The translations under genes and the position numbers were made by a program. Source: a virus. From it: a stretch of 64,000 nucleotides of DNA. The stretch lies in IMG/VR virus record IMGVR_UViG_3300035698_007208, positions 33,927 to 97,926 of that record. One strand, 5' to 3'. The stretch's first letter is position 1; the number at the start of each line of letters is the position of its first letter. The notes beneath the pieces are model-generated. The model saw only the letters and a list, made by a program, of their open reading frames with translations, did not search any database and was not told the DNA's origin. Of the stretch, positions 1-64,000 are shown piece after piece.

Positions 1-3000
1 TATTTAAATGATTTAGAAATTGAAGATGATGACCAGTTTGAATTTTATACTGGCATGCTACAAAGTAAAGGAACTATACCAAGTTTAACAAAAATTGCAG
101 CCAGCAACAGTATTATACAAGGATCAATGGTAGTATTTGATGAATGGGCTTTGCGCGTTGGCGATTTTGGTGATTTAGAGAATGAACAGAGTATTGAATT
201 GTCACTTGAAAAAGCAGACATAGTTCAAGATCCGCAATTAATTACGTTAGTGTTTCCAGAAGACACTATTGGTGTCATAGACGCAATTCGAGTACTTGAC
301 ACAAAGCACAAATATAACAGTGTGCCCTTATTAGTAATTGCTCAACCAACCTTAGCGCCAGCAATACAAGCAAGTGCAGAAGCATTATTGGACAATACTG
401 GCGTAATTTCAGGATTTAAAATTATAGAAGAAGGCAGCGGTTATGTTGAGCCAGTTGTAATTCAAGTAGTAGCTGGTGATTTAGTTGTATCAAATGTTGA
501 TGTGGCATTTTCAACTCCAGTTGCACAAAGCTTATTATATTTACCGTCTAACGTAGCTAGCTTAGGCCTAAGCAACATTCTATTATCAGACAACCTAAGT
601 GCTAACGGTATAATAAGTATTGATGTTAGTACAGCCACAGATATTGCTAATGTAGTATCAAGTATCAACACGTCAGCAGCCACCAACGCAAATGTGTCGG
701 CCCTAGTAGTTGAAAATACATATTTAGTTGGCAATATAGAATTGTCGCAAGTTATATTGCAAATTACAGGTAATGATTTTACATTAATTGAAGATGGGGT
801 TACACTTGCTAGTTTAGCAATCACGCCTGGTCGATACGAACCAAAACAACGACATAGTATTAGTACAGTAGACAATCACCCAATACTTGGTACTGGCGCG
901 ACTGAAGAAGGTAATATTACTGTTAAAATTAACAACATTGATCTTCCACATGCTGGCGGTGGAAATTGGGAGTATGATGCAGGGTCACGACAAAACAAGA
1001 GTTATATTATAGGCGACTCATCAGTTTCAGGTATTGATTTTGACACAAATGGAATTTACAGTGGCAATGTTACAATTCCATTAGTTACTCCAATTGATGC
1101 AAATAACACAGCAACCGAAGCTAATGTTTATCGCCATGCGAATGTATTTATAAACGGAACTGAAATTTTAAATTCTGGAGTAACAAGAGCATATGCTATA
1201 ACTACAACTGATTTGATTCTTTATAATGTTGATCAATTACCAGAAGGACAATTATTAGTTGGCGCAAATATAAGTATACACGAACATGCAACAGTTAACT
1301 TAGGAAATGCAGTAATAACTGACATACCGGGTGCAAAGTTAAGTATACGAACTGTAACAAACGATGATATTGCAATACTTACAAAAAGTAAAAGATTATT
1401 TGAAATAAGCGAAGATGCAAAAGGCGATGAAGCAATAGTAATTGACATTGATGACTCGTCACGATTCCTTAAGAAGCCGCTAGGAGTACGAGATAATAAA
1501 CTATGGCCTAGTATGTCAAGTGTTAACCATACTGGAATAACTGATGCTAGATATTTTAATATTCCTAATGCTGGGTATGTAAATAAAGCAAATGTTGATT
1601 TTAGATCATTTGATGTAAGCAGCATTGGTCAAATGTTTAGTGACCAAATTTCAATTCATCCAGAACAAAACGATTTAATACATGTCGCAGTAAGTGAAAA
1701 TTTAGACTGGAATGTTTACAAGTTAGCCGCAGCAAATACTGGCATTAGTTATGTAGAACAAGAAAACGATGACGCGACATCGTATTTATTTACTTCTAAT
1801 AGTTTGTTTGATTATACTGATAGTAATCAACTACAGGAAACAGATTTAAGTAGATATTTAGATTATCATCTTGTGTTAAAGAACTCACAACTAAATGAAA
1901 AATTTGTAGTATGGGTAAATGAGCAAGTAGTTGATAGCAAACAAGTAAGGTTTAGTAATATTAGTGCAACTGTTATGACGGAAGCTAGTGTTACAGAAAT
2001 TGGACCAGAGTCTAATTCTATACTTGCAATAAGCAATATTAATCCTGGAGTAAGTTCGTTTAGCACTGCAACAGCAACAGCCAATATAGACGGCAATGGC
2101 ACTGTACTTATTACAACTGACACATTTGGTGTAGAAGATGGCGATAGTGTTGCGTTCGGCGGCGCACTTGGTAATGCTAATCCGTTATGGGCAAACTCAT
2201 ATATAGTATCAAATGTAACAATTGGTACCTTTACAGTATTAGATGCAGCATTAACAAGTAACATTGATATTGCAAACCTTGTGTATTCTTATTATGGGAA
2301 AACACAAATTGAAAGTGTTGATCATGGATTAAGTTCAGGTGAAATGATTAAGATCGTAGCAGGTGTATATAGTGGTGCATATCTTGTTGAAAGTGCATCA
2401 GCAAATACGTTTGTTATTGATGCCCGTTACTTAAGTGGAGCGGCAACAACAGGTAATATATTGTTAGATAACGTTGTTATAACAGCAATTGGGCATGGAA
2501 TTGTAGATGCATATTCTGGTAAGCGAATAGCAGTACATAATGCAGACCCAAGGTACTATAACCAAGTTTACACGGTAGACAGTGTGACAGCTAATACTAT
2601 ATCAGTTAGTGGCATTTTTGCATTTGCTGATGTTGCAAATGTTATGGCAAATGCAGTGGTAACAACATTAGACCATGATGTTATTAGATTAAATAACAGT
2701 TCAATTAAAATTGACAATTTTAATAGTGTTGACGGCATTGTTGATAGCATTAACCAAGCAGCAGACTTAAGACGAGGATTTATTACCAGAGAAGGTAGTT
2801 TTAGTATGTCAATGCCAATGATGCGATCAAATAGATTGCCAGGCGGTATAACAAGTTCGCAAATAGCAGGTTCCATTCCTTACGTAACAAACTTAAATGG
2901 GTTTGACCAGTCTGGACTAGTTGTAACTGGTAATAGGACTATTAATCCAGATCTCACACGCAAAATTGGATTCAACAATGACGCGGTAGTGAGAGGACAA

Positions 3001-6000
3001 TCTCCTGCACCTAGGACAATAACGAGCGCCGCAAACCAAACACATTCGACTGTATTAAATGTAGGACCATACAGTCAAACGCTCAATAACCAATTAAACC
3101 CGTATGAGGTAAACATTGGGCCAATTAATATACCTAAAATTTCAATAATGGGTCCATTAGAAAATTTTAATCGATCAGTAAATAACCCATCACCTAATAC
3201 CGGTCTTGGGCAATTACCAAATAATAGTGGCGCACCAATTATTAATCCAGCAGCACTGATTGCATTACCAAGCGTGCAACTGTGTACACCTGCAATACCT
3301 GCAATTCCACCGCCGCGTCCACCAAAGCCTGCTGCACCAGCAGTGCCAGCAGTGCCAGCAATACCAGCAGTGCCAGCAATACCAGCATCGCCTGGCGTTC
3401 CTGAAGTGCCAGCAGTACCAGCAGTACCTGAAGTGCTTGCTATCCCAGGAACAGGAACAGGCAGTTGTATACAGTATAATAAATGGGAATACATTGAACA
3501 ATCTACTATGACATCAAATGTGGATGATACTTGGTACTTTATGATACCTATATGTGGTTCTGTTAAGATTATATATGATATGGATTCAGGGGAGGACATC
3601 CTTGATGCTTTTCAAATTACTACAAGGACAGCATTTGGTGGCACTCGTATGGGTGGAACAGATACTGGTGTAAGATTTGCAACAACAGCAGAAAAAGCAC
3701 AGTTATTAAAAGGAAACAACGGAGCCGCAGCTTCTTCCTTTACATCCAATTTACCAAAAGATTTTATTAAAACAAACCCAGGGTCAAAATTTTGCGGAGT
3801 TATTGAATTTGATTTTAAACCAACCGCAGGCTCGTATCTACGCATCGACGTTGATAAAAATAGCAGTATTTATAAATTTTTAATAGGCTACCCATCAACA
3901 GTAGGTGTAGTTAATCCGCAACAAAACACAAACCCAGGCCAGCCTGCAAACATACCACCATATAATGGTGTAGGTGTGGTTCCAAACATGAATACTATAC
4001 CTCAAACGCCAATAATACAGCCAGCAGGTACGCCAATCAATAAACTCAAAAAAGTAAATGGCGGTATGCGTGATGATGAATTTAATTTTAGAAATGGCGC
4101 CGGAGGCGGTAGGTATTCTAATGCCGGCGAGTATTATGTTTCTAATTTTAGTGGATTTAGTTCAGCACCAATGGCCGGTTTTGGATTTATTCCAAGTGTG
4201 TTTAAAAAGACAGTAAAAATAACTTCACCATTAAATGTTAACAGACATCAAGCGTTATCATCAGGCCGGTATGTCAATACAGTAGTGCATCGTGTTTCTG
4301 GTGGAATTATAATACCATTTGCAGATCGACTGCCAACTCCAATATTCATAGGAGCAAAGCCAATAAAAGGTTTAGATTTAATTAATGATCCATTATTTCG
4401 TTTGGCTGGTGACATAGCAAATGGACAAAATGTACATTTTAATTACAATCCAAGAAAAATAAGCAGTGCAAATTACACAATGGACAGTATTGGCTTACCA
4501 GCAAGCATTAATACGGTTACATCTAATGGCAGCATTGGTCCTAATGGCAGCATTAATCCGGTTACACCTAATGGCAGCATTGGTCCTAATGGCAGCATTG
4601 GTCCTAATGGCAGCATTGGTCCTAATGGCAAGGTTACTAGCACCACACCAGGAGTATTTGATTACACGCCATTAGCTGGTAACTTGCCTTCAACAGTATT
4701 GGGATCCCCACTTGTGAGTTTAGAATTAGCACCACCAACTATAGCAGACGCCATAGACTCTCCAGTTGATGTTGATAATGTAGAATTTAATAACATTCCT
4801 ATTATTACTCTTATTCCAAAAGTGAAGACAGTGGACGGATCATTTGTGCCAGCAGGTCCAACTTGTTATTGCCCGGTACATAGACCGTCGCCAAGCGTAA
4901 CAATTAGTCCATCTGATCTTATTGGTGCAACACCAGGCGATCAAATATTAATTAACAACACTGCTGTAACTATACAATCTAATGTAGATGCTACTATGAA
5001 TTCAATTGAATGTGCAATTGGTTCAGGGTTTACAACAATGCGCACAACAAGAGACTACAACGAAGCAATTAAGTTAATATCTTGCACAAATGCACCAATT
5101 ACATTTAAAGACGGATGCAGGGGTGGCGTTTATAAAGAAGTACTTGATTTTCATGTTGTAAAGTCGTTCAGTTTATCATCAACAAGCAATGCATTAGTAG
5201 TAGCAGCGTCAACTGGGTATGGTGCTGGTAATACAGCTACATTTGTTACTCCGTCAGTAACTTATACTAGATACAGTGAAGAAGGGGAAGTACAAGATAC
5301 ACTACCTCAAACTAGTACAACAACAACAGGTAGCATATTAACTGCTCAAACAGCACACACTGGCGGCGGCGGTTATTCTGTTGGCGATAGATTGCGTGTA
5401 GTTGGCGGCGTACCAATTGCTTCGCCATATGGTAGCATTACTGAGTTATGTATTGGCGATCCTGGATCAAATTATTCCGAAGCTGCTAATGTTAAAATTT
5501 ATATTGGTGACGGGTCCACTCCTGGAACAGGCGCAGTAGTTGGTAATGTAGTGCTTAATGCAAATGGTGGAATTTCAACTATTGAATTAATAAATTCAGG
5601 AATTGGATATGATGGCGCCCGCCAACCAACAGTAAGGGTTGTTGATATTGGTGCAGCAACAGCACCAACCATTGCAAGTCCAGCTAAAGTGTCAGTTAAA
5701 ATTGGAACAGAAACAATTGGACGCAATGGTTTATCAATAACATCTTATGGCCTTCCTGAGCGAGTTGCTAAGTTTGTAGTAACACAAATAGATGCTACTG
5801 GTGCAATTTTAGGATTACAGTCAATTGATAGGGGCATTTATAAACAGTTTCCAAGTGACTTAACGACTGGTATACCATTAGAATATGATGCTGTAAATTT
5901 AGGTGATGAATGGGGAGGAGAACTTCCACCATCAAGTTCAACAGGGCTGGGTGGGTTTGACCCACTTAACAACCATGCCACATTGCCATCGCCTGGTGGA

Positions 6001-9000
6001 TATAATCCGCTAACTGGTGATTTTGCTGGCGGTACCGGCGCAAGGGTATTTTTAACAGCTCGAGAAATTCCAGACTGTTCGGAAAAGGGTGACGCAAGAA
6101 GCAAGATGGGACTTCCATCTAGCACAGGCGCAGTAAGCATACCGTCACATTTAGCTGATTTACTTAATACTGGCTTGTTGAACGGTGGTTATACTCCAAC
6201 CGATATATCTTTTGGAGTAGGATCAATTAATGATGACTTTGATACTATTACTTTAGAATCGCCAACATTTGACGGAATTGAAATTGGGGAATTGACCCCT
6301 GGATTCCTTGATAAAATAGGCATACCGCCCGGCGATTATAATCCAGACATGGGGGTGCTTTCAGCAGTGAATACTACTCCATTGAATGATAGTAACGGTA
6401 CTACCCCTGACAATATTGGAAACAATAACGGCAATGGAAACAATAACGGCAATGGAACCAATGGAAACAATGGAAACAATGGAAACACTGCTATTAATGG
6501 TATTGGCGCTAGAACGGCATTGCCAATAGAATCAATTGCAATATACGGAGTTGACAATGTTGGTGGAAGTAGTGGAACAAATGGCCAAGACACAAATAGT
6601 GTACTTGGTACAGCAAGTGTCCAATACATTACTGATTTATTTCAATACGAATTAAGAACACTCGCAGGCAATCCAGTTGTAGCAAATAACCAAGCCCAGC
6701 AAACGTCTGTGTTGGTATTTGAAAGTCAGCGATATAATACTGAAAATGATATTGCTATTGCTAACGTGTCATATGCAGACATCCCTTCAACCATAGCAGA
6801 GTTTGCTAATGTTTGGATTGATGATTATATGACTACAGGGTGGGCTTATCTTGAGGGTAACGTAACACAGCGGAATCAAACGTCATTAGTAGATCCAAAA
6901 TTTATTAATAATGTTATTATTTATGACAGTACAACTGGTGAAAAGGAATTTGATTATGATATATATGACCCGTTTAAAGGTGTATTGCCTGCATTTATAG
7001 AAGCAGCTCTTAATTATATTAGTTCTAATGATCCAGTTGTATATAACAGCACAAAGGCATTTTTTGGAAGAAAAAATATTGGACAATTGTGGTGGGATAC
7101 TAGTTCTGTTAGATATAACTGGTATGAACAAGGACCAAATAGAGAGCGTTGGTTAAATTGGGGATCGTCATTCCCAGGTTCAGCTATTACTATTTACGAA
7201 TGGGTTGAAAGTGTAAAAACTCCATTAGAATATACTGGTACTGGTACACCTAAAAATGGCAGTGAGTTCTTAATAGAACGACGATTGAATCCAACTACAA
7301 ACAACCACCAAAACTATTACTATTACTGGGTACAAAACGTTCAAGAAATCAATATACAAGCAAAAACTCAATATAATAGACAGTTTACTGCATTAGCAAT
7401 AGCTAGGTACATTTCAGACCCTAATGGTCAGGGATTGAATACTATTGGTTTTATTAGTAGTGGAGATTCCGATTCTACAAATCTTGCAAGTATGATGATG
7501 TCAAACTTAAGTAATACATTAAGAGAAGACGAACAAAATATTCAAATTAATCTTAGTAGAAATTTAAATCCAATTGGCCTAAAGCATGTTGCTTGGAAAT
7601 TATTAAGAGAAGGCGATAATAATAGTGAAATACCAGAAGATTTAAGCGCAAAAATGATCGATAGTTTGTGTGAATTAAACAGTGTTGGCCAAACAGTTCC
7701 TGAACCAAATTTAAGCGTTGTTGAACGGTTTGGTGTACAGTTTCGACCAAGGCAGACAATATTTAAAAATCCTAACGAGGCTCGACGAGCATTGCATTTT
7801 GTTTTAAACGAAATATTGGCAGACTTTAAATTGAATTCTTTATTCCCAACATGGGATGATGCGCTACCAAGCAAAACATACATTAAGTCTGTTAATTGGT
7901 ACGCAGTAGAACGAATAGACGGTACAACTAATGAAAAAATATATTATAACGCATCGTTCAAGCCGGTTTATACAGTATCAAGTGCTGGTGAATTGGAGGC
8001 TATTAAGCGTAGCAGTTTAGCAGACGGTACGGTAATAATGGTTCGATCAAACTTAACTGAAAGATTCCAACTTTGGAGATTTAACGCAACTAAGTCAGCA
8101 TTTGAACAAATTGCAATTGAAAACGAAACAGCAGAACTATCAACTACAATCTTTACTGACGATGTTAATGCAGTAATGCAAGCTGAATTACGCGCATTTT
8201 TAGAAACATTAAGAGATGACATTTTCCTTGGAACTTCACTATGGAACGAAGTATTTTTTGAGATGTTAAGATATGCAATAGCAGAACAGCCAGAACTGGA
8301 TTGGGCATTTAAAACTTCATACTTATTTGTAGAAAAAGAAGAAGAAGATTTGATTCAACGCAAAGGATTTAACCCTGATAACTTCTCACCAGTATTAGAT
8401 TATTTAAACGAAGTCAAGCCTTACACGGCTAAAATACGTGGTTACAAAGACGGTAAAAAGACACCAATATTTTTCATTAAGGACCAAATGATAAGTGACT
8501 TTGATAGGCCTCCATATCCTGATTCATCGTTAGGTGAAATAAGAATACTTGATAATAATGATACAGTTGACACTAGTATACTAGCAACAGATAGTCGTTA
8601 TATTAAGTGGAACTCTGCAATTAACGATGATAATTCACCAATAAGGACTGGCAATATTAATTTAGTATTTGATAGAGTTGATTGGAGATTATTAGAACCA
8701 TATCATGATACGTCTGTATCCAGTTATTCGCGCAGTATAGCAAATAACATTGCTACATTAAATGCAGAATCATTAGATGACGTAAGTGCTAATTCTACTT
8801 ATTCAATGTCAAGTAGAATTTTTAAGTTTGACCCAGATGTGCGATCACAATTTAATACGGACATTGATTCATATTTTGGTAACGGCGCAAGCGCAAATTC
8901 AAGTATTACAGAAAATAGCATGCAATTGCTATCAGCAATACAAGATGGTGGATTAACAACTACACTAACTTTAGTACAAGAAAAAGTAGGTGGTGGATAT

Positions 9001-10152
9001 CGAGGGGAATTGCTTGATGCTAATGTATTTACTAGAGTAGTAAGTGGTACAGATGCTCTTACTCTACAGTCTGTATTTGGGTACGATACTACACCATGGG
9101 ACAATACACTTGGATTTGGATCAGAATGGGATACAAATATTGAAGTTGAAAATTATGAAGGTATTTTTGATGGCAATGTAACATTTAGACGTGATGGTGT
9201 TACATTTGAAGGATTTGATGGTGTTACTTTTAAGAAACTAATATATGGTGAAGAGCGCCCTGAAGAATTAGTAATGTTATCACCACTAGAAAACTTCATT
9301 ATGAATGTAAAAACATCTATTGCTGCATTTGATGCAAATGGCTTAATAGTTGACACTATTAGTGTCGGCCCATTTGATGCTAATGTGAGTCCATCAGATG
9401 CAAATGGTACAGTTACAGTAACAAGTATAATTTCAACTCCTTTACTAAATGATAATGATATAATTAATTTAGCAGGCGAAACAACTACTCCAATAACAGG
9501 CTCGTATGTTATATCAAACATTAATATATCAGCTCGTAGTTTTACTATTGACTTAGCTAATGTTGATGCAAATATAATAACAACAGCAGGTAATATATTG
9601 TTAACAAGTGGAGTTTCAGCAGTTGATGTAGAATTCATAGTACACCAAGATTTGTTTGGCGGAAGCGAGTATATCAGAGTGTTATCTGATAGAAGTACAA
9701 GTACCAATTCAGCAACACCTATTGCGATATGGGATGAAGAAATTGCTGTAGTGGACGCAACAAAGCTACCAATACCAACCCTTGCTGTGCCTGGTGTTGT
9801 ATGGTTAAATCATTCAGAACGAATAGAGTATAGGACAACAATTAATAATGTGCTTATTGATATTACACGTGGTACACGTGGAACTACTATATCAAGTCAC
9901 CCATCGGGCATAGTTATTGATGATGGCTCATCAGCACAAGTATTTAACAGTGAATTAAATCTTGGTTTTGAAAGTCGTAACCCAGAAACGGCTACTTGGT
10001 TAAACACAAGTGGCACCATTTCGTTAAGTTTGTCAGACATAACAAACAGAAGTAACAGTAACCAAATTGCAGCGTTTTTACAGGGAGAACTTACTGTAAG
10101 TATTGGTTGGGATGCAAGAGGATGGGATAGTGATGCATTTGATAGTGCATAA
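1..10152 (+). CDS. Giant virion structural protein, probable baseplate wedge/hub-type protein; 5' end lies outside the window
   Basis: Frame is open from base 1 (YLNDLEIEDDDQFEFYTG precedes the tracked Met at 55). >3365 aa, beta-rich, with G-x-G-Y turn repeats. C-terminal blocks (YDPFKG, GQLWWDTS, WAFKTS, YLNEVKPY, RGTRGT) recall large baseplate proteins of Rak2-like jumbo phages. Lies upstream of tail genes. Confidence 0.75.
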   Translation, partial: YLNDLEIEDDDQFEFYTGMLQSKGTIPSLTKIAASNSIIQGSMVVFDEWALRVGDFGDLENEQSIELSLEKADIVQDPQLITLVFPEDTIGVIDAIRVLDTKHKYNSVPLLVIAQPTLAPAIQASAEALLDNTGVISGFKIIEEGSGYVEPVVIQVVAGDLVVSNVDVAFSTPVAQSLLYLPSNVASLGLSNILLSDNLSANGIISIDVSTATDIANVVSSINTSAATNANVSALVVENTYLVGNIELSQVILQITGNDFTLIEDGVTLASLAITPGRYEPKQRHSISTVDNHPILGTGATEEGNITVKINNIDLPHAGGGNWEYDAGSRQNKSYIIGDSSVSGIDFDTNGIYSGNVTIPLVTPIDANNTATEANVYRHANVFINGTEILNSGVTRAYAITTTDLILYNVDQLPEGQLLVGANISIHEHATVNLGNAVITDIPGAKLSIRTVTNDDIAILTKSKRLFEISEDAKGDEAIVIDIDDSSRFLKKPLGVRDNKLWPSMSSVNHTGITDARYFNIPNAGYVNKANVDFRSFDVSSIGQMFSDQISIHPEQNDLIHVAVSENLDWNVYKLAAANTGISYVEQENDDATSYLFTSNSLFDYTDSNQLQETDLSRYLDYHLVLKNSQLNEKFVVWVNEQVVDSKQVRFSNISATVMTEASVTEIGPESNSILAISNINPGVSSFSTATATANIDGNGTVLITTDTFGVEDGDSVAFGGALGNANPLWANSYIVSNVTIGTFTVLDAALTSNIDIANLVYSYYGKTQIESVDHGLSSGEMIKIVAGVYSGAYLVESASANTFVIDARYLSGAATTGNILLDNVVITAIGHGIVDAYSGKRIAVHNADPRYYNQVYTVDSVTANTISVSGIFAFADVANVMANAVVTTLDHDVIRLNNSSIKIDNFNSVDGIVDSINQAADLRRGFITREGSFSMSMPMMRSNRLPGGITSSQIAGSIPYVTNLNGFDQSGLVVTGNRTINPDLTRKIGFNNDAVVRGQSPAPRTITSAANQTHSTVLNVGPYSQTLNNQLNPYEVNIGPINIPKISIMGPLENFNRSVNNPSPNTGLGQLPNNSGAPIINPAALIALPSVQLCTPAIPAIPPPRPPKPAAPAVPAVPAIPAVPAIPASPGVPEVPAVPAVPEVLAIPGTGTGSCIQYNKWEYIEQSTMTSNVDDTWYFMIPICGSVKIIYDMDSGEDILDAFQITTRTAFGGTRMGGTDTGVRFATTAEKAQLLKGNNGAAASSFTSNLPKDFIKTNPGSKFCGVIEFDFKPTAGSYLRIDVDKNSSIYKFLIGYPSTVGVVNPQQNTNPGQPANIPPYNGVGVVPNMNTIPQTPIIQPAGTPINKLKKVNGGMRDDEFNFRNGAGGGRYSNAGEYYVSNFSGFSSAPMAGFGFIPSVFKKTVKITSPLNVNRHQALSSGRYVNTVVHRVSGGIIIPFADRLPTPIFIGAKPIKGLDLINDPLFRLAGDIANGQNVHFNYNPRKISSANYTMDSIGLPASINTVTSNGSIGPNGSINPVTPNGSIGPNGSIGPNGSIGPNGKVTSTTPGVFDYTPLAGNLPSTVLGSPLVSLELAPPTIADAIDSPVDVDNVEFNNIPIITLIPKVKTVDGSFVPAGPTCYCPVHRPSPSVTISPSDLIGATPGDQILINNTAVTIQSNVDATMNSIECAIGSGFTTMRTTRDYNEAIKLISCTNAPITFKDGCRGGVYKEVLDFHVVKSFSLSSTSNALVVAASTGYGAGNTATFVTPSVTYTRYSEEGEVQDTLPQTSTTTTGSILTAQTAHTGGGGYSVGDRLRVVGGVPIASPYGSITELCIGDPGSNYSEAANVKIYIGDGSTPGTGAVVGNVVLNANGGISTIELINSGIGYDGARQPTVRVVDIGAATAPTIASPAKVSVKIGTETIGRNGLSITSYGLPERVAKFVVTQIDATGAILGLQSIDRGIYKQFPSDLTTGIPLEYDAVNLGDEWGGELPPSSSTGLGGFDPLNNHATLPSPGGYNPLTGDFAGGTGARVFLTAREIPDCSEKGDARSKMGLPSSTGAVSIPSHLADLLNTGLLNGGYTPTDISFGVGSINDDFDTITLESPTFDGIEIGELTPGFLDKIGIPPGDYNPDMGVLSAVNTTPLNDSNGTTPDNIGNNNGNGNNNGNGTNGNNGNNGNTAINGIGARTALPIESIAIYGVDNVGGSSGTNGQDTNSVLGTASVQYITDLFQYELRTLAGNPVVANNQAQQTSVLVFESQRYNTENDIAIANVSYADIPSTIAEFANVWIDDYMTTGWAYLEGNVTQRNQTSLVDPKFINNVIIYDSTTGEKEFDYDIYDPFKGVLPAFIEAALNYISSNDPVVYNSTKAFFGRKNIGQLWWDTSSVRYNWYEQGPNRERWLNWGSSFPGSAITIYEWVESVKTPLEYTGTGTPKNGSEFLIERRLNPTTNNHQNYYYYWVQNVQEINIQAKTQYNRQFTALAIARYISDPNGQGLNTIGFISSGDSDSTNLASMMMSNLSNTLREDEQNIQINLSRNLNPIGLKHVAWKLLREGDNNSEIPEDLSAKMIDSLCELNSVGQTVPEPNLSVVERFGVQFRPRQTIFKNPNEARRALHFVLNEILADFKLNSLFPTWDDALPSKTYIKSVNWYAVERIDGTTNEKIYYNASFKPVYTVSSAGELEAIKRSSLADGTVIMVRSNLTERFQLWRFNATKSAFEQIAIENETAELSTTIFTDDVNAVMQAELRAFLETLRDDIFLGTSLWNEVFFEMLRYAIAEQPELDWAFKTSYLFVEKEEEDLIQRKGFNPDNFSPVLDYLNEVKPYTAKIRGYKDGKKTPIFFIKDQMISDFDRPPYPDSSLGEIRILDNNDTVDTSILATDSRYIKWNSAINDDNSPIRTGNINLVFDRVDWRLLEPYHDTSVSSYSRSIANNIATLNAESLDDVSANSTYSMSSRIFKFDPDVRSQFNTDIDSYFGNGASANSSITENSMQLLSAIQDGGLTTTLTLVQEKVGGGYRGELLDANVFTRVVSGTDALTLQSVFGYDTTPWDNTLGFGSEWDTNIEVENYEGIFDGNVTFRRDGVTFEGFDGVTFKKLIYGEERPEELVMLSPLENFIMNVKTSIAAFDANGLIVDTISVGPFDANVSPSDANGTVTVTSIISTPLLNDNDIINLAGETTTPITGSYVISNINISARSFTIDLANVDANIITTAGNILLTSGVSAVDVEFIVHQDLFGGSEYIRVLSDRSTSTNSATPIAIWDEEIAVVDATKLPIPTLAVPGVVWLNHSERIEYRTTINNVLIDITRGTRGTTISSHPSGIVIDDGSSAQVFNSELNLGFESRNPETATWLNTSGTISLSLSDITNRSNSNQIAAFLQGELTVSIGWDARGWDSDAFDSA
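3286..3437 (+). repeat. In-frame 9-bp tandem repeat encoding a (PAV/PAI)n proline-rich linker
   Basis: CCAGCAGTG/CCAGCAATA units; protein PAIPAIPPPRPPKPAAPAVPAVPAIPAVPAIP. Confidence 0.9.
4504..4630 (+). repeat. In-frame 18-bp tandem repeat encoding (NGSIGP)n
   Basis: AATGGCAGCATTGGTCCT repeated, with a higher-order duplication AGCATTAATxCGGTTACAxCT. Confidence 0.9.
6418..6487 (+). repeat. In-frame Asn/Gly microsatellite-like repeat
   Basis: GGAAACAAT/AACGGCAAT units encoding GNNNGNGNNNGNGTNGNNGNNGN. Confidence 0.85.
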
Positions 10153-10177
10153 TAAAACTTAGTTTTAATGGAAGATG

Positions 10178-10184
10178 ATAAATA
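10178..10184 (+). promoter_or_regulatory. Putative late promoter ATAAATA (T4 TATAAATA-like)
   Basis: ATAAATA 5 nt upstream of ATG 10190; the motif recurs intergenically across the window. Confidence 0.65.
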
Positions 10185-10189
10185 GTTAT

Positions 10190-10333
10190 ATGTCAAATAC
10201 ACAAGAACCTAAGCAAGAACAAACGAAAGACGACGATCATGCAATTGATTGTCTCGGATTAAACATGAGTGGTCATATTTTAATCCGAGACAAAGAAACT
10301 AAAGAAGAATTAGTTAATAAGAGAGCTGAATAA
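10190..10333 (+). CDS. 47-aa small protein resembling the N-terminus of the downstream gene (not in ORF track)
   Basis: MSNTQEPKQEQTKDDDHAIDCLGLNMSGHILIRDKETKEELVNKRAE*; its stop abuts ATG 10334. Confidence 0.7.
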   Translation: MSNTQEPKQEQTKDDDHAIDCLGLNMSGHILIRDKETKEELVNKRAE

Positions 10334-10894
10334 ATGAATTTAAATATGAAAGGTCATGTTTTAGTAAAAGATAAAGAATCTGGTGAAGTGTTAGCTGACC
10401 AAAATAACGCTATTCATTACGGAAATATGGCAAGAATCGTAGCATTAGCACTTAATAACACTGCCGATGCTTATATTAATTTTGTAGCATTTGGAAATGG
10501 TGGGACTAGTGTAGATACTTCAGGTAAGGTACTGTATAAAACACCAAGAGTGAGTGAGGCATATGATGCCTCAAGTAACTTATACAATACTACTTATAAC
10601 AAAGACATATTTCCTGGTGATTCCACAAACAAAATAGAAATTATAACCGGTGCCTCATATACTGATATTAAAATGACAGTTACTTTAGGATTTTCAGAGC
10701 CTGCAGGGCAAGAGGTATTTGATACAAGTATTACAAATGAAGGTGAGTACATTTTTGATGAATTAGGTGTATTTACTAACAGTACGGATTTTGCAGACGC
10801 AATAATGCTAACGCATGTTATCTTTCACCCTGTACAAAAAAGTCAAAACCGAGTGATAGAAATAATTTATACAATCAGAATACAGTTAAGTTAA
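10334..10894 (+). CDS. Putative baseplate/tail structural protein
   Basis: AFGNGG...FDELGVF...THVIFHPVQKS motif typical of jumbo-phage tail/baseplate proteins; position in structural block. Confidence 0.6.
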   Translation: MNLNMKGHVLVKDKESGEVLADQNNAIHYGNMARIVALALNNTADAYINFVAFGNGGTSVDTSGKVLYKTPRVSEAYDASSNLYNTTYNKDIFPGDSTNKIEIITGASYTDIKMTVTLGFSEPAGQEVFDTSITNEGEYIFDELGVFTNSTDFADAIMLTHVIFHPVQKSQNRVIEIIYTIRIQLS

Positions 10895-10906
10895 CGAGGA
10901 AACAAA

Positions 10907-12751
10907 ATGGCATATTCAGTAACAACCACAGATGGATTAACACCCATAACAGTAGCGGATACTACTGTAGACAGTAGCCAATTATCGTTAGCGTTAATTG
11001 GAAGAAATGCAACAAACTACGGTGAACCACTTGTCCGAAACTTTGTTCATCATTTAGAAAACTTTTCAAATAGTACACCACCAACCCCCAGCACTGTATT
11101 ACAGGGACAACTTTGGTGGAATAAAACAGAAAAAACATTGCGTGTTTACGATGGCACAGTATGGAAACGAAACACTGCAATTCCAGTATCAGCATCTGAA
11201 CTAACTGATAGCTTAGTGGGTGGTACTGGTTATTTTAATAGTGTTACGCAAGAATTAAAAATGTACAATGGTACTGAATTTAAAAACGCACTTGTACCGG
11301 GCGGCACAGTTACAGCAGAATATGCTGGCAATGTTACAGCCTCAGGCAATGCTAGTAACTATGGCGCAAAGGTAGAAACTTTGTTTTTGACCTCGTCAGG
11401 TCCTTCACCAGCAATTAAACCAGTATTGGTAATGAAATACGTAAGTGATGGAACCGCAGGTGGAGCAGGAATTGGGTCACCAGACGTAAATCATGAAAGT
11501 GCTAACACAACCATTATGGCTATTTTTAGCTCACATGATACCTTTAGTGTAGATGTATCAAGTGATTTTTATGACGAATTAAGTAACGTAAATAGTTTTG
11601 GAGCATCAATTACACAAGGCTTTACATTGCGAAATGACTACACTGATTCGGTTGTAGCACAAGCATCGCTTGCCAACGTAGCAAATGTGGCAAATGCTAT
11701 TGATACAGGTGTTATTGTAGACGGAGAAGATATTATTCATGTTAGTAGAGGATATGTTCCTACATCTGACAGTACATTCAATCTTGGCAGTACAACATTT
11801 CGATTTGGTGAAGGCCACTTTGATACATTATTTTTAGGCGGCAATGTTGCAGGTAATACACCATTAGCGATAGTTGGTAATGTTGACATTGGTAGTAACG
11901 TGTCAAGAGTTAATGCATTGTATGCTAAAGATTTAGATGTTTCAGGCAACGTAGTATTCGGCGCTGGCGTACAAAATATTGGTTCAAATGCAGCACCATT
12001 AGAAAACTTTTTTGTTGCAAATGTGAAAATGACAACTGGTAGTATTGCAACAACACCTAGTGCAAACATAGATATAGCAAATAAATTATATGTAGATAAC
12101 CAAGTATCAGGTGTTTCATCTGGATTTGTTGATAAGGTTTCAGCAGAAAGTATTGGCGGAGCAAAAACATTCACAAGTGCAGTTGCAGCACCAACATTTT
12201 CTGGTGTTGCCACCCAAATCCAAACATCACAGCGAGCAGTTGCGGCAACACACTATTTAACATTTGTTGCAACTGACAACTCAACAGCTTCAGGCGAAAC
12301 ACTGTATACTGATTCAGGTGTTTCTTATAATCCATCAACTAACGTGCTGTCAACAACTGCCACTGAAGCAAAATATGCTGACGTTGCAGAAATATACAGT
12401 TCGGACGAACTTTATGAACCAGGAACCGTAGTCAAGTTAGGTGGAGAAGCAGAAGTAACAGTTACAACTTCACGGTATGACACTGCTGTGTTTGGTGTGG
12501 TATCAACAGCCCCTGCATATTTAATGAATAAAGATGCTACTGGCTTGCCAATTGCATTAGTTGGAAGAGTGCCAGTTAAAGTAACAGGCACAGTTAATAA
12601 AGGGGACAGAATAATATCCTCCAATATACCTGGAATTGCAGAATCAATTGGAATCGATGGGTATGACGCCCGAGGTATTATAGGCCGGGCATTGCAAGAT
12701 AAACATACAGATGATCTTGCATTAATTGAAGTAGTAATAGGAGTTAAATAA
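10907..12751 (+). CDS. Tail fibre-type protein with C-terminal peptidase-G2-like intramolecular chaperone domain
   Basis: N-terminal GRN..YGE..NFVHHLENF...GQLWW module; ANKLYVD fibre motif; C-terminal YADVAE..PGTVV..GVVSTAPAYLMN..IALVGRVPVKV; SD GAGGA. Confidence 0.75.
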   Translation: MAYSVTTTDGLTPITVADTTVDSSQLSLALIGRNATNYGEPLVRNFVHHLENFSNSTPPTPSTVLQGQLWWNKTEKTLRVYDGTVWKRNTAIPVSASELTDSLVGGTGYFNSVTQELKMYNGTEFKNALVPGGTVTAEYAGNVTASGNASNYGAKVETLFLTSSGPSPAIKPVLVMKYVSDGTAGGAGIGSPDVNHESANTTIMAIFSSHDTFSVDVSSDFYDELSNVNSFGASITQGFTLRNDYTDSVVAQASLANVANVANAIDTGVIVDGEDIIHVSRGYVPTSDSTFNLGSTTFRFGEGHFDTLFLGGNVAGNTPLAIVGNVDIGSNVSRVNALYAKDLDVSGNVVFGAGVQNIGSNAAPLENFFVANVKMTTGSIATTPSANIDIANKLYVDNQVSGVSSGFVDKVSAESIGGAKTFTSAVAAPTFSGVATQIQTSQRAVAATHYLTFVATDNSTASGETLYTDSGVSYNPSTNVLSTTATEAKYADVAEIYSSDELYEPGTVVKLGGEAEVTVTTSRYDTAVFGVVSTAPAYLMNKDATGLPIALVGRVPVKVTGTVNKGDRIISSNIPGIAESIGIDGYDARGIIGRALQDKHTDDLALIEVVIGVK

Positions 12752-13095
12752 TGAACAATAACGATAAAATGCGCCAGCTAATTAAATTGATAGAATCTGC
12801 AGAAGACCAAGCAATAACATCTCACATTACAACAAAGCGTGGTGAAGAAATTGAGGTTGTTGTAAGTTTTAGGTCATATCCTGGCCGCCCTTCAACGCAA
12901 TTTGAACCAGAAGAATATGCAGAAACTGAAATTACATCAGTTAAGTTAAATGGGCAAGATATACATGGTGACCTTAAGGACCACACAATAGCGCGGTTTA
13001 ACGACGAAATTGAATCTTGGATGGCCGAGCAAGACCCAGATGATGGCTATGGTGACTATATGTATGATATGAAAAAAGACAATCGAGAGGACTAG
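12751..13095 (+). CDS. Acidic hypothetical protein, possibly head-packaged
   Basis: TAATG coupling; N-terminal MRQLIKLIE motif. Confidence 0.6.
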   Translation: MNNNDKMRQLIKLIESAEDQAITSHITTKRGEEIEVVVSFRSYPGRPSTQFEPEEYAETEITSVKLNGQDIHGDLKDHTIARFNDEIESWMAEQDPDDGYGDYMYDMKKDNRED

Positions 13096-13098
13096 AAA

Positions 13099-14073
13099 AT
13101 GGCAACTGGTGCTGATATATTAGTTACTGGCGGGACTTCCATGAAAAATGTAGTGGCGGTTACAGATTCAATAGAAGCTATTGATTTTAATAAACCAAAT
13201 CAAAATATGGGATCACTGTTAGGTTCTCCACCAGATCTTGAACTTGGTACTTTTATAGAATCGCTTACTTTTGGTTACGGACAAGGTGGATCAGGTGTTG
13301 CAAACGCAGTAATCGGCGCAAATATATTAGGTACTGGTGCGGCTGGTGCATTTAAGGATTTACAGGATGACATACAATCGCTTTGTGCATTTACTGGACA
13401 GCCATTGCGTACCGGCGTTGGTACTGATGTAACAACTAGCGACAAGATTACAGCATCAACATGGAACAACTTAATGTTAAATGTTAAAGATTGCTGGGAT
13501 AATAGGTTTATCCCAGCAAGTAGGACAGCATCAACAGATGCTATAGTAACTAGAACCACGTCATGGACAAATACACTAACACAAATTACAACATGGACAT
13601 TTTCAACAGAAGAAGATTGTCGTTCATTTTTTAATGGAGGTGGCGGATTAGGGGTAAGTGCCTCCCGTACAGGTGGGTCCTCTTCTACGCAAAATACATC
13701 ATTGTCTACTAGATTAACTGCATTGAGTGATGTGTTTTTGTACCACAATACTACTATTTCCGGCGCTGGTACTAATGCTAATATAGGATTTTATGAGTTG
13801 ACTACATCAAATCAACAATTAGTCCAATATTTTGGTGCAGCATCGCCATATACCAGCGATCAAGTTCGGGTTTTAGCGAAAATAGACAATATTACTAATC
13901 CTAAAGTAGTAACAATTACTATGGAGTTAACAGACGGCAGTGACAGCTTAGTGGATGCTGCACCAGATGGCACACTTAGTATAAATGCAAGAAGGAACCA
14001 GCCAGATGCTAATGGTTCAGGTTTTTCTTTTGCAACGGCATCGTTTACTGCAAATCCAATAACCGGATCTTAA
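13099..14073 (+). CDS. Putative tail/virion structural protein
   Basis: Thr/Gly/Ser-rich; GYGQ, ITASTWNNL and RSFFNGGG motifs; last gene before a terminator. Confidence 0.6.
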   Translation: MATGADILVTGGTSMKNVVAVTDSIEAIDFNKPNQNMGSLLGSPPDLELGTFIESLTFGYGQGGSGVANAVIGANILGTGAAGAFKDLQDDIQSLCAFTGQPLRTGVGTDVTTSDKITASTWNNLMLNVKDCWDNRFIPASRTASTDAIVTRTTSWTNTLTQITTWTFSTEEDCRSFFNGGGGLGVSASRTGGSSSTQNTSLSTRLTALSDVFLYHNTTISGAGTNANIGFYELTTSNQQLVQYFGAASPYTSDQVRVLAKIDNITNPKVVTITMELTDGSDSLVDAAPDGTLSINARRNQPDANGSGFSFATASFTANPITGS

Positions 14074-14087
14074 CAGTTTACTGAACG

Positions 14088-14118
14088 AGCCAGTAATCCA
14101 CGTTACTGGCTTTTTTTT
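14088..14118 (+). terminator. Rho-independent terminator
   Basis: AGCCAGTAA-TCCACG-TTACTGGCT followed by a T run. Confidence 0.9.
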
Positions 14119-14122
14119 GACT

Positions 14123-14128
14123 TAAATA
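14123..14128 (+). promoter_or_regulatory. Putative late promoter TAAATA
   Basis: Directly after the terminator, 5 nt before ATG 14134, no SD. Confidence 0.55.
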
Positions 14129-14133
14129 GTAGT

Positions 14134-14490
14134 ATGAGCACAAAATTAACTAAAGCATTACAATTTTCAAACACATTAATGACGATTAATAATCATAAGG
14201 CTATTTTGTTAGCTAAAACCGAAGCAATGCTAAGTTACAGCGTAAATGGTGGCACGTTTACTGTTAACCGCGAACTATTGGGCTTTTTACATTCGTGTAT
14301 GGAGTTAAATCAGCTGGTGTTGCTTGATGATAACAAAAATCCAATTCTAATTACAGATATTCCTGAGTTTTACGATGAAGTAAAAAGTAGATACTTTGAA
14401 GTAGTGAATGATTATCACGCCGAATATGAAAAATTACGCAAGCAGCGAAAAATACACACGGTATTAGATTTAAACAAAGATGGCGGGTAA
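14134..14490 (+). CDS. Hypothetical protein heading the glycosyltransferase operon
   Basis: 118-aa ORF, NGGTFTV..LLDDNKNPI. Confidence 0.7.
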   Translation: MSTKLTKALQFSNTLMTINNHKAILLAKTEAMLSYSVNGGTFTVNRELLGFLHSCMELNQLVLLDDNKNPILITDIPEFYDEVKSRYFEVVNDYHAEYEKLRKQRKIHTVLDLNKDGG

Positions 14491-15412
14491 CATGCCAGAC
14501 CAAGCTGCTGCAATTTTAGGAAGCAAAACACCCACACGAGGCGTAATGATGTTTGCGCACAACAACACGGAGATTGACTACTTTAAACTCGCAGTAGTTA
14601 ACGCGTTACTCGTAAAAAAACACATGGGTATTAATAACATTACTTTAGTAACTGATTCCTTTAGTTTAGCATACGCCGAACAAACATTAGGCAAAGACTT
14701 AATAAAAGCTGCAATTAATAATATTGTGGTTTCTGACAAGACGAGTGTATTTCAGTCAAAAAATATACGAACATATAAAGATACAGTGCATCATACTAAA
14801 AGTTTACCCTTCCATAATTTTAACAGATGTGATGCGTATGACATATCGCCATACGATGAAACAATTCTGATAGATGCAGATTATTTAATCCTAAGTGACA
14901 CGCTAAATCAATGCTGGGGCCATAATAATGAACTAATGATGAATTGGAAATGGCAAGACGTAATGCATGAACGAAAATACACAGGATTGGATCGCTTGCA
15001 TGATATAGGAATTACAATGTATTGGGCAACGGTTGTTTATTTTCGCAAAACAGCACACAATGAGTCATTCTTTAATTGTGTGCAGCATGTACGAAGCAAC
15101 ACTAAATTTTATAAAGAATTATACCAATGGGATGGTAAGTTATATCGTAACGATTACAGTTTTTCAATTGCAGCACATATGATGTCAGGATTTATAGACA
15201 AGGGAATCCCACAACTGCCAACAACCTTATATAAAACATTTGATACTGACGATGTTCATTCTGTTGACAATACTAACAGTCTTGTGTTATACTTAGAAAA
15301 GCCTAATAGTTCTGGAGATTTTATATTGGCACGATGGACCGGTATAGATTTGCATGTAATGAATAAATGGGCGTTTAATCGCATAAGTGACCAATTATTG
15401 GAAGAGTTATGA
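14480..15412 (+). CDS. GT-A fold glycosyltransferase (GT8/mannosyltransferase-like)
   Basis: SPYDETILIDAD DxD motif, RND..FSIA; paralogue of 16611. Confidence 0.7.
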   Translation: MAGNMPDQAAAILGSKTPTRGVMMFAHNNTEIDYFKLAVVNALLVKKHMGINNITLVTDSFSLAYAEQTLGKDLIKAAINNIVVSDKTSVFQSKNIRTYKDTVHHTKSLPFHNFNRCDAYDISPYDETILIDADYLILSDTLNQCWGHNNELMMNWKWQDVMHERKYTGLDRLHDIGITMYWATVVYFRKTAHNESFFNCVQHVRSNTKFYKELYQWDGKLYRNDYSFSIAAHMMSGFIDKGIPQLPTTLYKTFDTDDVHSVDNTNSLVLYLEKPNSSGDFILARWTGIDLHVMNKWAFNRISDQLLEEL

Positions 15413-15639
15413 ATAAAACAGAATACACTATTGTAGATACTGCTGACCCCCTTAACAAACTGAAAGTTGTATTTGTTCACCGAACTTGCAAATGTATGAG
15501 CCAAGGGTGTGTAGATGATGAACTACAAATTTGGGAAGAGGGTGACGAATATCCCTATAGGCTGCAATTGCCCCAATTAATGACGCCTATTATTGAGGGT
15601 TTATTAAATAAAGAATACAAATTGGAAGAATTGAAATGA
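15409..15639 (+). CDS. Hypothetical protein
   Basis: ATGA-coupled ORF. Confidence 0.55.
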   Translation: MNKTEYTIVDTADPLNKLKVVFVHRTCKCMSQGCVDDELQIWEEGDEYPYRLQLPQLMTPIIEGLLNKEYKLEELK

Positions 15640-15947
15640 TAGTGTCATGGCAAAAGAAAGCATTAGAAAAACGATGGAATAGCCTGACGCAACTTAAAGA
15701 TTATATAATAACGAACAAATTAGAAAAGATCTTAAGGTTTACCGGATCTCAATTAGAAACAGACAAGGCGTATTATGGATTATACGCTGGAGAAATAAGT
15801 GTTACACTTAAGGATAAAACCAAACCTCGTAAAATAAAAACATCACCAATTTTAGCTACTGCAACAGCAAAGGCAAGTACGCCAAAAACTGGGAAAGTAG
15901 TTAAAAAAGTAGTTAAAAAAGTAATAGATAAGAAGAAAAAGAAATGA
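15636..15947 (+). CDS. Basic hypothetical protein with Lys-rich tail
   Basis: ATGA-coupled; C-terminal KVVKKVVKKVIDKKKKK. Confidence 0.6.
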   Translation: MIVSWQKKALEKRWNSLTQLKDYIITNKLEKILRFTGSQLETDKAYYGLYAGEISVTLKDKTKPRKIKTSPILATATAKASTPKTGKVVKKVVKKVIDKKKKK

Positions 15948-16207
15948 TAGAAATAATAGATTGGTTATCCCAAACTGTGATTATATTTACTGGTATTGGC
16001 TCAATATACTTAGTATCGTCACAACACGCAAAAACAAGAATGTATGCTGGTATTATTGGGCTTATTGGTGAGCCTTTTTGGTTAACTACTGCATTAATAA
16101 ACGGGCAATGGGGACTTGTTATATTAGTAGTCGCCTACGGTATTAACTGGAGTAGAGTATTTTGGAAAAACTATAAAGCTTATAAATTAGAGGAAACAAA
16201 TGAGTAA
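15944..16207 (+). CDS. Small membrane protein (about 3 TM)
   Basis: Three hydrophobic stretches. Confidence 0.65.
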   Translation: MIEIIDWLSQTVIIFTGIGSIYLVSSQHAKTRMYAGIIGLIGEPFWLTTALINGQWGLVILVVAYGINWSRVFWKNYKAYKLEETNE

Positions 16208-16586
16208 TTTCGACAAAGTAAAAGAATTTCACGAAACATATAACTGTTTAATTAATGACACCCCGCAATTTCCTAACGCAACTGTAGTACAAGCACGTAC
16301 TGATTTTATCGAAGAGGAAGTACAGGAACTTAAAGACGCAATAGCAGAAAACGACATTGTTGAGGTAGGTGACGCATTAACTGATATATTGTATTTTGTA
16401 TATGGTGCCGCACTTTGTTACGGTATTGACATAGACGCATGTTTCGCAGAAGTGCATCGGTCAAACATGAGTAAACTGGGTGCTGATGGGTTGCCTATAT
16501 ATAGGGAAGATGGTAAGGTGCTAAAAGGACCAGACTACTTTAAACCAGACTTAACTAAAATTATTAGTGGAAAATTGAGTGACTAA
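16200..16586 (+). CDS. MazG-like nucleoside triphosphate pyrophosphohydrolase
   Basis: VKEFH, EEVQEL..D.L.D, EVHRSNMSK, REDGKVLKGPDYF motifs; SD GAGG. Confidence 0.85.
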   Translation: MSNFDKVKEFHETYNCLINDTPQFPNATVVQARTDFIEEEVQELKDAIAENDIVEVGDALTDILYFVYGAALCYGIDIDACFAEVHRSNMSKLGADGLPIYREDGKVLKGPDYFKPDLTKIISGKLSD

Positions 16587-16610
16587 AATAGTATTTGCGC
16601 GGCACAGATA

Positions 16611-17495
16611 ATGTCAAGAGGGTATATTTGCATAGCTCAAAATAATTCAACAACTGACTATCTTAGGCAGGCATACGCCCTTGCGTTGAATTTAAAGTTA
16701 ACACAAAGTGGTGTCAGTAACTTAACTGTATGTGTAGATGCTGATACTAAGAAGTTAATTAAGCCAAAACACAGAAAGGTATTTGATAAGGTTGTAGATA
16801 TTCCGTGGAACGATGATGCAAAGGACGCAGAGTGGAAAGTTAACAATAAATGGAAATTTTATCACATGACTCCGTATGACGAAACTGTCATACTAGACAC
16901 TGATATGATATTTCCGACAGATGTAAGCTATTGGTGGGATATTCTGTCAGAGCGCGATGTTTGGTCTACTACTAATGTAAAAACGTATAGAGGCGAGGAC
17001 GTTGGCGCTGATAGGCATTATAGGAAGTACTTTTTAGCAAATAATTTACCAAACGTATATACTGCATTCTTTTATTTTAAAAAATCAGAACTAGCAAGTG
17101 AATTATTTGCTATGATTGAAATCGTATTCCAGCATTGGCAACGCATGTACCACAAATACATGCCTAAAGGCAAACCTGATCGGCTAAGTGGTGATGTATC
17201 GTATGCGTTAGCTATGCAATTACTAGACATAACACATTTATGTACAAAACACAATGTCAAGCATGTTCCTACCTTTGCGCACATGAAGAGCAATGTACAA
17301 CACATACCGTCAAGTAAAATTAGTGATAAGTGGTCAGAAACATTACCTACATATTATAATACTTGTCGGGATTTTAAAATTGGTAACTTTTCACAAATTT
17401 ATCCGTTCCATTATGTGGAAAAAGATTGGATAACTCCTGAAATGATAGAACAAATGGAGAAGGAATATGATTTCACCAAAAGCACTAGCCCGTAA
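16611..17495 (+). CDS. GT-A fold glycosyltransferase
   Basis: TPYDETVILDTD DxD motif, FAHMK, PFHY; paralogue of 14480. Confidence 0.7.
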   Translation: MSRGYICIAQNNSTTDYLRQAYALALNLKLTQSGVSNLTVCVDADTKKLIKPKHRKVFDKVVDIPWNDDAKDAEWKVNNKWKFYHMTPYDETVILDTDMIFPTDVSYWWDILSERDVWSTTNVKTYRGEDVGADRHYRKYFLANNLPNVYTAFFYFKKSELASELFAMIEIVFQHWQRMYHKYMPKGKPDRLSGDVSYALAMQLLDITHLCTKHNVKHVPTFAHMKSNVQHIPSSKISDKWSETLPTYYNTCRDFKIGNFSQIYPFHYVEKDWITPEMIEQMEKEYDFTKSTSP

Positions 17496-18126
17496 AAAGT
17501 TATTTCTTAAAGAAAAAGAAAAGCATGGCGGAATTGAAGGTATTCAAAAGCACATTAATGAAACAAAATGCAATATGTGGTTTAACGACGACGGTGACAT
17601 TATGTCAATTAGTAAAATAGAAAATAAAAAACTCTCTAAAAAATACAAGCACACTATTTTAACAACGTCACAATTAAGATTACTTAAAGATAAAAGCTGG
17701 TCATTGTTTAGGGTAAGATTAGATCCTAAATCAGATTTAATATGTCATCTTGAGCAACGGCCAATAGCTGCAAATGTCGTTACCAGTAGCAATCAATACT
17801 TAACCTTGGTTACTTATAAACGTAAAAACGATAAACTTTATGATATTAAAGTTGAGATCACCCAGAATAACTTTATAATAACAGGGCACACTAGTTTAAT
17901 TTCAAAATATGACAGTATAGAACAAACTAACTGTACAGCAAACGGAAAAAAAGATTTAATATTCCACTTAACATCAATAAATAATCCAAGTTTTCTATTG
18001 CAAACTATTACAATTCCTCTTGTGGAATTAATAAGCAATAAGCAAGTATCTAGAAAAATGGAAACAGATATGACTCAGTGCAGTGTGTACACCATACCTG
18101 TAGTTGATAAATATATTCGAAAATAA
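17467..18126 (+). CDS. Hypothetical protein
   Basis: 219-aa ORF with SD GGAG/AAGGA. Confidence 0.65.
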   Translation: MISPKALARKKLFLKEKEKHGGIEGIQKHINETKCNMWFNDDGDIMSISKIENKKLSKKYKHTILTTSQLRLLKDKSWSLFRVRLDPKSDLICHLEQRPIAANVVTSSNQYLTLVTYKRKNDKLYDIKVEITQNNFIITGHTSLISKYDSIEQTNCTANGKKDLIFHLTSINNPSFLLQTITIPLVELISNKQVSRKMETDMTQCSVYTIPVVDKYIRK

Positions 18127-18138
18127 TAGAGAAAAAGC

Positions 18139-19113
18139 ATGGCAGAAATAGACGTAACAGAATTAGACATATTTTATATAAGTTATGATGAACCAAACGC
18201 TGAAGAAAATTGGGCAGACCTGTTGAATAAGGTTCCTTGGGCAAAACGGGTGCATGGCATTAAAGGATTTGACGCAGCACATAAGGAATGCGCAAATCAA
18301 AGTGAAACAGATCGATTTATTACTGTAGATGGCGACAATAAGGTAATGGAAGACTTTTTTGAACAAGTGCTTGATGTTCCAGATACTGATCATGATGGTA
18401 ACTCGTTAGACGAAAGTATATTCTCATGGAATGCAAAAAACTTACTTAATGGATTAGTGTATGGTAACGGTGGAATTAAATGTTGGCCCACGAACTATGC
18501 TAAAAATATGAAAACTCATGAAGCAGCAGATGATGGCGAAGGCATGGAGTTTTGTTGGAAGCTTAACTATATTCAATTAAATGACACTTTTTCTGAAATA
18601 CACCAAACATCAACACCCTTTCAAGCATTTAGATCAGGATTTAGAGAAGGTGTAAAGATGAGTCTCGCACAAGGCCTACACGTTGAGCCAGCAGACTTTA
18701 AAAATAAAATTTGGTGGCAAAATTTTAATAGGTTACAGGTATGGTGTAATATTGGAAACGATATACAAAATGGAATATGGGCAATGTATGGTGCAAGACT
18801 TGGCTGTAAAATGACCGTACTAGATAAGTTTGATACTAACTTGATTAGCGATTATGAATGGTTTAATCAGTTTTTTGATAACTTAAGCAAGACAGTCAAA
18901 ACACATGACGGTAAGTGGCAATCAGATGAGCCTGATCTAACAACACAGCATTTAGGAGAACTTTTAAATGAAGAAATACCTGGTATGGTATTAACGCAAC
19001 CAAATAAAAAAGTAAGCGAATTTTTTAAGCTTACGTACACTAATCCGCCCCGCTGGGGAGTAATGATTCGTGAAAAACAAATACAGGCGCTATTGGAAGC
19101 ACAGGCAAAATAA
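18139..19113 (+). CDS. Putative GT-A glycosyltransferase
   Basis: FYISYDEP, RVHGIKG.DAAH, ITVDGD (DxD), NGLVYGNGGIK, AFRSGFRE; homologous to the C-terminal domain of 34614. Confidence 0.7.
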   Translation: MAEIDVTELDIFYISYDEPNAEENWADLLNKVPWAKRVHGIKGFDAAHKECANQSETDRFITVDGDNKVMEDFFEQVLDVPDTDHDGNSLDESIFSWNAKNLLNGLVYGNGGIKCWPTNYAKNMKTHEAADDGEGMEFCWKLNYIQLNDTFSEIHQTSTPFQAFRSGFREGVKMSLAQGLHVEPADFKNKIWWQNFNRLQVWCNIGNDIQNGIWAMYGARLGCKMTVLDKFDTNLISDYEWFNQFFDNLSKTVKTHDGKWQSDEPDLTTQHLGELLNEEIPGMVLTQPNKKVSEFFKLTYTNPPRWGVMIREKQIQALLEAQAK

Positions 19114-19128
19114 GACAATCATTACTCC

Positions 19129-19156
19129 TTGACAAATTGCAATTATGTGCTACACT
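19129..19156 (+). promoter_or_regulatory. Sigma70-type promoter
   Basis: TTGACA-16-TACACT with extended -10 TG. Confidence 0.7.
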
Positions 19157-19181
19157 TTGTTAAACAAATAGGAGCTAAATT

Positions 19182-19367
19182 ATGGATCTTGAGTCAATGA
19201 CATTGCAGGAATTAGTACTTTATATGTCGAGACATCATAGAGGTATTTCTAATAACTGTTTTGAGGATGAAATCTACCCAATACTATTTTCCAAAGTAGG
19301 ACTGCCATCTTATCTCGATGACGATGACTATGATGATGACGATGACTATGATGATCCTACAAAATAA
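19182..19367 (+). CDS. Hypothetical protein with acidic repeat tail
   Basis: SD GGAG; DDDDYDDDDDYDD encoded by an 18-bp duplication. Confidence 0.6.
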   Translation: MDLESMTLQELVLYMSRHHRGISNNCFEDEIYPILFSKVGLPSYLDDDDYDDDDDYDDPTK

Positions 19368-19377
19368 GGAAATAATA

Positions 19378-19704
19378 ATGAAAAATAAAGAAGAATTTTA
19401 TAAAGCAGTAACAGAAGGCATAGTAACAGTTGAATTTATGAAGACAGGTACAAAAGAGTTACGTATTATGCCTTGTACTCTTAACGAAGAAGTCAGCAAC
19501 GGTAACGTTAAAGACGCATTTGACACTATCCCTGAAGCTGACCATATGTCAGTATGGTGTACTGACAAGGAAGGATGGAGAAGTTTTCGATTTGACACAG
19601 TCATAAATTGGTACATTGGTAATCCTGAAGATAGATTAATGTCCCCATGGACAATTTCCATTACTAGTGTTAATCCCATCGCAGATGACAGTAGCAATGA
19701 GTAA
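19378..19704 (+). CDS. WYL-like/SH3-fold protein (DUF2693-like)
   Basis: VTVEF.K....R.M.CTL ... W..DKEGWRSFRFD; start moved to ATG 19378 behind SD AAGGA. Confidence 0.7.
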   Translation: MKNKEEFYKAVTEGIVTVEFMKTGTKELRIMPCTLNEEVSNGNVKDAFDTIPEADHMSVWCTDKEGWRSFRFDTVINWYIGNPEDRLMSPWTISITSVNPIADDSSNE

Positions 19705-20089
19705 GTATTTTTATACAGTTAATGGAGAAGAGTATCCAGATGAAGAACGGATTCTTGCTTTTCTGTTAATAAAGGAACTAATATTTTGCAATACTGGTTA
19801 TGGGTGGGATGATACCGATCATAAAGAGCCCAGTACAATACTCTATGTTAACTGTAGTGATTTGTTTATGTGGGGATGTGCTGATGCTGAAGCATTACCA
19901 ACTTCGGAAATTGGTAAGTTGTACAAATATATAGAAGCAGATAATAAATGGGGATTAGAAAAATGGACATGCAAGCAAAGGAATATGCAACCTCAGACTC
20001 TCATTATTGATGAAATGAAAAAACAAGGCTACTGGACTGCTGAACTCGAATTATTCGATCTGAATCCAGACCACAATGATTACAAGTAG
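19697..20089 (+). CDS. Hypothetical protein
   Basis: VNCSDLFMWGCADAE...RNMQPQ motif; start placed at ATG 19697. Confidence 0.6.
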   Translation: MSKYFYTVNGEEYPDEERILAFLLIKELIFCNTGYGWDDTDHKEPSTILYVNCSDLFMWGCADAEALPTSEIGKLYKYIEADNKWGLEKWTCKQRNMQPQTLIIDEMKKQGYWTAELELFDLNPDHNDYK

Positions 20090-20098
20090 GGCAGTATT

Positions 20099-20320
20099 AT
20101 GGAATGGTTAGTGTATGGCGCATCGTTATTTTTGTTAATGTTTGGTGGTTTTATATTCTCAAGACCGTCAGAAAAGTTTTGTTCTTATTATAATATACAT
20201 GATTATTCGGATGCAGAACTTAATAAAGATGGCAAGTGGCAAATGACTTGCAACTCACCAAACTGTAATAGTGTATTGGTTTTAGATCACTATGAGTGGA
20301 AAGAGTATACAAAGAAGTAA
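20099..20320 (+). CDS. Small membrane-anchored hypothetical protein
   Basis: N-terminal TM, Cys/His residues. Confidence 0.55.
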   Translation: MEWLVYGASLFLLMFGGFIFSRPSEKFCSYYNIHDYSDAELNKDGKWQMTCNSPNCNSVLVLDHYEWKEYTKK

Positions 20321-20383
20321 CCAAGAACTTATTAGTTTCCAAAATAGTTAAGATAAGTAGTATTAACTAATAAGGAAACAAAA

Positions 20384-21736
20384 ATGGCCTCGAGCGGAAA
20401 TAAATCTAAGGTAGGTTTTATCGGTGTAGGTAAGCTAGGACAAGCTTGCGCCGAGATGGTAGCTGAGATTCATGATGTAGTCGGATACGATATTAATACA
20501 CGAACCCCTGAAAACTTCAAAATGGTTAACACTATGATTGAAGCTGTCCAAGGTAGAGATATTGTTTTTATTGCAGTGGAAACACCGCACGATCCGCTAT
20601 ATGATGGTAAGGCACCAACCAGTCATTTGCCCAACAAAGACTTTAATTATGACACGGTTAAGCAAGTACTACGTGAAGTAAATGAAGTAGCAACAAAAAA
20701 TCAACTAATCGTATTAATCAGTACTGTGCTTCCAGGTACCACTCGTAGAGAATTAGAACCATTGATTCCAAACGCACGTTTTATTTACAATCCATATTTA
20801 ATTGCAATGGGTACTGTTAAATGGGATATGGTCAATCCAGAGATGATCATGATCGGTACTGAAGATGGCAGCGAAACTGGAGATGCTAAACAGCTTGTAG
20901 ATTTTTATAAAACTATAATGGAAAATGAACCGCCGTATCATGTTGGTACATGGGACGAATGCGAGTGTCTTAAAGTATTTTATAACACGTTTATTAGTGC
21001 AAAAGTATCATTAGTTAATATGATACAAGATGTAGCAGAAAAGCAAGGCAATATTAATGCTGAGTGGGTTTGTGATGCCTTAGCAAAATCAGATCGTCGA
21101 ATTATGGGTCCTGCATACATGAAGCCCGGAATGGGTGATGGCGGTCATTGCCATCCTAGAGATAACATTGCGTTACGGTGGATGGCTGATAAATTAGATT
21201 TAGGATATGACTTGTTCGATGCAGTGATGCTTAGTCGAGAAGTGCAGGCCAAAAATATGGCATCAAAGCTAATGGACTTAGCACAAGAGAGTGACATAAG
21301 AGATATTGTTATTGTTGGAAAGGCATACAAGCCGCACGTGGCATATGATGGTGGGTCTAGCAGCATGTTGGTTGGATCTTTCATACAACAGGAACCAAAA
21401 GAAACTGATGCCAAAACGCACCAACCGGTTTTTAACTTACATTACTTGGATGAATTAACAGGTGATGTTGTTCCTGAGAATTTAGGGAGAGCAGTATATC
21501 TTTTAGCGCACTGTCCTGAAATTACTTATGGTGAGCAGTTAAATCATGTTGATCAATGGTATGCTAATCATTCTGTATCGTCAGTAGATGAAGCATTAAC
21601 TGTTGCTACTGCAAATGGTACAATGTTAGACATGGCAGATGGTAGCATTGTTGTTGATCCTTGGCGCAAAACACCAAAATTACCTAATGTGCGAGTTGTG
21701 CATTACGGCAATACACGAAAAGATTCTCCGAGGTAA
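20384..21736 (+). CDS. ugd: UDP-glucose/GDP-mannose 6-dehydrogenase family protein
   Basis: GxGxxG Rossmann (GVGKLG), AVETP, STVLPGTT, YNP, K...N, catalytic GDGGHCHPRD, GKAYK; preceded by ATAAGTA (20353-20359) and an SD. Confidence 0.9.
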   Translation: MASSGNKSKVGFIGVGKLGQACAEMVAEIHDVVGYDINTRTPENFKMVNTMIEAVQGRDIVFIAVETPHDPLYDGKAPTSHLPNKDFNYDTVKQVLREVNEVATKNQLIVLISTVLPGTTRRELEPLIPNARFIYNPYLIAMGTVKWDMVNPEMIMIGTEDGSETGDAKQLVDFYKTIMENEPPYHVGTWDECECLKVFYNTFISAKVSLVNMIQDVAEKQGNINAEWVCDALAKSDRRIMGPAYMKPGMGDGGHCHPRDNIALRWMADKLDLGYDLFDAVMLSREVQAKNMASKLMDLAQESDIRDIVIVGKAYKPHVAYDGGSSSMLVGSFIQQEPKETDAKTHQPVFNLHYLDELTGDVVPENLGRAVYLLAHCPEITYGEQLNHVDQWYANHSVSSVDEALTVATANGTMLDMADGSIVVDPWRKTPKLPNVRVVHYGNTRKDSPR

Positions 21737-21739
21737 AAT

Positions 21740-23200
21740 ATGAATGAATTAGAACGATACAAAGTAATCTCATCAACGCTAAATGATGTTAGTCCGACAT
21801 TTTGCTTGGCTAAATGGTTGCAGGTAACGTTACACTTACAAAATGGTCGGACACATAGCTGCCACCATCCGTCAACGCATCACATTCCATTGGAGGAAAT
21901 TGCGCTTGATCCGTCTGCGTTACACAATACAACATTTAAAAAGTCTATACAAGCAGAAATGATTGATGGCAAACGCCCGTCAGAATGCCAATACTGTTGG
22001 AATGTAGAGGACTTGCCTGGAGATCATTTATCTGATCGAACGATGAAATCAGCTGACACAGCCTGGGCCGGCCCACAGCGGATAGCAAGCGTGTTAGATG
22101 CGGTTAAAAATAATAAGCCTATTAACCCAACTTATGTTGAAGTGTCATTCTCAAACGTATGTAACTTTAAATGTTCTTATTGTTCTCCCGTACATTCGTC
22201 TAAGTGGGTTAGCGAAATCCAATCTCACGGTGCATATGACTTAGATGGGCACATGTATAACGGGTTGGAATGGTTCAAAGAATCTAAATCAATGCCAATT
22301 CATCATACTGAACATAATCCTTATGTAGAAGCATTTTGGAACTGGTGGCCAGATCTTTCTAAAGATTTAAAAGTTTTTCGTGTTACTGGCGGTGAGCCTT
22401 TGTTGGACAAAAATACATTTAAAGTAATGGACTTTATGTATGAAAACCCATGCCCTGATATGGAATTTAGTATCAATACGAATCTGTGCATTCCTAAAAA
22501 ATTAATTGATTCATATATAGAAAAAATGTTAAAATTAACAAGTGAAAAGAAAATACGCAGGCATGTATTATATACTAGTATTGATGGACACGGCAAACAA
22601 GCAGAGTACGGCCGCAACGGATTAGATTATGTAACCTGGATACATACACTTGATCGTGTTTTAACAGAATTGCCTGACGTAAAGGCAACAATTATGTGTA
22701 CAACTAATATATTTTCAATGACATCAATGGAAAGGTTACTTAAGGATGTTTATAATTTAAAATTAAAACACCGTTCAGCTGACCGCGATGTCCCGCTCAC
22801 AATAGATATGAGTATTCTTAGGTGGCCAGTTCATCAGTGCGCAGCAATACTTCCTGGCACTTATGCTGACATGTTGCTACCTGCATTAGCATTTATGGAG
22901 GAACATATGCTAGGCAATATTGAAGACGAACCGTGGCCGGGCTTTTTTGCACCGTATCAAATGTTTCATGTATACGAAGTAGAAAAAATGAGGCGCTTTA
23001 TTGAATATGTAAGACAGCCGCCCAATGAAAATGAAGGCGTATCTGTCGAGACCTCAATGAAACAATTTTATTTATTTGTTAATGAACACGATGCTAGACG
23101 AGGAACAAATTTCTTAGAAACCTTTCCGGAATTGTCTGATTTTTATTACGATTGCAAAAAACTACACCAAAACAACATATCTCTAACAGAAATAACATGA
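21740..23200 (+). CDS. Radical SAM protein with N-terminal twitch-like Cys cluster
   Basis: CNFKCSYC (Cx3Cx2C), TGGEP, N-terminal CLAKW..SCHH..CQYC. Confidence 0.9.
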   Translation: MNELERYKVISSTLNDVSPTFCLAKWLQVTLHLQNGRTHSCHHPSTHHIPLEEIALDPSALHNTTFKKSIQAEMIDGKRPSECQYCWNVEDLPGDHLSDRTMKSADTAWAGPQRIASVLDAVKNNKPINPTYVEVSFSNVCNFKCSYCSPVHSSKWVSEIQSHGAYDLDGHMYNGLEWFKESKSMPIHHTEHNPYVEAFWNWWPDLSKDLKVFRVTGGEPLLDKNTFKVMDFMYENPCPDMEFSINTNLCIPKKLIDSYIEKMLKLTSEKKIRRHVLYTSIDGHGKQAEYGRNGLDYVTWIHTLDRVLTELPDVKATIMCTTNIFSMTSMERLLKDVYNLKLKHRSADRDVPLTIDMSILRWPVHQCAAILPGTYADMLLPALAFMEEHMLGNIEDEPWPGFFAPYQMFHVYEVEKMRRFIEYVRQPPNENEGVSVETSMKQFYLFVNEHDARRGTNFLETFPELSDFYYDCKKLHQNNISLTEIT

Positions 23201-24885
23201 TTAACGATATACCAAAGGATATAAAGATTGCAGTGTGTATGGCCGGACAAATACGCACAGGTGAGTATGCTTACGATAATATAATTCGTTTTTTAGGAAA
23301 ACATGCAGATCAGTGTGATTTTTTTATACATACATGGGACAACGAGACATCTAAGAGAGTCAATGGTAATTTTTTGAATAAGGTGTTTCATAATGCAAAT
23401 CCAGACATAGATGTTTTGCGTAATGTTGATTATCAAGAAAAAATAAATAGATTTATTGAGTTATATTCACCGAAAGCTTTCTTAGTTGAAAACTCAGATG
23501 TGTTAGAAGACTATGTTCAACCGTCATTAAGTGTTGGCCCAATCTGGTATACTACTTCCAAAAGTTTTGAAATAATGGATAACTATGCAACAGAAAATAA
23601 CATACATTATGATGTTGTATTAAAGATTAGACCAGACGTAATCTTTCCTGACTGCAGAACTGTTGATGCTGATATTAAGAGCATACTGTCTAACTATGAA
23701 ACTGTGATTTTAAGTGACATTTATTCATCTACTCGTCTCGATGACGTATTTTGGGTCACAACCCACGCTACAGCAAAAAAGCTTAAAATAATGTACCAGC
23801 ACTTAGATAGTCCTCATGCCCCTATTAAGTATTTGTTGAATAATCAGTTAGTAAACAAATCAACAACATGGGGTAATTATCCGCACACAGTATATAGATA
23901 CGAGACCTTGCGACTGTCGCCATTGTCAAATTTTACTGAATGCTTTAATATCAGTAATCAATTATATAGTCCGGATGAATCAAAAAAGATGTTAACGCCA
24001 GCTTCAAAAACTTCAGAAGTTTTTCCAACCAATATTATAATAGTGGCAACTAATTTTGAACAATATAATATTGTTAGACCTAATTACACATTAAGTGATT
24101 ATAACGGTATTATGCAGATTGAGCATGTACTTAACGCTACTACAGTAAACCTACGATACAGGATTACAGTAGTGTTATCAAGTTATAATGAAAAACTACA
24201 CAGCATAGCGAACTATTTGCGTAAAACATATGCTGCAATTAATCTTAATGTTTTAGTAATAAATGACACACATAATGATTGGGTGGAAACTGCAAAATAC
24301 TGCCTTCCTCAAATCATAACAGGTGACCATGAAGCAATAATTATTAAACATGTGACTACATGCTCAATGATTCCAAATGAAGACAGTAATTTCCGATGTG
24401 TTGATGTTAATAATAACGAAATTGGCTTGCATCGATATACATCAGTAAATGCAATGTTAGACAACTCAACTACAGTTAAAAATTTACAGTGTGCCATAAC
24501 ACATGATTACCGCAGTTTGTCTGAGTGGATAACAAATAATGATAAGTCTACGATTTTTTGCGACATAGATGGTACTATTGTTGTAGCACAACCCAAGGAC
24601 CAATATCACGTTGACCCTATCCCTTTATCTGAAAATATTAGTGCATTGCAGGAAGCACTATTAAATGGTGCGCGTATAATATTCACTACTGCACGGCCAA
24701 AATCTGCAGATAACAGAACAAAAGAAATGTTGCATAAATTAGGATTTCTTAATTTTGAACTAATATCTGGACTAATGAATGCAAAGAGGATTTTAATTAA
24801 TGATTACACGGACAGTGTTCCGGCACCTAGAGCAATCGGAATAAACATTGAGAGAAACACTAATACATTAAAGGGAAAATTATGA
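23197..24885 (+). CDS. Multidomain protein: KIAVC..GQ.RT family (GT-like) domain, degenerate middle domain, C-terminal HAD phosphatase
   Basis: KIAVCMAGQIRT, DFFIHTWD, YDVVLKIRPD; C-terminal FCDIDGT, FTTAR, RILIND; ATGA-coupled start. Confidence 0.7.
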   Translation: MINDIPKDIKIAVCMAGQIRTGEYAYDNIIRFLGKHADQCDFFIHTWDNETSKRVNGNFLNKVFHNANPDIDVLRNVDYQEKINRFIELYSPKAFLVENSDVLEDYVQPSLSVGPIWYTTSKSFEIMDNYATENNIHYDVVLKIRPDVIFPDCRTVDADIKSILSNYETVILSDIYSSTRLDDVFWVTTHATAKKLKIMYQHLDSPHAPIKYLLNNQLVNKSTTWGNYPHTVYRYETLRLSPLSNFTECFNISNQLYSPDESKKMLTPASKTSEVFPTNIIIVATNFEQYNIVRPNYTLSDYNGIMQIEHVLNATTVNLRYRITVVLSSYNEKLHSIANYLRKTYAAINLNVLVINDTHNDWVETAKYCLPQIITGDHEAIIIKHVTTCSMIPNEDSNFRCVDVNNNEIGLHRYTSVNAMLDNSTTVKNLQCAITHDYRSLSEWITNNDKSTIFCDIDGTIVVAQPKDQYHVDPIPLSENISALQEALLNGARIIFTTARPKSADNRTKEMLHKLGFLNFELISGLMNAKRILINDYTDSVPAPRAIGINIERNTNTLKGKL

Positions 24886-25715
24886 AAATAGCACTATGTT
24901 TTAGTGGACAGTTGCGCACATGGGAAGCATGCCTCCCATCGTGGGTGTACTTTATTAAGGAATTAAAAAAAGAAACTAATGCAGAAATTGATATATTCTT
25001 TCATGCCTGGGACTTTAATACAGACCATATGATGGCAGATGGTACTGTTAGTCAGGTTTCGACGCGAATACGACCAACAGAACAAGATAATGTAATTAGC
25101 AGCCTTGCACCAAAAAACTATCTTTTTGAAAATGAAAAAGTAAGTAAATATAGCAAGCTAGAAATAAAAAGATTAAAAGACAAAAATGCTGGATATTTTG
25201 GTAATGAGTTGTTTAGCTGGTCAGCAAGCCAATTTTATTCAACGATGTATGCTGCCCATTTAAAAAAATTGCATGAACTAAAGTATGATTTTAGATATGA
25301 TATTTGCTTTCGTATGCGGTTTGATTCATATTTTACTATTGACGCTATAGCTACATTGTTTCAAAAAGAACCCTGGGTTGATTTTAAGATTCCCGTGTAT
25401 AACAATATATATAGCTGCCACAACGGCAGTGTGGATGACTTTCCATTCGGCCAGATTGGTGATATTTTCTTTTATGCAGACAGTGTTACGTATGATCGAA
25501 TATGTGAATTCTACCGGTGGTTGCCGATATTTGGGGATCAGTTATTTTCTAAAGACAGTCCGCTGGTAGAATCAGCACTTTTTGCATACATACAGATGTG
25601 TAGCATAAAAATTAACTCAATACATGGCGCTCCATTAATTAATCGACCTATATCGTGGGTAGAACAGTTAAAAATAGCAAATATTGCACTAAAACCATAT
25701 GAGACTATAGTATGA
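24882..25715 (+). CDS. KIALCFSGQ.RT family protein (putative glycosyltransferase-like)
   Basis: KIALCFSGQLRT, FFHAWD, YDICFRMRFD. Confidence 0.65.
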   Translation: MKIALCFSGQLRTWEACLPSWVYFIKELKKETNAEIDIFFHAWDFNTDHMMADGTVSQVSTRIRPTEQDNVISSLAPKNYLFENEKVSKYSKLEIKRLKDKNAGYFGNELFSWSASQFYSTMYAAHLKKLHELKYDFRYDICFRMRFDSYFTIDAIATLFQKEPWVDFKIPVYNNIYSCHNGSVDDFPFGQIGDIFFYADSVTYDRICEFYRWLPIFGDQLFSKDSPLVESALFAYIQMCSIKINSIHGAPLINRPISWVEQLKIANIALKPYETIV

Positions 25716-26683
25716 TAACCCAAGATAACCGCCAACTTATTGAGCATTTGTCAAAAAAGAAAAAAACGCCAGATAATATTAATACCAAGAAAGAAAAAAT
25801 ATTAGTTAATAAAAATGACCTGCTAGGGACAGAGAAAAAATTAAGGGTTGCGGTATGTTTTAGTGGACAACCAAGAACCTGGAAATCAACATCAACTAAC
25901 ATAAAACATACATTTGAGAAATCACTTAATATTGATGGTAATTGTAAAATCAACGTTGATTATTTTATACACACTTGGACTATGGATACTTGGCGAACAT
26001 TTGGAGAAGATGTGTGGACAGCAAAAAAGCAATTTCATAATCACAAAGAATTGACAAAATCACTAATTGCTGAGTACAACCCAAAAGGAATTATTATTGA
26101 CTCGCCGTTATTTTTAACACCAACATTAAATGATCGAGCTTGGGACCCAATGTTTTACAGTCACGAACAATCATTGATGTTAAAAAAACAATACGAGTTA
26201 CAGCACAAATTTTATTACGATATAGTTTTCAAGGTTCGATTTGATGTTATATACGATCCGACTCTGCCATTAGTAATCAGTAGACCAACTTCCCACTGTT
26301 GTTATACAGTGGGGATTAATAAATTTCCCAGGGAATTTAATTATAACAATTTTGATGATGTTATGTTTTACGGTGACAGCGCAACTATGGATTTAGTTGG
26401 TGACTTGTATTCGACATATAAGATACTGCATCGTGTTACAAATATAGTCGATAACTTCGATAATTACGACTATACACAATATTATGGGCCTGGTTGCTTG
26501 CTCTACAAGCACATGACAAACCTAGGTATATTACCTGTGGTTATGTCTGTCTTAACTGCATACGCAATTTGCCGCGATCCAACTATTGATTCTCCCTATT
26601 CATTAGGTGATTTTGATAAAATTCACAACGTCCACAAGGACTGGTATACCCAAGGATACGATTCTGACTACATGCAGCAATAA
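25712..26683 (+). CDS. KIALCFSGQ.RT family protein (putative glycosyltransferase-like)
   Basis: RVAVCFSGQPRT, YFIHTW, YDIVFKVRFD. Confidence 0.65.
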   Translation: MITQDNRQLIEHLSKKKKTPDNINTKKEKILVNKNDLLGTEKKLRVAVCFSGQPRTWKSTSTNIKHTFEKSLNIDGNCKINVDYFIHTWTMDTWRTFGEDVWTAKKQFHNHKELTKSLIAEYNPKGIIIDSPLFLTPTLNDRAWDPMFYSHEQSLMLKKQYELQHKFYYDIVFKVRFDVIYDPTLPLVISRPTSHCCYTVGINKFPREFNYNNFDDVMFYGDSATMDLVGDLYSTYKILHRVTNIVDNFDNYDYTQYYGPGCLLYKHMTNLGILPVVMSVLTAYAICRDPTIDSPYSLGDFDKIHNVHKDWYTQGYDSDYMQQ

Positions 26684-27557
26684 ATTACAAATAATATGCG
26701 ACGGGGACAGTTGGGTATTTGGTTCTGAAATAGCATCACCCGAGATAGTGTCCCAGCATCCACCAGACAAGTATGTTGGTGAATATGACTTTCTTGAAAG
26801 TAATGACAGTTATCGTATTCCTAGAATATTCCCTTCACATTTAGGAAAGCTCCTAGATGCGGAGGTAGTTAATTTATCTTGGCCAGCTGACGACAATAAT
26901 ACTATATTAACACGTATAATGTCTTATATTTGTGGTGAGTATATTCAAAATAATAAACCAACTGATAATTTAATTGTTATGGTAGGATGGACAAGTCCTG
27001 AACGAAATAGTTTTTGGTATAAAGATGATAATATCTCTTGTCCATTTCGGTTATGGCCTCATGTTGCAAACTTTGATACTGTTCAGCAAAAAGAATTTTG
27101 GAAACTGTACGTATTGTACATGTATCATAGAGAGGAATATTTAGTAAGACATGTAAAAAATGTGATTCAGTTTCAAAATTTCTGCAAGGCACATAATATT
27201 AATTGGTTATGCTGGAATAGTTTTTATCAAGATCCTACCCAACATGTTAATGAATGGAAAGATCTTGATATTGGTGCTGAATTAGAAACATTAAATGTAG
27301 GCGGATATTCTTTGACCAACAGTGAATTAAATAAACGGGCTAGTGTAGCATCCAATATAAAAGCAATATGGGATACGGTTGATCCAATTCGTTTTTATAA
27401 AAAAAATGAAATCAATAACACATTTAAAACATTTCTTACATTGCCAGAAAATAATATTAAAGATCCGTTTATTGGGTTACATCCTAGTCCTGAAGGCCAC
27501 GAAGCATGGGCTAAAGAATTAATCAAATACATGAAGGAGAATAAGTTAATTGACTAA
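26664..27557 (+). CDS. SGNH/GDSL hydrolase-like protein (start uncertain)
   Basis: GDSW block I, VNLSW, GWT.PER, HPS..GH..WA block V. Confidence 0.7.
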   Translation: MTTCSNKLQIICDGDSWVFGSEIASPEIVSQHPPDKYVGEYDFLESNDSYRIPRIFPSHLGKLLDAEVVNLSWPADDNNTILTRIMSYICGEYIQNNKPTDNLIVMVGWTSPERNSFWYKDDNISCPFRLWPHVANFDTVQQKEFWKLYVLYMYHREEYLVRHVKNVIQFQNFCKAHNINWLCWNSFYQDPTQHVNEWKDLDIGAELETLNVGGYSLTNSELNKRASVASNIKAIWDTVDPIRFYKKNEINNTFKTFLTLPENNIKDPFIGLHPSPEGHEAWAKELIKYMKENKLID

Positions 27558-28332
27558 ATCTATAGTAGTATGCGGCGATAGTTTTGCAGTAGGCATCGGA
27601 TGTCGAGATCTGAAAACAGAACCATTTGGTCAATTATTATCGGCTAAGTTAAACCAGCCAATTTTAAATCTAGCAAAAGGGTCTAGTACGAACATGAGTA
27701 TTTATTTGCAAGCAAAGCATGTCGTTGATAACTTGACTGATACAACAGACCTTGTTATAATTGGAAACACAAGCTATGACAGAATTGAATGGTTTAAGCA
27801 TGACCATGACGTCCTATTGAAAGAGGTTACAAACGAGACCGTAATGTATGATAAGTACGCACCGTACGATGGGAGTTATGTACAAACACTGCCATCTCCA
27901 ATGCCAAATAGCACACAGGCGTTGTTTACTGAAAATTTACTAGGTATAGTAGACTACTGGGAAACACAGAATACCCCAGATGGCTATTACAAAAGATTTA
28001 AAGATGAGCCAAAAGCACGAATGAAGGCATTGTACGATTATGCATTGTTAGTACATCATCATGATCTTAATCGGATTAACAGTATTGGCGTATTAACTAT
28101 GGCGCATGAATTATTAAAGCGCGCCAATGTTAATCACCTGATAATCTCACACGAGCCAAATGAATATGCTAAATATATGGATGATATTAACATTGTTAAT
28201 GTTGATTGGGGTAAGTTAAGTTTGGAATTTCCAGATGATCTACTTACGATGCACACGGGCGCAGGTGGGCATAAGTCAGCATTTAATAGTGTGTACCAAA
28301 AATTAATTGATAATAACTGGATAAAGGAATAG
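27550..28332 (+). CDS. SGNH/GDSL hydrolase-like protein
   Basis: CGDSFAVG, NLAKGSSTN, MHTG..GH; TTG start with SD AAGGAG. Confidence 0.7.
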   Translation: MTKSIVVCGDSFAVGIGCRDLKTEPFGQLLSAKLNQPILNLAKGSSTNMSIYLQAKHVVDNLTDTTDLVIIGNTSYDRIEWFKHDHDVLLKEVTNETVMYDKYAPYDGSYVQTLPSPMPNSTQALFTENLLGIVDYWETQNTPDGYYKRFKDEPKARMKALYDYALLVHHHDLNRINSIGVLTMAHELLKRANVNHLIISHEPNEYAKYMDDINIVNVDWGKLSLEFPDDLLTMHTGAGGHKSAFNSVYQKLIDNNWIKE

Positions 28333-28335
28333 CGT

Positions 28336-28782
28336 GTGGCACACATAGCAAAAAAAGTAGATAAGCCCTGGGGATACGAAATTTGGTTAGAAGATGGCAA
28401 AAATACTCCGTATGCATTTAAGGAAATATTCTTTAAGGCCAACAATCAAACTAGTCTCCAAGTACATCGCTATAAAATAGAAACTAGCGTTGTTAAAAGT
28501 GGAACAGGTATATTGCTCAAAAGCAAAGAACTATTTGATATTGACGCATTTTTAGAAACCGGAATGACGCCTGAGGATATAGCAGCTTATATTAGTACTA
28601 TGGAAATGATACCAATGGTTGAAGGGACGGCAATTACTATTCTACCAGGATTTGTTCATCGGGTTATTGCTACCACAGATTTAGTATTTTTTGAAACAAG
28701 CACAACTGAGTTAAATGATGTGATTAGACTTCAAGACGATACTAACAGAATGCACGGCAAAATTGATAAGGAACACTTATGA
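28336..28782 (+). CDS. Cupin protein (mannose-6-phosphate isomerase type II C-terminal-like)
   Basis: VDKPWGYE, TSLQVH..K.E, PG.VHR, DVIRLQDD. Confidence 0.8.
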   Translation: MAHIAKKVDKPWGYEIWLEDGKNTPYAFKEIFFKANNQTSLQVHRYKIETSVVKSGTGILLKSKELFDIDAFLETGMTPEDIAAYISTMEMIPMVEGTAITILPGFVHRVIATTDLVFFETSTTELNDVIRLQDDTNRMHGKIDKEHL

Positions 28783-29663
28783 GAATTGCACTATGCTTTA
28801 GTGGAATGATCAGAGAGGCATCACCAGCCGCCGCAAATATCAAACAATGGATTGGCAATGTGATGCCGTCAATAGATTTTTTTATGCATACGTGGGACGT
28901 TAGCCAGGATAAGCCGTGGCACCCGGGACACACAGGAATTCATAGTAGCTCGGGACCATCGCGGGCAATATTGCTTAACAGCAATTATAATCTACATCCG
29001 CCAGTAGACAGTAGTGATTTAATTAAAGGAATGCTACAACAATATAAACCATTTAAAAAAATCCGTGTTGATAACCTTGAAAGTGCATGTAAAAGACATA
29101 TTATTGCTGCCCAGCCATTATGGTACTCTTGGGCGCAAAGTAATAAACTAAAAGAAGAGTACGAAAAAGAACACAGATTTGTGTATGACATTGTATTAAA
29201 GGTACGCACTGACATGGTTAGTCCTTTGGGAATAACCCTTGCATCAGATATTGCATATTATGAAAAAGACCCGGCAAAATTTTATGTGTGGGGTTCATCC
29301 GGCGGTAAGCATATGTCTAATTCTAAGAATTCCAATATTGCTATTGGCTTTGCTGAGTTAGATAAGCTCCGCGAGTGCAGACTGCATGGTACAGATTTCA
29401 TGATAGAATTTGATAAATACCTTTATAATCGGCACATTAGAACAAAAGTACCGTTGGACGGTACCGAAACTGTGTATCGTTCAGTATGTTCGTCAAGCAG
29501 CCTAGACTTTATTGCGTGTTTGGTGGTTGAACACTTTTTTTACCATTCAGCAGCGACATTTGACCGCATGTGCAGGGACAACCTCGAGTTTAAAAACAAG
29601 TATTTTTTATTAAAAGACGACCTAGAACAAGCAGCAATGCGTAACACAGGAATGCATGCGTGA
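28779..29663 (+). CDS. KIALCFSG family protein (putative glycosyltransferase-like)
   Basis: RIALCFSGMIR, FFMHTWD, YDIVLKVRTD. Confidence 0.6.
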   Translation: MRIALCFSGMIREASPAAANIKQWIGNVMPSIDFFMHTWDVSQDKPWHPGHTGIHSSSGPSRAILLNSNYNLHPPVDSSDLIKGMLQQYKPFKKIRVDNLESACKRHIIAAQPLWYSWAQSNKLKEEYEKEHRFVYDIVLKVRTDMVSPLGITLASDIAYYEKDPAKFYVWGSSGGKHMSNSKNSNIAIGFAELDKLRECRLHGTDFMIEFDKYLYNRHIRTKVPLDGTETVYRSVCSSSSLDFIACLVVEHFFYHSAATFDRMCRDNLEFKNKYFLLKDDLEQAAMRNTGMHA

Positions 29664-31192
29664 AAAACACTGTCATAATACCAACAGTGGGCTCCGGAAG
29701 CCGAATGGGCAGTATTGGATTATGCCTGAACAAAGCGTTAATTCCTTATAAAAACAAACCTATTATATCTCATATTATTGCAGGTTTTCCTAAAGATACT
29801 AAGTTTATTATTCCTGTTGGTTATCTAGCTGAACAAGTAATTAGTTACTTTGATGTAGCTCACATTGACCTCGATGTAGAATTTGTTCGTGTTGACGATT
29901 GGACATCATTGGCAAGCGGTACTATGAAAACACTGTTAATGTGCGAGCCATATGTGCATGGTCCATTTTGGTATGTATCGTGTGATACGTATTTTGATGA
30001 AGACATAATAAAGCAGCGTGAAGAGCGAAATTGTTTTTACATAGAAAGTTGCACCTCTAGTACTCCTGAAGACTACACTATGTTTTCTTTAGATATTAAT
30101 AAACAAATTGCTGATGTCAAATTTAAACTTAACGTGAGTACCGATTATCGAGCGTTCACTGGATTAATGTATATACATGATTATAGTAAATTATTTGAAT
30201 CAATGCGTAATTCATCTGCAACTGAATTTATATCAATTATACCAATTGGATCAAAAACTACAGAATTGGCTAGCTGGGTCGATTTAGGAACTGAAGTAAA
30301 ATATAGCAATGCCCTGCCAACCGAGCTTTATGACTTTACAAAGCCGGAAGAAATTACTTACGTAGGTGACACCACAGTAATAAAATGGTGGAAGGATGAT
30401 GCTATTGCTGAATTAAAATATAAAAAAGCAGTTTCTAACCCTGCTGTATTTCCTAATAATGTTAGATATTCAGGCAGCTTTTTGGCATACGATTTTAGTA
30501 AAGGAACAACGCTCTATGAAGCAAACTCGCATGATTACTTTCCTGAATTGTTAAATTGGTTAAATGAAAACTTTTGGAGTAATAACAATCACGATATTAC
30601 TAATTCGTGTTTAGAGTTTTATAAAACTAAAAGCCTAAAAAGAATTGACTTATTTCTGTTGAAATATCCGGATATATTCCAACCTAAAACTATTAATGGT
30701 ATTGCTGTAAAAAGTTACGATGATTACTTAGCTAATATCGATTGGGACTACTTGGCTAACAACTTTGTTTCTACTGCTATACATGGCGACTTGCAGTTTG
30801 ATAATATAATTGTAGATGATAATGGCAATTTTACGCTTATTGATTGGCGACATAATTTTGCTGACTTAAATGAAACCGGGGACTTATATTACGACTTAGC
30901 TAAACTTTTGGGTGGATTAATAATACAATATTCGGAAATTAAGAAAAACAACTTCTCAGTTAGCATAGACGAAAAGCACGATGCTGTGTCGCTAAACATA
31001 CCGACGATTGAAAATATTGAAATATTTAATAGCCAACTAGCAGTGTTTGCAGATGCTAATAATTTAGACTTACGAAAAATAAAATTATTAGTTCCTATAA
31101 TTTTTTGGAACATGTCTCCATTGCATACTGCACCGTTTGATACATTTTTGTGGTACCTTGGAATCATGTTATTTGCTAGTTTAGAAGAATAA
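29660..31192 (+). CDS. Bifunctional sugar nucleotidyltransferase + aminoglycoside/choline kinase-like phosphotransferase
   Basis: GSGSRMG....NKALI NTP-transferase motif, WVDLGT; C-terminal HGDLQFDNI, IDWR, YYDLAK. Confidence 0.8.
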   Translation: MKNTVIIPTVGSGSRMGSIGLCLNKALIPYKNKPIISHIIAGFPKDTKFIIPVGYLAEQVISYFDVAHIDLDVEFVRVDDWTSLASGTMKTLLMCEPYVHGPFWYVSCDTYFDEDIIKQREERNCFYIESCTSSTPEDYTMFSLDINKQIADVKFKLNVSTDYRAFTGLMYIHDYSKLFESMRNSSATEFISIIPIGSKTTELASWVDLGTEVKYSNALPTELYDFTKPEEITYVGDTTVIKWWKDDAIAELKYKKAVSNPAVFPNNVRYSGSFLAYDFSKGTTLYEANSHDYFPELLNWLNENFWSNNNHDITNSCLEFYKTKSLKRIDLFLLKYPDIFQPKTINGIAVKSYDDYLANIDWDYLANNFVSTAIHGDLQFDNIIVDDNGNFTLIDWRHNFADLNETGDLYYDLAKLLGGLIIQYSEIKKNNFSVSIDEKHDAVSLNIPTIENIEIFNSQLAVFADANNLDLRKIKLLVPIIFWNMSPLHTAPFDTFLWYLGIMLFASLEE

Positions 31193-31911
31193 TGCAATTT
31201 TTAAGTTTTAGTGAATTTCCTGGCATTACTGGAAAGACTATCTATACTAAGCTATTTGACTACTACGGCATTAATGCGTCGTATACTCCAATGAAGACTG
31301 CATCAATAAAAGATAGTATAGACAGCCTGGATCTTTCGGTAATTGCAGGATTTAGTGTTAGCATGCCATTCAAAAAAGACATAATACCGTTATTAGATAT
31401 AGCAGACCAGTCAGTTGTTGATTATAATTCATGCAATACAGTGTTAGTACGCGATAGCAAACTATACGGTTATAATTGTGATTTGTCAGGTGTAATTAAT
31501 GCTTCGCAGCATGTATTGTCGTTATACGGTCTCGAATCGCGTATTATTATTTTAGGACAAGGAGCAATGGGTCAAATGTTTGAAACATATTTGAGGCGGA
31601 TTGGTTTCACAAATATAACATTTTACTCTAAGAATTTGAACTGGAATGAGCGCCACGCTGACGCTGAGATATTGATTAACTGTACTCCTTACGGTACACC
31701 AGATTCGCAAAGTCCAATAGCGTTTTTAAATAAATATATAGTAGCAGTAATTGACTTAGCAATCAAACCTGGCAATTTAGCTGCTCAATGCAAGTCAATA
31801 AATTATGTATCTGGATATGAGTTTTATAAACACCAATTTTTAGAACAATTTAAGGTTTACACTAATATAACAATAACCTCCGACATAATCAATAAGGTAA
31901 TAAATGAGTAG
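31192..31911 (+). CDS. Shikimate dehydrogenase-like (AroE family) oxidoreductase
   Basis: GFSVSMPFK, SCNTV, GYNCD, LGQGAMG, INCTP. Confidence 0.8.
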   Translation: MQFLSFSEFPGITGKTIYTKLFDYYGINASYTPMKTASIKDSIDSLDLSVIAGFSVSMPFKKDIIPLLDIADQSVVDYNSCNTVLVRDSKLYGYNCDLSGVINASQHVLSLYGLESRIIILGQGAMGQMFETYLRRIGFTNITFYSKNLNWNERHADAEILINCTPYGTPDSQSPIAFLNKYIVAVIDLAIKPGNLAAQCKSINYVSGYEFYKHQFLEQFKVYTNITITSDIINKVINE

Positions 31912-32884
31912 ATTTAAATTAGGAATAGGCCCAATGAGCGACATGATCATTCAATCCAGCTTTGACTATGCATCAACGGCGCAGAAAGACGTAATGCTTA
32001 TCGCAAGCAGAAACCAAATTGATTATAATAGTGGCTATGTTATGTCTACTTCTGAACTACAGCAAAAATTTGCAACATTTGATAAAACACACGTTATGGT
32101 GTGTAGGGATCATTGTGGTCCATATTTTCTAGACACTGAAAAGAATATTTCGTTACGTGAGGCAATTCTGTCAACAAAGAAAACTATAGAGCATGACATT
32201 GAAAATGGCTTTGATTTAATTCATATTGACACTAGCCGATGTGATAATCAATATGCGGTAGCTGAGGAACTGTTTAATTTTAGTATTAGACTTAACCCTA
32301 ATATAAAGTTTGAATTTGGAACTGAAGAAAATGTTGGTGTTGCAGCAGCGACACAAAAGTTTAAAGATGACATTGCCTTTGCGTCACAAGTACCAAATAT
32401 GGTATATGTAGTAGCACAAACCGGAAGCCTTACTATGGAAGATCGACAAATTGGTAGTTTTGATGTACCGTGGGTAAATAGGCTAGTACAAGAAGCAAAT
32501 GCATCAGGTGTTAAATTAAAAGAACATAATGCTGATTACTTAACTGTCGATCAGATAAAATTACGCAAGAATGCAGGTGTACATGCATGTAATATTGCAC
32601 CGCAGCTTGGTGTAATACAAACAAATATAATATTAAAATTAGCAAAACAATATAAAATAGATACTACTGCATTTAAGCAACTTGTGCTATCTAGCAACAA
32701 GTGGACTAAATGGCACCTTACTGGAAATGATGATGTTAAGATACGAATTGCAGGACATTATTGTTTTAATAGTAAGGAGTATCGTGAACTTGAAGACGCG
32801 ATATCGGTATACTGTGACGTGTATGCAGCAGTTAAGCAAGGAATTACTACATGCTTGGCCGCGTATTACGATAACCAGGAATAG
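31904..32884 (+). CDS. GatZ/KbaZ-like (tagatose-phosphate aldolase/epimerase family) TIM-barrel enzyme
   Basis: IASRNQID, CRDHCGP, IHIDTS, EFGTEE, KEHNADY, NIAPQLG. Confidence 0.75.
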   Translation: MSRFKLGIGPMSDMIIQSSFDYASTAQKDVMLIASRNQIDYNSGYVMSTSELQQKFATFDKTHVMVCRDHCGPYFLDTEKNISLREAILSTKKTIEHDIENGFDLIHIDTSRCDNQYAVAEELFNFSIRLNPNIKFEFGTEENVGVAAATQKFKDDIAFASQVPNMVYVVAQTGSLTMEDRQIGSFDVPWVNRLVQEANASGVKLKEHNADYLTVDQIKLRKNAGVHACNIAPQLGVIQTNIILKLAKQYKIDTTAFKQLVLSSNKWTKWHLTGNDDVKIRIAGHYCFNSKEYRELEDAISVYCDVYAAVKQGITTCLAAYYDNQE

Positions 32885-32887
32885 ACT

Positions 32888-33028
32888 ATGAAAGATTTAA
32901 ATAATGAAGATGAAGATAATGATATTAAGTTAGATGCTGATAAAAAAGAAAAGCAGCTTGAAGAAAAGAAAAAACTTGAAAAGAAAATTGCTGAGATGCG
33001 TAAGCGAGACCCATTCATTTATAAATAG
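32888..33028 (+). CDS. 46-aa charged protein (not in ORF track)
   Basis: MKDLNNEDEDNDIKLDADKKEKQLEEKKKLEKKIAEMRKRDPFIYK*; SD AGGA; sits directly before the carbamoyltransferase. Confidence 0.65.
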   Translation: MKDLNNEDEDNDIKLDADKKEKQLEEKKKLEKKIAEMRKRDPFIYK

Positions 33029-33036
33029 GCAAGGTA

Positions 33037-34614
33037 ATGATTAGAACAATTTTAGGTGTCAGTTTTGGCTTCCACGATGCTGCTGTCTCTGTGGTTAACT
33101 ATGACACTGGTGAAATACTATTCGCATCACAAGCAGAAAGATATAGTAAAATAAAGAATGATCCGTGGTTACATGACGATCTAATTGCCAAAGCATTAAC
33201 TTACGGTAATCCAATTGTTATTGCGGTTAACGAAAACCCCTACCTCAAAAAACTAAGTCAGCTACGGTCTGGGCAGTTTCGAGAGGCATTACTTGGACCC
33301 ATGCCAAGCAAATGGCTTAATTTTTATCCCGAACTTAACGGAGTGCCGATTCAATATTACGGACATCATGAAAGTCATGCTGCTGCCGGATTATACGCAA
33401 TGGGATTAAATACGTTTGTTAAGACTGCTGGTAGAATGCGCTTTGGTATAGGGAGCGTATACGGTCCTGCTCCAATAGCAATAATGGTAATTGATGCGAT
33501 CGGTGAATTAGACACTGCGTCTATATGGAGTACAGACCATAACTTTAAACTTATTAAAGAAAGCTCAATCAAGTACCCAAACAGTTTGGGATTGTTTTAC
33601 ACTGCAATGACTCAGTATTTGGGGCTTAAGCCAATGGAAGACGAGTATATACTAATGGGCATGGCTGCTTATGGCAATAAAGAACGAGCATTTGCGCTGG
33701 CACAGCATTTAGGTAAAACATACTTTGTAGACGACAACAACAATCCTATGAAGGCTCGTGTAAATTTACATCGAGGATTACCTTATGACAGTGTGTTAGA
33801 AGAAGCAGATCAATTTGACATTGCACTAGCTACTCAAATTGAATTTGAAAGTCGCATGATGCGCTATGCTAAAGAAGCAAGCAACGTAAGCAATAACTTA
33901 ATTTATATGGGTGGGTGTGCATTGAATTGTGTTGCTAATACGCGACTGTCTGAACTATTTGATTCTGTGCAAATTATGCCTAATCCAGGAGATGCTGGTA
34001 GCTCATTGGGAGCCGCTGCATTGTCATACTTTAAACGAACTAATAAATTTTTGTCTGGATGGTCTCCTTATTTGGGACATGGCATTGTTGGAAAATATCC
34101 TGTTGATAAAGTGATCACTGCACTGTGTGAAAGTGGCATATGCGGAGTAGCAAATGGCAAGGCAGAATTTGGTCCTCGTGCATTAGGCAACCGCAGTTTG
34201 CTTGCTGACCCTAGAGATCCAACTATTAAAGATAGAGTAAATAAGATTAAGAAGCGGCAAGAATTTAGACCATTTGCTCCTATGATATTAGACAGTCACT
34301 TATCCCATGAGTTTGAAGTACCTTTGACTGCTAACCCAAACGAATTTTTATATATGCAACAAGCAGTAAAATGCAGAAACCCAGAGAAGTATCCGGCCAT
34401 AGTCCACGCAGACGGAACAAGTCGTGTACAAGTGGTTACCAAAGAGGCCCATCCTGAACTACATAAATTACTTTCAGAATGGAATAGAATAACTGGGTGT
34501 CCTATGTTGCTTAATACTAGCTTAAACATTAAAGGACAACCAATAGTAAATGATGAACAAGATGCTTATGATTTTGCAGAAAAGTACCAAGTTTCAGTGG
34601 TTACGTGTAAATAA
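33037..34614 (+). CDS. O-carbamoyltransferase (NodU/CmcH/TobZ family)
   Basis: HDAA, ERYS..K, HHESHAA, DAIGE, MGMAAYG, GGCALN, GDAGSS.G, EFGPRALGNRS, RPFAP, HADGTSRVQ, LNTSLN. Confidence 0.92.
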   Translation: MIRTILGVSFGFHDAAVSVVNYDTGEILFASQAERYSKIKNDPWLHDDLIAKALTYGNPIVIAVNENPYLKKLSQLRSGQFREALLGPMPSKWLNFYPELNGVPIQYYGHHESHAAAGLYAMGLNTFVKTAGRMRFGIGSVYGPAPIAIMVIDAIGELDTASIWSTDHNFKLIKESSIKYPNSLGLFYTAMTQYLGLKPMEDEYILMGMAAYGNKERAFALAQHLGKTYFVDDNNNPMKARVNLHRGLPYDSVLEEADQFDIALATQIEFESRMMRYAKEASNVSNNLIYMGGCALNCVANTRLSELFDSVQIMPNPGDAGSSLGAAALSYFKRTNKFLSGWSPYLGHGIVGKYPVDKVITALCESGICGVANGKAEFGPRALGNRSLLADPRDPTIKDRVNKIKKRQEFRPFAPMILDSHLSHEFEVPLTANPNEFLYMQQAVKCRNPEKYPAIVHADGTSRVQVVTKEAHPELHKLLSEWNRITGCPMLLNTSLNIKGQPIVNDEQDAYDFAEKYQVSVVTCK

Positions 34615-37600
34615 TGTTTGATATATATTACGTGGGAACCAATAACGCAATGCAAGATGCTATGCCATCAGCAATTTGCATTTCTAATAAAACAGAAATT
34701 AAGGCTAATACAAAAATGTATTGGTTTATTGATGCTGATATAGAAATACTTGATTATTCAGTATTTGACTACACGCCACCAAATTACGACAAGAATTATG
34801 AGCATGTTTGGAAACAAAACAGCCAAACATATGGAGGTGTTCGACTTTTCCCTAAGACTAAAGTTATCGGTGTAAAGGAAGTTAATAAGGTAGTATGTAA
34901 GCAAACATTTGGTATACTTTATGAGCAAAACCCAGGCAATTATTTTCAAAATAATTTACATGCATCTCATGTATGGTGTGTTGATCCAGACTATAAGATA
35001 AACGACAATATCAATTGGGCCCCAAGCGAGTTTGAGCCTAATTATATACACAGTTTCCACTTGCGTAGTCAGCTCGAATACAAGTATCCGGACGATGAAG
35101 GAGGCATAAAGCTTTTTCCACGATCATGGAAAACATCCTCTACTAAATTTCATGGGTTTATCGACGCAAGTGTACATTATCCTATCGTGTTCTCTCGGAA
35201 TGTTACTGATTATGCCCAATGCGAATGGGGCCAACATGATTACGTGTGGTTAATTGATGCAGATTACAAAATTGATAATAAGACTGTTGACTGGGCTCCT
35301 AATCCATTTGAGGACCAAATGATTCATTCATTTAAAATGCCACACCAATTACAAGAAAAATATCCTCAAGCGATGGGTGGAATCAGATTAGTGCCACGTA
35401 GATGGGACATAGCAGAAACAAAAATACACATATCGTGTCCAATAGACGACGAAAATTATGATGTATTTTATGTAGATGACGATGAGTTTACAGCAGAAGC
35501 ATATACTGGCTATGCAAGTCGAAGTAAAACAGAATGGTTTTGGATTGTAGATCGTGACTTTCAATTTAACGGTAAGCTACTATATGTTCCTTCCTTTCAT
35601 GAAAGAGAGTACATACATGTATTTAAGGTTCCCGGCCACTTAGACGCTCGCTATCCTGCAACCATTACTGACGCGTGGGATAACAGGTGTGGTGGTATTC
35701 GGTTAATGCATAAGAACTTTGATATGACCAAACATAAGTATCAAGAACATGTAATTCCAGTTAAATATGATATTTTTTATACTAGCGACCCGACTGCTAA
35801 TTTAAGCAAGTGCGCTAAGAAAAGTAGATCAAAAATGTGTTGGGTGATTGACGACAAATACGCCATTAACAATGTTCTTAATTATGTGCCTACTCGCGAC
35901 GAGCAGCATTACTTGCTTAATTTTAAAATAATAGATCAATTGCAACACATATATCCTGAACAAGAAGGAGGTGTATGGCTTGTACCAAAAAATTATAATG
36001 AAAACACATCTATAAAATATAAAGACAAATTAAATATCAGCAGTAAACAGTATCCAATCTTATTTGTAGACGACGTAGATGATTACTCTGATGTAACTGA
36101 AGAATGTTGGTTAATAGATAAAGAATATCAAATTAACGATGCTATTGATTGGGTACCTAGTAATTTTGAAAGAGATTTTATTCATTCATTTCATATCCCA
36201 AATCAATTAATACACAAGTATCCATTTAAAATGGGCGGAGTTCGTTGGGTACCTAAAAACTGGGAATCTGCAGAAATAAAAATACATGATGATTCCCTGT
36301 TCTCATCACCAGTGTTTGAGGTTTACAATAATGAAGCTATTGGACGGCTTGCTACTACAAAAGATTGGTTTTGGGTAGTAAGTGATAGTGTTACATGCTT
36401 AGAGACATTTAATTTTAACTTTGTACCAAACGTATGGGATGATGGCAAAACGCACATATGGCAAAAGTTGAATCCAATTACGAATCGCCAATATGATTAT
36501 TCAGGTGTAAGTTTATGCCCTAAAGTGCAATCAAACACGGGCCGACCAAAATATATGCGACAGCCTGCTTGTACACAAAATGAATACCCAATATATTACC
36601 TAGTACCATCTGATTACGATAACCCGTTACAGCAAGCCTACGAGCGTCTGAGCAACAGAACAGAGGAAGACATGTACTGGGTAGTAGACGTGCTTACGCA
36701 AATCAGTCCAGAATTTGATTTTGGCTATTACCCTACTAATTGGGACATTAATAACATTCATATTTTTAGTGACGATATGGGAGAAAGAAAAGGTGTTAGG
36801 CTTGTACCTAAATCTTTATTCTTAAAACACAAATATACTGATGTAGAGATTTTAAATAATAGTTTTAATAAGTTAAAATATATCAACAATGTTGCGAGCA
36901 CTAAACCAGTATGGCCAGTGATTAACTTGGCACGAGTAGAAAAGGATGATTTTGTAAACACAATGAAGGCCGCAGTAACACCCTTTGTTTGGACCATTGA
37001 TTCTGATATTAAAGTTAATCAGGCCATACTGGAAAAAGGCTATATACCAGAAATTGCAGACTTAAAAAAAGTACATTGTTGGCAAAAACTTAACCCAAAT
37101 ACAGGTAAAGTTCATTCTTATGGTGGATTAAGATTATGGCCAACATCGGAAGATTACAGTAGTATTACAGCCTCATCAATTGAGCTAAATAAATTAAAAA
37201 ATTTAAAGTATATCAAGGACAACGGCAGCTCAATAAAGCCACTAGATATACTTTTTATTGCATACAATGACACAGCAGCTTACCGCAAGCATGCAGCATT
37301 AAGAGAACGTTTTGGCAATGTACGAATGGTTAATGGTGTAGATGGTATATTTGAGGCACACCAGGTTGCAGCTCGTATGGCAAATTCAGACATGTTTTGG
37401 GTAATAGACGGCGATGCTATTATTGAAGATGATTTTAATTTTAATTACTTGCCTGACGTGTATGATAAAGACGTAGTGCATGTATGGTCAAGTAAGAACC
37501 CAGTTAATAATTTAGTATACGGTTACGGGGGAATTAAACTATTACCAACACACATGGTCAGGGATGCAACAAGTTGGGGATTAGATTTTACAACTGGACT

Positions 37601-37907
37601 CAGTAATCGGATTAAAGTAATGCCCGAAATAAGTTGCACTACTGCATTTAATACTACAGCGTTTGATACTTGGAGATCAGCATTTAGGGAAAGTGTTAAA
37701 TTGTCAATATCGCAAGACCCAGATGCACCATCACGTCTAGCTGCTTGGCTAACCCCAATCTTAGATGCTGATTTTTCTTCCTTTGCAAAATTGGGTGCAG
37801 AACATGGAAAAGCGTTCGGAATTCAACACATAAATAATACAGAACAGTTAAATAATATTAATAACTACAGTTGGCTAGAGAAAAGGTTCGCAGAATGTCA
37901 AATATAA
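34614..37907 (+). CDS. 1097-aa tandem-repeat protein of GT-A-like units ending in a domain homologous to 18139
   Basis: Recurrent W.[IV]D.D...P...H.[FW]...GG[VI]RL.P units; C-terminal FEAH, VIDGD, NNLVYGYGGIK, WRSAFRE. Confidence 0.7.
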   Translation: MFDIYYVGTNNAMQDAMPSAICISNKTEIKANTKMYWFIDADIEILDYSVFDYTPPNYDKNYEHVWKQNSQTYGGVRLFPKTKVIGVKEVNKVVCKQTFGILYEQNPGNYFQNNLHASHVWCVDPDYKINDNINWAPSEFEPNYIHSFHLRSQLEYKYPDDEGGIKLFPRSWKTSSTKFHGFIDASVHYPIVFSRNVTDYAQCEWGQHDYVWLIDADYKIDNKTVDWAPNPFEDQMIHSFKMPHQLQEKYPQAMGGIRLVPRRWDIAETKIHISCPIDDENYDVFYVDDDEFTAEAYTGYASRSKTEWFWIVDRDFQFNGKLLYVPSFHEREYIHVFKVPGHLDARYPATITDAWDNRCGGIRLMHKNFDMTKHKYQEHVIPVKYDIFYTSDPTANLSKCAKKSRSKMCWVIDDKYAINNVLNYVPTRDEQHYLLNFKIIDQLQHIYPEQEGGVWLVPKNYNENTSIKYKDKLNISSKQYPILFVDDVDDYSDVTEECWLIDKEYQINDAIDWVPSNFERDFIHSFHIPNQLIHKYPFKMGGVRWVPKNWESAEIKIHDDSLFSSPVFEVYNNEAIGRLATTKDWFWVVSDSVTCLETFNFNFVPNVWDDGKTHIWQKLNPITNRQYDYSGVSLCPKVQSNTGRPKYMRQPACTQNEYPIYYLVPSDYDNPLQQAYERLSNRTEEDMYWVVDVLTQISPEFDFGYYPTNWDINNIHIFSDDMGERKGVRLVPKSLFLKHKYTDVEILNNSFNKLKYINNVASTKPVWPVINLARVEKDDFVNTMKAAVTPFVWTIDSDIKVNQAILEKGYIPEIADLKKVHCWQKLNPNTGKVHSYGGLRLWPTSEDYSSITASSIELNKLKNLKYIKDNGSSIKPLDILFIAYNDTAAYRKHAALRERFGNVRMVNGVDGIFEAHQVAARMANSDMFWVIDGDAIIEDDFNFNYLPDVYDKDVVHVWSSKNPVNNLVYGYGGIKLLPTHMVRDATSWGLDFTTGLSNRIKVMPEISCTTAFNTTAFDTWRSAFRESVKLSISQDPDAPSRLAAWLTPILDADFSSFAKLGAEHGKAFGIQHINNTEQLNNINNYSWLEKRFAECQI

Positions 37908-38068
37908 CATTAACAGATCAGCAAGTAAAATTATTACTTAGTTTTGCACCAAAAGAGTTAGCAAAAGATCTTCCTCAAGGATTAGATCCTTCGTTTTATT
38001 TTACACACCGGTACGAAAGTGATCTTAAAATATGCAAAGATCTTGCTATAATAAGAAAGTTAATTTAA
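37895..38068 (+). CDS. Small hypothetical protein
   Basis: ATG 37895 with upstream AAGG. Confidence 0.5.
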   Translation: MSNITLTDQQVKLLLSFAPKELAKDLPQGLDPSFYFTHRYESDLKICKDLAIIRKLI

Positions 38069-38087
38069 TGATTACCCTTCAAAGAAG

Positions 38088-38798
38088 ATGTTTGGTGTGT
38101 ATGGAATGGATAATAGCATAATGCAAGGACCAACTCTTCTTAATTTAAACGACTGGGATTTAGTTAGCAAATACAACGACAATGGTACGTTAACATACTC
38201 TCCTAGTTTCTTAGAAAGAGCAGTACAGGGAAATTATCCTAAGGATGCGTTTTCCAAAGGACAAATAGCTAGTAAAAAATGGCTAATAGAAGAATTACAA
38301 AATTTAGATAATCACAGTTTCGAGAATATTGCCATTTTGGGCTGTTGGATCGGGGCATCAGTTGATTCCTTAGTTGAGGTACTAGACACACAGAGAATAT
38401 ACGGATTTGATTCCGACCCTGTTGCTATAGCCTTTGCAGAAAAACTGAATCAACACCATGTTCAAAACTCTTGGAAGTTTAAGGGAGTAGTTGAAGATGT
38501 AAATATGCTAGATACCAGTACCATGCAAATCCAAATAGGAGGTGAGCTCATAGAGGTGCAGCCCGATATGGTAATTAATACTAGTTGCGAGCACATGGGG
38601 GACGATTGGTTCCACAGTGCAGCACCTACACAGTTAATAGTTATGCAAACTAATAACTTTAAGGAATGGCACGAACACATTAATTGTGTATCAAGTGTTA
38701 AAGAAATGCAGGAGCAATACCCACTAAGTAATACACTTTATGCTGGTGAGCTCATTACCCCATCTTATAACCGCTACATGCAAATTGGAACAAAATGA
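38088..38798 (+). CDS. Class I SAM-dependent methyltransferase-like protein
   Basis: AILGCWIG motif I, FDSDP motif II, INTSCEH, MQTNN. Confidence 0.7.
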   Translation: MFGVYGMDNSIMQGPTLLNLNDWDLVSKYNDNGTLTYSPSFLERAVQGNYPKDAFSKGQIASKKWLIEELQNLDNHSFENIAILGCWIGASVDSLVEVLDTQRIYGFDSDPVAIAFAEKLNQHHVQNSWKFKGVVEDVNMLDTSTMQIQIGGELIEVQPDMVINTSCEHMGDDWFHSAAPTQLIVMQTNNFKEWHEHINCVSSVKEMQEQYPLSNTLYAGELITPSYNRYMQIGTK

Positions 38799-39319
38799 CT
38801 ACAGTGATTAATTTATATGGTGGCCCTTCAAGTGGCAAAAGCACACAGGGCGCTGGTTTGTTTTATAAAATGAAAGCAGCAGGATACAGTGTGGAGTTAG
38901 TAAATGAATTTGCTAAAGATGTCGTGTGGGAAGGCAATACCCCAATGCTTCGGGATCAATTATTTATGTTGGCTCACCAAAACCGTAAGCTAGTTAGACT
39001 AGCAGACAAAGTAGATTATATAATAACAGACAGCCCTGTCTTGCTCAGCATCGTGTATCGCCATGTGTATGAAGGGCCTATGTACAGTGACTTAATAGAC
39101 AAGCTAGCATTAGAGTGTTATGGAATGTACAGCAACATTAATGTTATGTTAGAGCGAGGGAATAGCTTTGTTAATGAAGGACGAGCTCAAGATTATGAAC
39201 AGTCGCTAGCAATAGATAATGAAATTATAAAAGTGTTTGAAGAGAACGATGTTGTATATCGTTCTCTCCCAGTTGACGACCAATGTGTGGATAAAATATT
39301 ATTTAATTTGGGAAGGTAA
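38795..39319 (+). CDS. P-loop nucleotide kinase-like protein (NadR/AAA_28 type)
   Basis: GGPSSGKST Walker A, EFAK, ITDSP, GRAQ. Confidence 0.8.
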   Translation: MTTVINLYGGPSSGKSTQGAGLFYKMKAAGYSVELVNEFAKDVVWEGNTPMLRDQLFMLAHQNRKLVRLADKVDYIITDSPVLLSIVYRHVYEGPMYSDLIDKLALECYGMYSNINVMLERGNSFVNEGRAQDYEQSLAIDNEIIKVFEENDVVYRSLPVDDQCVDKILFNLGR

Positions 39320-39544
39320 GTCGTCTTTCCCTTTTGCTTCTATTCTAGCTCGCATTGCAGGAGCGCAATGGTGTTCGTACCAAACGTCACGAACCCTGGC
39401 GGCAGCATCAAAAGCTTTTACACTATCTAAAATAAATCTAGCTAAAATAAAATCCGGAGTATCAGATTGATTTTCTCTATTGTACTTGTTTAACAGTTTT
39501 GTTAGGTCTTGTTTAAAGTGACTTTCTTCTATTATTCTACTCAT
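39299..39544 (-). CDS. Hypothetical protein
   Basis: EN.SDTPDFILA motif; converges with and overlaps the + strand block. Confidence 0.65.
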   Translation of the reverse strand: MSRIIEESHFKQDLTKLLNKYNRENQSDTPDFILARFILDSVKAFDAAARVRDVWYEHHCAPAMRARIEAKGKDDLPSQIK

Positions 39545-39561
39545 AGTTACCCCATATTGTT

Positions 39562-39807
39562 TTAGTTTTCGAATTGTCCGGTATAATTTATAGCACTTAA
39601 TTTTATTTGGGCAAATTCTACCATGTCTATCAGTGCTGCATGTCCTCCATTTTCTCTATTTTTCATGTACCTAATACCGCCGTCATTATGAACTATAACT
39701 TGACTAGCGGCGCGCATTGCACCAAAGTAGGCTATTGCTTCAAGTCTATACACTGGTTCTATTTTATAGACCATCCCTGCACGTATAAAATAAACTGTAG
39801 ATCTCAT
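39562..39807 (-). CDS. Hypothetical protein (shares C-terminal IDMVEFAxIKLSA motif)
   Basis: ATGA-coupled; motif shared with 39804. Confidence 0.6.
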   Translation of the reverse strand: MRSTVYFIRAGMVYKIEPVYRLEAIAYFGAMRAASQVIVHNDGGIRYMKNRENGGHAALIDMVEFAQIKLSAINYTGQFEN

Positions 39808-40061
39808 AATGATTTCGCACTTAATTTTATTTCGGCAAATTCTACCATATCTATTGATTTGTTATCAGTTTTTGAATCAGGAACCCTAATGTAAGACACA
39901 GTGCCTAGCTCAACCATCCATATGGTTTCTGCATTCTGTACGGCATTTATATATTTTCTTTTTATCTTATTTCGTTCGGTTTTTACATTATCGGCATCGC
40001 CGATACTAACAGTTTTTACAGAACCATCATTCATTTTGAAATAGTAGTGGGTAGTACTCAT
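39804..40061 (-). CDS. Hypothetical protein (shares C-terminal IDMVEFAxIKLSA motif)
   Basis: ATGA-coupled; motif shared with 39562. Confidence 0.6.
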   Translation of the reverse strand: MSTTHYYFKMNDGSVKTVSIGDADNVKTERNKIKRKYINAVQNAETIWMVELGTVSYIRVPDSKTDNKSIDMVEFAEIKLSAKSL

Positions 40062-40363
40062 TTTGCTGACTGAAAACTAGGAATGTTTAAGTCTAATTTT
40101 GTCATGCACGTAACAATAACATTGCTTTTAACGACAAAGTTAATTTCACAGTGCTTTCCTTTATATAAGTAGATTTTGTCGTTGATGGGAGACATTCCCC
40201 GTTTGTTGCAAAACCAAGCAGATGCATGCCAATCTATTCTTTCAATGCATCTTTCTGCGATTAAGTTAGGCAAAAACATATCTAAGTTATTAAGTTGGTG
40301 ATCATAAAAGAACAACTTATAACGTTCCATAAACCTTGCTTTAACGTGCTTGGTTGTTTTCAT
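40058..40363 (-). CDS. Hypothetical protein
   Basis: Start placed at ATG 40363 (MKTTKHVKARF), just after the upstream stop; TxH...RF.ER and VIVT motifs suggest a RelE-like fold. Confidence 0.55.
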   Translation of the reverse strand: MKTTKHVKARFMERYKLFFYDHQLNNLDMFLPNLIAERCIERIDWHASAWFCNKRGMSPINDKIYLYKGKHCEINFVVKSNVIVTCMTKLDLNIPSFQSAK

Positions 40364-40364
40364 A

Positions 40365-40520
40365 CTAATAGTCCGTATCGAGCCATAGTTCTTGACCGTC
40401 ATCATCTAATCCACAATAAACCTCACTACTGTACATTGCATTTAGTGCAGAGCTTGCACCAAACAAACAAAAAATGCACAAAGAAGTATAAATCATTTCT
40501 TCTGGTGTTAGCTCAAACAT
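40365..40520 (-). CDS. 51-aa hypothetical membrane protein (not in ORF track)
   Basis: SD AAGGA; MFELTPEEMIYTSLCIFCLFGASSAL...; first gene after a sigma70 promoter. Confidence 0.55.
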   Translation of the reverse strand: MFELTPEEMIYTSLCIFCLFGASSALNAMYSSEVYCGLDDDGQELWLDTDY

Positions 40521-40547
40521 AATACTGTCCTTTTAGTGTAAGTACAC

Positions 40548-40577
40548 ATTATACTGTATTCTTAAGGTATAAGTCAA
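40548..40577 (-). promoter_or_regulatory. Sigma70-type promoter
   Basis: TTGACT-18-TATAAT. Confidence 0.7.
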
Positions 40578-40613
40578 CTATAAAATTCATTTATTACCGC
40601 AATAAATGACTAA

Positions 40614-40946
40614 CTAACAATATTTAGAAAATATACTATCGGTTCCTGTTTTTATAGTCTTGTGTACTTGATCTAAATCTAATGTTATTTCAATTAGTTT
40701 AACGTGACCTTTAGTATTATACTCGCTTAAAAACTCTTCTAGCGCCTCAAATGTAAAGTTTTCCTTTATACGGTCAGTCCTGAATTCAACAATTCTTCCA
40801 GTGCTAAAAGTTACGTCTATTTTTTCAATAAATTCCTTAGGAATCTCGGTAGGGTTAACGTCACCAAGTAAACTTTTACTAATATCATTGTTTACTTTTT
40901 TAGTCGACCTACCAAGAAGTACAATCCTAGCGAAGTTTTTTTCCAT
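40614..40946 (-). CDS. Hypothetical protein
   Basis: Start placed at ATG 40946 (MEKNF), just after the upstream stop; IPKEFI motif. Confidence 0.6.
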   Translation of the reverse strand: MEKNFARIVLLGRSTKKVNNDISKSLLGDVNPTEIPKEFIEKIDVTFSTGRIVEFRTDRIKENFTFEALEEFLSEYNTKGHVKLIEITLDLDQVHKTIKTGTDSIFSKYC

Positions 40947-40947
40947 A

Positions 40948-41565
40948 CTATTCTTCTTTTGATGGACGACCTGGTCCACGTTTCGGCTTAAGATCAGGAT
41001 CAAGCTCGTAGGCTTTTGCTTTCTTTGTTTTTGCATCAACTAACAATGCGGCTGCATCAGCTTCAAGTAATTGTGACTGTGTTAACAGTCCGGCAGCAAT
41101 ATCAGCAGGGGAAGCATCTAGTTGAGTTGGTTCTACGTTAGTACTTTGAGAACTTTGAGAACTTTCATTTAGCGTGGCAGGATCAACGTCCCGAGCAAGT
41201 GGTGGATTGGATCCGTTAATTTTCTTTCTAATTTCTAAATTAACTTCCCGTAGTGGCAATGAGTCTGATGGAGTGGGAGTCATATGCACCATATCAACAC
41301 TAACTTTATTAATTTTTCGAGTTTGATGTAAATTGGTAAGCATGTTAGACCCGTCATTAAATTGACGCCTATTTAATACTTCACTAATTTCGTTTGACTC
41401 TTGTCCTTCAGCACTTTGAATTACGTTCATTAGTGCATCGTGATCTGCATCTGGTAATGATCCTGTTTCAATTACCAAGCAATTATCAGGTTCTGTTGGT
41501 ACTTCTCTAAATAAAATAACACAAGGTTTTTCACCAACCTTTCCAACGTGCTTTACTACTGTCAT
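40948..41565 (-). CDS. Conserved jumbo-phage hypothetical protein
   Basis: KHVG..FREVP...CLV; C-terminal AT-hook-like KRGPGRP. Confidence 0.7.
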   Translation of the reverse strand: MTVVKHVGKVGEKPCVILFREVPTEPDNCLVIETGSLPDADHDALMNVIQSAEGQESNEISEVLNRRQFNDGSNMLTNLHQTRKINKVSVDMVHMTPTPSDSLPLREVNLEIRKKINGSNPPLARDVDPATLNESSQSSQSTNVEPTQLDASPADIAAGLLTQSQLLEADAAALLVDAKTKKAKAYELDPDLKPKRGPGRPSKEE

Positions 41566-41798
41566 TATTCTGACTCCTGTTCTAGAGCAGCCTGTGCTGC
41601 ATTTTGTTGTTCTTCCACATAAGTTAAGAAAGCGTTTAGTTTGTCATAAACAGTACCAACTTGTGAAAGTTCGCCGCCTTTAAATGCGCCTCGTTGTGTG
41701 GCTATGTCAACAACCTGCCTTAGTGTAGCCAAATCGGCCAAATTAATTCCTTCGGGTTGCTCGTCTTCACTATTTGGTTGTACTTCTTCTTGGGTCAT
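41565..41798 (-). CDS. Conserved phage hypothetical protein
   Basis: DIATQRGAFK..EL..VG.VYDKL..FL motif; SD GGAG; TAAATA at 41834-41839. Confidence 0.7.
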   Translation of the reverse strand: MTQEEVQPNSEDEQPEGINLADLATLRQVVDIATQRGAFKGGELSQVGTVYDKLNAFLTYVEEQQNAAQAALEQESE

Positions 41799-41876
41799 AT
41801 AATGACACTCCTGTTATATTGTGTTGTATCTACTATTTACTACTGTAATGCAATATATTGCTATAATAGTGGCAGG

Positions 41877-41912
41877 AAAGTAGAAAGCAACATTACTTTT
41901 GCTTTCTACTTT
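41877..41912. terminator. 14-bp perfect hairpin downstream of the VWA gene (probable terminator)
   Basis: AAAGTAGAAAGCAA-N8-TTGCTTTCTACTTT. Confidence 0.6.
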
Positions 41913-41936
41913 GTATTCCAAGGACTTAGTCTGTTA

Positions 41937-43346
41937 TTAAGAAGACTTTTTATTTTGGTGGGAATATGGAACGGTGACTCCATATGGTGCTTTTGGAGAA
42001 GTACCATCCTTTTTACCATGTACAATAAATAATGTTTCACAGTAATGTTCATCTCCCCAACCACCATATGGGTACCCATCTGTAAACATGATAAACTTTT
42101 TAGGCTCAATCCCCTCACTTTTCATAAATTCCCAGTTAGGCAAGAAATCAGTGCCACCAAATCCAGCTAATTCATAATCTAATAAGCCTTCTTGGTTAGC
42201 TTCAGTAAATTTTTGTGGGTTATGCACTTCAGTATCAAAGCACCAAAGACTTAAACTAAACTCTGGGTATGATTCCATAATACCATTAACTTCAGAGAGG
42301 AAGTCTCTTAACATTTCTTTACTAATACTGCCAGAAGTATCAATTGCAATTGCAACATCAATAGTTTCATCATTATCCATTCCTGGCAAGTAAATTCCTT
42401 GATCCATTCCTTTCCTGCTAAATCGCATAAAATTATAATCATTCTTAATTATACTTTTAATTTCCATAGCAAGATACTCACGCCAATCAATTTGCGGATT
42501 AAGCAAGTGATCAAGCATTCGCTTAACACCACCTGGTAAATTACTTGCTCCAGCAGCTTGCGCGGCTTGTATAACAGCATTTCGGAAGTTGTTTGCTATT
42601 TGCTCCTTCTCTTCCTCAGTGTATCTAGCCGGGCCGCTTTCACCATTTTCGCCATCCTCGCCATCAGAACCTTCATCGTCACCAGCACCACGGTCCATGT
42701 GTGTGTCCATTAATACTTGTCCGCCTGTGCCTTGTCCACCATTTTTTCGAGCTTCATCATACAACATATCATATACGTTTTCTGATGTCATTCCTTTATA
42801 TTTACTATCGTAGCAAATATTAATGAGTGTAATTTTAGTACCAATTTTACCTTCAACTAGTTCATAATTGATAACATAGTCATTTGCTATGTTCCATAAT
42901 ATTGGAATTCTGTCACCTCGTCTGTCACCGTCCATGTGGTCATACACGCAATGCATTACCTCGTGGCCTACTAGGAACACAGTTTCTTGATCACTTAATG
43001 CAGCAACAAAATTGCGATTGTAGTAAAAATACTTACCATCTGTGCCAGCAGTTTGAATTTGTCCGCCTGGCCAGTCAGTGGCGTCCCTTAGTATAAGACG
43101 AGTTGCTAAGTTTCCAAAAAACGGCGCATCCATTAACATACCGATTCGCGCTTTAATTAGTTTACGTTCAATTTGGGTTGCTGTTAGCTCAGTAACTGGT
43201 ATATTGAGTGGAGGTGGTTGATTTGGGTCTTGTGCATCGCCTGCATTATGGCCGGCAGTAGTGGTAGGAGTAGATGATTTAGCCTCACTAAATGTGTAGC
43301 TTTTTTTAGCGTAGCTGTTGCGTAATCTTCTGTTTATCCTTGGCAT
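41937..43346 (-). CDS. Metallopeptidase (HExxH) + VWA domain protein (DUF2201-like)
   Basis: TAGTDG, HEVMH, WNIAND..IN, DTSGSIS (MIDAS), CFDT, GGTDF, FTDG. Confidence 0.9.
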   Translation of the reverse strand: MPRINRRLRNSYAKKSYTFSEAKSSTPTTTAGHNAGDAQDPNQPPPLNIPVTELTATQIERKLIKARIGMLMDAPFFGNLATRLILRDATDWPGGQIQTAGTDGKYFYYNRNFVAALSDQETVFLVGHEVMHCVYDHMDGDRRGDRIPILWNIANDYVINYELVEGKIGTKITLINICYDSKYKGMTSENVYDMLYDEARKNGGQGTGGQVLMDTHMDRGAGDDEGSDGEDGENGESGPARYTEEEKEQIANNFRNAVIQAAQAAGASNLPGGVKRMLDHLLNPQIDWREYLAMEIKSIIKNDYNFMRFSRKGMDQGIYLPGMDNDETIDVAIAIDTSGSISKEMLRDFLSEVNGIMESYPEFSLSLWCFDTEVHNPQKFTEANQEGLLDYELAGFGGTDFLPNWEFMKSEGIEPKKFIMFTDGYPYGGWGDEHYCETLFIVHGKKDGTSPKAPYGVTVPYSHQNKKSS

Positions 43347-43375
43347 GATTGTTCCTTATTAATGTATATGTATAT

Positions 43376-43403
43376 ATTATAGCATGATTTATAGTGCAGT
43401 CAA
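43376..43403 (-). promoter_or_regulatory. Sigma70-type promoter
   Basis: TTGACT-16-TATAAT with extended TG. Confidence 0.75.
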
Positions 43404-43435
43404 CATTATAATTTAACCTACCATGCGATCAAATT

Positions 43436-43456
43436 AAAAAGCCCTGTTGCCAGGGC
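43436..43456 (-). terminator. Rho-independent terminator
   Basis: GCCCTG-GCAA-CAGGGC-TTTTT. Confidence 0.85.
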
Positions 43457-43519
43457 CCAAAACCTTATGCTATATAGTAGGAGTAACATAGGTAGGCGCA
43501 CAAGGTTTATGCTTGTTAC

Positions 43520-44644
43520 TTAAACAATTAAGTCTAAGTATTCTCGGTTAAACGTATCCATTAATTCTGTATCAAGGACCTTGCGGAAGTTGAAACGGAT
43601 TTGGTAGTCTTTCATCATTGTTTGGAACAATAACACTACCATTTCAGGATTAAAGTTATTAAATGCAAATCTAGACACGTTATTGATATACTTATAGCAT
43701 GCTTCAAGACCTTCATTTTTAAAGATTTCGTTAATTTCGTAAGCCATGCTTACAGTTAACGTGTATTTAGCTGAAATCTCTTCAGCTACTTTGCCTTCAA
43801 GTTTTGTTACTTTTCCTGCAAGGATGTCTGAAGGATTGGGAAGAAACGCTGCAATTTTTCGGTGTTCTCCAAATTTTGCAGCAACACCTTCACCAACTGC
43901 ACCAGCAATTTCAGTTTTTTGTTCAGTATCTGATGCAGCATGGAAGCTAGGAATTTTTAGCATTTCATTAACATAAACCCAAGAACGGGGAGTTGCAAAA
44001 GCATGCCCACTGCTTGTAGGATTAAAGTTAAACAAGTCTTGTTTAGCAAAAGACATGTAACCAATAATCTCAGGAGCAATATTGTTCATCAGCGCCCACT
44101 GTCTCCAATCTTTAAAGTTAACTTCCATTTCAATATGGCGGAAACGGTTAGCTAATGGAGAAGGCATTTTGTATGTGGTGCCACGGTCAGTATCTCTGTT
44201 ACCAGCTGCCACAATGCGTACATTGTCTGGTAGTAAATATTGACCAATTCTTTTGTTAAGAACTAATTGGTATGCTGCGGCTTGTACACTTTGCGGAGCA
44301 CTGTTCATTTCATCTAGGAAAAGTATAACAGTATCGTATTGGGCTGCTAATTCAGCAGAGGGTAAGTCAACAGGCGGCGCCCATTCCATTTGATTTGTTT
44401 CGTTATTACGGAAAGGATATCCGCGAAGATCAGTTGGTTCCATTAAAGCCAAGCGTAGATCAATAATTAATACTTTTTCACCTAATCCATTAGATGGATC
44501 TTTACCAAGGTCGGCAACCATCTCGCTTTTACCAATACCTGGCGGTCCCCAAATAAACATTGGGCGATTAGCTAGCATGGCGCGAAGAATAATTGGTTTT
44601 GCTTGTGATGGGCGTGCTGTTAATGACTGTATTGCATTTGACAT
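43520..44644 (-). CDS. MoxR-like AAA+ ATPase
   Basis: GPPGIGKS Walker A, LFLDE Walker B, AAGN sensor 1, LANRF arginine finger, TPRSW. Confidence 0.92.
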   Translation of the reverse strand: MSNAIQSLTARPSQAKPIILRAMLANRPMFIWGPPGIGKSEMVADLGKDPSNGLGEKVLIIDLRLALMEPTDLRGYPFRNNETNQMEWAPPVDLPSAELAAQYDTVILFLDEMNSAPQSVQAAAYQLVLNKRIGQYLLPDNVRIVAAGNRDTDRGTTYKMPSPLANRFRHIEMEVNFKDWRQWALMNNIAPEIIGYMSFAKQDLFNFNPTSSGHAFATPRSWVYVNEMLKIPSFHAASDTEQKTEIAGAVGEGVAAKFGEHRKIAAFLPNPSDILAGKVTKLEGKVAEEISAKYTLTVSMAYEINEIFKNEGLEACYKYINNVSRFAFNNFNPEMVVLLFQTMMKDYQIRFNFRKVLDTELMDTFNREYLDLIV

Positions 44645-44714
44645 TTTGTTACTCCTAGTATTGTGCCTATTTAAATATTTACTAAAGTCCTATGTGTCTT
44701 TAGTACTTAAACCT

Positions 44715-44743
44715 ATTATAGCATCAATGTTTTAACATGTCAA
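44715..44743 (-). promoter_or_regulatory. Sigma70-type promoter (consensus)
   Basis: TTGACA-17-TATAAT with extended TG. Confidence 0.85.
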
Positions 44744-44768
44744 CTATAAATGTGTTAATAATTAAAAG

Positions 44769-45332
44769 TTAACGTACATTAATATTAATTGTAATCATTT
44801 CACCAACGTTAGGTGCAGTATACCGTTTAACTGTGTACTGTTGGCCTTGTATTTCTATTAAAACATTGAAGTATTGTAGCTCATCTTCAATTTGCGGAAC
44901 ATTTACCCAACTAACAACTTCACGACAATGGAGGTTGGAATTTTGGCGGTTACGGGATGATTGGTTTCCCACACTATTACCTAACAGTCCACCTAGCACC
45001 ATTGCAATGTCAGTGCCACTGCCACCGCCAATTTGACTCCCTACTCCAATGCCAATTGCAGTGCCTATTAGTCCTTGGGGACTGCCAAATAATCCGTTAG
45101 ACCCACGCTCAATAAGCCCATCACTGCGCCTTGCTGTTCTAACGTTGTCACAGATGGTTTCCTGCGCAGCAACCCGCTCGTAACGTACTACACTGGTATA
45201 AATAGGGTCTACTCTTAATACAAGGCCTTTATTTTGGCCGGCACTAGCTGAAGCAGGAATGGCAATTGTTACTATAGTGACTATTGTAAAACTTAATATT
45301 CCAATAAATCTGTTAAACTCTTTTATATACAT
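44769..45332 (-). CDS. Exported glycine-zipper 2TM protein (YcfJ-like)
   Basis: Signal peptide; GTAIGIGVGSQIGGGSG..IA.VLGGLLGNSVG; paired Cys. Confidence 0.8.
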   Translation of the reverse strand: MYIKEFNRFIGILSFTIVTIVTIAIPASASAGQNKGLVLRVDPIYTSVVRYERVAAQETICDNVRTARRSDGLIERGSNGLFGSPQGLIGTAIGIGVGSQIGGGSGTDIAMVLGGLLGNSVGNQSSRNRQNSNLHCREVVSWVNVPQIEDELQYFNVLIEIQGQQYTVKRYTAPNVGEMITININVR

Positions 45333-45361
45333 GATATTCCCTTAGTGATTTATAATATCAC

Positions 45362-45389
45362 ATAATAGCATATAATCTACTTATGTCAA
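45362..45389 (-). promoter_or_regulatory. Sigma70-type promoter
   Basis: TTGACA-16-TATTAT with extended TG. Confidence 0.7.
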
Positions 45390-45449
45390 CACTAAAAATC
45401 TTAGCAAAACAGTAAGTCACCAGTCTTATATACATTATATTTGTGCTTG

Positions 45450-45457
45450 TATAAATA
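45450..45457 (+). promoter_or_regulatory. T4-type late promoter TATAAATA; a second ATAAATA at 45526-45532
   Basis: Exact consensus heading the + strand island. Confidence 0.7.
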
Positions 45458-45483
45458 CATATGAAGGCAACAAGTCTTCACCA

Positions 45484-45519
45484 ACTGAATTAAACAATTA
45501 AGCGTCTATTCAGTACGCT
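45484..45519. ncRNA. Pseudoknot-forming motif, copy 1
   Basis: ACTGAAT/ATTCAGT interleaved with AGCGT/ACGCT. Confidence 0.6.
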
Positions 45520-45537
45520 GTAAAGATAAATAATATT

Positions 45538-45578
45538 ACAGATTTTAAACATTAGCCTGCTAATCTGTCGGCCTAACT
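45538..45578. ncRNA. Pseudoknot-forming motif, copy 2
   Basis: ACAGATT/AATCTGT interleaved with bulged TTAGCC/GGCCTAA. Confidence 0.5.
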
Positions 45579-45580
45579 AT

Positions 45581-46375
45581 ATGATATTACCTTACGTTTA
45601 CAAACTTACTAATCGTTTATCTGGCCAATTCTATTTTGGATATAGAGCCGCGAATAAATTCCCATCAAATCAAGATCTAGGCACGTTTTATTTCACATCA
45701 GCACCAAAAGTTAAAGAAAACTTCGATGAATTCGATACACAGATTATAGCTGAGTTTTATGATGGGAAAGACGCTTGGCGATTTGAGCAAACACTTATAG
45801 AAGAATACAGTAAAGATCCATTAATGTTAAATAATAGCTTTTTCAAAAGTGACAGTAAAGTGTTCTCGACTGCGGGCAGACCGAGAACAGAAGAAGAAAA
45901 ACAGAGTATACGAGAAAAGAAGTTAGGGATAAAGCGTGATTATTCTCCAACACCTGAAACAATAGCGAAAATGCTAAAATCCAGGAAATGGTACAAAACA
46001 TCAAAAGAAACAGCAGCTAAAGGAGTAGCGACAAGAAAGCAAAACGGAAAGGAATAGTGCTCAGATGATACTAGGAAGAAAATATCAGAAGCCAAAACGT
46101 CATTCTACAAGACAGAAGAAGGGAAAAATTGCGGGTCTGGTGTACCAAAAGGCACTGTACCGTGGAACAAGGGGAAAACAGGAGGCAAGGCTTGGAACAA
46201 AGGTCTTAAAACAGGACCGCAATCTGCTGAACTAAGAGCAAAGAGGTCGGCGAGCAGAAAAGGAAAACGTATATATAACAACCCGGAAACGGGAGAAACG
46301 GTTTTTTGTTTACCAGAAAATTGTCCTAATAATTGGATTATTGGGAAATTTAAAAATAACAAAACTACAGACTAA
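45581..46375 (+). pseudogene. GIY-YIG-like homing endonuclease with NUMOD3-like repeats, interrupted by an in-frame TAG at 46055-46057
   Basis: PYVYKLTN..GQFYFG.R...YFTS, E..LI. The frame continues past the TAG (CSDDTRKKISEA..PWNKG..AWNKG..YNNPETG) to TAA 46373-46375, 264 codons in total. Confidence 0.75.
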
Positions 46376-46403
46376 TAAAATCAGTTAGCTAGTCTGTCTA
46401 ACT
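46367..46403. ncRNA. Pseudoknot-forming motif, copy 3
   Basis: ACAGACTA/TAGTCTGT interleaved with AGTTAG/CTAACT. Confidence 0.6.
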
Positions 46404-46419
46404 ACAATAGGAAATATTA

Positions 46420-47217
46420 ATGATGGCGTACAAAAAGAAGCTGGTAGCAGCTATAAAATCTAACGGAAAGATACTTCGAGAATTTGGCGAAGCAGTCTAC
46501 GTACCATTCGGTACCGAATATTCAATCTTACTTAAGAACTTAGACAATCGCAGAGTCGTGGCTCGTATTTTTATTGATGGAGAAGATGTTACTTCAGGCG
46601 GCGTAGTAATTGGACCTAAGAATCAAATTGACTTTGAACGGTCACTTATTACCGGCAGCATGGATAAGGGCAATAAATTTAAATTTATTGAGCGTTCGAA
46701 TAAGGTAGAAAAACATAGAGGCATTAAGCTTGAAGACGGACTTGTCCGTGTTGAGTATGAATTTGAAAAAGAAATAGAATATAAACTACCAGTACAATCC
46801 GAATATATACCATGGAATAAGATGTATAATATTACATCAACTTTTGGATCAGCCAGTTCAGGTAAAATAGGATCAAATGTATTACGATCATCAACTACCA
46901 AAAGTGACCGCCAGCAACCAAATCAGGAAATATATACGGCAAGTGTTGCTACTGCTGCTGTACCACAGAATGAAACAGGCGTAACAGTGGCAGGCAGCGA
47001 GAGTGATCAGAAGTTTGTAACTGTAAACTGGTTTCCAACTGAATTAGAAACCCATACTATTATTTTAAATTTGTTTGGTGAAACTGAGGATAATAAGGTA
47101 ATACGTGAACCTATTACCACAAATGTAAAGCAAGACTGCTTGTCGTGTGGCACTAAAAATAAGATTAAATCAAAGTTTTGTAGTGAATGCGGTACAGGAT
47201 TAGAACTTTTTGCGTAA
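46420..47217 (+). CDS. Hypothetical protein with C-terminal zinc ribbon
   Basis: beta-rich N-terminal domain; CLSC...CSEC at the C-terminus; SD AGGA. Confidence 0.8.
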   Translation: MMAYKKKLVAAIKSNGKILREFGEAVYVPFGTEYSILLKNLDNRRVVARIFIDGEDVTSGGVVIGPKNQIDFERSLITGSMDKGNKFKFIERSNKVEKHRGIKLEDGLVRVEYEFEKEIEYKLPVQSEYIPWNKMYNITSTFGSASSGKIGSNVLRSSTTKSDRQQPNQEIYTASVATAAVPQNETGVTVAGSESDQKFVTVNWFPTELETHTIILNLFGETEDNKVIREPITTNVKQDCLSCGTKNKIKSKFCSECGTGLELFA

Positions 47218-47221
47218 ATAA

Positions 47222-47247
47222 TTGAATGGGGCTTCGGCCCCATTCAA
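47222..47247. terminator. Bidirectional terminator hairpin with cUUCGg loop
   Basis: TTGAATGGGGC-TTCG-GCCCCATTCAA between convergent genes. Confidence 0.85.
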
Positions 47248-47624
47248 ATCATTTCAATAAAACCCTGCAAGTCTCCCCCGCCCATTTTAAACCAGGCTGC
47301 ATCCTCTTTATTATAAAATACAATATCACGATCATCAACATAGTATGGATATTGCATGTTTGCATCTAGCGCCATAAGAATTCCAAGTGTCATCCCATAG
47401 TTATGATTATATTCGTAGTGGTCTAAAATAGAATGAAGTAAAATTTGACCAATAGATGTTAGTCTCAGGCCTACACTATTGCCATTTTGGTTACGGTAGT
47501 TCTTAAATATAAGATGGTGCTTATCTATTAACGATAAAACAGAATAGACCTTATGAGGATTGGTTTCAAATTTCTTGTCCAACAGTTCCAATATTTCAGT
47601 TTGTTTTAGAGCATGAGACTTCAA
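47244..47624 (-). CDS. Hypothetical protein
   Basis: GLRLT..G, PYY motifs; TTG start. Confidence 0.6.
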   Translation of the reverse strand: MKSHALKQTEILELLDKKFETNPHKVYSVLSLIDKHHLIFKNYRNQNGNSVGLRLTSIGQILLHSILDHYEYNHNYGMTLGILMALDANMQYPYYVDDRDIVFYNKEDAAWFKMGGGDLQGFIEMI

Positions 47625-47921
47625 TTAATTGTCATCTTCTGTAACTATTTCACCAACAGTAAGCTTAACAACTGTAAACTTACCAGTTGCAAATTTCTTA
47701 TTCATTCTATCAGCCAAGTTAAAAGCATGCCCACTATTTGAAAATGATACTTTTTTGTATTTAGGCCCTGGATAACTTACCAACGTATTGGATACTCGTA
47801 AGTTAATGGGTTTGCCTTCGTAAAATACGCTATATATTGCTTCAGCGCTCAGCACCTGTTCTGCCTTGTAGGTGTGCTTATTTACTGCTTCTAAAATAAT
47901 TTCTGGCTTTGGTCTAGACAT
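47625..47921 (-). CDS. Conserved jumbo-phage hypothetical protein
   Basis: MSRPKP, YPGPKYKKVSFSN.GHA; ATAAATA at 47943-47949 plus SD GGAG. Confidence 0.75.
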   Translation of the reverse strand: MSRPKPEIILEAVNKHTYKAEQVLSAEAIYSVFYEGKPINLRVSNTLVSYPGPKYKKVSFSNSGHAFNLADRMNKKFATGKFTVVKLTVGEIVTEDDN

Positions 47922-47970
47922 AATATACTTCTCCTATACACATATTTATCAGAAATAACACATTAACGTA

Positions 47971-48384
47971 TTAGTTAACCTTTATTGGAGTTTTCCTGTA
48001 CCAATTAGGCTTCTGAGATATTCGAAATGCAATCCTTGCACGAGCAATATTTTGCTCTGTTAGTGTAGGAGTCCAATCGTTATACAAATTATCAGGAAAA
48101 ACGCTATCTGGAAATTTCCTACTAGCGTCTGGGTTCATTCCACGTGCCTGCATTTCAGCTACTAATTGGTCATAACGATTAGACAAATAATAGCCTTTGT
48201 TGTAAAAGAAGTAAACATGCCCAGTATTTAGTGTGTATTTACTTGGTACTTTTTTTTCAGAATACCCAGCCTTACTTTTTAAGGTGCGACTAAGCGCAGC
48301 AGGAACCATAGTAATTTCTCGGTATTCAGCAACTAAGTGTTGGTCATACAGTTCACTTGGTGGAACTATGTTAATTCTAGTCAT
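47971..48384 (-). CDS. denV: Pyrimidine-dimer DNA glycosylase / endonuclease V
   Basis: MTRIN..L.DQHL.AEYRE, YTL.TGHV.FFY.K, RI.QKP.WY. Confidence 0.92.
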   Translation of the reverse strand: MTRINIVPPSELYDQHLVAEYREITMVPAALSRTLKSKAGYSEKKVPSKYTLNTGHVYFFYNKGYYLSNRYDQLVAEMQARGMNPDASRKFPDSVFPDNLYNDWTPTLTEQNIARARIAFRISQKPNWYRKTPIKVN

Positions 48385-48388
48385 TTAA

Positions 48389-48619
48389 CTACCAACTGTG
48401 TTGTAGGAACTTTTTAAATTCTGTATACCCGCCCAAATGTACATCGTTTATAATTATTTGCGGGAAACTTTTTGCTTCAGGAAACAATTCTAACAATTCT
48501 TCTCTATTAAAGTCAACATCTAATTTCTTAATTACTAAATTAAATTTATTATCTTGAGTTAGTTTGATTGCCATGTCACAATAGACACAGTTATTTTTGC
48601 TATAAATTACTACATTCAT
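48389..48619 (-). CDS. Glutaredoxin
   Basis: CVYC, SFPQI, GGY. Confidence 0.9.
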   Translation of the reverse strand: MNVVIYSKNNCVYCDMAIKLTQDNKFNLVIKKLDVDFNREELLELFPEAKSFPQIIINDVHLGGYTEFKKFLQHSW

Positions 48620-49193
48620 AAGATACCTCTGCTTTATTTAGGAAGGTGTTAATCAAGAGGATTGCTTCATCTAAGTGGTCAAATCGATGTGAGCCGCCAG
48701 TATATAGCTTGTATTCGAATCGTCCCTCGATAAGTTCACAAGTTTTCTGCGGGCTAATAACAGTGTCGCCTTTGTCAAGTAAGACAAGTACGCAACCATC
48801 AGTCCGAAAACCTGATTTTTCATAGCTTTCTGCTACTATTGGAGTTATAACAAACTGTTCTCCAGTAACGTAATTCTGGGCAATTTTGCCTTGCTTCTCT
48901 CGTAATGCATACTGAGGAGTTAACGACGGGTTAAGAGCTACTACGGGAACACCGCAAGCGGCACCCACGTTAATAGCATGAAACCCACCTAGACTGCAAC
49001 CAACAATTAAGTCAATATTCTTATACTGCACCGCTTCAATCAGTTCTTTTTCAACTTCATCTTTTGGTCTAGCATAGTTAATAGTAAAACCAGCAACGTC
49101 ACCTAATACACTCAAAGATTTAATCTTTGCGCTATCAGGATTATACGCGCTAGCAAATCCATGTAAATATAATATCTTTAGTTTTTTATCCAT
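48600..49193 (-). CDS. YqiA/YcfP-like alpha/beta esterase
   Basis: LYLHGFAS, GCSLGG nucleophile elbow, NPS, GD.VI, GGSHRF; start placed at ATG 49193, downstream of the promoter. Confidence 0.85.
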   Translation of the reverse strand: MDKKLKILYLHGFASAYNPDSAKIKSLSVLGDVAGFTINYARPKDEVEKELIEAVQYKNIDLIVGCSLGGFHAINVGAACGVPVVALNPSLTPQYALREKQGKIAQNYVTGEQFVITPIVAESYEKSGFRTDGCVLVLLDKGDTVISPQKTCELIEGRFEYKLYTGGSHRFDHLDEAILLINTFLNKAEVSYECSNL

Positions 49194-49199
49194 ACAGTT

Positions 49200-49227
49200 A
49201 TTATACACTCAACAGTATAGATGTCAA
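49200..49227 (-). promoter_or_regulatory. Sigma70-type promoter (leaderless)
   Basis: TTGACA-16-TATAAT, 6 nt before the ATG. Confidence 0.8.
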
Positions 49228-49842
49228 CTACTTAATAGGCAGGTCAGTAGTTCCGAGCATGACCTTAAATGATAATTTACCACCTAAATCACGCACATAC
49301 CCGTAATCAAGCAAATGCGGCCAATTCGCTATGGTCCGCACAGCATCATCTGGCCATTGTTCTTTTGGAAGTTCAATGAGCGGTGTTAATTTTTTTCCTG
49401 GCGATATTTTGGACGCTTCGCTAGGAAACATTATATTTGGCTCTAATTGCACCCAAGGAACAGATTTCATTACCATTCCCAAAGCAGCTTTGCTCTTTTC
49501 GCTGTATGCTCGTTTCGTCTCTGCAGGCAGTGCATTTCGTAATGCTGTCTTAGCGTACATCGATCCATCAGTGCCCATCGCAACAGACTTTCGGCCGTTT
49601 TTGTCCTTATATATTATTACAGCACGAACACCGTCTTCGTTTCTTAATATTTTCCAGAATGGTAGGCTAATTATCTCCTCTTTGTTAGCAAATCCTTTCC
49701 CTTTAATACCACCAATGGCTGCATACGACGATCGGAGTATATCCCATACTTCGTCTGCATATTTTTGCTTAATAGCCATTGCTTCGGGAGTATTGCCCAC
49801 TGCATTGATGAATCGTTCGTTTATAATTTCGGTGTATCGCAT
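49228..49842 (-). CDS. Hypothetical protein, possibly head-packaged
   Basis: Start placed at ATG 49842 (MRYTEIINERF), 5 nt after ATAAATA 49848-49854; VWDIL..SY..IGG, YKD..GRK, Y.R.LGG. Confidence 0.7.
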   Translation of the reverse strand: MRYTEIINERFINAVGNTPEAMAIKQKYADEVWDILRSSYAAIGGIKGKGFANKEEIISLPFWKILRNEDGVRAVIIYKDKNGRKSVAMGTDGSMYAKTALRNALPAETKRAYSEKSKAALGMVMKSVPWVQLEPNIMFPSEASKISPGKKLTPLIELPKEQWPDDAVRTIANWPHLLDYGYVRDLGGKLSFKVMLGTTDLPIK

Positions 49843-49934
49843 ATAACTATTTATCAATCCATATCCCATTTGATTCCTTTATGTCGTTTTGTAGCAACAT
49901 CATCGTAGAAATCAAAGTCCTCGTATTCATGCTG

Positions 49935-50120
49935 TTATTCAGGTAAGGCAACTTTACCATTCGATAACATTTCTACACATTTCCGAAATTCTAATGTTCT
50001 CGGGGTAAGGTTATATTCTGTTTCACATCGCTGCCCAAACGTATTCCCGGTAGCAAATTGTGCGACTATAACTACTACACTAAATACGACAGCACATAAT
50101 AAAAATGATCTTAAGTTCAT
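49935..50120 (-). CDS. Small membrane/secreted protein
   Basis: N-terminal hydrophobic segment, TFGQRC. Confidence 0.55.
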   Translation of the reverse strand: MNLRSFLLCAVVFSVVVIVAQFATGNTFGQRCETEYNLTPRTLEFRKCVEMLSNGKVALPE

Positions 50121-50275
50121 AATTTAACTCTTTTTCTTGTTTGGTGGTTTGGGTAAATTTGTTAATGTCTTATTGTAATTTGGGTTATGGTACTTCTTTC
50201 CATTAGCCCAAATATATTCATTTCGGTCAGATAACATTGCTTTTTCAGAGACTGATCCTCGACCTCGTAGAAATT

Positions 50276-50455
50276 TCATAATGTTTTGTTCTCTTCTCTA
50301 TACGCCTTCAAATATCCCTTGCCACAGTATTCGTCTACGCTGTGCTCGCATATTACAATTATATGTTTTCTCTCCAATGTATCTGGAACTGATGCCTTTA
50401 GCCAATCAATGTCTTCTTCGACTAACCTAGCATATGCGTGTTTATTTAGTGGCAT
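50276..50455 (-). CDS. 59-aa hypothetical protein (not in ORF track)
   Basis: SD AAGGA; MPLNKHAYARLVEEDIDWLK..TLERKHI. Confidence 0.6.
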   Translation of the reverse strand: MPLNKHAYARLVEEDIDWLKASVPDTLERKHIIVICEHSVDEYCGKGYLKAYREENKTL

Positions 50456-50478
50456 TGTTATATTCTTGTTCCTTATAG

Positions 50479-50673
50479 TTATGATTCGCTATTAAAGCCA
50501 CCACCGTCTGCTATAACAACAGTGTCTTCTTTCTTAGTCGCAACAAATGCAGATGGTAATGGTGAGACAGTTTCTAAAACACTGCACAAATAATCAACAT
50601 CAAGTGCTACTTTCTTTACATTTTTAGCTTGCAAATTCCTAACATGCATTACAAGTTTTTGAAAATCATTCAT
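50479..50673 (-). CDS. Hypothetical protein
   Basis: SD AAGGA; C-terminal DGGGF. Confidence 0.6.
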   Translation of the reverse strand: MNDFQKLVMHVRNLQAKNVKKVALDVDYLCSVLETVSPLPSAFVATKKEDTVVIADGGGFNSES

Positions 50674-50867
50674 GTTATTCCTTTTGGTGTAGGCGATGTA
50701 CGAACAACAGATGCTGGATGTCTACACCGTGCGCAACTCCCATTATTATAAAATGCTTTATTTTCCACAATAAGCCACGTTACATTACATTTTTTACATT
50801 TGCTGGTTGTTGGGCTTTTATGTTAGTCACTGTTGTCTTTTCCAAATGTTGGTTGAATTATTGTTTG

Positions 50868-51371
50868 TTATACTCTTGCCTTGTTTAATTGTTTCATAAC
50901 AATTCTACAGTCAAGTTCAGTCTTGTATGGGCCGTTATAACCATATTTTAATAAAGTTGCCAGTTTGGGACTGTGAGAATGCTTCCATCCTTTTGCAAAA
51001 TCAATACAATACCAACCAGCAGCATAATAAACATCACTATTTGTTGTTTTTAAATACAAAGGTAATTCTTCAATATAATTAGGATCGTTTTCATCTACTG
51101 GAATAGGGTCGTCATATTCTACTAAATGGCCTTTTATAAAAAAACTATCTGGTGCAGAAAGTGGTTTAGTAATTTGGTCATCAAATAATGTAATATTGCC
51201 AAAATGCTCTGACACTTCCTTATCACTAGCAAATACTTCCATATGGAACCCGCTAATAAAGGTAAAATGATCTTGTACATCTTTATTTAAAATTCCAATA
51301 TTTTTATCACCTTGTCTAACCAACCAAGCAACATCTGAAATTTGTTGTAATTTTGTTTTTAAATCTACCAT
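50868..51371 (-). CDS. Conserved jumbo-phage hypothetical protein
   Basis: LPLY.K...S..YYAAGWY..W....PKL..L..Y.Y.GPYKT. Confidence 0.7.
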   Translation of the reverse strand: MVDLKTKLQQISDVAWLVRQGDKNIGILNKDVQDHFTFISGFHMEVFASDKEVSEHFGNITLFDDQITKPLSAPDSFFIKGHLVEYDDPIPVDENDPNYIEELPLYLKTTNSDVYYAAGWYCIDFAKGWKHSHSPKLATLLKYGYNGPYKTELDCRIVMKQLNKARV

Positions 51372-51682
51372 TTTGTATTATCCTCGTCTAACATACCAGC
51401 AGCTCTTGAATACTCCAAGTACTCTAGCACTTTGGCTTTTTTAGCTTCGCCTATTTCGTAAGCATCTTCAGGTATTACTAATACACCGGCCTCTACTAAC
51501 ATATTACGAACGGCCAACGCTTCAATAAACTCTCTTGATATTAATGAAGCATTTGATTGTTTATTTGGATCACCAGGGTAATAGTCCTGCGCTCCAAAGC
51601 GCAAAGCCTTACTGACCTCTTTCGCCACTTCTGCACACTCTTCTGCTAGAATATCCAGCAAGTGTTGGTTTTTATTTAACAT
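51365..51682 (-). CDS. MazG-like helical NTP-pyrophosphatase-fold protein
   Basis: LAEECAEVAKEVSKALRFG. Confidence 0.6.
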   Translation of the reverse strand: MLNKNQHLLDILAEECAEVAKEVSKALRFGAQDYYPGDPNKQSNASLISREFIEALAVRNMLVEAGVLVIPEDAYEIGEAKKAKVLEYLEYSRAAGMLDEDNTKW

Positions 51683-51825
51683 TGATGTTTTCCTCTTATT
51701 ATGTATTCTTTATTATTGATTATAACTGATTGTGGCCTATTTAATGTCATAAAATTAAATAATGCTCTTTTCCCAGCAGTGCAACCTTGTAACTTTTTAG
51801 CCAACTTACCTTTTAATGCTTGCAT
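51676..51825 (-). CDS. Small hypothetical protein
   Basis: TAATG-coupled to the rnh stop. Confidence 0.45.
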   Translation of the reverse strand: MQALKGKLAKKLQGCTAGKRALFNFMTLNRPQSVIINNKEYIIRGKHQC

Positions 51826-52823
51826 TATATAATCTTTGCATTTAAGAATACAGTGTAATCGTTTGGACGGTCGCTTATTTTTTGTAAATCCCACAATCCA
51901 CAAAATTTCATAAAGTGAATGCCAACCTGCCCTACTGGTTCTTTTTCTTTTGCAGCAGCTAATACTCTTTGTGACTCTTCTTTAATATCATCTGGTTGGC
52001 GTGTTAAGTCAATCAATATTGAATTACGCTCAAAATCATCACGTACACGGTGCTCTTTTTCGTTATGATCTACCCACCGTTGTAACATAAAATTATTATA
52101 AGCATAGCCACCACGCTGTCGATCAGAAAATGCTTCTTGCATTCCTGTTTTAGTTTTTGTTCCTTTTACTCTAGCACCTGGATATGAAGGGAATACATTA
52201 TCACTTTTGTCACCCCGGACACATTTTTCAAATAATAACCATTCCGGGTCAGGCAATACTTTAGGCTCTTTAGTTTTAGGGTCAAGAATGCGCTTTCCAC
52301 TCTTTGCATCAACAAAGCCTTCTAAGCTAATAATTTGCTCAGCCACACCATTGTATTGCTTAACGTTAGGGGCCATTAACTGATAAAAGTCACTATCGCT
52401 ACTAATGATAACATGCTCATCGTTAGGGTGAGATTGTATCCAGGTAGCAATTAAATCATCAGCTTCTGCATTACGTTGTTGTAAAACAGTACAATTAGTT
52501 TTGTTCTCAATAAACTCAAAAAAGCTGTTAAACGCTTCGAAAAATAATTCATCATCTTCCTGTTCTCTAACAGATCTTTGTTCTCTAAGTACTGCCCGAT
52601 TGGCCTTGTATGGTTCGTAAAAGTCTTTCCTCCAAGAGCGTCCCTCTAAGCAACATATTACATGAGATCCATCAAAGTCATTCCAGGCTTTTTTAATTGA
52701 AGCGAACATAATATGCATTGCCATTCCAATCTTCATATCCATGTCATTGCCACGAGCAACGTGCTTTGCGCGAAAAAACATATTCATCGAGTCGACGAGT
52801 ATGTACGTATTTTTATCTGGCAT
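51825..52823 (-). CDS. rnh: T4 RNase H-like 5'-3' exonuclease
   Basis: LVDSMN, WRK....YKANR, EADD, SSDSDF.QL, GDKSDNV, N..LIDL. Confidence 0.9.
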   Translation of the reverse strand: MPDKNTYILVDSMNMFFRAKHVARGNDMDMKIGMAMHIMFASIKKAWNDFDGSHVICCLEGRSWRKDFYEPYKANRAVLREQRSVREQEDDELFFEAFNSFFEFIENKTNCTVLQQRNAEADDLIATWIQSHPNDEHVIISSDSDFYQLMAPNVKQYNGVAEQIISLEGFVDAKSGKRILDPKTKEPKVLPDPEWLLFEKCVRGDKSDNVFPSYPGARVKGTKTKTGMQEAFSDRQRGGYAYNNFMLQRWVDHNEKEHRVRDDFERNSILIDLTRQPDDIKEESQRVLAAAKEKEPVGQVGIHFMKFCGLWDLQKISDRPNDYTVFLNAKII

Positions 52824-52866
52824 CTGTTTTCCTATTTATTATTATTATTTTTATTGTTGTTTCACT

Positions 52867-52894
52867 ATTATACACTATTATTTTGGTTTGTCAA
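52867..52894 (-). promoter_or_regulatory. Sigma70-type promoter
   Basis: TTGACA-16-TATAAT with extended TG. Confidence 0.8.
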
Positions 52895-52896
52895 TC

Positions 52897-52922
52897 ACAA
52901 AAATGGGACCTTAGGTCCCATT
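52897..52922 (-). terminator. Rho-independent terminator after nadV
   Basis: AATGGGACC-TAA-GGTCCCATT-TTT. Confidence 0.85.
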
Positions 52923-52946
52923 CTGTTAGTTGCAACTTATTACTAA

Positions 52947-54470
52947 TTAACCAACGGCTGATCTTAATTGCACATGGGCTTGAATTAATGCTGCTTCTCG
53001 CGCCGCACCGTCTTCAGTACGTCCCCGGACTTCAGCAAGCGTAGTTTCATTAAACAATCTTCCATTGTGATAAAGAAGTTCCATGGCGTCCTCGAACCCT
53101 TCTGGAATTGGACCTTGGTCCAATCGACCAGTAACCAGTTCACCTGTTTCTAAGTTGCGCAGTAACGTCATTACGCCTTCTTTGGACTTTTTGCCACTAT
53201 CAGTAATTGGGTCTTTAGCAATACCAATCCATTCACCATCCATCAATATACAAGATGCCTTCTGTGCAAACTTTAGCGTGTCTCGATTAACTTTTTGTAA
53301 CAATGCACCACCTGATCCAAATATTACAACATCTGCACTGTAATTTAACACACCTGTAACTTTACCAAGCAACGATTCTAATGAGCGTGAGTCAATACCG
53401 TCACCTTGGATAACACCAACGTAGTTAATAGACTTAAAGCCCTTAGCAGTCATTGTGAATCCAAACGCCTCTTCTTGCATTTTAAGAAGCCTAGGAACAA
53501 CAACCATCATGTCACCCGAGTCTGGACGAAATACTACCTTGCATCCTGATGCAATAATTTGGTCTTTAAATTCTGTACATAGCAATTCGGCTTCTCGGTA
53601 CACATCATAACCGTCAATGACAATACTAATAATTGTATTAGGCAGTGCGTTGGATAATACCTTAGTTAAGTATGCTCTTGCACCTTCAATGTCTCCACCA
53701 AATGAGCACTCAATGGAGTGTTCAGTTGCAAATACACTAAATGCTGCCATTGGTTCTTTATAGTAAAAATTCGATGTTAATGTTCCTTCAATGTTGTCGG
53801 AACCCATGAAGTTTACTGTGTGCGATGCTCCACCAATCTCAGCTTGTTCTGCACACGAAACACCTCGGCCACCAAAATCATGCAATGCGAAGGGAAGCAA
53901 GTCCATATTGGCACCTGTTCTTTCGTAAAATCCTTTAATTATTTTCTTTACTTCATACCCCTGTGTCGCAATAGTAGTTGGATACCAAACGCCACGCTGG
54001 ATAATAGTCTCAAAGCCAGCAGACATCCAGGCTAAGTCTTCATCAATAACGGTAATGTTGTATATAGGCTGGCTTCCATTCATTACTGTGCCTTCTGGAA
54101 CAGCGCGAATCATTAGTGGCATCGCACCACCATATACCTCAACTACCTTTACCCACGCTTTTCTATCAAATAGTTTCCGACCAAAGTGTGCAATAGCAAA
54201 TTCTTCAGCAGCATCAATATCTGCATGTGTAATTCTCATTGTGCCGTAACGTTTTAGAAATAATTGCATACCAAATGGCACAATTGTTTCTCTTGAGTCT
54301 ATGCGCGATTCACCGTATGATGACATACCGCCAATTCCATCCTTATATGCAAACGGGTGGCTAAATTTATAGCTATCCATTCTGCAAATTAGTGATATGG
54401 CCAACTGATCGTCTTGCACGTATTCATTGTCTGTGTCTTTTGGTTCAAACGCCTTCATTATATCTGTCAT
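52947..54470 (-). CDS. nadV: Nicotinamide phosphoribosyltransferase (NAMPT)
   Basis: DSYKFSH, VPEG, WYPTTIAT, LHDFGGRG, ATEHS, RPDSGD, QGDG, FGSGGALLQKVNRDT, KDPITD.GKKSK.G. Confidence 0.93.
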   Translation of the reverse strand: MTDIMKAFEPKDTDNEYVQDDQLAISLICRMDSYKFSHPFAYKDGIGGMSSYGESRIDSRETIVPFGMQLFLKRYGTMRITHADIDAAEEFAIAHFGRKLFDRKAWVKVVEVYGGAMPLMIRAVPEGTVMNGSQPIYNITVIDEDLAWMSAGFETIIQRGVWYPTTIATQGYEVKKIIKGFYERTGANMDLLPFALHDFGGRGVSCAEQAEIGGASHTVNFMGSDNIEGTLTSNFYYKEPMAAFSVFATEHSIECSFGGDIEGARAYLTKVLSNALPNTIISIVIDGYDVYREAELLCTEFKDQIIASGCKVVFRPDSGDMMVVVPRLLKMQEEAFGFTMTAKGFKSINYVGVIQGDGIDSRSLESLLGKVTGVLNYSADVVIFGSGGALLQKVNRDTLKFAQKASCILMDGEWIGIAKDPITDSGKKSKEGVMTLLRNLETGELVTGRLDQGPIPEGFEDAMELLYHNGRLFNETTLAEVRGRTEDGAAREAALIQAHVQLRSAVG

Positions 54471-54512
54471 CTTAAAACTCCTTTAAGTTAATGCCTTAGG
54501 TATATCCTTAGG
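54471..54512 (-). promoter_or_regulatory. Two-hairpin leader element (ATATA-loop hairpin + SD-sequestering hairpin)
   Basis: CCTAAGG-ATATA-CCTAAGG (one mismatch), CATTAA, CTTAAAG-GAG-TTTTAAG, ATG. Confidence 0.6.
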
Positions 54513-54517
54513 ACTTG

Positions 54518-54937
54518 TTAAACATCTAATGCTATTTTTTCTTCTTCAGTTAATTTTGCAAGACCAGACTTCTTTAATATGTTTCTTTCTCTAGTCTGGA
54601 CTTCATTTTTTTCACGCAATAAGTCTGCTACTTGATGTTTTTGCCACCAATCAGCAAGCTTTCTTGCTTCTGGATTTCGACCATCGTAAATAAGTTTATT
54701 TCCTTCATCAGTGCCTTCTAACTGCTTGAGCCAACTACACAAATGATCAGTCATTTTGTCTAATTCTTTAACCATACCATAAGTGTCATTTATCGCTACT
54801 TGTATAGCTTGTGTATTGTATCGTTCATGAGGCCGATTAGTTGTGCCCGAGCATTGCAAATAATTTATATGTTTTGCTACACGTATACTTTCTTTTTCTT
54901 TGGCAGTTGGTTCCATGTAATCATTTCTGCATCCCAT
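54518..54937 (-). CDS. Hypothetical protein
   Basis: MGCRNDYMEP..LC..WW..HQ.AD; C-terminal LAKLT.EE..AL; SD GGAG. Confidence 0.7.
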   Translation of the reverse strand: MGCRNDYMEPTAKEKESIRVAKHINYLQCSGTTNRPHERYNTQAIQVAINDTYGMVKELDKMTDHLCSWLKQLEGTDEGNKLIYDGRNPEARKLADWWQKHQVADLLREKNEVQTRERNILKKSGLAKLTEEEKIALDV

Positions 54938-55002
54938 TATGCTTTCTCCAATAAATCAATGTTAATTGTTGTGTTCACGTTATTACTAATTTTTAATGCA
55001 TT

Positions 55003-55042
55003 TATTATAACACTTGATGTAACATAGTCAAGTGTTATAATA
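55003..55042. promoter_or_regulatory. 15-bp perfect inverted repeat containing a sigma70 promoter
   Basis: TATTATAACACTTGA-N10-TCAAGTGTTATAATA; - strand TTGACT-16-TATAAT. Confidence 0.7.
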
Positions 55043-55048
55043 TCAATA

Positions 55049-56170
55049 TTAGTCCTGTCCGTTCTCACCGGTAAAGTATGATAAGATTTCAAAGTGATCC
55101 TCAAAGCAGTCTTCTGAGTTAACATCAGCAATAGGTATCCATTGTGCTTTTTCTGCATCATCACTTCCTTTTACTTTAGGCAACTCTGTACCGTTAGGTA
55201 GTTCGATGTAAAAAGCATGTGTAATAGTGCGCCCTCTAGCAGAACGATCAATTGCATCAAATACTTTATCTTTTGTAATATTGCCTACTAGTACTGGTGT
55301 TGGTACTTTAAGTTTAGTTTCTTCTCTAAGTTCTCTAATAGCTGCATCTTGTACGGATCGATCAGTGCTTGCATTTACAAAGCCACCTGGAAAAGCCCAT
55401 AATCCTTTACCTGGGTAAGCCCGCCGCTTAATAAGCAATACATGTGCATTTTGCGTAACAACTGCATCAGCGGTAGAGAATATAACGTCATATGGTAAGC
55501 TTGCGTAAGGCTTCTTATAATTGCTAGTAAATTCTTTTTCAGCCATAACTGTCTCAAACCCTTCTGAATTTCTCCATTCGGCCAAGTATTTAATGATTGC
55601 TGGCGGCACAACCCCTGTAAGGAAGTTAAGATTTGCATTCCTTTGGAAATACAAAGCCCTAATATCTGTCGCGTCTAATACTTCCATTAATTGGTGATCA
55701 AGTCTATCCCACTGTGGAAACATATCTAAGTAAAAAGTAGAAGGGTCTTGGCTTTTTTTATGCCCTACTACCACAACCTTAGCTGTACTACTTTGCTTAT
55801 TTAATACTTCGTTTACAATATTATGAGTTCGAATTAACCAAGCACCGTCTGTGTAACGGGTGTCTACATTGCTTCTAAAAACAATACAGTCCATGTTAAC
55901 ACCGCGCTCTTGTAATGCAAGAGTAATCATTTCTTCTCGTTCAACTACATTCCAGGGATTTTTGTATACCCGGGGCTGGTATGCAGATCCAAATATGATA
56001 AGAACTTTTTTTGCAACTTTAAGTGCATCAATTACGGTTTGAATGTGTGCATTATGCCCGCACTGAAATCTTCCAATAAAAACGGCTAAATCATGGGTTA
56101 GTACATAACCTGGATCGTGATCAGACCAGCTTGAAGTTTTGGTTACACTTGGTATTGTTATATTACTCAT
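55049..56170 (-). CDS. nadM: Bifunctional NMN adenylyltransferase / Nudix ADP-ribose pyrophosphatase (NadM-Nudix, NatV-like)
   Basis: FIGRFQ..HNAH, GS, NPW...ER, YLDMFPQW, DATDIR; Nudix box GG..AAIRELREET; RGRTITHA, SDDA. Confidence 0.92.
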   Translation of the reverse strand: MSNITIPSVTKTSSWSDHDPGYVLTHDLAVFIGRFQCGHNAHIQTVIDALKVAKKVLIIFGSAYQPRVYKNPWNVVEREEMITLALQERGVNMDCIVFRSNVDTRYTDGAWLIRTHNIVNEVLNKQSSTAKVVVVGHKKSQDPSTFYLDMFPQWDRLDHQLMEVLDATDIRALYFQRNANLNFLTGVVPPAIIKYLAEWRNSEGFETVMAEKEFTSNYKKPYASLPYDVIFSTADAVVTQNAHVLLIKRRAYPGKGLWAFPGGFVNASTDRSVQDAAIRELREETKLKVPTPVLVGNITKDKVFDAIDRSARGRTITHAFYIELPNGTELPKVKGSDDAEKAQWIPIADVNSEDCFEDHFEILSYFTGENGQD

Positions 56171-56499
56171 GTTACGTCTCCCTTTATTAGTTCGTAAATT
56201 TCAATAGCGCGATGAGGTGCAATTCCTTCAAAATTGCAATGGTCTATAATTTGGTCAGCTTTTTTTAGCCACGTGGTGTGTGCATACTGATTCCATTGTG
56301 GTTTTGCATCTTTGAATTCATAATCCCACCCGCATTCATCCACGTGGTTCCATTTACACAAGAGTTTATGTAATTTTTCTGCAAGTTGTCTATTAGGTGC
56401 TTGTAACTTTGATTCTGTAAGGGCAATTCTTGCAATAGAGAGTTTATGTTGTAGCTCCGCTATTTCTTTAGTAAGATCTAATGCTGTTTTGTATGACAT
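56167..56499 (-). CDS. Hypothetical protein
   Basis: LH..LC.WNH.D.CGW.YE putative metal-binding motif; ATGA-coupled to nadM. Confidence 0.65.
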   Translation of the reverse strand: MSYKTALDLTKEIAELQHKLSIARIALTESKLQAPNRQLAEKLHKLLCKWNHVDECGWDYEFKDAKPQWNQYAHTTWLKKADQIIDHCNFEGIAPHRAIEIYELIKGDVT

Positions 56500-56560
56500 T
56501 TCATAGCTCCTATGAAATAATTAATGTTAGTAAGAGTCTATCTCTTACATGTTTATTTAT
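56498..56560 (-). promoter_or_regulatory. ATAAATA promoter followed by a two-hairpin leader (ATAGA-loop hairpin + SD-sequestering hairpin)
   Basis: ATAAATA 56554-56560; GTAAGAG-ATAGA-CTCTTAC; CATTAA; ATTTCATAG-GAG-CTATGAAAT overlapping the ATG. Confidence 0.65.
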
Positions 56561-56572
56561 CGCGTTAAGTAT

Positions 56573-56830
56573 TTAAGACGATAACTTCTTGACTGCAATT
56601 GCTGATGTCATTTCATCACCAATTACGATTAAGTCTTTGCAAAATTTAAGTACATCGCCTGTCATTTTTGTTTGACGCGTTGTTCGTCTTCCAGTGTCAT
56701 ATATTATATAGGCTTTTTTTGGAGTAAGTCTAGTTACTTTGCCCCAAGCTAATGATTTATAACGCAAACAGTAGAATAACACGCCGTCTCCTACCTTTAT
56801 TTCTTGATCTAAAAAGTCTAACGTTGACAT
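56573..56830 (-). CDS. Small SH3/KOW-like protein
   Basis: DFLDQEIKVGD.V...WG.V.RLTPK; paralogue of the distal domain of 56830. Confidence 0.6.
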   Translation of the reverse strand: MSTLDFLDQEIKVGDGVLFYCLRYKSLAWGKVTRLTPKKAYIIYDTGRRTTRQTKMTGDVLKFCKDLIVIGDEMTSAIAVKKLSS

Positions 56831-57216
56831 TATGTGTTACCTAAAAGACGCTGCTGCGCCAACATGATTGCTTGTTCTTGACTAAGCAAAATAATTTCCG
56901 TTTGTAAACGACTGCATTCGCTAGCATTATTTCTACCATACATTATTCTAACCATCTTAGGATTAATTTTTTTAATATAACCCCATTTTAATTCTTTAAT
57001 GTGCGGTGGCATGAATACTACACGTTGCCCAACTTCAAGTTCTTGTCCTAAAAAATCTACTGCTATTTTTTTTTTCCATAACGCAACTTCTTTATAAATT
57101 TTTTTAATTTGCTCAGTGCATTTACCGCAAGATTTCCCTACAGGGCACGTATTTCCTGACTGCGCAAGTAATTGTAAGGCAGTTTCATTAATATTATGGC
57201 AAACACAAATTATCAT
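56830..57216 (-). CDS. Bfd-like [2Fe-2S] domain joined through an A10 run to an SH3/KOW-like domain (probably two genes)
   Basis: MIICVC..CGKC; then DFLGQELEVGQRV..WG.IKKINPK. Confidence 0.7.
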   Translation of the reverse strand: MIICVCHNINETALQLLAQSGNTCPVGKSCGKCTEQIKKIYKEVALWKKKIAVDFLGQELEVGQRVVFMPPHIKELKWGYIKKINPKMVRIMYGRNNASECSRLQTEIILLSQEQAIMLAQQRLLGNT

Positions 57217-57222
57217 ATTGAT

Positions 57223-57250
57223 ATTATAACATAAGTAGCCATTGTGTCAA
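57223..57250 (-). promoter_or_regulatory. Sigma70-type promoter (leaderless)
   Basis: TTGACA-16-TATAAT, 6 nt before ATG 57216. Confidence 0.8.
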
Positions 57251-57260
57251 CCTATATTGT

Positions 57261-57506
57261 TTATAATCCATTATTAATTATGTCATCAAATGGACTATGG
57301 GTAATGTTTTTATCTCTTACAGTTTCAAAATCCCTAACTAAATCAAGCACTAAGTACTGTTTGAGATTGTTTAATATGTATGTAATTTCAGACGGTTCAA
57401 ACTCAGATAGTTCCTTATCAACTACTGGCTGTATTGCATTAACTAAATTAACTAGCCTCGTCTTCGTCCTGTGTTCTAGGCTTTGAGTTGGTGGTTTTGA
57501 TGACAT
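57261..57506 (-). CDS. Hypothetical protein
   Basis: SD GGGAG; 81 aa. Confidence 0.6.
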   Translation of the reverse strand: MSSKPPTQSLEHRTKTRLVNLVNAIQPVVDKELSEFEPSEITYILNNLKQYLVLDLVRDFETVRDKNITHSPFDDIINNGL

Positions 57507-57981
57507 CTTGTCTCCCTTCTGGTTCTTGTGTTAGTCCGTAATCTTGGTCTGCTTTTTCTTGTACTAATACAGTTCTGCACACGTCATTGAACCATGTGTT
57601 TACTATATCTTCATCATTTTTACCAGTATAGCCATGACCTTGTAACATAATAATAAAGTATTTATTCCAGTCAAATCCCATCGCTCCTTGGTTTGGGTGT
57701 TCAGTATCAACTTCTAATTCTGGCATACTAACCCATGGTTCTTCTTTTAAGTCTGCAATTAACTTATCATGTTCTTGTTTAGCAATATCACCAGCTTTAA
57801 GTTTACTTCCAATATTAATTACTTCACGGTCAAGATCAGTTTTTACTTCAAGCAATGCAAGTTCTCGAGCCAAATCAACACCGTCCCAATAATATGCTGC
57901 TTCCGCTTGTAATTTTATCTTACCAACCAGTCCCCAACTTGCAGGCATCCACTTAAATGGTAATAGTCTTTTAATTTTCAT
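57448..57981 (-). CDS. Conserved jumbo-phage hypothetical protein
   Basis: EPWV..G...FDWN..F...L...GY.G....IV..WF..VC; ATAAATA 58001-58007 plus SD GGAG. Confidence 0.7.
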   Translation of the reverse strand: MKIKRLLPFKWMPASWGLVGKIKLQAEAAYYWDGVDLARELALLEVKTDLDREVINIGSKLKAGDIAKQEHDKLIADLKEEPWVSMPELEVDTEHPNQGAMGFDWNKYFIIMLQGHGYTGKNDEDIVNTWFNDVCRTVLVQEKADQDYGLTQEPEGRQDVIKTTNSKPRTQDEDEAS

Positions 57982-58026
57982 TTCTTTCTCCGTTTTATAT
58001 TATTTATCATTAAAGCTATATATTAT

Positions 58027-58917
58027 TCATGTTCCCCAACTGTTGCCAAATAGTTGTATATGCAGTCTAGGACTAAATTTATATCCTGTTTTCATGCATG
58101 TCTCAACAACTTCTGATTCAGTTAAGGTGTATTGTTCTAACGTTGCGCCTTCGGGCATGCAAAAAACAGCGTCTAAATGTACACCGTTTTCTTTATAAGT
58201 ATTAACATATACGTCAACTTCATCAAAGTCTTCTGCGTCCCTTACTACAAATTTATTGTATAAGTAGCTGTTCTTTACTTTGTTCATACTAAGCAACGGT
58301 GAATAGGCCAATGTATCTTCTCTAGTCTCGCCACTAATAGATAGCTTAGGAGAGGTGCTCCACGTTACATGTATATTCTGCCCTTCAGCATAATGATTAA
58401 AAAAGTCTCGTAATTCATCAATTACCATCTGTGTGCCGTTTGTTTCAAAAGTAACGTTGCGTAGTCCATTAGCGTAGCATAGAGACAATAGCTCGGGCCA
58501 CACACGTTGCCATCCTAGCAAAGGTTCACCTCCAGTAATAACCAAGTGAATGTCTTCCCCACCACTACCAGTAAATGTCCTGTTAGGCAGCAAGTCACAT
58601 ATTTCTTCGTAAACCTCTTCGACAGTTTGTGTTTTTTGTAAGTGCTTATACTTCATCGCCCAGCTTGCTGAGCTATCGCATCCCACTAATGTAACAGGCA
58701 ATTCTTCGATACTTGTGTATGCTTCTGGATGATTCTTATCTGCTTTTGGGTCAATCATGTAAGGCATTTGGTCAGTAGCAATCATATTACCTTTAGGTTG
58801 TCCGAATCCTGCACACGTTAAGTTACAACCGAACGTTCTTAAAAATATACTAGGGATGCCAACAAATCGACCTTCTCCTTGTATACTGTAAAATATTTCA
58901 CTATATCTTAACTTCAT
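58027..58917 (-). CDS. queE: QueE-like (7-carboxy-7-deazaguanine synthase) radical SAM enzyme
   Basis: EIFYSIQGEG..G.PS.FLR..GCNLTC ... CDS, VITGGEP, FETNG, SPKL, SPRLH. Confidence 0.85.
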   Translation of the reverse strand: MKLRYSEIFYSIQGEGRFVGIPSIFLRTFGCNLTCAGFGQPKGNMIATDQMPYMIDPKADKNHPEAYTSIEELPVTLVGCDSSASWAMKYKHLQKTQTVEEVYEEICDLLPNRTFTGSGGEDIHLVITGGEPLLGWQRVWPELLSLCYANGLRNVTFETNGTQMVIDELRDFFNHYAEGQNIHVTWSTSPKLSISGETREDTLAYSPLLSMNKVKNSYLYNKFVVRDAEDFDEVDVYVNTYKENGVHLDAVFCMPEGATLEQYTLTESEVVETCMKTGYKFSPRLHIQLFGNSWGT

Positions 58918-59471
58918 TAATTAAATAAGTTCCTTAATCTTTCCATTTCATCGGCATCAGCCCTTGTTACTGACTGTCCAATGTGGTTAGTATCTACGTG
59001 GTGTAGATTTTGTGTTTTCTTCCAATCAGCAACCGCAATAATAAGCTTTCCATTCAAAGATAGTGCGCTATCACCAAAGCTAATAATTTTGCTATTTGGC
59101 CAACATGCAGGACGAATTTCAAAAACATGCGCCATTGCTGCTACAGGGTCCATTCCCTGTTGAACTAAAATAATTGCAGCTAACGCAGTAGATCTACTCA
59201 TACCTGCAGAGCAGTGAATTAAAACCTTATCATTTTTTTTAAACTGCTCTGCAAATTTTAGTACAGCTTCTATATGCTGAGCCTCAGGTATGTTGTAGTC
59301 TGCAGGATCGCAACCATCAATACTAATGTCATCAATATTAACTACAAGGTGCCGGTCAGGCGTTTTACCTAAAATTGGACTGTATCCGTTACCTAATGCA
59401 CTTATTACATAGTCAAAGTTAACAGCAATCTTCTTAGCTTCACTAAGACTACTAATCGTTATTTTAGTCAT
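58917..59471 (-). CDS. Protein tyrosine/dual-specificity phosphatase
   Basis: HCSAGMSRS (CX5R), RP...PN. Confidence 0.85.
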   Translation of the reverse strand: MTKITISSLSEAKKIAVNFDYVISALGNGYSPILGKTPDRHLVVNIDDISIDGCDPADYNIPEAQHIEAVLKFAEQFKKNDKVLIHCSAGMSRSTALAAIILVQQGMDPVAAMAHVFEIRPACWPNSKIISFGDSALSLNGKLIIAVADWKKTQNLHHVDTNHIGQSVTRADADEMERLRNLFN

Positions 59472-60000
59472 TTGTGTCTCTATTATTTCTTTTATTTTCG
59501 CTATTAGTTAAGTGTTCGACAACTTGAGTTGGGTCAATATTTCCAATTTCCTTAACTAGTGCGGTGTGTAGTGCTTGATGTATATCACTACTCATAAATG
59601 AATTGCTGCCATCATTAATATCTGTATAAATCTCTTCAATCAATGTAACTAGTCCCATCCTAAACATTTCAACAAAATCATTTGTATCACTGTTGTTGAT
59701 TTCAACCTGTATGCGGCCAAATGCAAGTATATTAAAAAACATAGTGCTATTAACGTTTGTAGCTTCAAGGTCTATATTTTCTAAATCACCAAGATTGTGT
59801 AGTGTAATACAGTCTTTCCAATTGTCTAAATAATCGGAAGCTAACTCAATAACCTCGAACACTTCTCCTTCTGATATTGGGAATCGTTTACAGATCCAAT
59901 CCATATTATGGTCGTCTGTAATAGCATCAGCAACTTCTTGTATTGGAACCCCGTGAGGTTCCAATACCATAACTTTAGTTTTTCCTCTGAATCCAATCAT
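59464..60000 (-). CDS. Hypothetical protein (possible N-terminal DUF433-like HTH)
   Basis: Start placed at ATG 60000; GVPIQEV..I..RFPIS..EV. Confidence 0.55.
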   Translation of the reverse strand: MIGFRGKTKVMVLEPHGVPIQEVADAITDDHNMDWICKRFPISEGEVFEVIELASDYLDNWKDCITLHNLGDLENIDLEATNVNSTMFFNILAFGRIQVEINNSDTNDFVEMFRMGLVTLIEEIYTDINDGSNSFMSSDIHQALHTALVKEIGNIDPTQVVEHLTNSENKRNNRDTND

Positions 60001-60001
60001 A

Positions 60002-60682
60002 TTAATTTCCACTATGTCCTTTCATTGTATTCAGAATGTTGTAAAATTCTGCCTTCAATGCTGGATCAGTTTGAAAATAACCTTTCATAATAGCAGTAGT
60101 CATATCGCTTTCATGCTCCTTAACTCCACGGTGAGTCATACAGTGGTGTTCTGCTTTAAGTACAACAGCAACATGCTCTGTTTCTGCATACTGTGCAAGT
60201 GCCGCGGCAATTTGTGTAGTCATCTCTTCTTGAATTTGTGGACGTTCTGCAATGTGTTGTATAATACGGTTAAACTTGCTTAATCCGATAACACTACCTT
60301 GGGGCATTACACCAACCCAACAATTACCAACAATATTTTGGAAATGATGAGCGCAGGTGCTGCGAATACTAATTGGGCCACTCATATATAGACCATCGTA
60401 TCCTTCGTTAGGAAAGCTTGTTACTCTTGGCGGCGCAACATATCTCCCGCCAAATGTTTCACGTATAAACATTTTTGCTACGCGCTTTGCTGTTTCTTGT
60501 GTATTGTGATCGTTTTGTGTATCTATTACTAAAGCCTCAAGTACTGATTGCATTGCAATTTGCACTTCAGCTTGAAGTGCGTCTAGTTCACCATCATTAA
60601 TATACTTGCTAATATTATCATTACTGTGGAACCGTTCGGCTGCTTCTTGTAATCTTTGTTTAATTATTTTTGATGTTTTCAT
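60002..60682 (-). CDS. folE: GTP cyclohydrolase I
   Basis: T..RVAKM, STCAHH, GLSKFNR, RPQIQE, HHCMTHRGV. Confidence 0.93.
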   Translation of the reverse strand: MKTSKIIKQRLQEAAERFHSNDNISKYINDGELDALQAEVQIAMQSVLEALVIDTQNDHNTQETAKRVAKMFIRETFGGRYVAPPRVTSFPNEGYDGLYMSGPISIRSTCAHHFQNIVGNCWVGVMPQGSVIGLSKFNRIIQHIAERPQIQEEMTTQIAAALAQYAETEHVAVVLKAEHHCMTHRGVKEHESDMTTAIMKGYFQTDPALKAEFYNILNTMKGHSGN

Positions 60683-61159
60683 TTACACAGCACCATTCAA
60701 TTCATCACGAACATCCATTAAGCATTTTCCTAATAAATTTTGCCCTTGCCATTTAGATTCGTCAAAGCGATCAGGATCGTCTGCGCCCATGCCAATACCC
60801 CAAACTACATCGTATGGACTAGCCTCAACCATATGCTTGTTGGCAGTATCAATAAGTGCTTTTTTTAACATTGGGATTTGATTGAATTTGGCACGTATTG
60901 CGTCCTTGACAATTTCATACCTTACTTCGGACCATTTTGCATCATCGTAACCGACAATCTCCCGCCCAATTGCTTTCTGTTCCCTAGGATTTAATGTAGC
61001 CATAACTTTTGCCATGCTATCACTATCGCCAGCAACTTCTGCCTTTTTGTACATCATATACTGCTCAACACAGTTAAACTCTGTGTCCTCTACTATTATA
61101 TTAGTTAGTAGCCAGTTTGAGTATATGCCGCCCCAAAAAAATTCGTATTCATCGTTCAT
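60683..61159 (-). CDS. NADAR/YbiA family N-glycosidase
   Basis: SNW, EQYMM..KA, K..GR, KF.Q, VEASPYD.VWGIG, GQNLLG..LM.VR. Confidence 0.9.
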   Translation of the reverse strand: MNDEYEFFWGGIYSNWLLTNIIVEDTEFNCVEQYMMYKKAEVAGDSDSMAKVMATLNPREQKAIGREIVGYDDAKWSEVRYEIVKDAIRAKFNQIPMLKKALIDTANKHMVEASPYDVVWGIGMGADDPDRFDESKWQGQNLLGKCLMDVRDELNGAV

Positions 61160-61356
61160 TGTGTCTTCCTTATTTTTATTATTCCGCTTTCCCAGTTGTC
61201 TGCAACATCGTTTGCATAATAGATGCTTTTGCCAGGAAGAGATCGGTTTTCTATCAGCTCATTGTTTTCATACATAAGGACGTTATACATTTCACTTTCA
61301 CCTGTATCCCCGCCTAAATTAATTGTTGTTATTTTAATTTCACTTGTTCTATTCAT
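61156..61356 (-). CDS. Hypothetical protein
   Basis: KS..YA.D.A.NW..G motif; leaderless behind a promoter. Confidence 0.6.
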   Translation of the reverse strand: MNRTSEIKITTINLGGDTGESEMYNVLMYENNELIENRSLPGKSIYYANDVADNWESGIIKIRKTQ

Positions 61357-61361
61357 GTTGT

Positions 61362-61390
61362 ATTATAGCATCCTTTTTATGATTTGTCTA
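61362..61390 (-). promoter_or_regulatory. Sigma70-type promoter (leaderless)
   Basis: TAGACA-17-TATAAT with extended TG, 5 nt before the ATG. Confidence 0.7.
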
Positions 61391-61395
61391 GTGTT

Positions 61396-61890
61396 TTACT
61401 TGGGATTCCACCATTCTTCATACGGGAATACAATCCAAGGATCGTAATCTGGAGTTAATGTTCTAGCACTATAGTCTACTCCTTGAAATATACTTTGGTC
61501 TTTATTAAATAATGTAGCAATTTTAATAATTGGCAATCCACTTGGCCAAAGATTAATATGCTTACTTGTTTGATCAGTTATATCAATTAAAGTTTTACCG
61601 GAATCATTTACATCATCAATTATTAATACATTAGCTGGTATACCATCTCTAATATATGAAAATATGACTTTGTCTAATGCAATCGTGTCTTGAGTGCCAC
61701 CATCACGAGTTTGCCAAGTAAATCCTTCAAATGGCACTTCATAATAATGACTTAACATAACACCTGGTATATACGCGCCACGTCCCGGTCCTATAATAAT
61801 ATCTGGACAAAACCCATCTCTTGCCATTTGCCTAGTTAGCTCAACAAGGTCATTTTCCATCTGTTCGTTAGTATAATAAAACTTATTCAT
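61396..61890 (-). CDS. Type I phosphoribosyltransferase (xanthine-guanine PRT-like)
   Basis: GRG, LSH, VLIIDDVNDSGKT PRPP-binding motif, WIVFPYE. Confidence 0.88.
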   Translation of the reverse strand: MNKFYYTNEQMENDLVELTRQMARDGFCPDIIIGPGRGAYIPGVMLSHYYEVPFEGFTWQTRDGGTQDTIALDKVIFSYIRDGIPANVLIIDDVNDSGKTLIDITDQTSKHINLWPSGLPIIKIATLFNKDQSIFQGVDYSARTLTPDYDPWIVFPYEEWWNPK

Positions 61891-62990
61891 TTTTGCTTTA
61901 GTTCCCAGTTGTAAGCGTCAAGTATTATATCATCAATATTGTATTGTGGTTTCCATCCTAATATAGATTTGGCTCTTTTTATATTAGCATGTGTTAATGA
62001 AACGTCGCCAGTTCTCTTAACAGATATTTTATGTTTTGGGTGCGTACCTGTAATTTTTTCAAATTTTTCAAGTACTTGTAGTACAGTGTACGGGTTACTA
62101 TTGCCTATGTTAAACACCCCGCTTTCCTTTTCTTTAAGGTATACTATTGCATCTAAGTTTGCTCTTGCAGCATCAACCACATGAGTATAGTCTCTAGCAG
62201 CAGTGCCGTCCCACGTATCATAAGTTTCATCAGTATTAGACCAAGAATCTCTTTCAATTGCTTGCTCCTCTTCTGATTTTGCATAATACAGTGTACGAGA
62301 CTGCATGCTTCCTTTAGATGCAGGACTTAAATCACCCCCGTTTACGGTAAGTACTTCGTTATGTATAATTGATTTACATATGGATGGGATTAAATGTGTT
62401 GCAGGTTTTTGTAAATATCCATGCTTTAAGTCTTTAGATGCACCAGCAATATTATGGTAACGAAGAACAACAAAATTCATCCCGTAAGCATTTTTATAAT
62501 CGCATAATAATGTTTCAATCATTGCTTTAGATCTACTATACGGTGACAATGGATTTAAACTTTCAGTTTCCTTAAATGCCTTAGGTGTGTAGTTTCCACT
62601 AAGTTCCCCTCCTTGTGATCCCTCGCGTTCACCGTATACACTACTTGAGCTAGCAAATATAAATTCCTTAACACCTGCTTCAACAGCATGGTTTAATAAT
62701 AAAATTGTATTAGCTACGTTATTTAAATAGTATTCACTAGGCTCATAAATGCTACGCTCAACTTCATGTTCAGCAGCAAGGTGTATTATAGTGTCGGGTC
62801 TAGTTAGTGCAATAATTCCCTTAACTTGTGAATTAGCAATATCAAAAGGATATTGAGTAACACCTTCAATATCCTTTTTCTTTTTGTCAATATTAATTAC
62901 ATTATAACCTGCCGACACTAATTGTTTACAAGTTTCAACACCTATAAATCCACTACCACCGGTAACTAATATTGTTTGATCTTTGTTCAT
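61887..62990 (-). CDS. galE: UDP-glucose 4-epimerase-like SDR
   Basis: TGGSGFIG, HLAA, SSSSVYG, YSRSK (YxxxK), LRY.N.AG, DGTAARDYTHV.D, RTGD. Confidence 0.85.
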   Translation of the reverse strand: MNKDQTILVTGGSGFIGVETCKQLVSAGYNVINIDKKKKDIEGVTQYPFDIANSQVKGIIALTRPDTIIHLAAEHEVERSIYEPSEYYLNNVANTILLLNHAVEAGVKEFIFASSSSVYGEREGSQGGELSGNYTPKAFKETESLNPLSPYSRSKAMIETLLCDYKNAYGMNFVVLRYHNIAGASKDLKHGYLQKPATHLIPSICKSIIHNEVLTVNGGDLSPASKGSMQSRTLYYAKSEEEQAIERDSWSNTDETYDTWDGTAARDYTHVVDAARANLDAIVYLKEKESGVFNIGNSNPYTVLQVLEKFEKITGTHPKHKISVKRTGDVSLTHANIKRAKSILGWKPQYNIDDIILDAYNWELKQK

Positions 62991-62999
62991 AGTATTACC

Positions 63000-63968
63000 T
63001 TAATTGAACCATTTTTCAAAACAAGACGTATCAAGCATGTATTGGTTCTTTTTATAGTTTGTTATTGCATCATAAACCATATCTATACTTTCTTCAAATG
63101 TGTCAAATAAGTTTTCTTTAGGATACAGTTCAGGATACACTAATCGGTTTGGTACAATAGGAATGCAACCCAAATATGCTGCCTCTGCAATTCCAAATCC
63201 AAAATTTTCTTGTAATGCATAACTAACTACAACCTTACTCTTTGCTAGCAATTCGTAGTAGCCTTTTCTATCTAAATCTAAGTCTTGTGTTTTAATACAC
63301 TTGATTCCCATGTCGCAGTCTAATAACTGATGAGCAAGTTCATCAAATAGCCATGGTTGTTTTTCGTCACAAAGTCTACCATTAAAAACTACAATATTTT
63401 CTTTCTTTGTTCCTAAGTAAGGCTTAAGTCCAGTGTGATCAACAGGTAAGCCCGTTACTACTAATTTATTAGGATCAATCATGCGTTTTTTAATAATGTC
63501 ATTTTTAATAAACTCACTTGCACAGTAAACAGTTTCAGCAATATCAAAAATAATGTCTTCGAAATTCTTAGCCCATCGCTCCATGTCCCGCACAAAATCA
63601 GTATCAGTAAAACTACCTGCATGAATAATACCTGTAATTTTAGCATCAGTTTTTGTAAAGTAATTCATATATGCAATTGATTCAATACCAGGGAACCAAA
63701 TATCACTAAAGAAAAACTTATCGCCATCATTAATTTCTCCGCGTTCGTACATGCCAGCTATCTTAGCTAACTGTAACGCTTTAAATTTGCTAGTAAATGG
63801 TGCATTTAAGAATTGGCCTTTTGGTGGGCGAGGGGATTCTCCACTAATCGGCATTACTTTTACATATTCCTTACCACTAGATTGCAAGTAAGCCTCAATG
63901 TCACGATCCATATGAACTGTATATCGCCCATCAATATGTTCTAGTGGTACATAAATTATTTTACTCAT
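63000..63968 (-). CDS. GT-B (GT4-like) glycosyltransferase
   Basis: VVFNGR..EKQP, QENFGFGIAEA (Ex7E), P....YPE; SD AAGGA. Confidence 0.8.
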   Translation of the reverse strand: MSKIIYVPLEHIDGRYTVHMDRDIEAYLQSSGKEYVKVMPISGESPRPPKGQFLNAPFTSKFKALQLAKIAGMYERGEINDGDKFFFSDIWFPGIESIAYMNYFTKTDAKITGIIHAGSFTDTDFVRDMERWAKNFEDIIFDIAETVYCASEFIKNDIIKKRMIDPNKLVVTGLPVDHTGLKPYLGTKKENIVVFNGRLCDEKQPWLFDELAHQLLDCDMGIKCIKTQDLDLDRKGYYELLAKSKVVVSYALQENFGFGIAEAAYLGCIPIVPNRLVYPELYPKENLFDTFEESIDMVYDAITNYKKNQYMLDTSCFEKWFN

Positions 63969-64000
63969 TGGTGTTTCCTTTCTTGTTTTCCCAACTGCTA

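Follow-up and report, generated by a model that had tools for sequence, protein, structure and literature searches.

An [Ala/Gly/Ser]-Asn-[Val/Ile] word recurs in two tail proteins of a giant T4-like phage and probably marks the starts of beta strands

Why do two virion proteins of one phage place asparagine, time and again, after a small residue and before a beta-branched one? In the window analyzed here (the whole stretch of DNA, 64,000 nucleotides long), a giant baseplate-region protein and a fibre both show this habit, and putative glycosyltransferase genes lie downstream of them. A preliminary description, made from the sequence, proposed that [A/G/S]-N-[V/I/T] is the acceptor site of a phage-encoded N-glycosylation system. 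We weighed this proposal against structural and other explanations of the word.

The source of the DNA is an uncultured giant T4-like marine phage with a genomic G+C content of 35-39%, and a search for near-identical DNA among cultured phages found none. The full ORF of the giant protein spans 28239-44078 of the 97.9-kb contig; because it begins upstream of the window, the ATG at 55, previously taken as its start, is an internal Met of the 5279-aa ORF. Unless stated otherwise, counts for this protein refer to the stretch from that ATG onward (55-10152, 3365 aa). The protein matches phrog_10938 (virion structural protein), its homologues are 5160-5900 aa long and carry PF14240, and distantly related virion proteins occur in PA5oct, Atu_ph07 and other jumbo phages. 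The fibre (n=258 homologues, some with PF13884 or PF11962) resembles a PA5oct protein annotated 'baseplate wedge subunit and tail pin', as well as Atu_ph07 proteins. A Pfam search with five virion ORFs yielded no match. The gene for the 186-aa protein (10334), which adjoins the fibre gene in nearly all of 80 related loci and lies upstream of it in all loci but one, encodes no copy of the motif.

Table 1. Features of the locus, with window coordinates
Feature	Coordinates	Strand	Basis or remark
Giant virion (baseplate-region) protein, C-terminal 3383 of 5279 aa	1..10152	+	ORF start 5.7 kb upstream of window
Motif-dense block of giant protein, window-ORF aa 140-870, 22 of 41 sites	472..2664	+	small beta domains
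Four cryptic tandem repeats of ~62 aa, aa 645-893 of giant protein	1987..2733	+	two sites each, ~16 residues apart
Second site cluster near C-terminus of giant protein, aa 2990-3181, 7 sites	9022..9597	+	motif count
Conserved 186-aa protein between giant protein and fibre	10334..10894	+	phrog_11259 match
614-aa tail fibre or baseplate fibre	10907..12751	+	PHROG tail-fibre matches
Motif-rich fibre shaft part, aa 142-390, 12 of 13 fibre sites	11330..12076	+	motif count
Fibre C-terminal domain, like intramolecular-chaperone or decoration domain	12344..12751	+	pLDDT 75-90
GT8-like glycosyltransferase paralogue 1	14480..15412	+	joint profile A4, glycogenin-1 E 8.4e-8; phrog_1903
GT8-like glycosyltransferase paralogue 2	16611..17495	+	profile A4; phrog_1903
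Conserved DxD protein	18139..19113	+	D64, D66, N67 invariant

A three-residue word in excess in two virion proteins

Expected counts were derived from 300-500 composition-preserving shuffles of each ORF. Against this background, [AGS]-N-[VIT] occurred 41 times in the giant protein (16.8 expected, z 6.2) and 13 times in the fibre (3.2 expected, z 5.6), and shuffling within blocks of 25 or 50 residues reproduced the excess (z 5.6-5.8). The two proteins are thus rich in the motif beyond what global or local composition provides, as the preliminary description had claimed, and its remark that the pattern is not obvious in the metabolic genes was likewise borne out: the pooled 54 non-virion ORFs contain 39 sites for 30.7 expected (z 1.6), which is no clear excess. 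The first 1914 aa of the giant protein also lack it (7 sites, 7.3 expected).

Asn is the only one of the 20 residues enriched at the center of [AGS]-X-[VIT], and Asp is depleted there (5 versus 12.3 expected). At the following position the motif proved narrower than described. The part with Val or Ile stood, with 35 copies of [AGS]-N-[V/I] in the giant protein (11 expected) and 11 in the fibre (1.9 expected), so that the small-Asn-Val/Ile word is present in these tail proteins at three to six times the chance level. The part with Thr did not: [AGS]-N-T is at chance in both (6 versus 5.9 and 2 versus 1.3, respectively), and Thr, Leu, Met and Phe all lacked enrichment after [AGS]-N in either protein. 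When all class-tripeptides were ranked, [AGS]-N-[V/I] came first of 2534 in the giant protein and first of 719 in the fibre. Codons at the sites are diverse; therefore the signal lies at the protein level, and a DNA-level word is ruled out.

Other words behaved differently. The canonical sequons N-x-S/T, D/E-x-N-x-S/T and NTxT were unenriched, or weakly enriched in one protein: N-[not P]-[ST] occurred 57 times in the giant protein (46.5 expected, z 1.7) and 10 times in the fibre (8.1 expected, z 0.7), and NTxT three times (2.0 expected) and not at all (0.5 expected), respectively. The word [ST]-[GA]-S showed no enrichment in the giant protein or the fibre; in ORF 13099 it reached 5 copies for 1.4 expected (z 3.1). 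Lastly, the baseplate and fibre proteins of T4, which are also beta-rich, showed no excess of the motif (maximum z 1.7). It is therefore not general to such beta-rich proteins, and a generic trait of T4-type tail proteins can be dismissed as its cause.

Position in the models, repeats and conservation

The sites are clustered in the two blocks of the giant protein and the fibre shaft part listed in Table 1. AlphaFold modeled aa 142-439 and 639-874 of the giant protein as small, short-stranded domains (pLDDT in the 80s at model residues 23-320 and 520-755). In VIA-align comparisons, the block matched FliD D2-D3-like domains (Z 10), a six-stranded barrel (Z 7-9) and an ENA-like fold (Z 7); a Foldseek search with the same model returned nothing below 1e-3. 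Within the confident parts of the model, 12 of 19 motif Asn lie no more than one residue from the start of a strand, compared with 34 of 134 x-[VIT] controls (p 0.0015), 4 of 31 other Asn (p 0.0003) and 6 of 32 [AGS]-x-[VIT] sites in which x is not Asn. The proposal had looked for its sites on surface turns and outside a buried beta-helix Asn ladder: the model and the fold searches, with their small beta domains, rule out the ladder in these parts of the giant protein, and the sites mapped to strand starts. Hydrophobicity after the site alternates (0.80 at +1, 0.30 at +2, 0.48 at +3), and this parity, with hydrophobic residues at +1 and +3 and polar ones at +2 and +4, suggests that the Asn side chain points to the outward face.

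For the fibre, model confidence is below 50 across most of aa 142-390, as expected because a trimeric shaft was modeled as a monomer. Its C-terminal domain retrieved capsid decoration proteins (E 6e-5) and a C-terminal fragment of phi29 gp12 in Foldseek.

Eight motif sites of the giant protein fall at matching positions in the four ~62-aa repeats, as judged from their spacing (15-17 residues within a repeat, 59-64 between repeats) and a MAFFT alignment of the four segments. Across homologues, 19-23 of 26 aligned rows have Asn at these columns. BLAST self-comparison of the protein detected no internal repeats, so these repeats are old, and simple internal sequence repeats were rejected as the cause of the excess; the four repeats emerged by spacing and MAFFT only. 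The repeat block found no match among cultured phages. Fibre aa 349-436 align with giant-protein aa 699-798 (33% identity, E 0.015), and by sequence a ~62-aa module is common to the two proteins. In relatives, the fibre shaft part is expanded into GN[IV]T repeats of ~17 residues, and variable inserts bear a unit of the type Y-x-V-S-N-V-T...T-F-T-V; the distant fibre repeat had no sequence match in the PDB.

The excess is present in 25 of 25 aligned homologues of the giant protein, and the second site cluster is kept in close relatives whose giant proteins also show it. In 20 of the 22 site columns the most frequent residue is Asn, and the main alternative is Asp: of the residues that replace Asn, 36% are Asp at motif columns versus 23% at other Asn columns, and many fibre homologues hold Asp in columns where Asn stands here. 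Where the central Asn is missing, the next residue remains V/I/T in 73% of cells, and the preceding residue is small in 48%, versus 82% when Asn is present. Conservation of the motif columns does not exceed that of other Asn columns (0.61 versus 0.56, p 0.4). Across clades, the excesses in the giant protein and the fibre are uncoupled, and the fibre excess is strongest (z up to 7.4) in relatives whose G+C content is 42-52%.

What the word may mean

From direct observations of this analysis, namely the excess, where the sites lie in the model, the repeats, the module common to both proteins and the pattern of substitutions, we favor the view that [Ala/Gly/Ser]-Asn-[Val/Ile] is probably a structural strand-cap signature of beta-rich outer modules in the giant protein and the fibre shaft. 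A word that marks strand starts in recurring small beta modules most likely reflects how these modules are built. The small residue would end a loop, the Asn, which opens a strand or immediately precedes it, would serve as a strand or turn cap (Asx-type hydrogen-bonded) rather than as a modification acceptor, and the Val or Ile would be the strand's first core-facing residue. Both proteins may have been assembled from small beta modules that are ancient, strongly diverged and present in many copies, including the ~62-aa unit common to them and the GN[IV]T shaft repeats expanded in relatives, and that retain little except their strand-cap residues; the word would then recur because both proteins consist of such modules. 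The T4 control sits uneasily with this account, as do the unexceptional conservation of the motif Asn columns and the small residue that tracks Asn at -1, for which a plain strand start has no obvious need. An outward Asn side chain would, in addition, be free to act as an acceptor. If the strand-cap account is true, these proteins are an ordinary, unusually clean case of diverged tail beta modules keeping only their cap residues, and the word has a practical use in delimiting otherwise unrecognizable modules in 5000-aa baseplate proteins.

Asn might instead be selected on the virion surface for contacts with ligands or polysaccharides, for another modification of Asn, or for inter-subunit hydrogen-bond ladders in a trimer or the baseplate. 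The confinement of the excess to outward-facing tail proteins, its absence from the first part of the giant protein and its lineage specificity, illustrated by T4, would fit such selection. We nevertheless regard it as unlikely: it offers no partner residue, enzyme or ligand to name, and the strand-start position and the exchange with Asp are already simpler as structure.

The glycosylation proposal depends on the genes behind the fibre, and here the preliminary description is supported in placing a glycosyltransferase cluster beside the virion genes, as profile matches and invariant residues indicate for a GT8-like pair and a DxD protein. Profile A4, built from 25 homologues of 14480 and 16611, matched glycogenin-1 and -2 over positions 3-113 (E 8e-8 to 4e-6), with D98 invariant within the consensus 'L-D-A-D', and the nearest named ESM Atlas clusters of 16611 were GT8 and Nucleotid_trans at 0.96; the Pfam GT8 model remained below threshold. 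The likeness to GT8 extends across the N-terminal half that binds nucleotide sugar in this family, acidic metal-binding motif included. The three invariant residues of the 18139 product hold in 16 homologues, down to 36% identity. Its best-scoring Atlas cluster (0.99), which may be the protein's own, bears the automatic name 'Glycosyltransferase 2-like', but a cluster with a Pfam family is first reached at 0.87, and neither Pfam nor a profile search of the PDB gave a match; the protein is probably a GT-A-type transferase. Queried singly, 14480, 16611 and 18139 had no sequence match in the PDB. In most of the 80 related loci the order is giant protein, 10334, fibre, 13099, 14134, GT8, GT8, 17467, DxD protein and radical SAM, and the 14480 gene is kept downstream of the fibre in most loci.

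According to the proposal, this late cassette, comprising the GT8-like pair and the DxD transferase, would act in the cytoplasm and attach sugar to surface Asn at the starts of strands; fed by sugar-synthesis genes farther downstream, it would produce a sugar-coated baseplate and fibre. Several observations agree with this: a single three-residue word tops thousands in two virion proteins and lacks a clear excess in non-virion genes, the cassette is syntenic, the profile match of the GT8-like pair is to glycogenin, an enzyme that glycosylates protein, a small residue at -1 tends to accompany Asn, and the Asn is probably outward-facing, hence available as an acceptor, in a protein without a beta-helix ladder. 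However, known Asn glycosyltransferases are oligosaccharyltransferases of the STT3/PglB type and the GT41 enzyme NGT, and we know of no GT8-like or DxD-type enzyme that forms an Asn-sugar bond. By Pfam, neither GT41 nor an oligosaccharyltransferase was found among 31 window ORFs between 55 and 39319, roughly half of the window's total, several of which belong to no family. Asp, the main replacement, cannot be N-glycosylated, and the strand-start position, the matching places in diverged repeats and the retention of V/I/T without Asn all argue for structure. The comparison of relatives cuts both ways. Among relatives with adequate downstream sequence, none combines the excess with a lack of the transferase genes (L045, the one candidate, is a fragment of 13 kb), and to this extent the expected co-occurrence held; cassette-bearing relatives can, however, lack the excess, in both proteins (L017, L021, L025, L042, L049, L053, L068, L069 and L078) or, in other loci, in one of the two. 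The cassette-less loci L035, L036, L038, L048 and L076 show no excess, in agreement with the proposal, but they belong to a single clade and are fragments of 10-25% completeness, and the co-occurrence therefore represents at most one event. A fibre with GNV repeats was also found on a contig without such transferases nearby. Taken together with the sugar supply and the coated tail, glycosylation by this cassette seems to us distinctly unlikely, and it is quite improbable that [Ala/Gly/Ser]-Asn-[Val/Ile] at exposed strand starts is the acceptor word of a phage-encoded, cassette-run cytoplasmic Asn-glycosylation throughout a large clade of uncultured marine jumbo T4-like phages.

A compositional or mutational bias, by which an AT-rich genome converts codons for Asp to codons for Asn where the protein tolerates it, or carries a DNA-level word, could draw on the low G+C content, the Asp of fibre homologues and the depletion of Asp from the context, but is highly improbable given the shuffles, the G+C-richer relatives, the codon diversity and the lack of a clear excess in the same genome's non-virion genes.

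Were the acceptor-word system real, it would represent a class of protein N-glycosylation new to bacteria and their viruses, with a novel chemistry of glycosylation at Asn and a tail coated with sugar in a marine phage group that is abundant, and with consequences for host recognition and virion stability. Whatever the motif is, the conserved cassette behind the fibre merits an experimental search for its target. More generally, an excess of a sequon-like word in repeat-built virion proteins needs structural controls before it is read as modification.

Comparison with known systems

The nearest bacterial mechanism to the one proposed is HMW1C/NGT (GT41), a soluble enzyme that decorates many Asn of a large beta-rich surface protein. 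The present case differs in that N-x-S/T is not enriched and the scanned ORFs include no GT41 member. Freeman and colleagues are said to have described, in 2023, mycobacteriophage virions glycosylated by phage-encoded glycosyltransferases, a system that reportedly targets subunits of the capsid and tail tube, and not Asn in such a word. It is a precedent for phages sugar-coating their own virion proteins with their own transferases, although it has no gene or sequence similarity to the cassette described here.

Chloroviruses glycosylate Asn at non-canonical sites, which in PBCV-1 Vp54 are NTGT, NTET, NTAT and NIPG (PMC9614988). Like that system, the proposed one would be encoded by the virus, work in the cytoplasm, bypass the secretory route of the host and be directed to Asn outside N-x-S/T, and one of the four Vp54 sites is N-I. 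The analogy drawn in the preliminary description nonetheless fails on sequence: neither Thr at +1 nor the PBCV-1 pattern (NTxT, NIPG) is enriched. The enzymes differ as well.

The Asn ladder of right-handed parallel beta-helices with the pectate-lyase fold (PbH1) has a look-alike local sequence, with a small residue, Asn, and Val or Ile leading into a strand. The modeled parts of the giant protein differ from it in consisting of FliD D2-D3-like, six-stranded barrel and ENA-like domains, and the Asn shares its parity with polar, outward positions. The stalks of phage fibres and tailspikes, which are trimeric beta shafts whose folding involves an intramolecular chaperone domain at the C-terminus, also differ in some respects, as the repeat here matches no solved structure or Pfam repeat family by sequence and globular beta domains of the giant protein are full of the word too. 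In other respects they are alike: the fibre has a C-terminal domain resembling those of intramolecular-chaperone fibres, its motif part is repetitive in degenerate form, expanded in relatives to ~17-aa Gly-Asn-Val/Ile-Thr units, and the monomer AlphaFold model fails exactly in this motif-rich shaft.

The motif excess and where it lies

The window was taken from a 97.9-kb viral contig (bases 33927-97926; G+C 33-40%) that has no close cultured phage at the DNA level. Its proteins resemble those of jumbo myoviruses that are distantly T4-like, among them PA5oct, Atu_ph07, Phosso, and SCTP-2. Homologues came mostly from metagenome assemblies (ENA, JGI, and Logan), plus a few Tara Oceans records. 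The giant virion (baseplate-region) protein had been taken for a 3365-aa ORF starting at window position 55, but that ATG encodes an internal methionine of a 5279-aa ORF whose start lies 5.7 kb upstream of the window; homologues of this protein span 5160-5900 aa. Below, giant sites are numbered by the ORF portion in the window, and genes are named by their window start.

Proteins and gene blocks considered in the analysis
Feature	Coordinates	Database match
Giant virion protein, complete ORF	contig 28239-44078	
Giant, C-terminal 3383 aa	window 1-10152	phrog_10938 (virion structural protein)
Fibre, 614 aa	window 10907-12751	tail-fibre PHROGs
1392-aa protein directly before giant	contig 24054-28232	
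286-aa upstream protein	contig 16276-17136	
Block of conserved cassette order	window 10334-23200	
DxD protein (18139)	window 18139-19113	
1097-aa protein	window 34614-37907	weak Pfam GT2-like match (E 0.017)
Four phrog_13607 paralogues	window 23152-24885, 24882-25715, 25712-26683, 28779-29663	phrog_13607; no Pfam family

The preliminary description noted that the giant and the fibre (a tail or baseplate fibre) are rich in [AGS]-N-[VIT], a pattern not obvious in the metabolic genes. Both observations held, and the first was sharpened. Relative to shuffles that keep composition, the part of the giant inside the window contains 41 words versus 16.8 expected (z 6.2) and the fibre 13 versus 3.2 (z 5.6), while 54 pooled non-virion ORFs contain 39 versus 30.7 (z 1.6). 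When residues were exchanged only inside 25- or 50-residue blocks, so that regional composition was retained, z was still 5.6-5.8. No excess is present in the N-terminal 1914 aa of the giant, upstream of the window (7 versus 7.3 expected).

Since the word had been chosen post hoc, we compared it with every other class-X-class tripeptide; [AGS]-N-[VI] took the top rank in both proteins, out of 2534 in the giant and 719 in the fibre. Asn alone among the 20 residues is enriched at the center of [AGS]-X-[VIT], and Asp is depleted there. Of the proposed following residues, Val and Ile stood (giant, 35 versus 11; fibre, 11 versus 1.9), whereas Thr did not (6 versus 5.9); Leu, Met, and Phe are not enriched at this position. 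Codons at the sites are diverse, indicating a signal at the protein level rather than a DNA word. A milder excess occurs in two other proteins, the 1392-aa protein ([AGS]-N-[VI], 10 versus 3.8, z 3.2) and the 286-aa protein ([AGS]-N-[VIT], 4 versus 0.8, z 3.5).

As a control, the phage T4 proteins gp5-gp12, wac, and gp34-gp38 showed no Asn-word excess (maximum z 1.7), indicating that the word is specific to the giant/fibre module family. In T4 gp10 (7 versus 2.2, z 3.3) and fibritin (wac; 7 versus 1.7, z 4.5), it is the Asp version, [AGS]-D-[VIT], that is in excess, with the Asn version at chance.

Folds, strand starts, and repeats at the motif sites

The sites are clustered: 22 fall within aa 140-870 of the giant and seven within aa 2990-3180, and 12 of the 13 fibre sites lie within the shaft (aa 142-390). 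A model of giant aa 120-900, built with an alignment of 25 homologues, reached pLDDT values in the 80s for two blocks (model residues 23-320 and 520-755). Foldseek returned no match to it below 1e-3. The exhaustive aligner VIA-align matched it to a FliD D2-D3-like fold (Z 10, rmsd 2.3 over 97 residues), to a six-stranded barrel as in phi92 endosialidase and riboflavin-synthase-type barrels (Z 7-9), and to an ENA-fibre-like sandwich (Z about 7). The confident blocks are small beta domains with no beta-helix, which excludes a beta-helix Asn ladder in the modelled part of the giant. The fibre shaft was modelled poorly (pLDDT below 50), as expected when a trimer is modelled as a monomer; the well-modelled C-terminal domain of the fibre is similar to capsid decoration proteins and to the C-terminal fragment of phi29 gp12.

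In the confident parts of the giant model, 12 of 19 motif Asn lie within one residue of a strand start, compared to 34 of 134 for any x-[VIT] (p 0.0015) and 4 of 31 for other Asn (p 0.0003); [AGS]-x-[VIT] words with a non-Asn center gave 6 of 32. Hydrophobicity alternates after the motif Asn (0.80 at +1, 0.30 at +2, 0.48 at +3), marking Val/Ile as the first core residue of a strand; judged from this alternation in the sequence, the Asn side chain probably points outward.

Giant sites also occur in pairs (aa 661/677, 720/736, 784/801, and 847/862), spaced 15-17 residues within pairs and 59-64 between them. Aligning the four segments revealed a diverged repeat of ~62 aa, undetectable by BLAST, in which the two Asn words occupy equivalent columns. 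When fibre and giant are aligned locally, the best match (fibre aa 349-436 with giant aa 699-798; 33% identity, E 0.015 as a single comparison) falls on this repeat and again aligns both words. The two proteins thus have a module type in common, and their excesses are not independent. Variable inserts in relatives' giants contain units of the same kind, and in distant fibres the shaft is expanded into ~17-residue Gly-Asn-Val/Ile-Thr repeats, with as many as 22 sites per 670 aa. Another fibre, with (GNVQ)n, comes from a short contig that has none of the transferase genes that follow the fibre here. One distant fibre homologue (L066:8633-10420) has a sub-threshold match to PF06598, 'Chlorovirus glycoprotein repeat' (E 7e-4, 20 bits versus a cutoff of 27), on an F-x-G-N-G-S-x-L-T-G-I stretch directly after its GN[IV]T repeats.

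The most economical reading, and the one toward which we lean, is that the word is the signature of a cap, at a strand start or turn, in repeated beta modules that giant and fibre have in common. All 25 aligned giant homologues have the excess, down to 38% identity in the site region (region z 2.5-10.5), and 20 of the 22 site columns have Asn as their most frequent residue. Replacements are scattered by site rather than by lineage. Asp is the commonest (36% at motif columns versus 23% at other Asn columns), and V/I/T is kept at +1 in 73% of cells whose center is no longer Asn, the pattern expected if a structural Asx cap precedes a core residue. Two features fit this cap less well: conservation is no higher at motif Asn columns (0.61) than at the remaining Asn columns (0.56), and a small residue precedes 82% of cells with Asn versus 48% of those without. 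Across fibre homologues the excess is unevenly distributed: the nearest relatives and some remote ones have it, and homologues of ~50% identity have Asp at columns that hold Asn here.

The transferase cassette and its distribution across relatives

The alternative is that the motif Asn are glycosylation sites of transferases encoded behind the fibre. The glycosyltransferase cluster proposed there is real. Pfam identified UDP-glucose dehydrogenase-like, radical SAM, cupin, nucleotidyltransferase-kinase, and carbamoyltransferase proteins among the scanned downstream ORFs, and no glycosyltransferase. A profile built from 14480, 16611, and homologues of both detects glycogenin (E 8e-8), and the ESM Atlas, a language-model resource, places 16611 beside GT8 clusters. 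In 18139, D-x-D-N is invariant and the top atlas cluster is auto-named GT2-like; the protein has no sequence match among solved structures. The order giant, 10334, fibre, 13099, 14134, two GT8-like genes, 17467, 18139, and radical SAM (21740) recurs in the majority of 80 related viral loci with G+C contents of 29-52%, and is a core late cassette.

The 18139 protein is highly conserved, yet its sole homologue among cultured phages is a protein of the Ralstonia jumbo phage RsoM2USA that is annotated hypothetical; identity is 43% across 94% of the length of 18139. The 1097-aa protein has tblastn matches in related loci at the same places as 18139, indicating that it contains an 18139-like (DxD) unit. 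One of the phrog_13607 paralogues is fused to an HAD-phosphatase-like C-terminus.

Co-occurrence of excess and cassette was mixed. Loci L035, L036, L038, L048, and L076 have no excess and no cassette within 10 kb downstream, and whole-record searches of L035, L038, L048, L076, and L046 found no cassette homologue. These cassette-less loci form one clade of fragments (10-25% complete) that also lack the modules, and so count as at most one event. Conversely, L017, L021, L025, L042, L049, L053, L068, L069, and L078 have the full cassette but an excess in neither protein. In close relatives the giant excess has z of 2-9, often without a fibre excess; in a clade with 42-52% G+C it is confined to the fibre (z 4-7.4; giant z about -1). 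This uncoupling, together with the many phages that have the cassette but no excess, argues that the word tracks module content, not enzymes.

Glycosylation of the motif Asn is, in our judgment, unlikely. The Asn are probably exposed, the cassette exists, and no relative refutes a link between the two, as the related loci yielded no clean example of excess without cassette on adequate sequence; however, the one positive support is adjacency, and several observations weigh against it.

Comparison with known glycosylation systems

The motif had been likened to the atypical sequon of PBCV-1, whose Vp54 is glycosylated at NTGT, NTET, NTAT, and NIPG (PMC9614988). This likeness failed: the PBCV-1 pattern, including NTxT, is not enriched in giant or fibre, where Thr at +1 occurs at the expected frequency. 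N-x-S/T, the NGT-type acceptor, is likewise not enriched in either protein, and no GT41 turned up in the window ORFs that were scanned.

Follow-up and report, generated by a model that had tools for sequence, protein, structure and literature searches.

Regulatory RNAs that are understood experimentally are few among the large phages. The pseudoknot in the leader of T4 gene 32 may be the sole pseudoknot of viral origin that serves translational autoregulation; it is located 67 nt upstream of the start codon, and an unstructured A/U-rich operator, which overlaps the ribosome-binding site, lies between the two (PMC3014915). The pseudoknot operator in the mRNA of E. coli rpsO (S15) is mentioned in the same review (PMC3014915). 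In this study, we describe a small folded RNA that has no match among the described families, and for which the gene 32 leader pseudoknot is the closest known system. The element resembles the gene 32 leader of T4, T2 and RB69 in being a small two-helix pseudoknot, by inference in our case, in the 5' leader of one gene of T4-related phages, in having an A/U-rich UUAA(A) sequence nearby, and in that the regulated product is a zinc protein. It differs in that the downstream gene is not a homologue of the SSB gene (its product has only a Zn ribbon in Pfam and an Ig-like sandwich), in that it ends 3–5 nt before the Shine-Dalgarno (SD) sequence, as compared with 67 nt upstream of the start codon in gene 32, and in its loops, with a long L1, an L2 of 2 nt and an L3 of 0.

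The rpsO pseudoknot forms at the ribosome-binding region and includes the SD sequence and the start codon, and the protein controls initiation through it. The present element shares the position at the ribosome-binding region, but the SD sequence and the start codon lie outside its fold, and no sequence or Rfam relation exists between the two. The preQ1-I riboswitch is of comparable size (about 34–40 nt), has a comparable pseudoknot topology and likewise sits in the translation start region; however, there is no Rfam match, our element lacks the classical order of loops with its A-rich 3' loop (L3 = 0), the SD sequence takes part in no stem, and the downstream gene is unrelated to queuosine. 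The free-standing Seg-type GIY-YIG genes of T4-like phages are expressed from late promoters behind regulatory hairpins. Our loci are similar to these in having an intergenic GIY-YIG gene just upstream of a conserved gene and, in the two loci L041 and L152, an endonuclease SD sequence within a hairpin; they differ in that a structured leader RNA was duplicated on insertion, leaving one copy ahead of the endonuclease gene and another ahead of the host gene. Without claiming an exhaustive survey, we know of no described case in which the insertion of an endonuclease gene duplicated a structured leader RNA.

Three copies of an interleaved two-stem motif

The window, i.e., the whole stretch of 64,000 nucleotides analysed, is part of a 97.9-kb viral contig (27% complete). 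A reading of the letters alone had pointed to three intergenic segments with interleaved stems around an endonuclease gene and upstream of a Zn-ribbon gene, and all the sequences and coordinates of this original prediction (copies 1–3, a hairpin, the TATAAATA box and ATAAATA) were found in place. All three copies fit the descriptor ACNGANT-N17-ANTCNGT, in which a stem of 7 bp (S1) closes a loop of exactly 17 nt; no further instance of it was found in the 64-kb window or the whole contig, and in each copy a second stem (S2) is interleaved with S1. Copy 1 (45484..45519, plus strand; 41.2 bits with the covariance model) consists of S1 (45484–45490/45508–45514), L1 (45491–45500), S2 (45501–45505/45515–45519) and the L2 dinucleotide CT (45506–45507). 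Copy 2 (45538..45578, plus strand; 36.5 bits), located directly 5' of the endonuclease start codon, has an intact S1 (45538–45544/45562–45568) and an S2 that is degenerate in the register of the family (GCCTG/CGGCC, with one C.C mismatch). The bulged TTAGCC/GGCCTAA pairing proposed earlier for this copy could not be retained, as it would require loop lengths other than those of the family.

Copy 3 (46367..46403, plus strand; 21.4 bits) occupies the canonical position before the Zn-ribbon gene, and both of its stems are perfect: S1 is formed by 46367–46373/46391–46397, with a possible 8th pair, and S2 by 46384–46388/46398–46402, with a possible 6th pair. The distances from the end of S2-3' to the SD sequence AGGA of the Zn-ribbon gene (46409..46412, plus strand) and to the ATG, 6 nt and 17 nt, respectively, are inside the range of the family. 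The copy has no promoter of its own, and its L1 lacks the UUAA sequence because the stop codons of the endonuclease gene sit there. Since the generic architecture of interleaved 7-bp and 5-bp stems occurs in five other, unrelated AT-rich instances in the contig, the architecture alone proves little. The three copies by themselves are thus only modest evidence, and the comparative data are decisive; shared sequence and spacing and, above all, these comparative data rule out chance as the origin of the motif.

Association of the element with a Zn-ribbon gene of jumbo phages

The gene downstream of copy 3 (46420..47217, plus strand) is a late gene, conserved in XacN1-like jumbo phages, that encodes a 265-aa protein, the sole Pfam match of which is a C-terminal Zn_Ribbon_1 domain. 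An AlphaFold model based on 99 sequences (pLDDT 81 and pTM 0.71, as compared with a pLDDT of 45 in an earlier, shallower model) predicted an Ig-like beta-sandwich composed of residues 3–120 and 185–229, together with a disordered insert and the zinc ribbon. Searches with the model using Foldseek and VIA-align retrieved only generic Ig/MSP-like sandwiches (best Z 7.1), a profile search of PDB sequences yielded nothing beyond weak Zn-ribbon matches, and only hypothetical proteins were matched in the ESM Atlas. The fold displays no sign of RNA binding beyond the generic Zn ribbon. About 2000 homologues were found in metagenomic phage contigs, many of them 200–360 kb in length, and the protein is 33–37% identical to proteins of the jumbo phages XacN1, Xoo-sp13, RAS14 and CM1. 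The Zn-ribbon gene comes after the tail sheath gene in XacN1 and Xoo-sp13; the paper describing XacN1 makes no mention of ORF366.

At the DNA level, the region matched nothing in the phage collection, and a scan of the viral contigs with the single protein was likewise without result; a protein profile of the 46420 gene product gathered 80 loci. In nearly all of these loci, reached via the protein alone, the motif was present 5' of the gene. An independent DNA pattern scan of viral contigs was carried out in which only S1, TTAA and TT were fixed and S2 was left free, and a homologue of the Zn-ribbon gene started 13–39 nt downstream in 79 of the 80 loci listed. The supposed tie between the motif and the Zn-ribbon gene is thus borne out from both directions, with about 120 distinct leaders found upstream of Zn-ribbon homologues. 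The element is now known from over a hundred giant phages, including XacN1, Xoo-sp13 and RAS14, and since these are cultured phages, it is directly testable. When searched with the covariance model R1, five genomes of 309–385 kb, complete or nearly so, each gave one significant match, before the Zn-ribbon gene, and the contig of the window gave only the three copies. A single match per genome at this position indicates that the element is specific to the gene; normally it is present in one copy per genome, always before the Zn-ribbon gene. The element also marks a widespread, uncharacterised late protein as one that is tightly controlled by the phage.

No Rfam 15 model, those of preQ1, SAM-II, fluoride, pistol and twister included, matched the element, either in the window at E values up to 10 or in nine loci with canonical copies at E values up to 5, in agreement with the initial impression that the motif is not a known Rfam family. 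We found no description of the leader in the literature; it may be among the 8,495 unnamed RNA candidates catalogued from IMG/VR in 2023 (PMC10690425).

Covariation of both helices

Two alignments were examined, one of 62 leaders found via the protein (A2) and one of 99 matches of the DNA pattern scan (A4). In A2, 98.2% of the cells were standard pairs and both sides had changed in 9 of the 12 pairs; when the 3' partners were moved by 1–3 columns as a control, pairing fell to 21–45%. Similarly, 99.7% of the cells in A4 were paired and all five S2 pairs covaried, as compared with 16–48% pairing in the slid controls. The five bases before TT paired fully with the five bases after S1-3' in all 80 loci listed from the pattern scan, with the pairing of S2 being kept by many different sequences. 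At least 10 variants of S1 and at least 40 variants of S2 were counted among the 120 distinct leaders. The rare unpaired cells in the two alignments stem from a single misaligned row and a single degenerate copy. These data confirm the covariation of interleaved stems claimed for the three copies, and demonstrate, at the level of sequence comparison, that both helices are maintained by compensatory changes.

It had been supposed that the functional strand could not be decided from the sequence. We found that A4 contained about 10 G.U or U.G cells as against 3 unpaired cells, and these G.U pairs, together with the constant orientation of the element and its fixed distance from the SD sequence, settle the structure on the sense (mRNA) strand. 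The same observations bear on an explanation at the level of DNA, by which the element would have no role as RNA and would serve either as a protein-bound inverted repeat or as the site recognised by a homing endonuclease. Endonuclease genes lie in or beside the element in three loci, and homing endonucleases target conserved sequences, so that the DNA of the element may in addition be a homing site. However, a protein-binding site would not require pairing to be kept while the sequence changes, the G.U pairs occur on the sense strand only, and well over 100 loci have the element but no endonuclease gene. We therefore consider a purely DNA-level role extremely improbable.

Geometry and predicted fold of the element

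The element is 36–43 nt in size and its skeleton can be written as AC-NNN-CT / UUAA... / S2-5' / UU / AG-NNN-GU / S2-3'. Across the 120 leaders, S1 has 7 bp and S2 has 5 bp or, rarely, 6; L2, which separates S2-5' from S1-3', is always 2 nt (UU in 116 and CU in 4), and the linker between S1-3' and S2-3' is absent in every case (L3 = 0). The first linker (L1) is A/U-rich, opens with UUAA, and comprises 8–15 nt, never fewer than 8. The usual order in the leader is late promoter, 5' hairpin, S1-5', L1, S2-5', UU, S1-3', S2-3', GUAAA, SD and AUG, with UUAA, UU and GUAAA being the conserved unpaired nucleotides.

In a classical H-type pseudoknot, loop 1 is short and crosses the deep groove of stem 2, and loop 3 has several nucleotides and crosses the shallow groove of stem 1. 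Our element has the interleaved helices of an H-type (ABab) pseudoknot, both stems being supported by covariation, but not the classical loop geometry, in view of the lengths of L1, L2 and L3 in the 120 leaders; with an L3 of 0, textbook H-type stacking is impossible. By reasoning only, we consider that a single arrangement is sterically plausible, namely a permuted H-type in which the strand of S1-3' and S2-3' is continuous. With the two helices stacked coaxially on this strand, L2 would bridge the deep groove of S1 (7 bp) with its 2 nt, and L1 would return along the stack over about 12 bp, a span consistent with its minimum of 8 nt. According to the classical rule of Pleij and co-workers, 1–2 nt can reportedly span 6–7 bp of the deep groove. 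Such a loop arrangement, lacking L3 and with 2 nt over a 7-bp stem, is unusual among natural pseudoknots.

It is an inference, with neither an experiment nor a three-dimensional model behind it, that S1 and S2 form simultaneously as a compact pseudoknot. One may alternatively suppose a bistable switch without any pseudoknot, in which S1 and S2 are mutually exclusive hairpins toggled by a factor, by temperature or by the order of co-transcriptional folding. The strand of S1-3' lies wholly inside the loop of S2, the lack of a linker between S1-3' and S2-3' excludes the classical H-type geometry, and the separate hairpins are nearly iso-energetic (−7.1 kcal/mol for S1 and −5 to −6.5 kcal/mol for S2, calculated with ViennaRNA for nested structures only), so that a two-state switch remains a real rival. 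Against this, the 7 bp of S1, the 5 bp of S2, the 2 nt of L2 and the absence of L3 are invariant in the approximately 120 leaders, as would be needed by a fixed three-dimensional fold and not by a switch, and neither state covers the SD sequence or the start codon, leaving the switch without an obvious output. That the short loops are strictly invariant points to one compact fold, and we regard the switch as unlikely. We thus prefer the permuted pseudoknot.

The GIY-YIG gene and the history of the leader

Between copies 2 and 3 of the window lies a Seg-like GIY-YIG gene in one frame (45581..46375, plus strand; PHROG 314, E 1.2e-10), which has an in-frame TAG at 46055–46057, is otherwise open to 46375, and is not an intact ORF. 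Its TAA stop codon (46373–46375) overlaps S1-5' of copy 3, and its distal part has weak matches to NUMOD3 and an HNH tail. Judging from its family homology, its free-standing intergenic position and its absence at this site in the relative L186, the gene is a homing endonuclease gene. L186 is the closest relative without an endonuclease gene (63% protein identity); it has a single leader that is nearly identical to copy 1 and is collinear with 45440–45539 of the window, through promoter, hairpin and copy 1 up to the start codon. Copy 1 is accordingly taken, from this comparison, as the ancestral leader element.

The segment after copy 1 (45520..45537, plus strand), GTAAAGATAAATAATATT in the window and GTATAAGGGAATAATAATG in L186, is a remnant of the old SD sequence, spacer and start codon, in which AAGGG has decayed to AAGAT and the old ATG to TTA. 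It includes ATAAATA (45526–45532), which had been proposed as a second late promoter. The heptamer is indeed present, but it falls where the SD sequence and spacer of the old leader have decayed, and may not be a real second promoter. The block composed of copy 2, the GIY-YIG gene, copy 3 and the new SD sequence occupies the exact site of the old start codon. The triplication thus appears to have arisen when a selfish endonuclease gene landed in the leader; as far as can be judged from the comparison with L186, copy 3 now serves the Zn-ribbon gene and restores the usual SD spacing, and copy 2 is decaying.

The suspected link between the endonuclease cassette and the motif is strengthened by two other loci with independent insertions and duplicated copies. 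L041 carries an unrelated GIY-YIG gene in the same leader (PHROG 314, E 2.8e-4), which has no BLASTP similarity to the enzyme of the window, and L152 carries an unrelated GIY-YIG gene in the same leader with two copies of the motif and, as a point against the account given here, no Zn-ribbon gene within 2.6 kb downstream. These insertions represent a natural experiment, in which the leader was split from its gene and each time a new copy was kept beside the SD sequence. They argue that what counts is closeness to the ribosome-binding site, and the repeated retention of an intact copy right beside the SD sequence is the best argument for a local action on translation initiation. No tRNA genes were found in the window.

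Leader context and proposed role in translation initiation

Among the 119 leaders with a recognisable SD sequence, it starts 3–5 nt after S2-3' in 92, and the distance from S2-3' to the start codon is 13–18 nt in 99. A NNTAAATA box is present in 85 of the 120 leaders, mostly 23–27 nt before S1. In the window, the corresponding TATAAATA box (45450..45457, plus strand), collinear with the promoter of L186, is followed by the hairpin TGAAGGC-AACAA-GTCTTCA (45462..45480, plus strand), which would form the 5' terminus of the late transcript. With a TATAAATA-like −10 box that is suitably spaced from the transcript and conserved in relatives, this site is assigned as a putative T4-type late promoter; the late-promoter octamer is depleted in the window (5 observed versus 12 expected). 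A 5' hairpin of at least 4 bp, with differing stem sequences, is found at the same position in 75 of 85 leaders. The leaders of a distant clade are without the TAAATA box and without a local 5' hairpin; they have a TAGAACA-like upstream motif instead, and their 5' end pairs with nucleotides immediately downstream of the stop codon (18 loci, with z between −4 and −12). The pseudoknot and its SD spacing are identical in the two clades; the element is independent of the transcription signals. Pairing between the 5' and 3' ends was rejected for the clade of the window (median z −0.3), and none is visible in the window itself.

What the data establish is an RNA of two interleaved, covarying helices that is specific to one gene and lies directly upstream of the SD sequence. 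Its function is inferred: most likely, the element controls translation initiation in cis. The fold ends 3–5 nt before the SD sequence and has been kept there even where, as for copy 3, the promoter is about 940 nt away, which suggests that it acts in cis on initiation. The element could serve as the operator of a repressor, which may be the Zn-ribbon protein itself, as in the case of T4 gp32, although no binding data are available; alternatively, it may be a fixed structure that sets the access of the ribosome. The SD sequence is part of neither S1 nor S2. An anti-SD role for the CUUU at the S1-5'/L1 junction, with the knot open, was rejected (mean −2.73 kcal/mol, as compared with −2.92 kcal/mol for shuffled tails). 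With the SD sequence outside the stems and this test negative, no mechanism of direct sequestration is visible. The account as a whole, comprising the covarying leader RNA, the pseudoknot fold, the cis action on translation initiation and the history of the insertion in the window, is in our view probably correct, with considerable room for error.

A more far-reaching proposal is that the element represents a new class of very small permuted H-type sensors, which would bind a small molecule or their own Zn-ribbon protein and thereby set the translation of a late gene shared by a large clade of jumbo phages; the conserved DNA would in addition be the place where at least two GIY-YIG endonucleases, unrelated to each other, home. 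We hold this to be possible, but on the doubtful side. The narrower reading as a riboswitch, in which the pseudoknot, as a very small aptamer, would bind a metabolite or an ion and control translation of the late gene, is in our opinion very unlikely. Its size and its position adjacent to the SD sequence resemble those of small pseudoknot riboswitches such as preQ1-I, and several unpaired nucleotides (UUAA, UU and GUAAA) are conserved; however, stabilising triplex contacts could themselves account for the conserved loop bases, no Rfam riboswitch model matches even at E values of 5–10, the SD sequence is outside the fold, and the downstream gene encodes a non-enzymatic Ig-fold/Zn-ribbon protein with no metabolic link.

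We also considered that the fold could serve mRNA stability or processing, by blocking or directing a ribonuclease or by marking a processing site, and so protect the downstream coding part. The leader of every clade also guards its 5' end, by either a hairpin or 5'-3' pairing, suggesting strong selection on mRNA stability, and copy 3 lies inside a long read-through transcript, in which a barrier or processing site would be useful. A nuclease barrier, however, needs no tight, constant distance to the SD sequence, and there are no cleavage data and no Rfam resemblance to known ribozymes or exonuclease-resistant RNAs, so that we judge this role distinctly unlikely. Control of translation initiation in cis thus remains the reading that we prefer. 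A ribozyme is without support, as no Rfam ribozyme model matches, and a terminator or attenuator was rejected since a U-tract is absent after either stem. At the other end of the transcription unit, a strong UUCG-tetraloop hairpin (47222..47247, no strand assigned) is located right after the stop codon of the Zn-ribbon gene and is common to this gene and the convergent one; on the basis of its sequence, it is likely a terminator.

Conservation of the Leader in Different Gene Contexts

In two Xanthomonas jumbo phages, XacN1 (L081; 213-3316) and Xoo-sp13 (L082), we found the tail sheath gene directly upstream of the Zn-ribbon gene, whereas the upstream neighbour in the window is a divergent gene for a glycine-zipper protein. 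Since these neighbours differ, synteny around the Zn-ribbon gene is not conserved between the window and the two phages, although the leader is. On the 3' side, an 11-bp hairpin (47222-47247) that is perfectly paired and capped by a UUCG tetraloop lies between the Zn-ribbon gene and its convergent neighbour on the minus strand, which ends at 47244; this hairpin is likely a bidirectional terminator.

A distant clade of this gene family comprises 18 loci (L090, L104, L106, L121, L150 and L176 among them) in which the 5' end of the leader shows complementarity, over 12-20 nt, to the sequence immediately 3' of the stop codon, with z values of -4 to -12. The TAAATA box of T4-type late promoters is missing from these 18 loci, which have in common a TAGAACA-like upstream motif, perhaps another promoter type. 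For the homologue in L062/L063 (approximately 2880-3300), no pseudoknot was present in the 120 nt preceding the match. Because the upstream sequence looks coding, this homologue could be a fusion or have an N-terminal extension.

In the leaders of L001-L080, the loops of the 5'-terminal hairpins were enriched in GG-containing pentamers (AUGGG, AUGGU, AAGGU, GUGGU and AUAGG), despite variation in the stems. The window's own 5'-terminal hairpin carries the loop AACAA instead of such a pentamer.

GIY-YIG Genes and the Late-Promoter Octamer

On the reverse strand of L152 (approximately 1540-2300 after reorientation), a promoter is followed by a hairpin, a pseudoknot, AATAAATA and another pseudoknot, which is degenerate; next comes a GIY-YIG gene with homology to the one in L041. 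The remaining 2.6 kb of L152 contained no homologue of the Zn-ribbon gene. In the window, the GIY-YIG endonuclease frame (45581-46375) is continuous except for a lone in-frame TAG at 46055-46057, which could be a nonsense mutation in a pseudogene, a suppressed codon or an artefact of sequencing; in the window, ARAGORN detected no tRNA genes.

The late-promoter octamer TATAAATA appears to be avoided in the window, where only 5 copies were observed as compared with 12 +/- 3.5 expected from shuffled sequences. A further copy lies on the plus strand at 45197-45204, within the minus-strand glycine-zipper gene.

Follow-up and report, generated by a model that had tools for sequence, protein, structure and literature searches.

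Phages that carry NadV together with NadM-Nudix, the pathway termed NARP2, rebuild NAD+ and so evade defences that deplete NAD, among them Thoeris, DSR and SIR2-HerA; the same pathway over-produces NAD+ and drains PRPP, and the KVP40 operon is toxic in E. coli (10.1101/2024.02.11.579819). That report contains nothing on the control of NARP2. In the 64-kb stretch of DNA analysed here (hereafter the window), which derives from an uncultured jumbo phage, both NAD-rebuilding genes carry a leader of two hairpins, and the question that this locus raises is whether these leaders form one regulatory element of the pathway and, if so, how it acts and what reads it.

The NAD-salvage locus of the window

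The genes and the promoter of the locus are as follows:

52947..54470, minus strand: nadV (nicotinamide phosphoribosyltransferase, NAMPT; Pfam PF04095, PF18127)
54518..54937, minus strand: 139-aa ORF (phrog_11759), its stop codon adjoining leader copy B
55004..55031, minus strand: sigma-70-like promoter TTGACT-16-TATAAT with TG, from the sequence
55049..56170, minus strand: nadM-Nudix (NMN adenylyltransferase plus ADP-ribose pyrophosphatase; Pfam PF01467, PF00293)
56167..56499, minus strand: 110-aa ORF (phrog_12218), the first gene after leader copy A, its stop overlapping the nadM start (ATGA)

The nadM-Nudix product joins a cytidylyltransferase-like domain to a NUDIX domain and is 53-61% identical to its 80 IMG/VR homologues. 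Searches of 50,697 phage records by blastn and tblastn returned no close relative of the window, the best identities being 42% for nadV and 47% for nadM. The sequencing runs that share words with the window are DNA metagenomes from salt lakes, none of which contains more than 0.41 of the words, and no RNA run was listed. The sigma-70-like promoter, which is overlapped by a 12-bp inverted repeat (55039-55028 / 55017-55006, minus strand), is the probable start of the transcript of the 139-aa ORF and nadV.

The initial annotation had suggested that the 110-aa ORF was inserted between the leader and nadM, and the relatives bear this out. A pattern search of IMG/VR gave no match to this ORF, while tblastn placed homologues in the same slot in 7 of 80 nadM loci; in most relatives the slot is vacant and the leader adjoins nadM directly. 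In L001, the closest nadM relative, a nearly identical hairpin 2 with the same ATG-TC start sits directly on nadM. Small ORFs behind the leader are likely members of the same regulon.

The two leader copies

Every element that had been described in the two leaders was confirmed base for base at its coordinates on the minus strand. R1 and R2 are the models that define the leader, R2 having been built from 103 copies from other contigs with the window left out.

56494..56556, minus strand: leader copy A, whole element, ahead of the nadM-Nudix-coupled 110-aa ORF (R1 42.4 bits; R2 40.0 bits, E 1e-7)
56552..56560, minus strand: ATAAATAAA box 5' of hairpin 1, copy A (ATAAATA at 56560-56554)
56530..56548, minus strand: hairpin 1, copy A, 7-bp stem GUAAGAG/CUCUUAC with loop AUAGA (7-mer GAUAGAC)
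56529-56519, minus strand: linker of copy A, with CATTAA inside
56498..56518, minus strand: hairpin 2, copy A, ATTTCATAG-GAG-CTATGAAAT, 9-10 bp stem (sequence and folding)
54465..54520, minus strand: leader copy B, whole element, before nadV (R1 48.6 bits; R2 44.4 bits, E 1e-8)
54494..54512, minus strand: hairpin 1, copy B, CCUAAGG/CCUAAGG with loop AUAUA (7-mer GAUAUAC); parts CCTAAGG 54512-54506, ATATA 54505-54501, CCTAAGG 54500-54494
54493-54488, minus strand: CATTAA linker of copy B
54471..54487, minus strand: hairpin 2, copy B, CTTAAAG-GAG-TTTTAAG, 6-7 bp A/U-rich stem (sequence and folding)

Hairpin 2 of copy A encloses the Shine-Dalgarno (SD) sequence AGGAG (56511-56507) and, in its 3' arm, the A and U of the start codon (ATG 56499-56497); with -7.2 kcal/mol it exceeds in strength every other hairpin 2 of the 105 leaders, whose median is -3.6 kcal/mol. 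Its counterpart in copy B (-2.0 kcal/mol) surrounds the SD sequence AAGGAG (54483-54478) and ends one base before the ATG at 54470. Of the 7 positions in the hairpin 1 stem of copy B, 6 are paired and the central one is an A.A mismatch, an A.A or A.C mismatch there being typical of nadV-type leaders; the loop GAUAUAC of this hairpin is a G-to-U variant of the consensus, with U at that position in 1 of 124 distinct copies. The loop-to-AUG distance is 43 nt in copy A and 36 nt in copy B. The predicted fold of copy A has -15.2 kcal/mol (z -3.5), which none of 200 shuffles equals, whereas the nadV leader, copy B, folds no better than its shuffles (z about 0). Folding alone is thus uneven; the significance of the leader comes from comparison.

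A conserved two-hairpin leader with covarying stems

Alignment and covariance modelling of the regions upstream of nadM and nadV, as the initial annotation had proposed, showed that the element recurs there, and a census yielded 105 distinct copies in 80 IMG/VR phage contigs. We define the class I leader, through models R1 and R2, as a hairpin 1 bearing the loop 7-mer GAnAKAC on a covarying stem, followed by a hairpin 2 that encloses the SD sequence and whose end falls inside the AUG or 0-3 nt ahead of it. The loop-to-AUG distance is 35-43 nt, and the whole lies in sense orientation immediately ahead of nadV, of nadM or of a small nadM-coupled ORF. Copies A and B both belong to class I, each having a GAnAKAC loop 7-mer, an SD-enclosing hairpin 2 and a sense-strand position before nadV or the nadM-coupled ORF.

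Two of the four features on which the window copies had originally been paired hold across the census. The G-ATA(G/T)A-C loop is a true signature, G-AUAGA-C being nearly invariant in 124 distinct copies while the stem pairs of hairpin 1 covary freely, and burial of the SD sequence is likewise conserved, in a hairpin 2 that also covaries and ends at or inside the AUG. The other two do not: CATTAA is found in only 6 of 105 leaders, the linker and internal loops being variable, and the GAG triloop is a narrowing of what is usually a 5-nt GGANN loop.

The covariation score of the 105 distinct copies is 0.551, a value that none of 500 shuffles attains; shuffles give 0.168, and partners slid out of register score at most 0.151; on 150 model-aligned hits the corresponding values are 0.545 and 0.156. 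When mutual information with APC correction was computed over the 124 distinct copies, the top column pairs were exactly the two helices, and no pseudoknot or third helix emerged; nor was a conserved junction found in these copies, or any general complementarity between the loops of hairpins 1 and 2. A pairing of the hairpin 1 loop with the YUAU of nadM-type linkers was considered and dropped, as nadV-type leaders lack YUAU. The distance from loop to AUG is tightly kept, 79 of the 105 copies having 37-39 nt.

All 160 of 160 hits lie on the coding strand and G.U pairs are common, with 13 at pair 13-23 and another 23 at pair 47-55, from which it follows that the leader acts as RNA. The same data bear on whether the repeats could instead be a DNA operator, that is an inverted repeat recognised by NrtR or another transcription factor, or could resemble each other by chance. 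Hairpin 1 is indeed an inverted repeat near promoters in many relatives, and NrtR, a Nudix-related repressor, controls nadM-nadV and related genes in some bacteria through DNA palindromes (PMC2330246). The comparison with NrtR operators, another of the checks proposed at the outset, nevertheless separates the two: the leader stands before the same genes, but its arms are unconserved in sequence yet covarying, with G.U pairs and an asymmetric centre, and it is a structure of the sense strand only, with copies inside operons far from promoters. Chance is excluded by the E values of 1e-7 to 1e-8 obtained from a model built without the window. A DNA operator or a coincidence is accordingly close to refuted, and we regard either as very improbable.

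Specificity for NAD-salvage genes

The claim that the two copies represent one conserved element tied to NAD-salvage genes, founded on the census, was upheld by covariance-model scans of the window and of large phage records. Across the 64-kb window R2 returned only copies A and B, the next best match scoring 13.3 bits, and the 97.9-kb record from which the window is taken likewise contains only these two. Ten large phage records (2.07 Mb) gave 2-3 strong hits each, none of them outside the NAD-salvage locus. With a single exception these hits immediately precede nadM, nadV or a small ORF that leads into nadM; the odd one is a third copy in one record (G007), behind which there is only a truncated frame shortly ahead of nadV. 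Matches of 30 bits or less elsewhere in the large records are plain SD hairpins without the loop. SD hairpins of at least 5 bp precede 76-100% of nadM and nadV starts versus 5-12% of other genes. The leader, with its structure and strand, is thus linked exclusively to nadM, nadV and the small ORFs leading into nadM.

Both window copies are preceded by upstream ORFs rather than promoters, and in many relatives the nadM stop codon and hairpin 1 overlap, which indicates that the leader works inside operons. A TAAATA box occurs within 60 nt upstream of 45 of 54 nadM-type leaders versus 1 of 51 nadV-type leaders, and in those 45 of 54 it stands at a fixed distance before hairpin 1. The window's ATAAATA had been taken for a promoter; as the box of relatives usually lies downstream of a sigma-70-like -35/-10 pair, it may be part of the leader RNA rather than a promoter. 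In the window no sigma-70-like site lies directly upstream of the copy A box. NAD-capping of a transcript starting with A was also entertained and was dropped because many copies are internal to operons.

Distribution and loop classes

The leader is present in the cultured phages MD18 of Phaeobacter, LucasX of Xanthomonas and the cyanophage B23 of Synechococcus, and also in the chromosome of Methyloversatilis universalis, giving a host range of cyanobacteria and alpha-, beta- and gammaproteobacteria. Among 400 sampled bacterial genomes it was found only in the 4 with an adjacent nadM-nadV pair, while 6 genomes whose nadM is distant or unlinked lack it, as do the 8 nadV genes without adjacent nadM whose starts could be placed (6 in nadM-less genomes, 2 unlinked). 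A second loop class, GNNGUA (class II, based on four lineages only), occurs on both leaders of the Rak2-like phages K64-1, GAP32, L135 and L136.

This breadth weighs upon the suggestion that hairpin 1 is read by a factor from outside the cassette, such as a small RNA, a ribonuclease or an RNA-binding protein that is widely conserved among hosts. A nearly invariant single-stranded loop is what a docking or kissing site would look like, and a hairpin 2 with GGA in its loop resembles CsrA-type sites. The CsrA-like reading was set aside, since cyanobacteria and many alphaproteobacteria are not known to carry CsrA. More generally, such a factor would have to serve hosts from cyanobacteria to three classes of proteobacteria and would be expected to have more targets, whereas no other sites were found in the phage records searched, and we consider it improbable.

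SD hairpins also precede nadM or nadV without any hairpin 1 in Moby, avDM12, RB43, VH7D and phiN3, and this would be in keeping with a leader that has no dedicated reader and is a constitutive attenuator or stabiliser, fixing low translation, and perhaps mRNA half-life, for enzymes harmful in excess, as the toxicity of the KVP40 NARP2 operon in E. coli would suggest (10.1101/2024.02.11.579819). A passive hairpin, however, needs neither a nearly invariant loop on a freely changing stem nor a fixed spacing to the AUG, and to this reading as well we assign a poor chance.

A candidate translational operator read in trans

The leader most likely sets how much of the NAD-salvage enzymes is translated, and from the comparative evidence we infer translational repression, a reader and the identity of that reader. 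We tentatively favour, at somewhat less than even confidence, a translational operator in which a trans-acting factor, probably a cassette-encoded protein, would recognise hairpin 1. As a conserved cis-acting mRNA leader it would control the translation initiation of each NAD-salvage cistron separately: hairpin 2, a marginally stable stem holding the SD sequence and the first bases of the start codon, would keep initiation low, and hairpin 1, about 38 nt upstream of the AUG, would be the recognition module, with any pairing stem and a fixed loop G-AnAKA-C. Because the loop is fixed and the stem free, a trans-acting reader would have to recognise the hairpin 1 loop, and when bound there it could make the closed state more stable or deny the 30S subunit its standby site. 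The reader would most likely be a protein travelling with the cassette, NadM-Nudix or NadV, resulting in an autogenous feedback that limits a pathway draining PRPP and ATP; the rationale for such a limit would be that NARP2 over-produces NAD, consumes PRPP and is toxic in E. coli.

Several observations are consistent with a cassette protein as reader. As befits an operator, the leader places a hairpin whose loop is sequence-specific beside the ribosome binding site; all of its information lies in one 5-7 nt loop, with neither a conserved junction nor a third helix, and its distance to the AUG is tight. Its passage between hosts (B23, MD18, LucasX, Methyloversatilis) argues against a host-specific factor, and GNNGUA on both leaders of the Rak2-like phages is expected from co-evolution with a genome-encoded reader. 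Its restriction to adjacent nadM-nadV pairs in the bacterial sample also points this way, but co-occurrence with the cassette would equally fit simple co-inheritance of the leader with its genes, and a weak hairpin 2 may throttle translation only mildly unless stabilised. The NadM of leader-bearing genomes has no obvious extra domain or basic patch, and its comparison with leader-less NadM, which is confounded by phylogeny, gives 14 subfamily-specific positions, 2 of them basic.

Occurrence in several phyla, always ahead of genes that belong to a single pathway, is also what classically marks a riboswitch. In a new riboswitch class, NAD+, NMN, nicotinamide, ADP-ribose or PRPP bound at or near the hairpin 1 loop would shift the SD-sequestering hairpin 2, so that NAD salvage would be switched by the NAD state of the cell and, for a phage, possibly by immunity-driven NAD depletion. 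Genes of one pathway in distant lineages, an invariant core and covarying stems are the usual way in which riboswitches are recognised, a plain SD-sequestering hairpin would serve as the expression platform, and very small two-hairpin riboswitches, guanidine-II for example, are generally known to exist; the ligand pocket may be made by the hairpin 1 loop alone or by a loop-loop contact. Yet conservation is limited to 5-7 loop nucleotides. The linker and internal loops are variable and covariation reveals neither a third helix nor a pseudoknot, so that there is no basis for drawing a pocket or a switching helix. Moreover, the Rak2-like phages retain the same architecture with another loop, which a shared ligand does not predict, nadV genes without adjacent nadM lack the leader, and no Rfam family matches it, NAD+ classes included. 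Such a riboswitch, although the main rival of the operator, is therefore in our judgement unlikely, while the more specific proposal, a very small class responsive to NAD+ or to something released from it (ADP-ribose, nicotinamide, NMN) that would turn phage salvage on only upon immune NAD depletion, seems more doubtful still.

Relation to known RNA elements

Neither window leader matched any of the 4227 models of Rfam 15 at E values up to 10, and the leaders in the loci of seven relatives matched none at E up to 1. The comparison with the NAD+-I and NAD+-II riboswitches that the initial annotation had called for is thus negative. In the literature we found no RNA leader of nadM or nadV, and matches to GAUAGAC were unrelated only. 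The two-hairpin leader is a widespread and uncatalogued element, found in no catalogue or paper that we searched.

Autogenous operators are known from E. coli thrS with ThrRS, from gene 43 of phages T4 and RB69, and from the MS2 coat protein with the replicase hairpin. The leader resembles them in that a short hairpin, its loop fixed and its stem free, lies at the ribosome binding site or just upstream of it and, by analogy, in an expected action on translation initiation and a probable reader that is a product of the regulated genes. It differs in its unrelated loop, in having two hairpins at fixed spacing, in its place as putative operator on two or three cistrons, and in its occurrence in phages and bacteria alike. 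With the NAD+-I (nadA motif) and NAD+-II (pnuC motif) riboswitches it shares the position of a cis-regulatory leader of NAD-related genes, and NAD+-II also hides the SD sequence, but the leader shows neither a pseudoknot nor any internal loop that is conserved, and its genes are nadM and nadV. The guanidine-II riboswitch (mini-ykkC) consists of two small hairpins with conserved ACGR loops; the leader likewise has two short hairpins, a variable linker and information concentrated in the loops, although these are AUAGA and GGANN, different from one another and from ACGR, and show no mutual complementarity. Finally, early transcripts of the phage T4 genes e and soc carry SD-sequestering hairpins, and a late promoter inside the hairpin frees the site. 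Occlusion of a phage gene's ribosome binding site is common to both, whereas the leader's TAAATA box is 5' of both hairpins, a second, sequence-specific hairpin is present, and the element is also bacterial.

As a dedicated and strongly conserved RNA element on each NARP2 cistron, the leader is the first candidate for control of this pathway. Whichever way the reader question is answered, the result would be without precedent, be it a minimal riboswitch or a metabolic enzyme that doubles as the repressor of its own translation; a riboswitch responding to immune NAD depletion, if true, would be the first metabolite-sensing RNA wired to phage counter-defence. Since the leader occurs in cultured phages with tractable hosts and in Methyloversatilis universalis, the question is directly testable, the available carriers being MD18 on Phaeobacter inhibens, LucasX on Xanthomonas citri and B23, together with K64-1 and GAP32 for class II.

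The NAD-salvage locus and its two leaders

Read along the minus strand, the locus comprises a 128-aa ORF, an 85-aa ORF, a 73-nt gap, a 110-aa ORF, nadM-Nudix, a sigma-70-like promoter, a 139-aa ORF (o139), a 47-nt gap and nadV. Each of the two gaps contains the two hairpins, base for base as the initial annotation had described them.

Features of the NAD-salvage locus (window coordinates)
56494-56556, minus strand: leader before the 110-aa ORF
56499-56167, minus strand: 110-aa ORF, phrog_12218, Cys/His-rich, function unknown
56170-55049, minus strand: nadM-Nudix, its start overlapped by the stop of the 110-aa ORF (ATGA)
54937-54518, minus strand: o139, phrog_11759, function unknown, between the promoter and the nadV leader
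54465-54520, minus strand: leader before nadV
54470-52947, minus strand: nadV, after the 47-nt gap

Both leader copies come after ORFs, and the o139 stop codon directly adjoins the conserved CAAGUCC at the start of the nadV leader. The window NadM-Nudix is 373 aa long versus 339-345 aa in relatives, with about 25 additional N-terminal residues overlapping the end of the 110-aa ORF.

A conserved and covarying RNA element

On its own, the leader of the 110-aa ORF folds into a clear structure (-15.2 kcal/mol, z -3.5) and the leader before nadV is indistinguishable from shuffled sequence, so that the window by itself would not settle whether the element is real. IMG/VR holds 165 NadM-Nudix relatives, of which 80 loci (53-61% identity) were fetched, and almost all of these carry the two-hairpin arrangement immediately 5' of nadV, and likewise of nadM or of a small ORF leading into it. 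We gathered and aligned 105 distinct copies (alignment A1), in which hairpin 1 presents the 7-mer GAUAGAC, read as a G-C pair closing a loop of 5 nt; its stem has up to 9 pairs and varies freely in sequence. A variable, A/U-rich linker leads to hairpin 2, in which at least 5 pairs enclose a GGANN loop and whose 3' end reaches into the AUG or stops 0-3 nt short of it. The loop G of hairpin 1 is 35-43 nt away from the AUG, with 79 of the 105 copies at 37-39 nt, and neither hairpin is followed by a U-tract. Hairpin 2 has a median stability of -3.6 kcal/mol (-7.2 and -2.0 in the window), a marginal value such as would be expected of a switchable occluder. Among the features first held to be shared, the loop and the burial of the Shine-Dalgarno (SD) sequence are genuinely conserved; the CATTAA linker recurs in only 6/105 copies, and the GAG triloop is one local form of the usual GGANN.

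Over 14 pairs the covariation score was 0.551, against 0.168 in shuffles (0/500 reaching the observed value) and at most 0.151 with partners slid by 1-3 columns; 150 model-aligned hits gave 0.545 versus 0.156. Pair 14-22, for example, was AU 53 times, CG 47, GC 17 and UA 3. The top ranks of mutual information with APC were exactly the helix pairs, with no sign of further Watson-Crick covariation, a pseudoknot or a third helix. Since G.U pairs are frequent and the coding strand carries every one of the 160 hits within 814 kb, we conclude that the leader acts as RNA and not as a DNA palindrome.

Specificity for NAD-salvage genes

With filters off, the covariance model R1 picked out the two leaders alone, both in the window (48.6 and 42.4 bits; next 13) and in the whole 97.9-kb record. 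A model built without the window rows (R2) gave them 44.4 bits (E 1e-8) and 40.0 bits (E 1e-7), against 13.3 for the next hit. Ten large IMG/VR records (2.07 Mb in total, two complete) each yielded two or three strong hits, every one within the NAD-salvage locus and all but one directly 5' of nadM, nadV or a small ORF ahead of nadM. The sole exception is a third copy in the large phage record G007 (L101:1501-1560), which lies just upstream of nadV and has nothing but a short truncated frame behind it. On the opposite strand of this locus a 310-aa ORF (L101:1533-2465, minus) bears repeated Cys-rich KYDYS-like modules and looks like an inserted mobile endonuclease. Weaker hits elsewhere in the ten records were rejected as leaders, being plain SD hairpins without the loop. 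SD hairpins of at least 5 bp are found at 76-100% of nadM/nadV starts versus 5-12% for the remaining genes of these loci.

Upstream boxes and intervening ORFs

In 78/105 copies the 60 nt upstream include a sigma-70-like -35/-10 pair. The ATAAATA proposed as a promoter before the first window leader corresponds to a genuine box, (A)TAAATAAA, 5-7 nt 5' of hairpin 1 (window 56552-56560, minus), which is specific to nadM-type leaders (45/54 versus 1/51 of the nadV type); no sigma-70-like site precedes it in the window. In its place 33/51 nadV-type leaders carry YAAGYCC, and from this difference we regard the two types as distinct lineages of one element. The promoter before o139-nadV is overlapped by a 12-bp inverted repeat, TATAACACTTGA / TCAAGTGTTATA (window 55006-55039, minus), that covers the -35 box and adjoins the -10 box. 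In relatives, spacer inverted repeats of at least 5 bp occur at 33% of leader-preceding promoters versus 8% of other promoter-like sites, and also at some non-NAD promoters.

The suggestion that the 110-aa ORF was inserted between leader and nadM fits our data: in the closest nadM relative (L001) a nearly identical hairpin 2 and the same ATG-TC start sit directly on nadM, and in other phages this slot holds at least three unrelated small-ORF families of unknown function. The families seen are phrog_12218 (window 56167-56499, minus), phrog_33851 and phrog_37251, besides a 155-aa ORF without a family; such ORFs would be co-regulated with NAD salvage.

Small ORFs in the leader-nadM slot of relatives
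L020:3473-3829
L032:3425-3799
L051:3636-3995
L047:3523-3990

Distribution and a second loop class

The only IMG/VR relative of the window NadV (L125, 65% identity) has both leaders. Class-I leaders, with the loop 7-mer GAnAKAC, stand on both genes in the cultured Phaeobacter phage MD18, Xanthomonas phage LucasX and Synechococcus phage B23, the closing G-C pair being A-U in one B23 copy. Several MAGs carry them as well, and so does the isolate Methyloversatilis universalis EHg5 on its chromosomal nadM-nadV pair, where the stems are rich in G+C and the loops read GACAGAC and GAAAGAC. Among 400 genomes sampled evenly from the bacterial class of this species, 10 contained NadM-Nudix and 16 NadV, and the leader was confined to the 4 with an adjacent nadM-nadV pair; it was found in 0/6 genomes with distant or unlinked nadM and at 0/8 placeable nadV starts without adjacent nadM (6 in nadM-lacking genomes, 2 unlinked).

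Rak2-like jumbo phages, namely Klebsiella K64-1, Cronobacter GAP32 and two IMG/VR lineages (L135, L136), keep the architecture before nadM and nadV with a class-II hairpin 1, whose 6-nt loop is GNNGUA instead of AUAGA, closed by C-G or U.G on covarying stems. The SD hairpin alone is retained in Moby, Milchi, avDM12, RB43, VH7D and phiN3.

Class-II leaders, on both nadM and nadV
L129:3440-3500 and 4590-4646
L171:2440-2500 and 4150-4220
L135 and L136, likewise

Possible mode of action

In most relatives the leader lies at the transcript 5' end, but it also occurs inside operons, and in many of them hairpin 1 overlaps the stop codon of nadM. This fits translational control of each cistron and not regulation of transcription initiation or termination. 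An unvarying loop on a stem of free sequence, constant spacing and no conserved junction recall protein-binding hairpins more than aptamers. The main rival reading, a minimal riboswitch, appears rather unlikely. We tentatively favour a reader encoded by the cassette itself, NadM-Nudix or NadV, which would provide autogenous feedback, because the leader works across hosts that differ widely and accompanies nadM-nadV, and because the lineage with a different loop has that loop on both leaders. Most of the remaining probability falls to a host factor or to an attenuator without any reader. Tight control would have a reason, since NARP2, the NadV and NadM-Nudix pathway rebuilding NAD+, is reported to over-produce NAD+ and use PRPP, and the KVP40 operon to be toxic in E. 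coli (preprint 10.1101/2024.02.11.579819, which mentions no promoter or UTR).

The comparison with Rfam that had been proposed gave no matching family in Rfam 15, and our literature searches found no published description of the leader, which is a new family of an already known type of system, the SD-sequestering mRNA leader.

Genomic context

Because the 97.9-kb parent record is estimated to be 27% complete, its source is taken to be a jumbo phage, and none of the deposited phages is closely related to it. Elsewhere the window encodes a 3365-aa virion structural protein (phrog_10938; 55-10152, plus), and a UDP-glucose dehydrogenase (20384-21736, plus) and a Nol-like carbamoyltransferase (33037-34614, plus), sugar-modifying auxiliary genes typical of jumbo phages.
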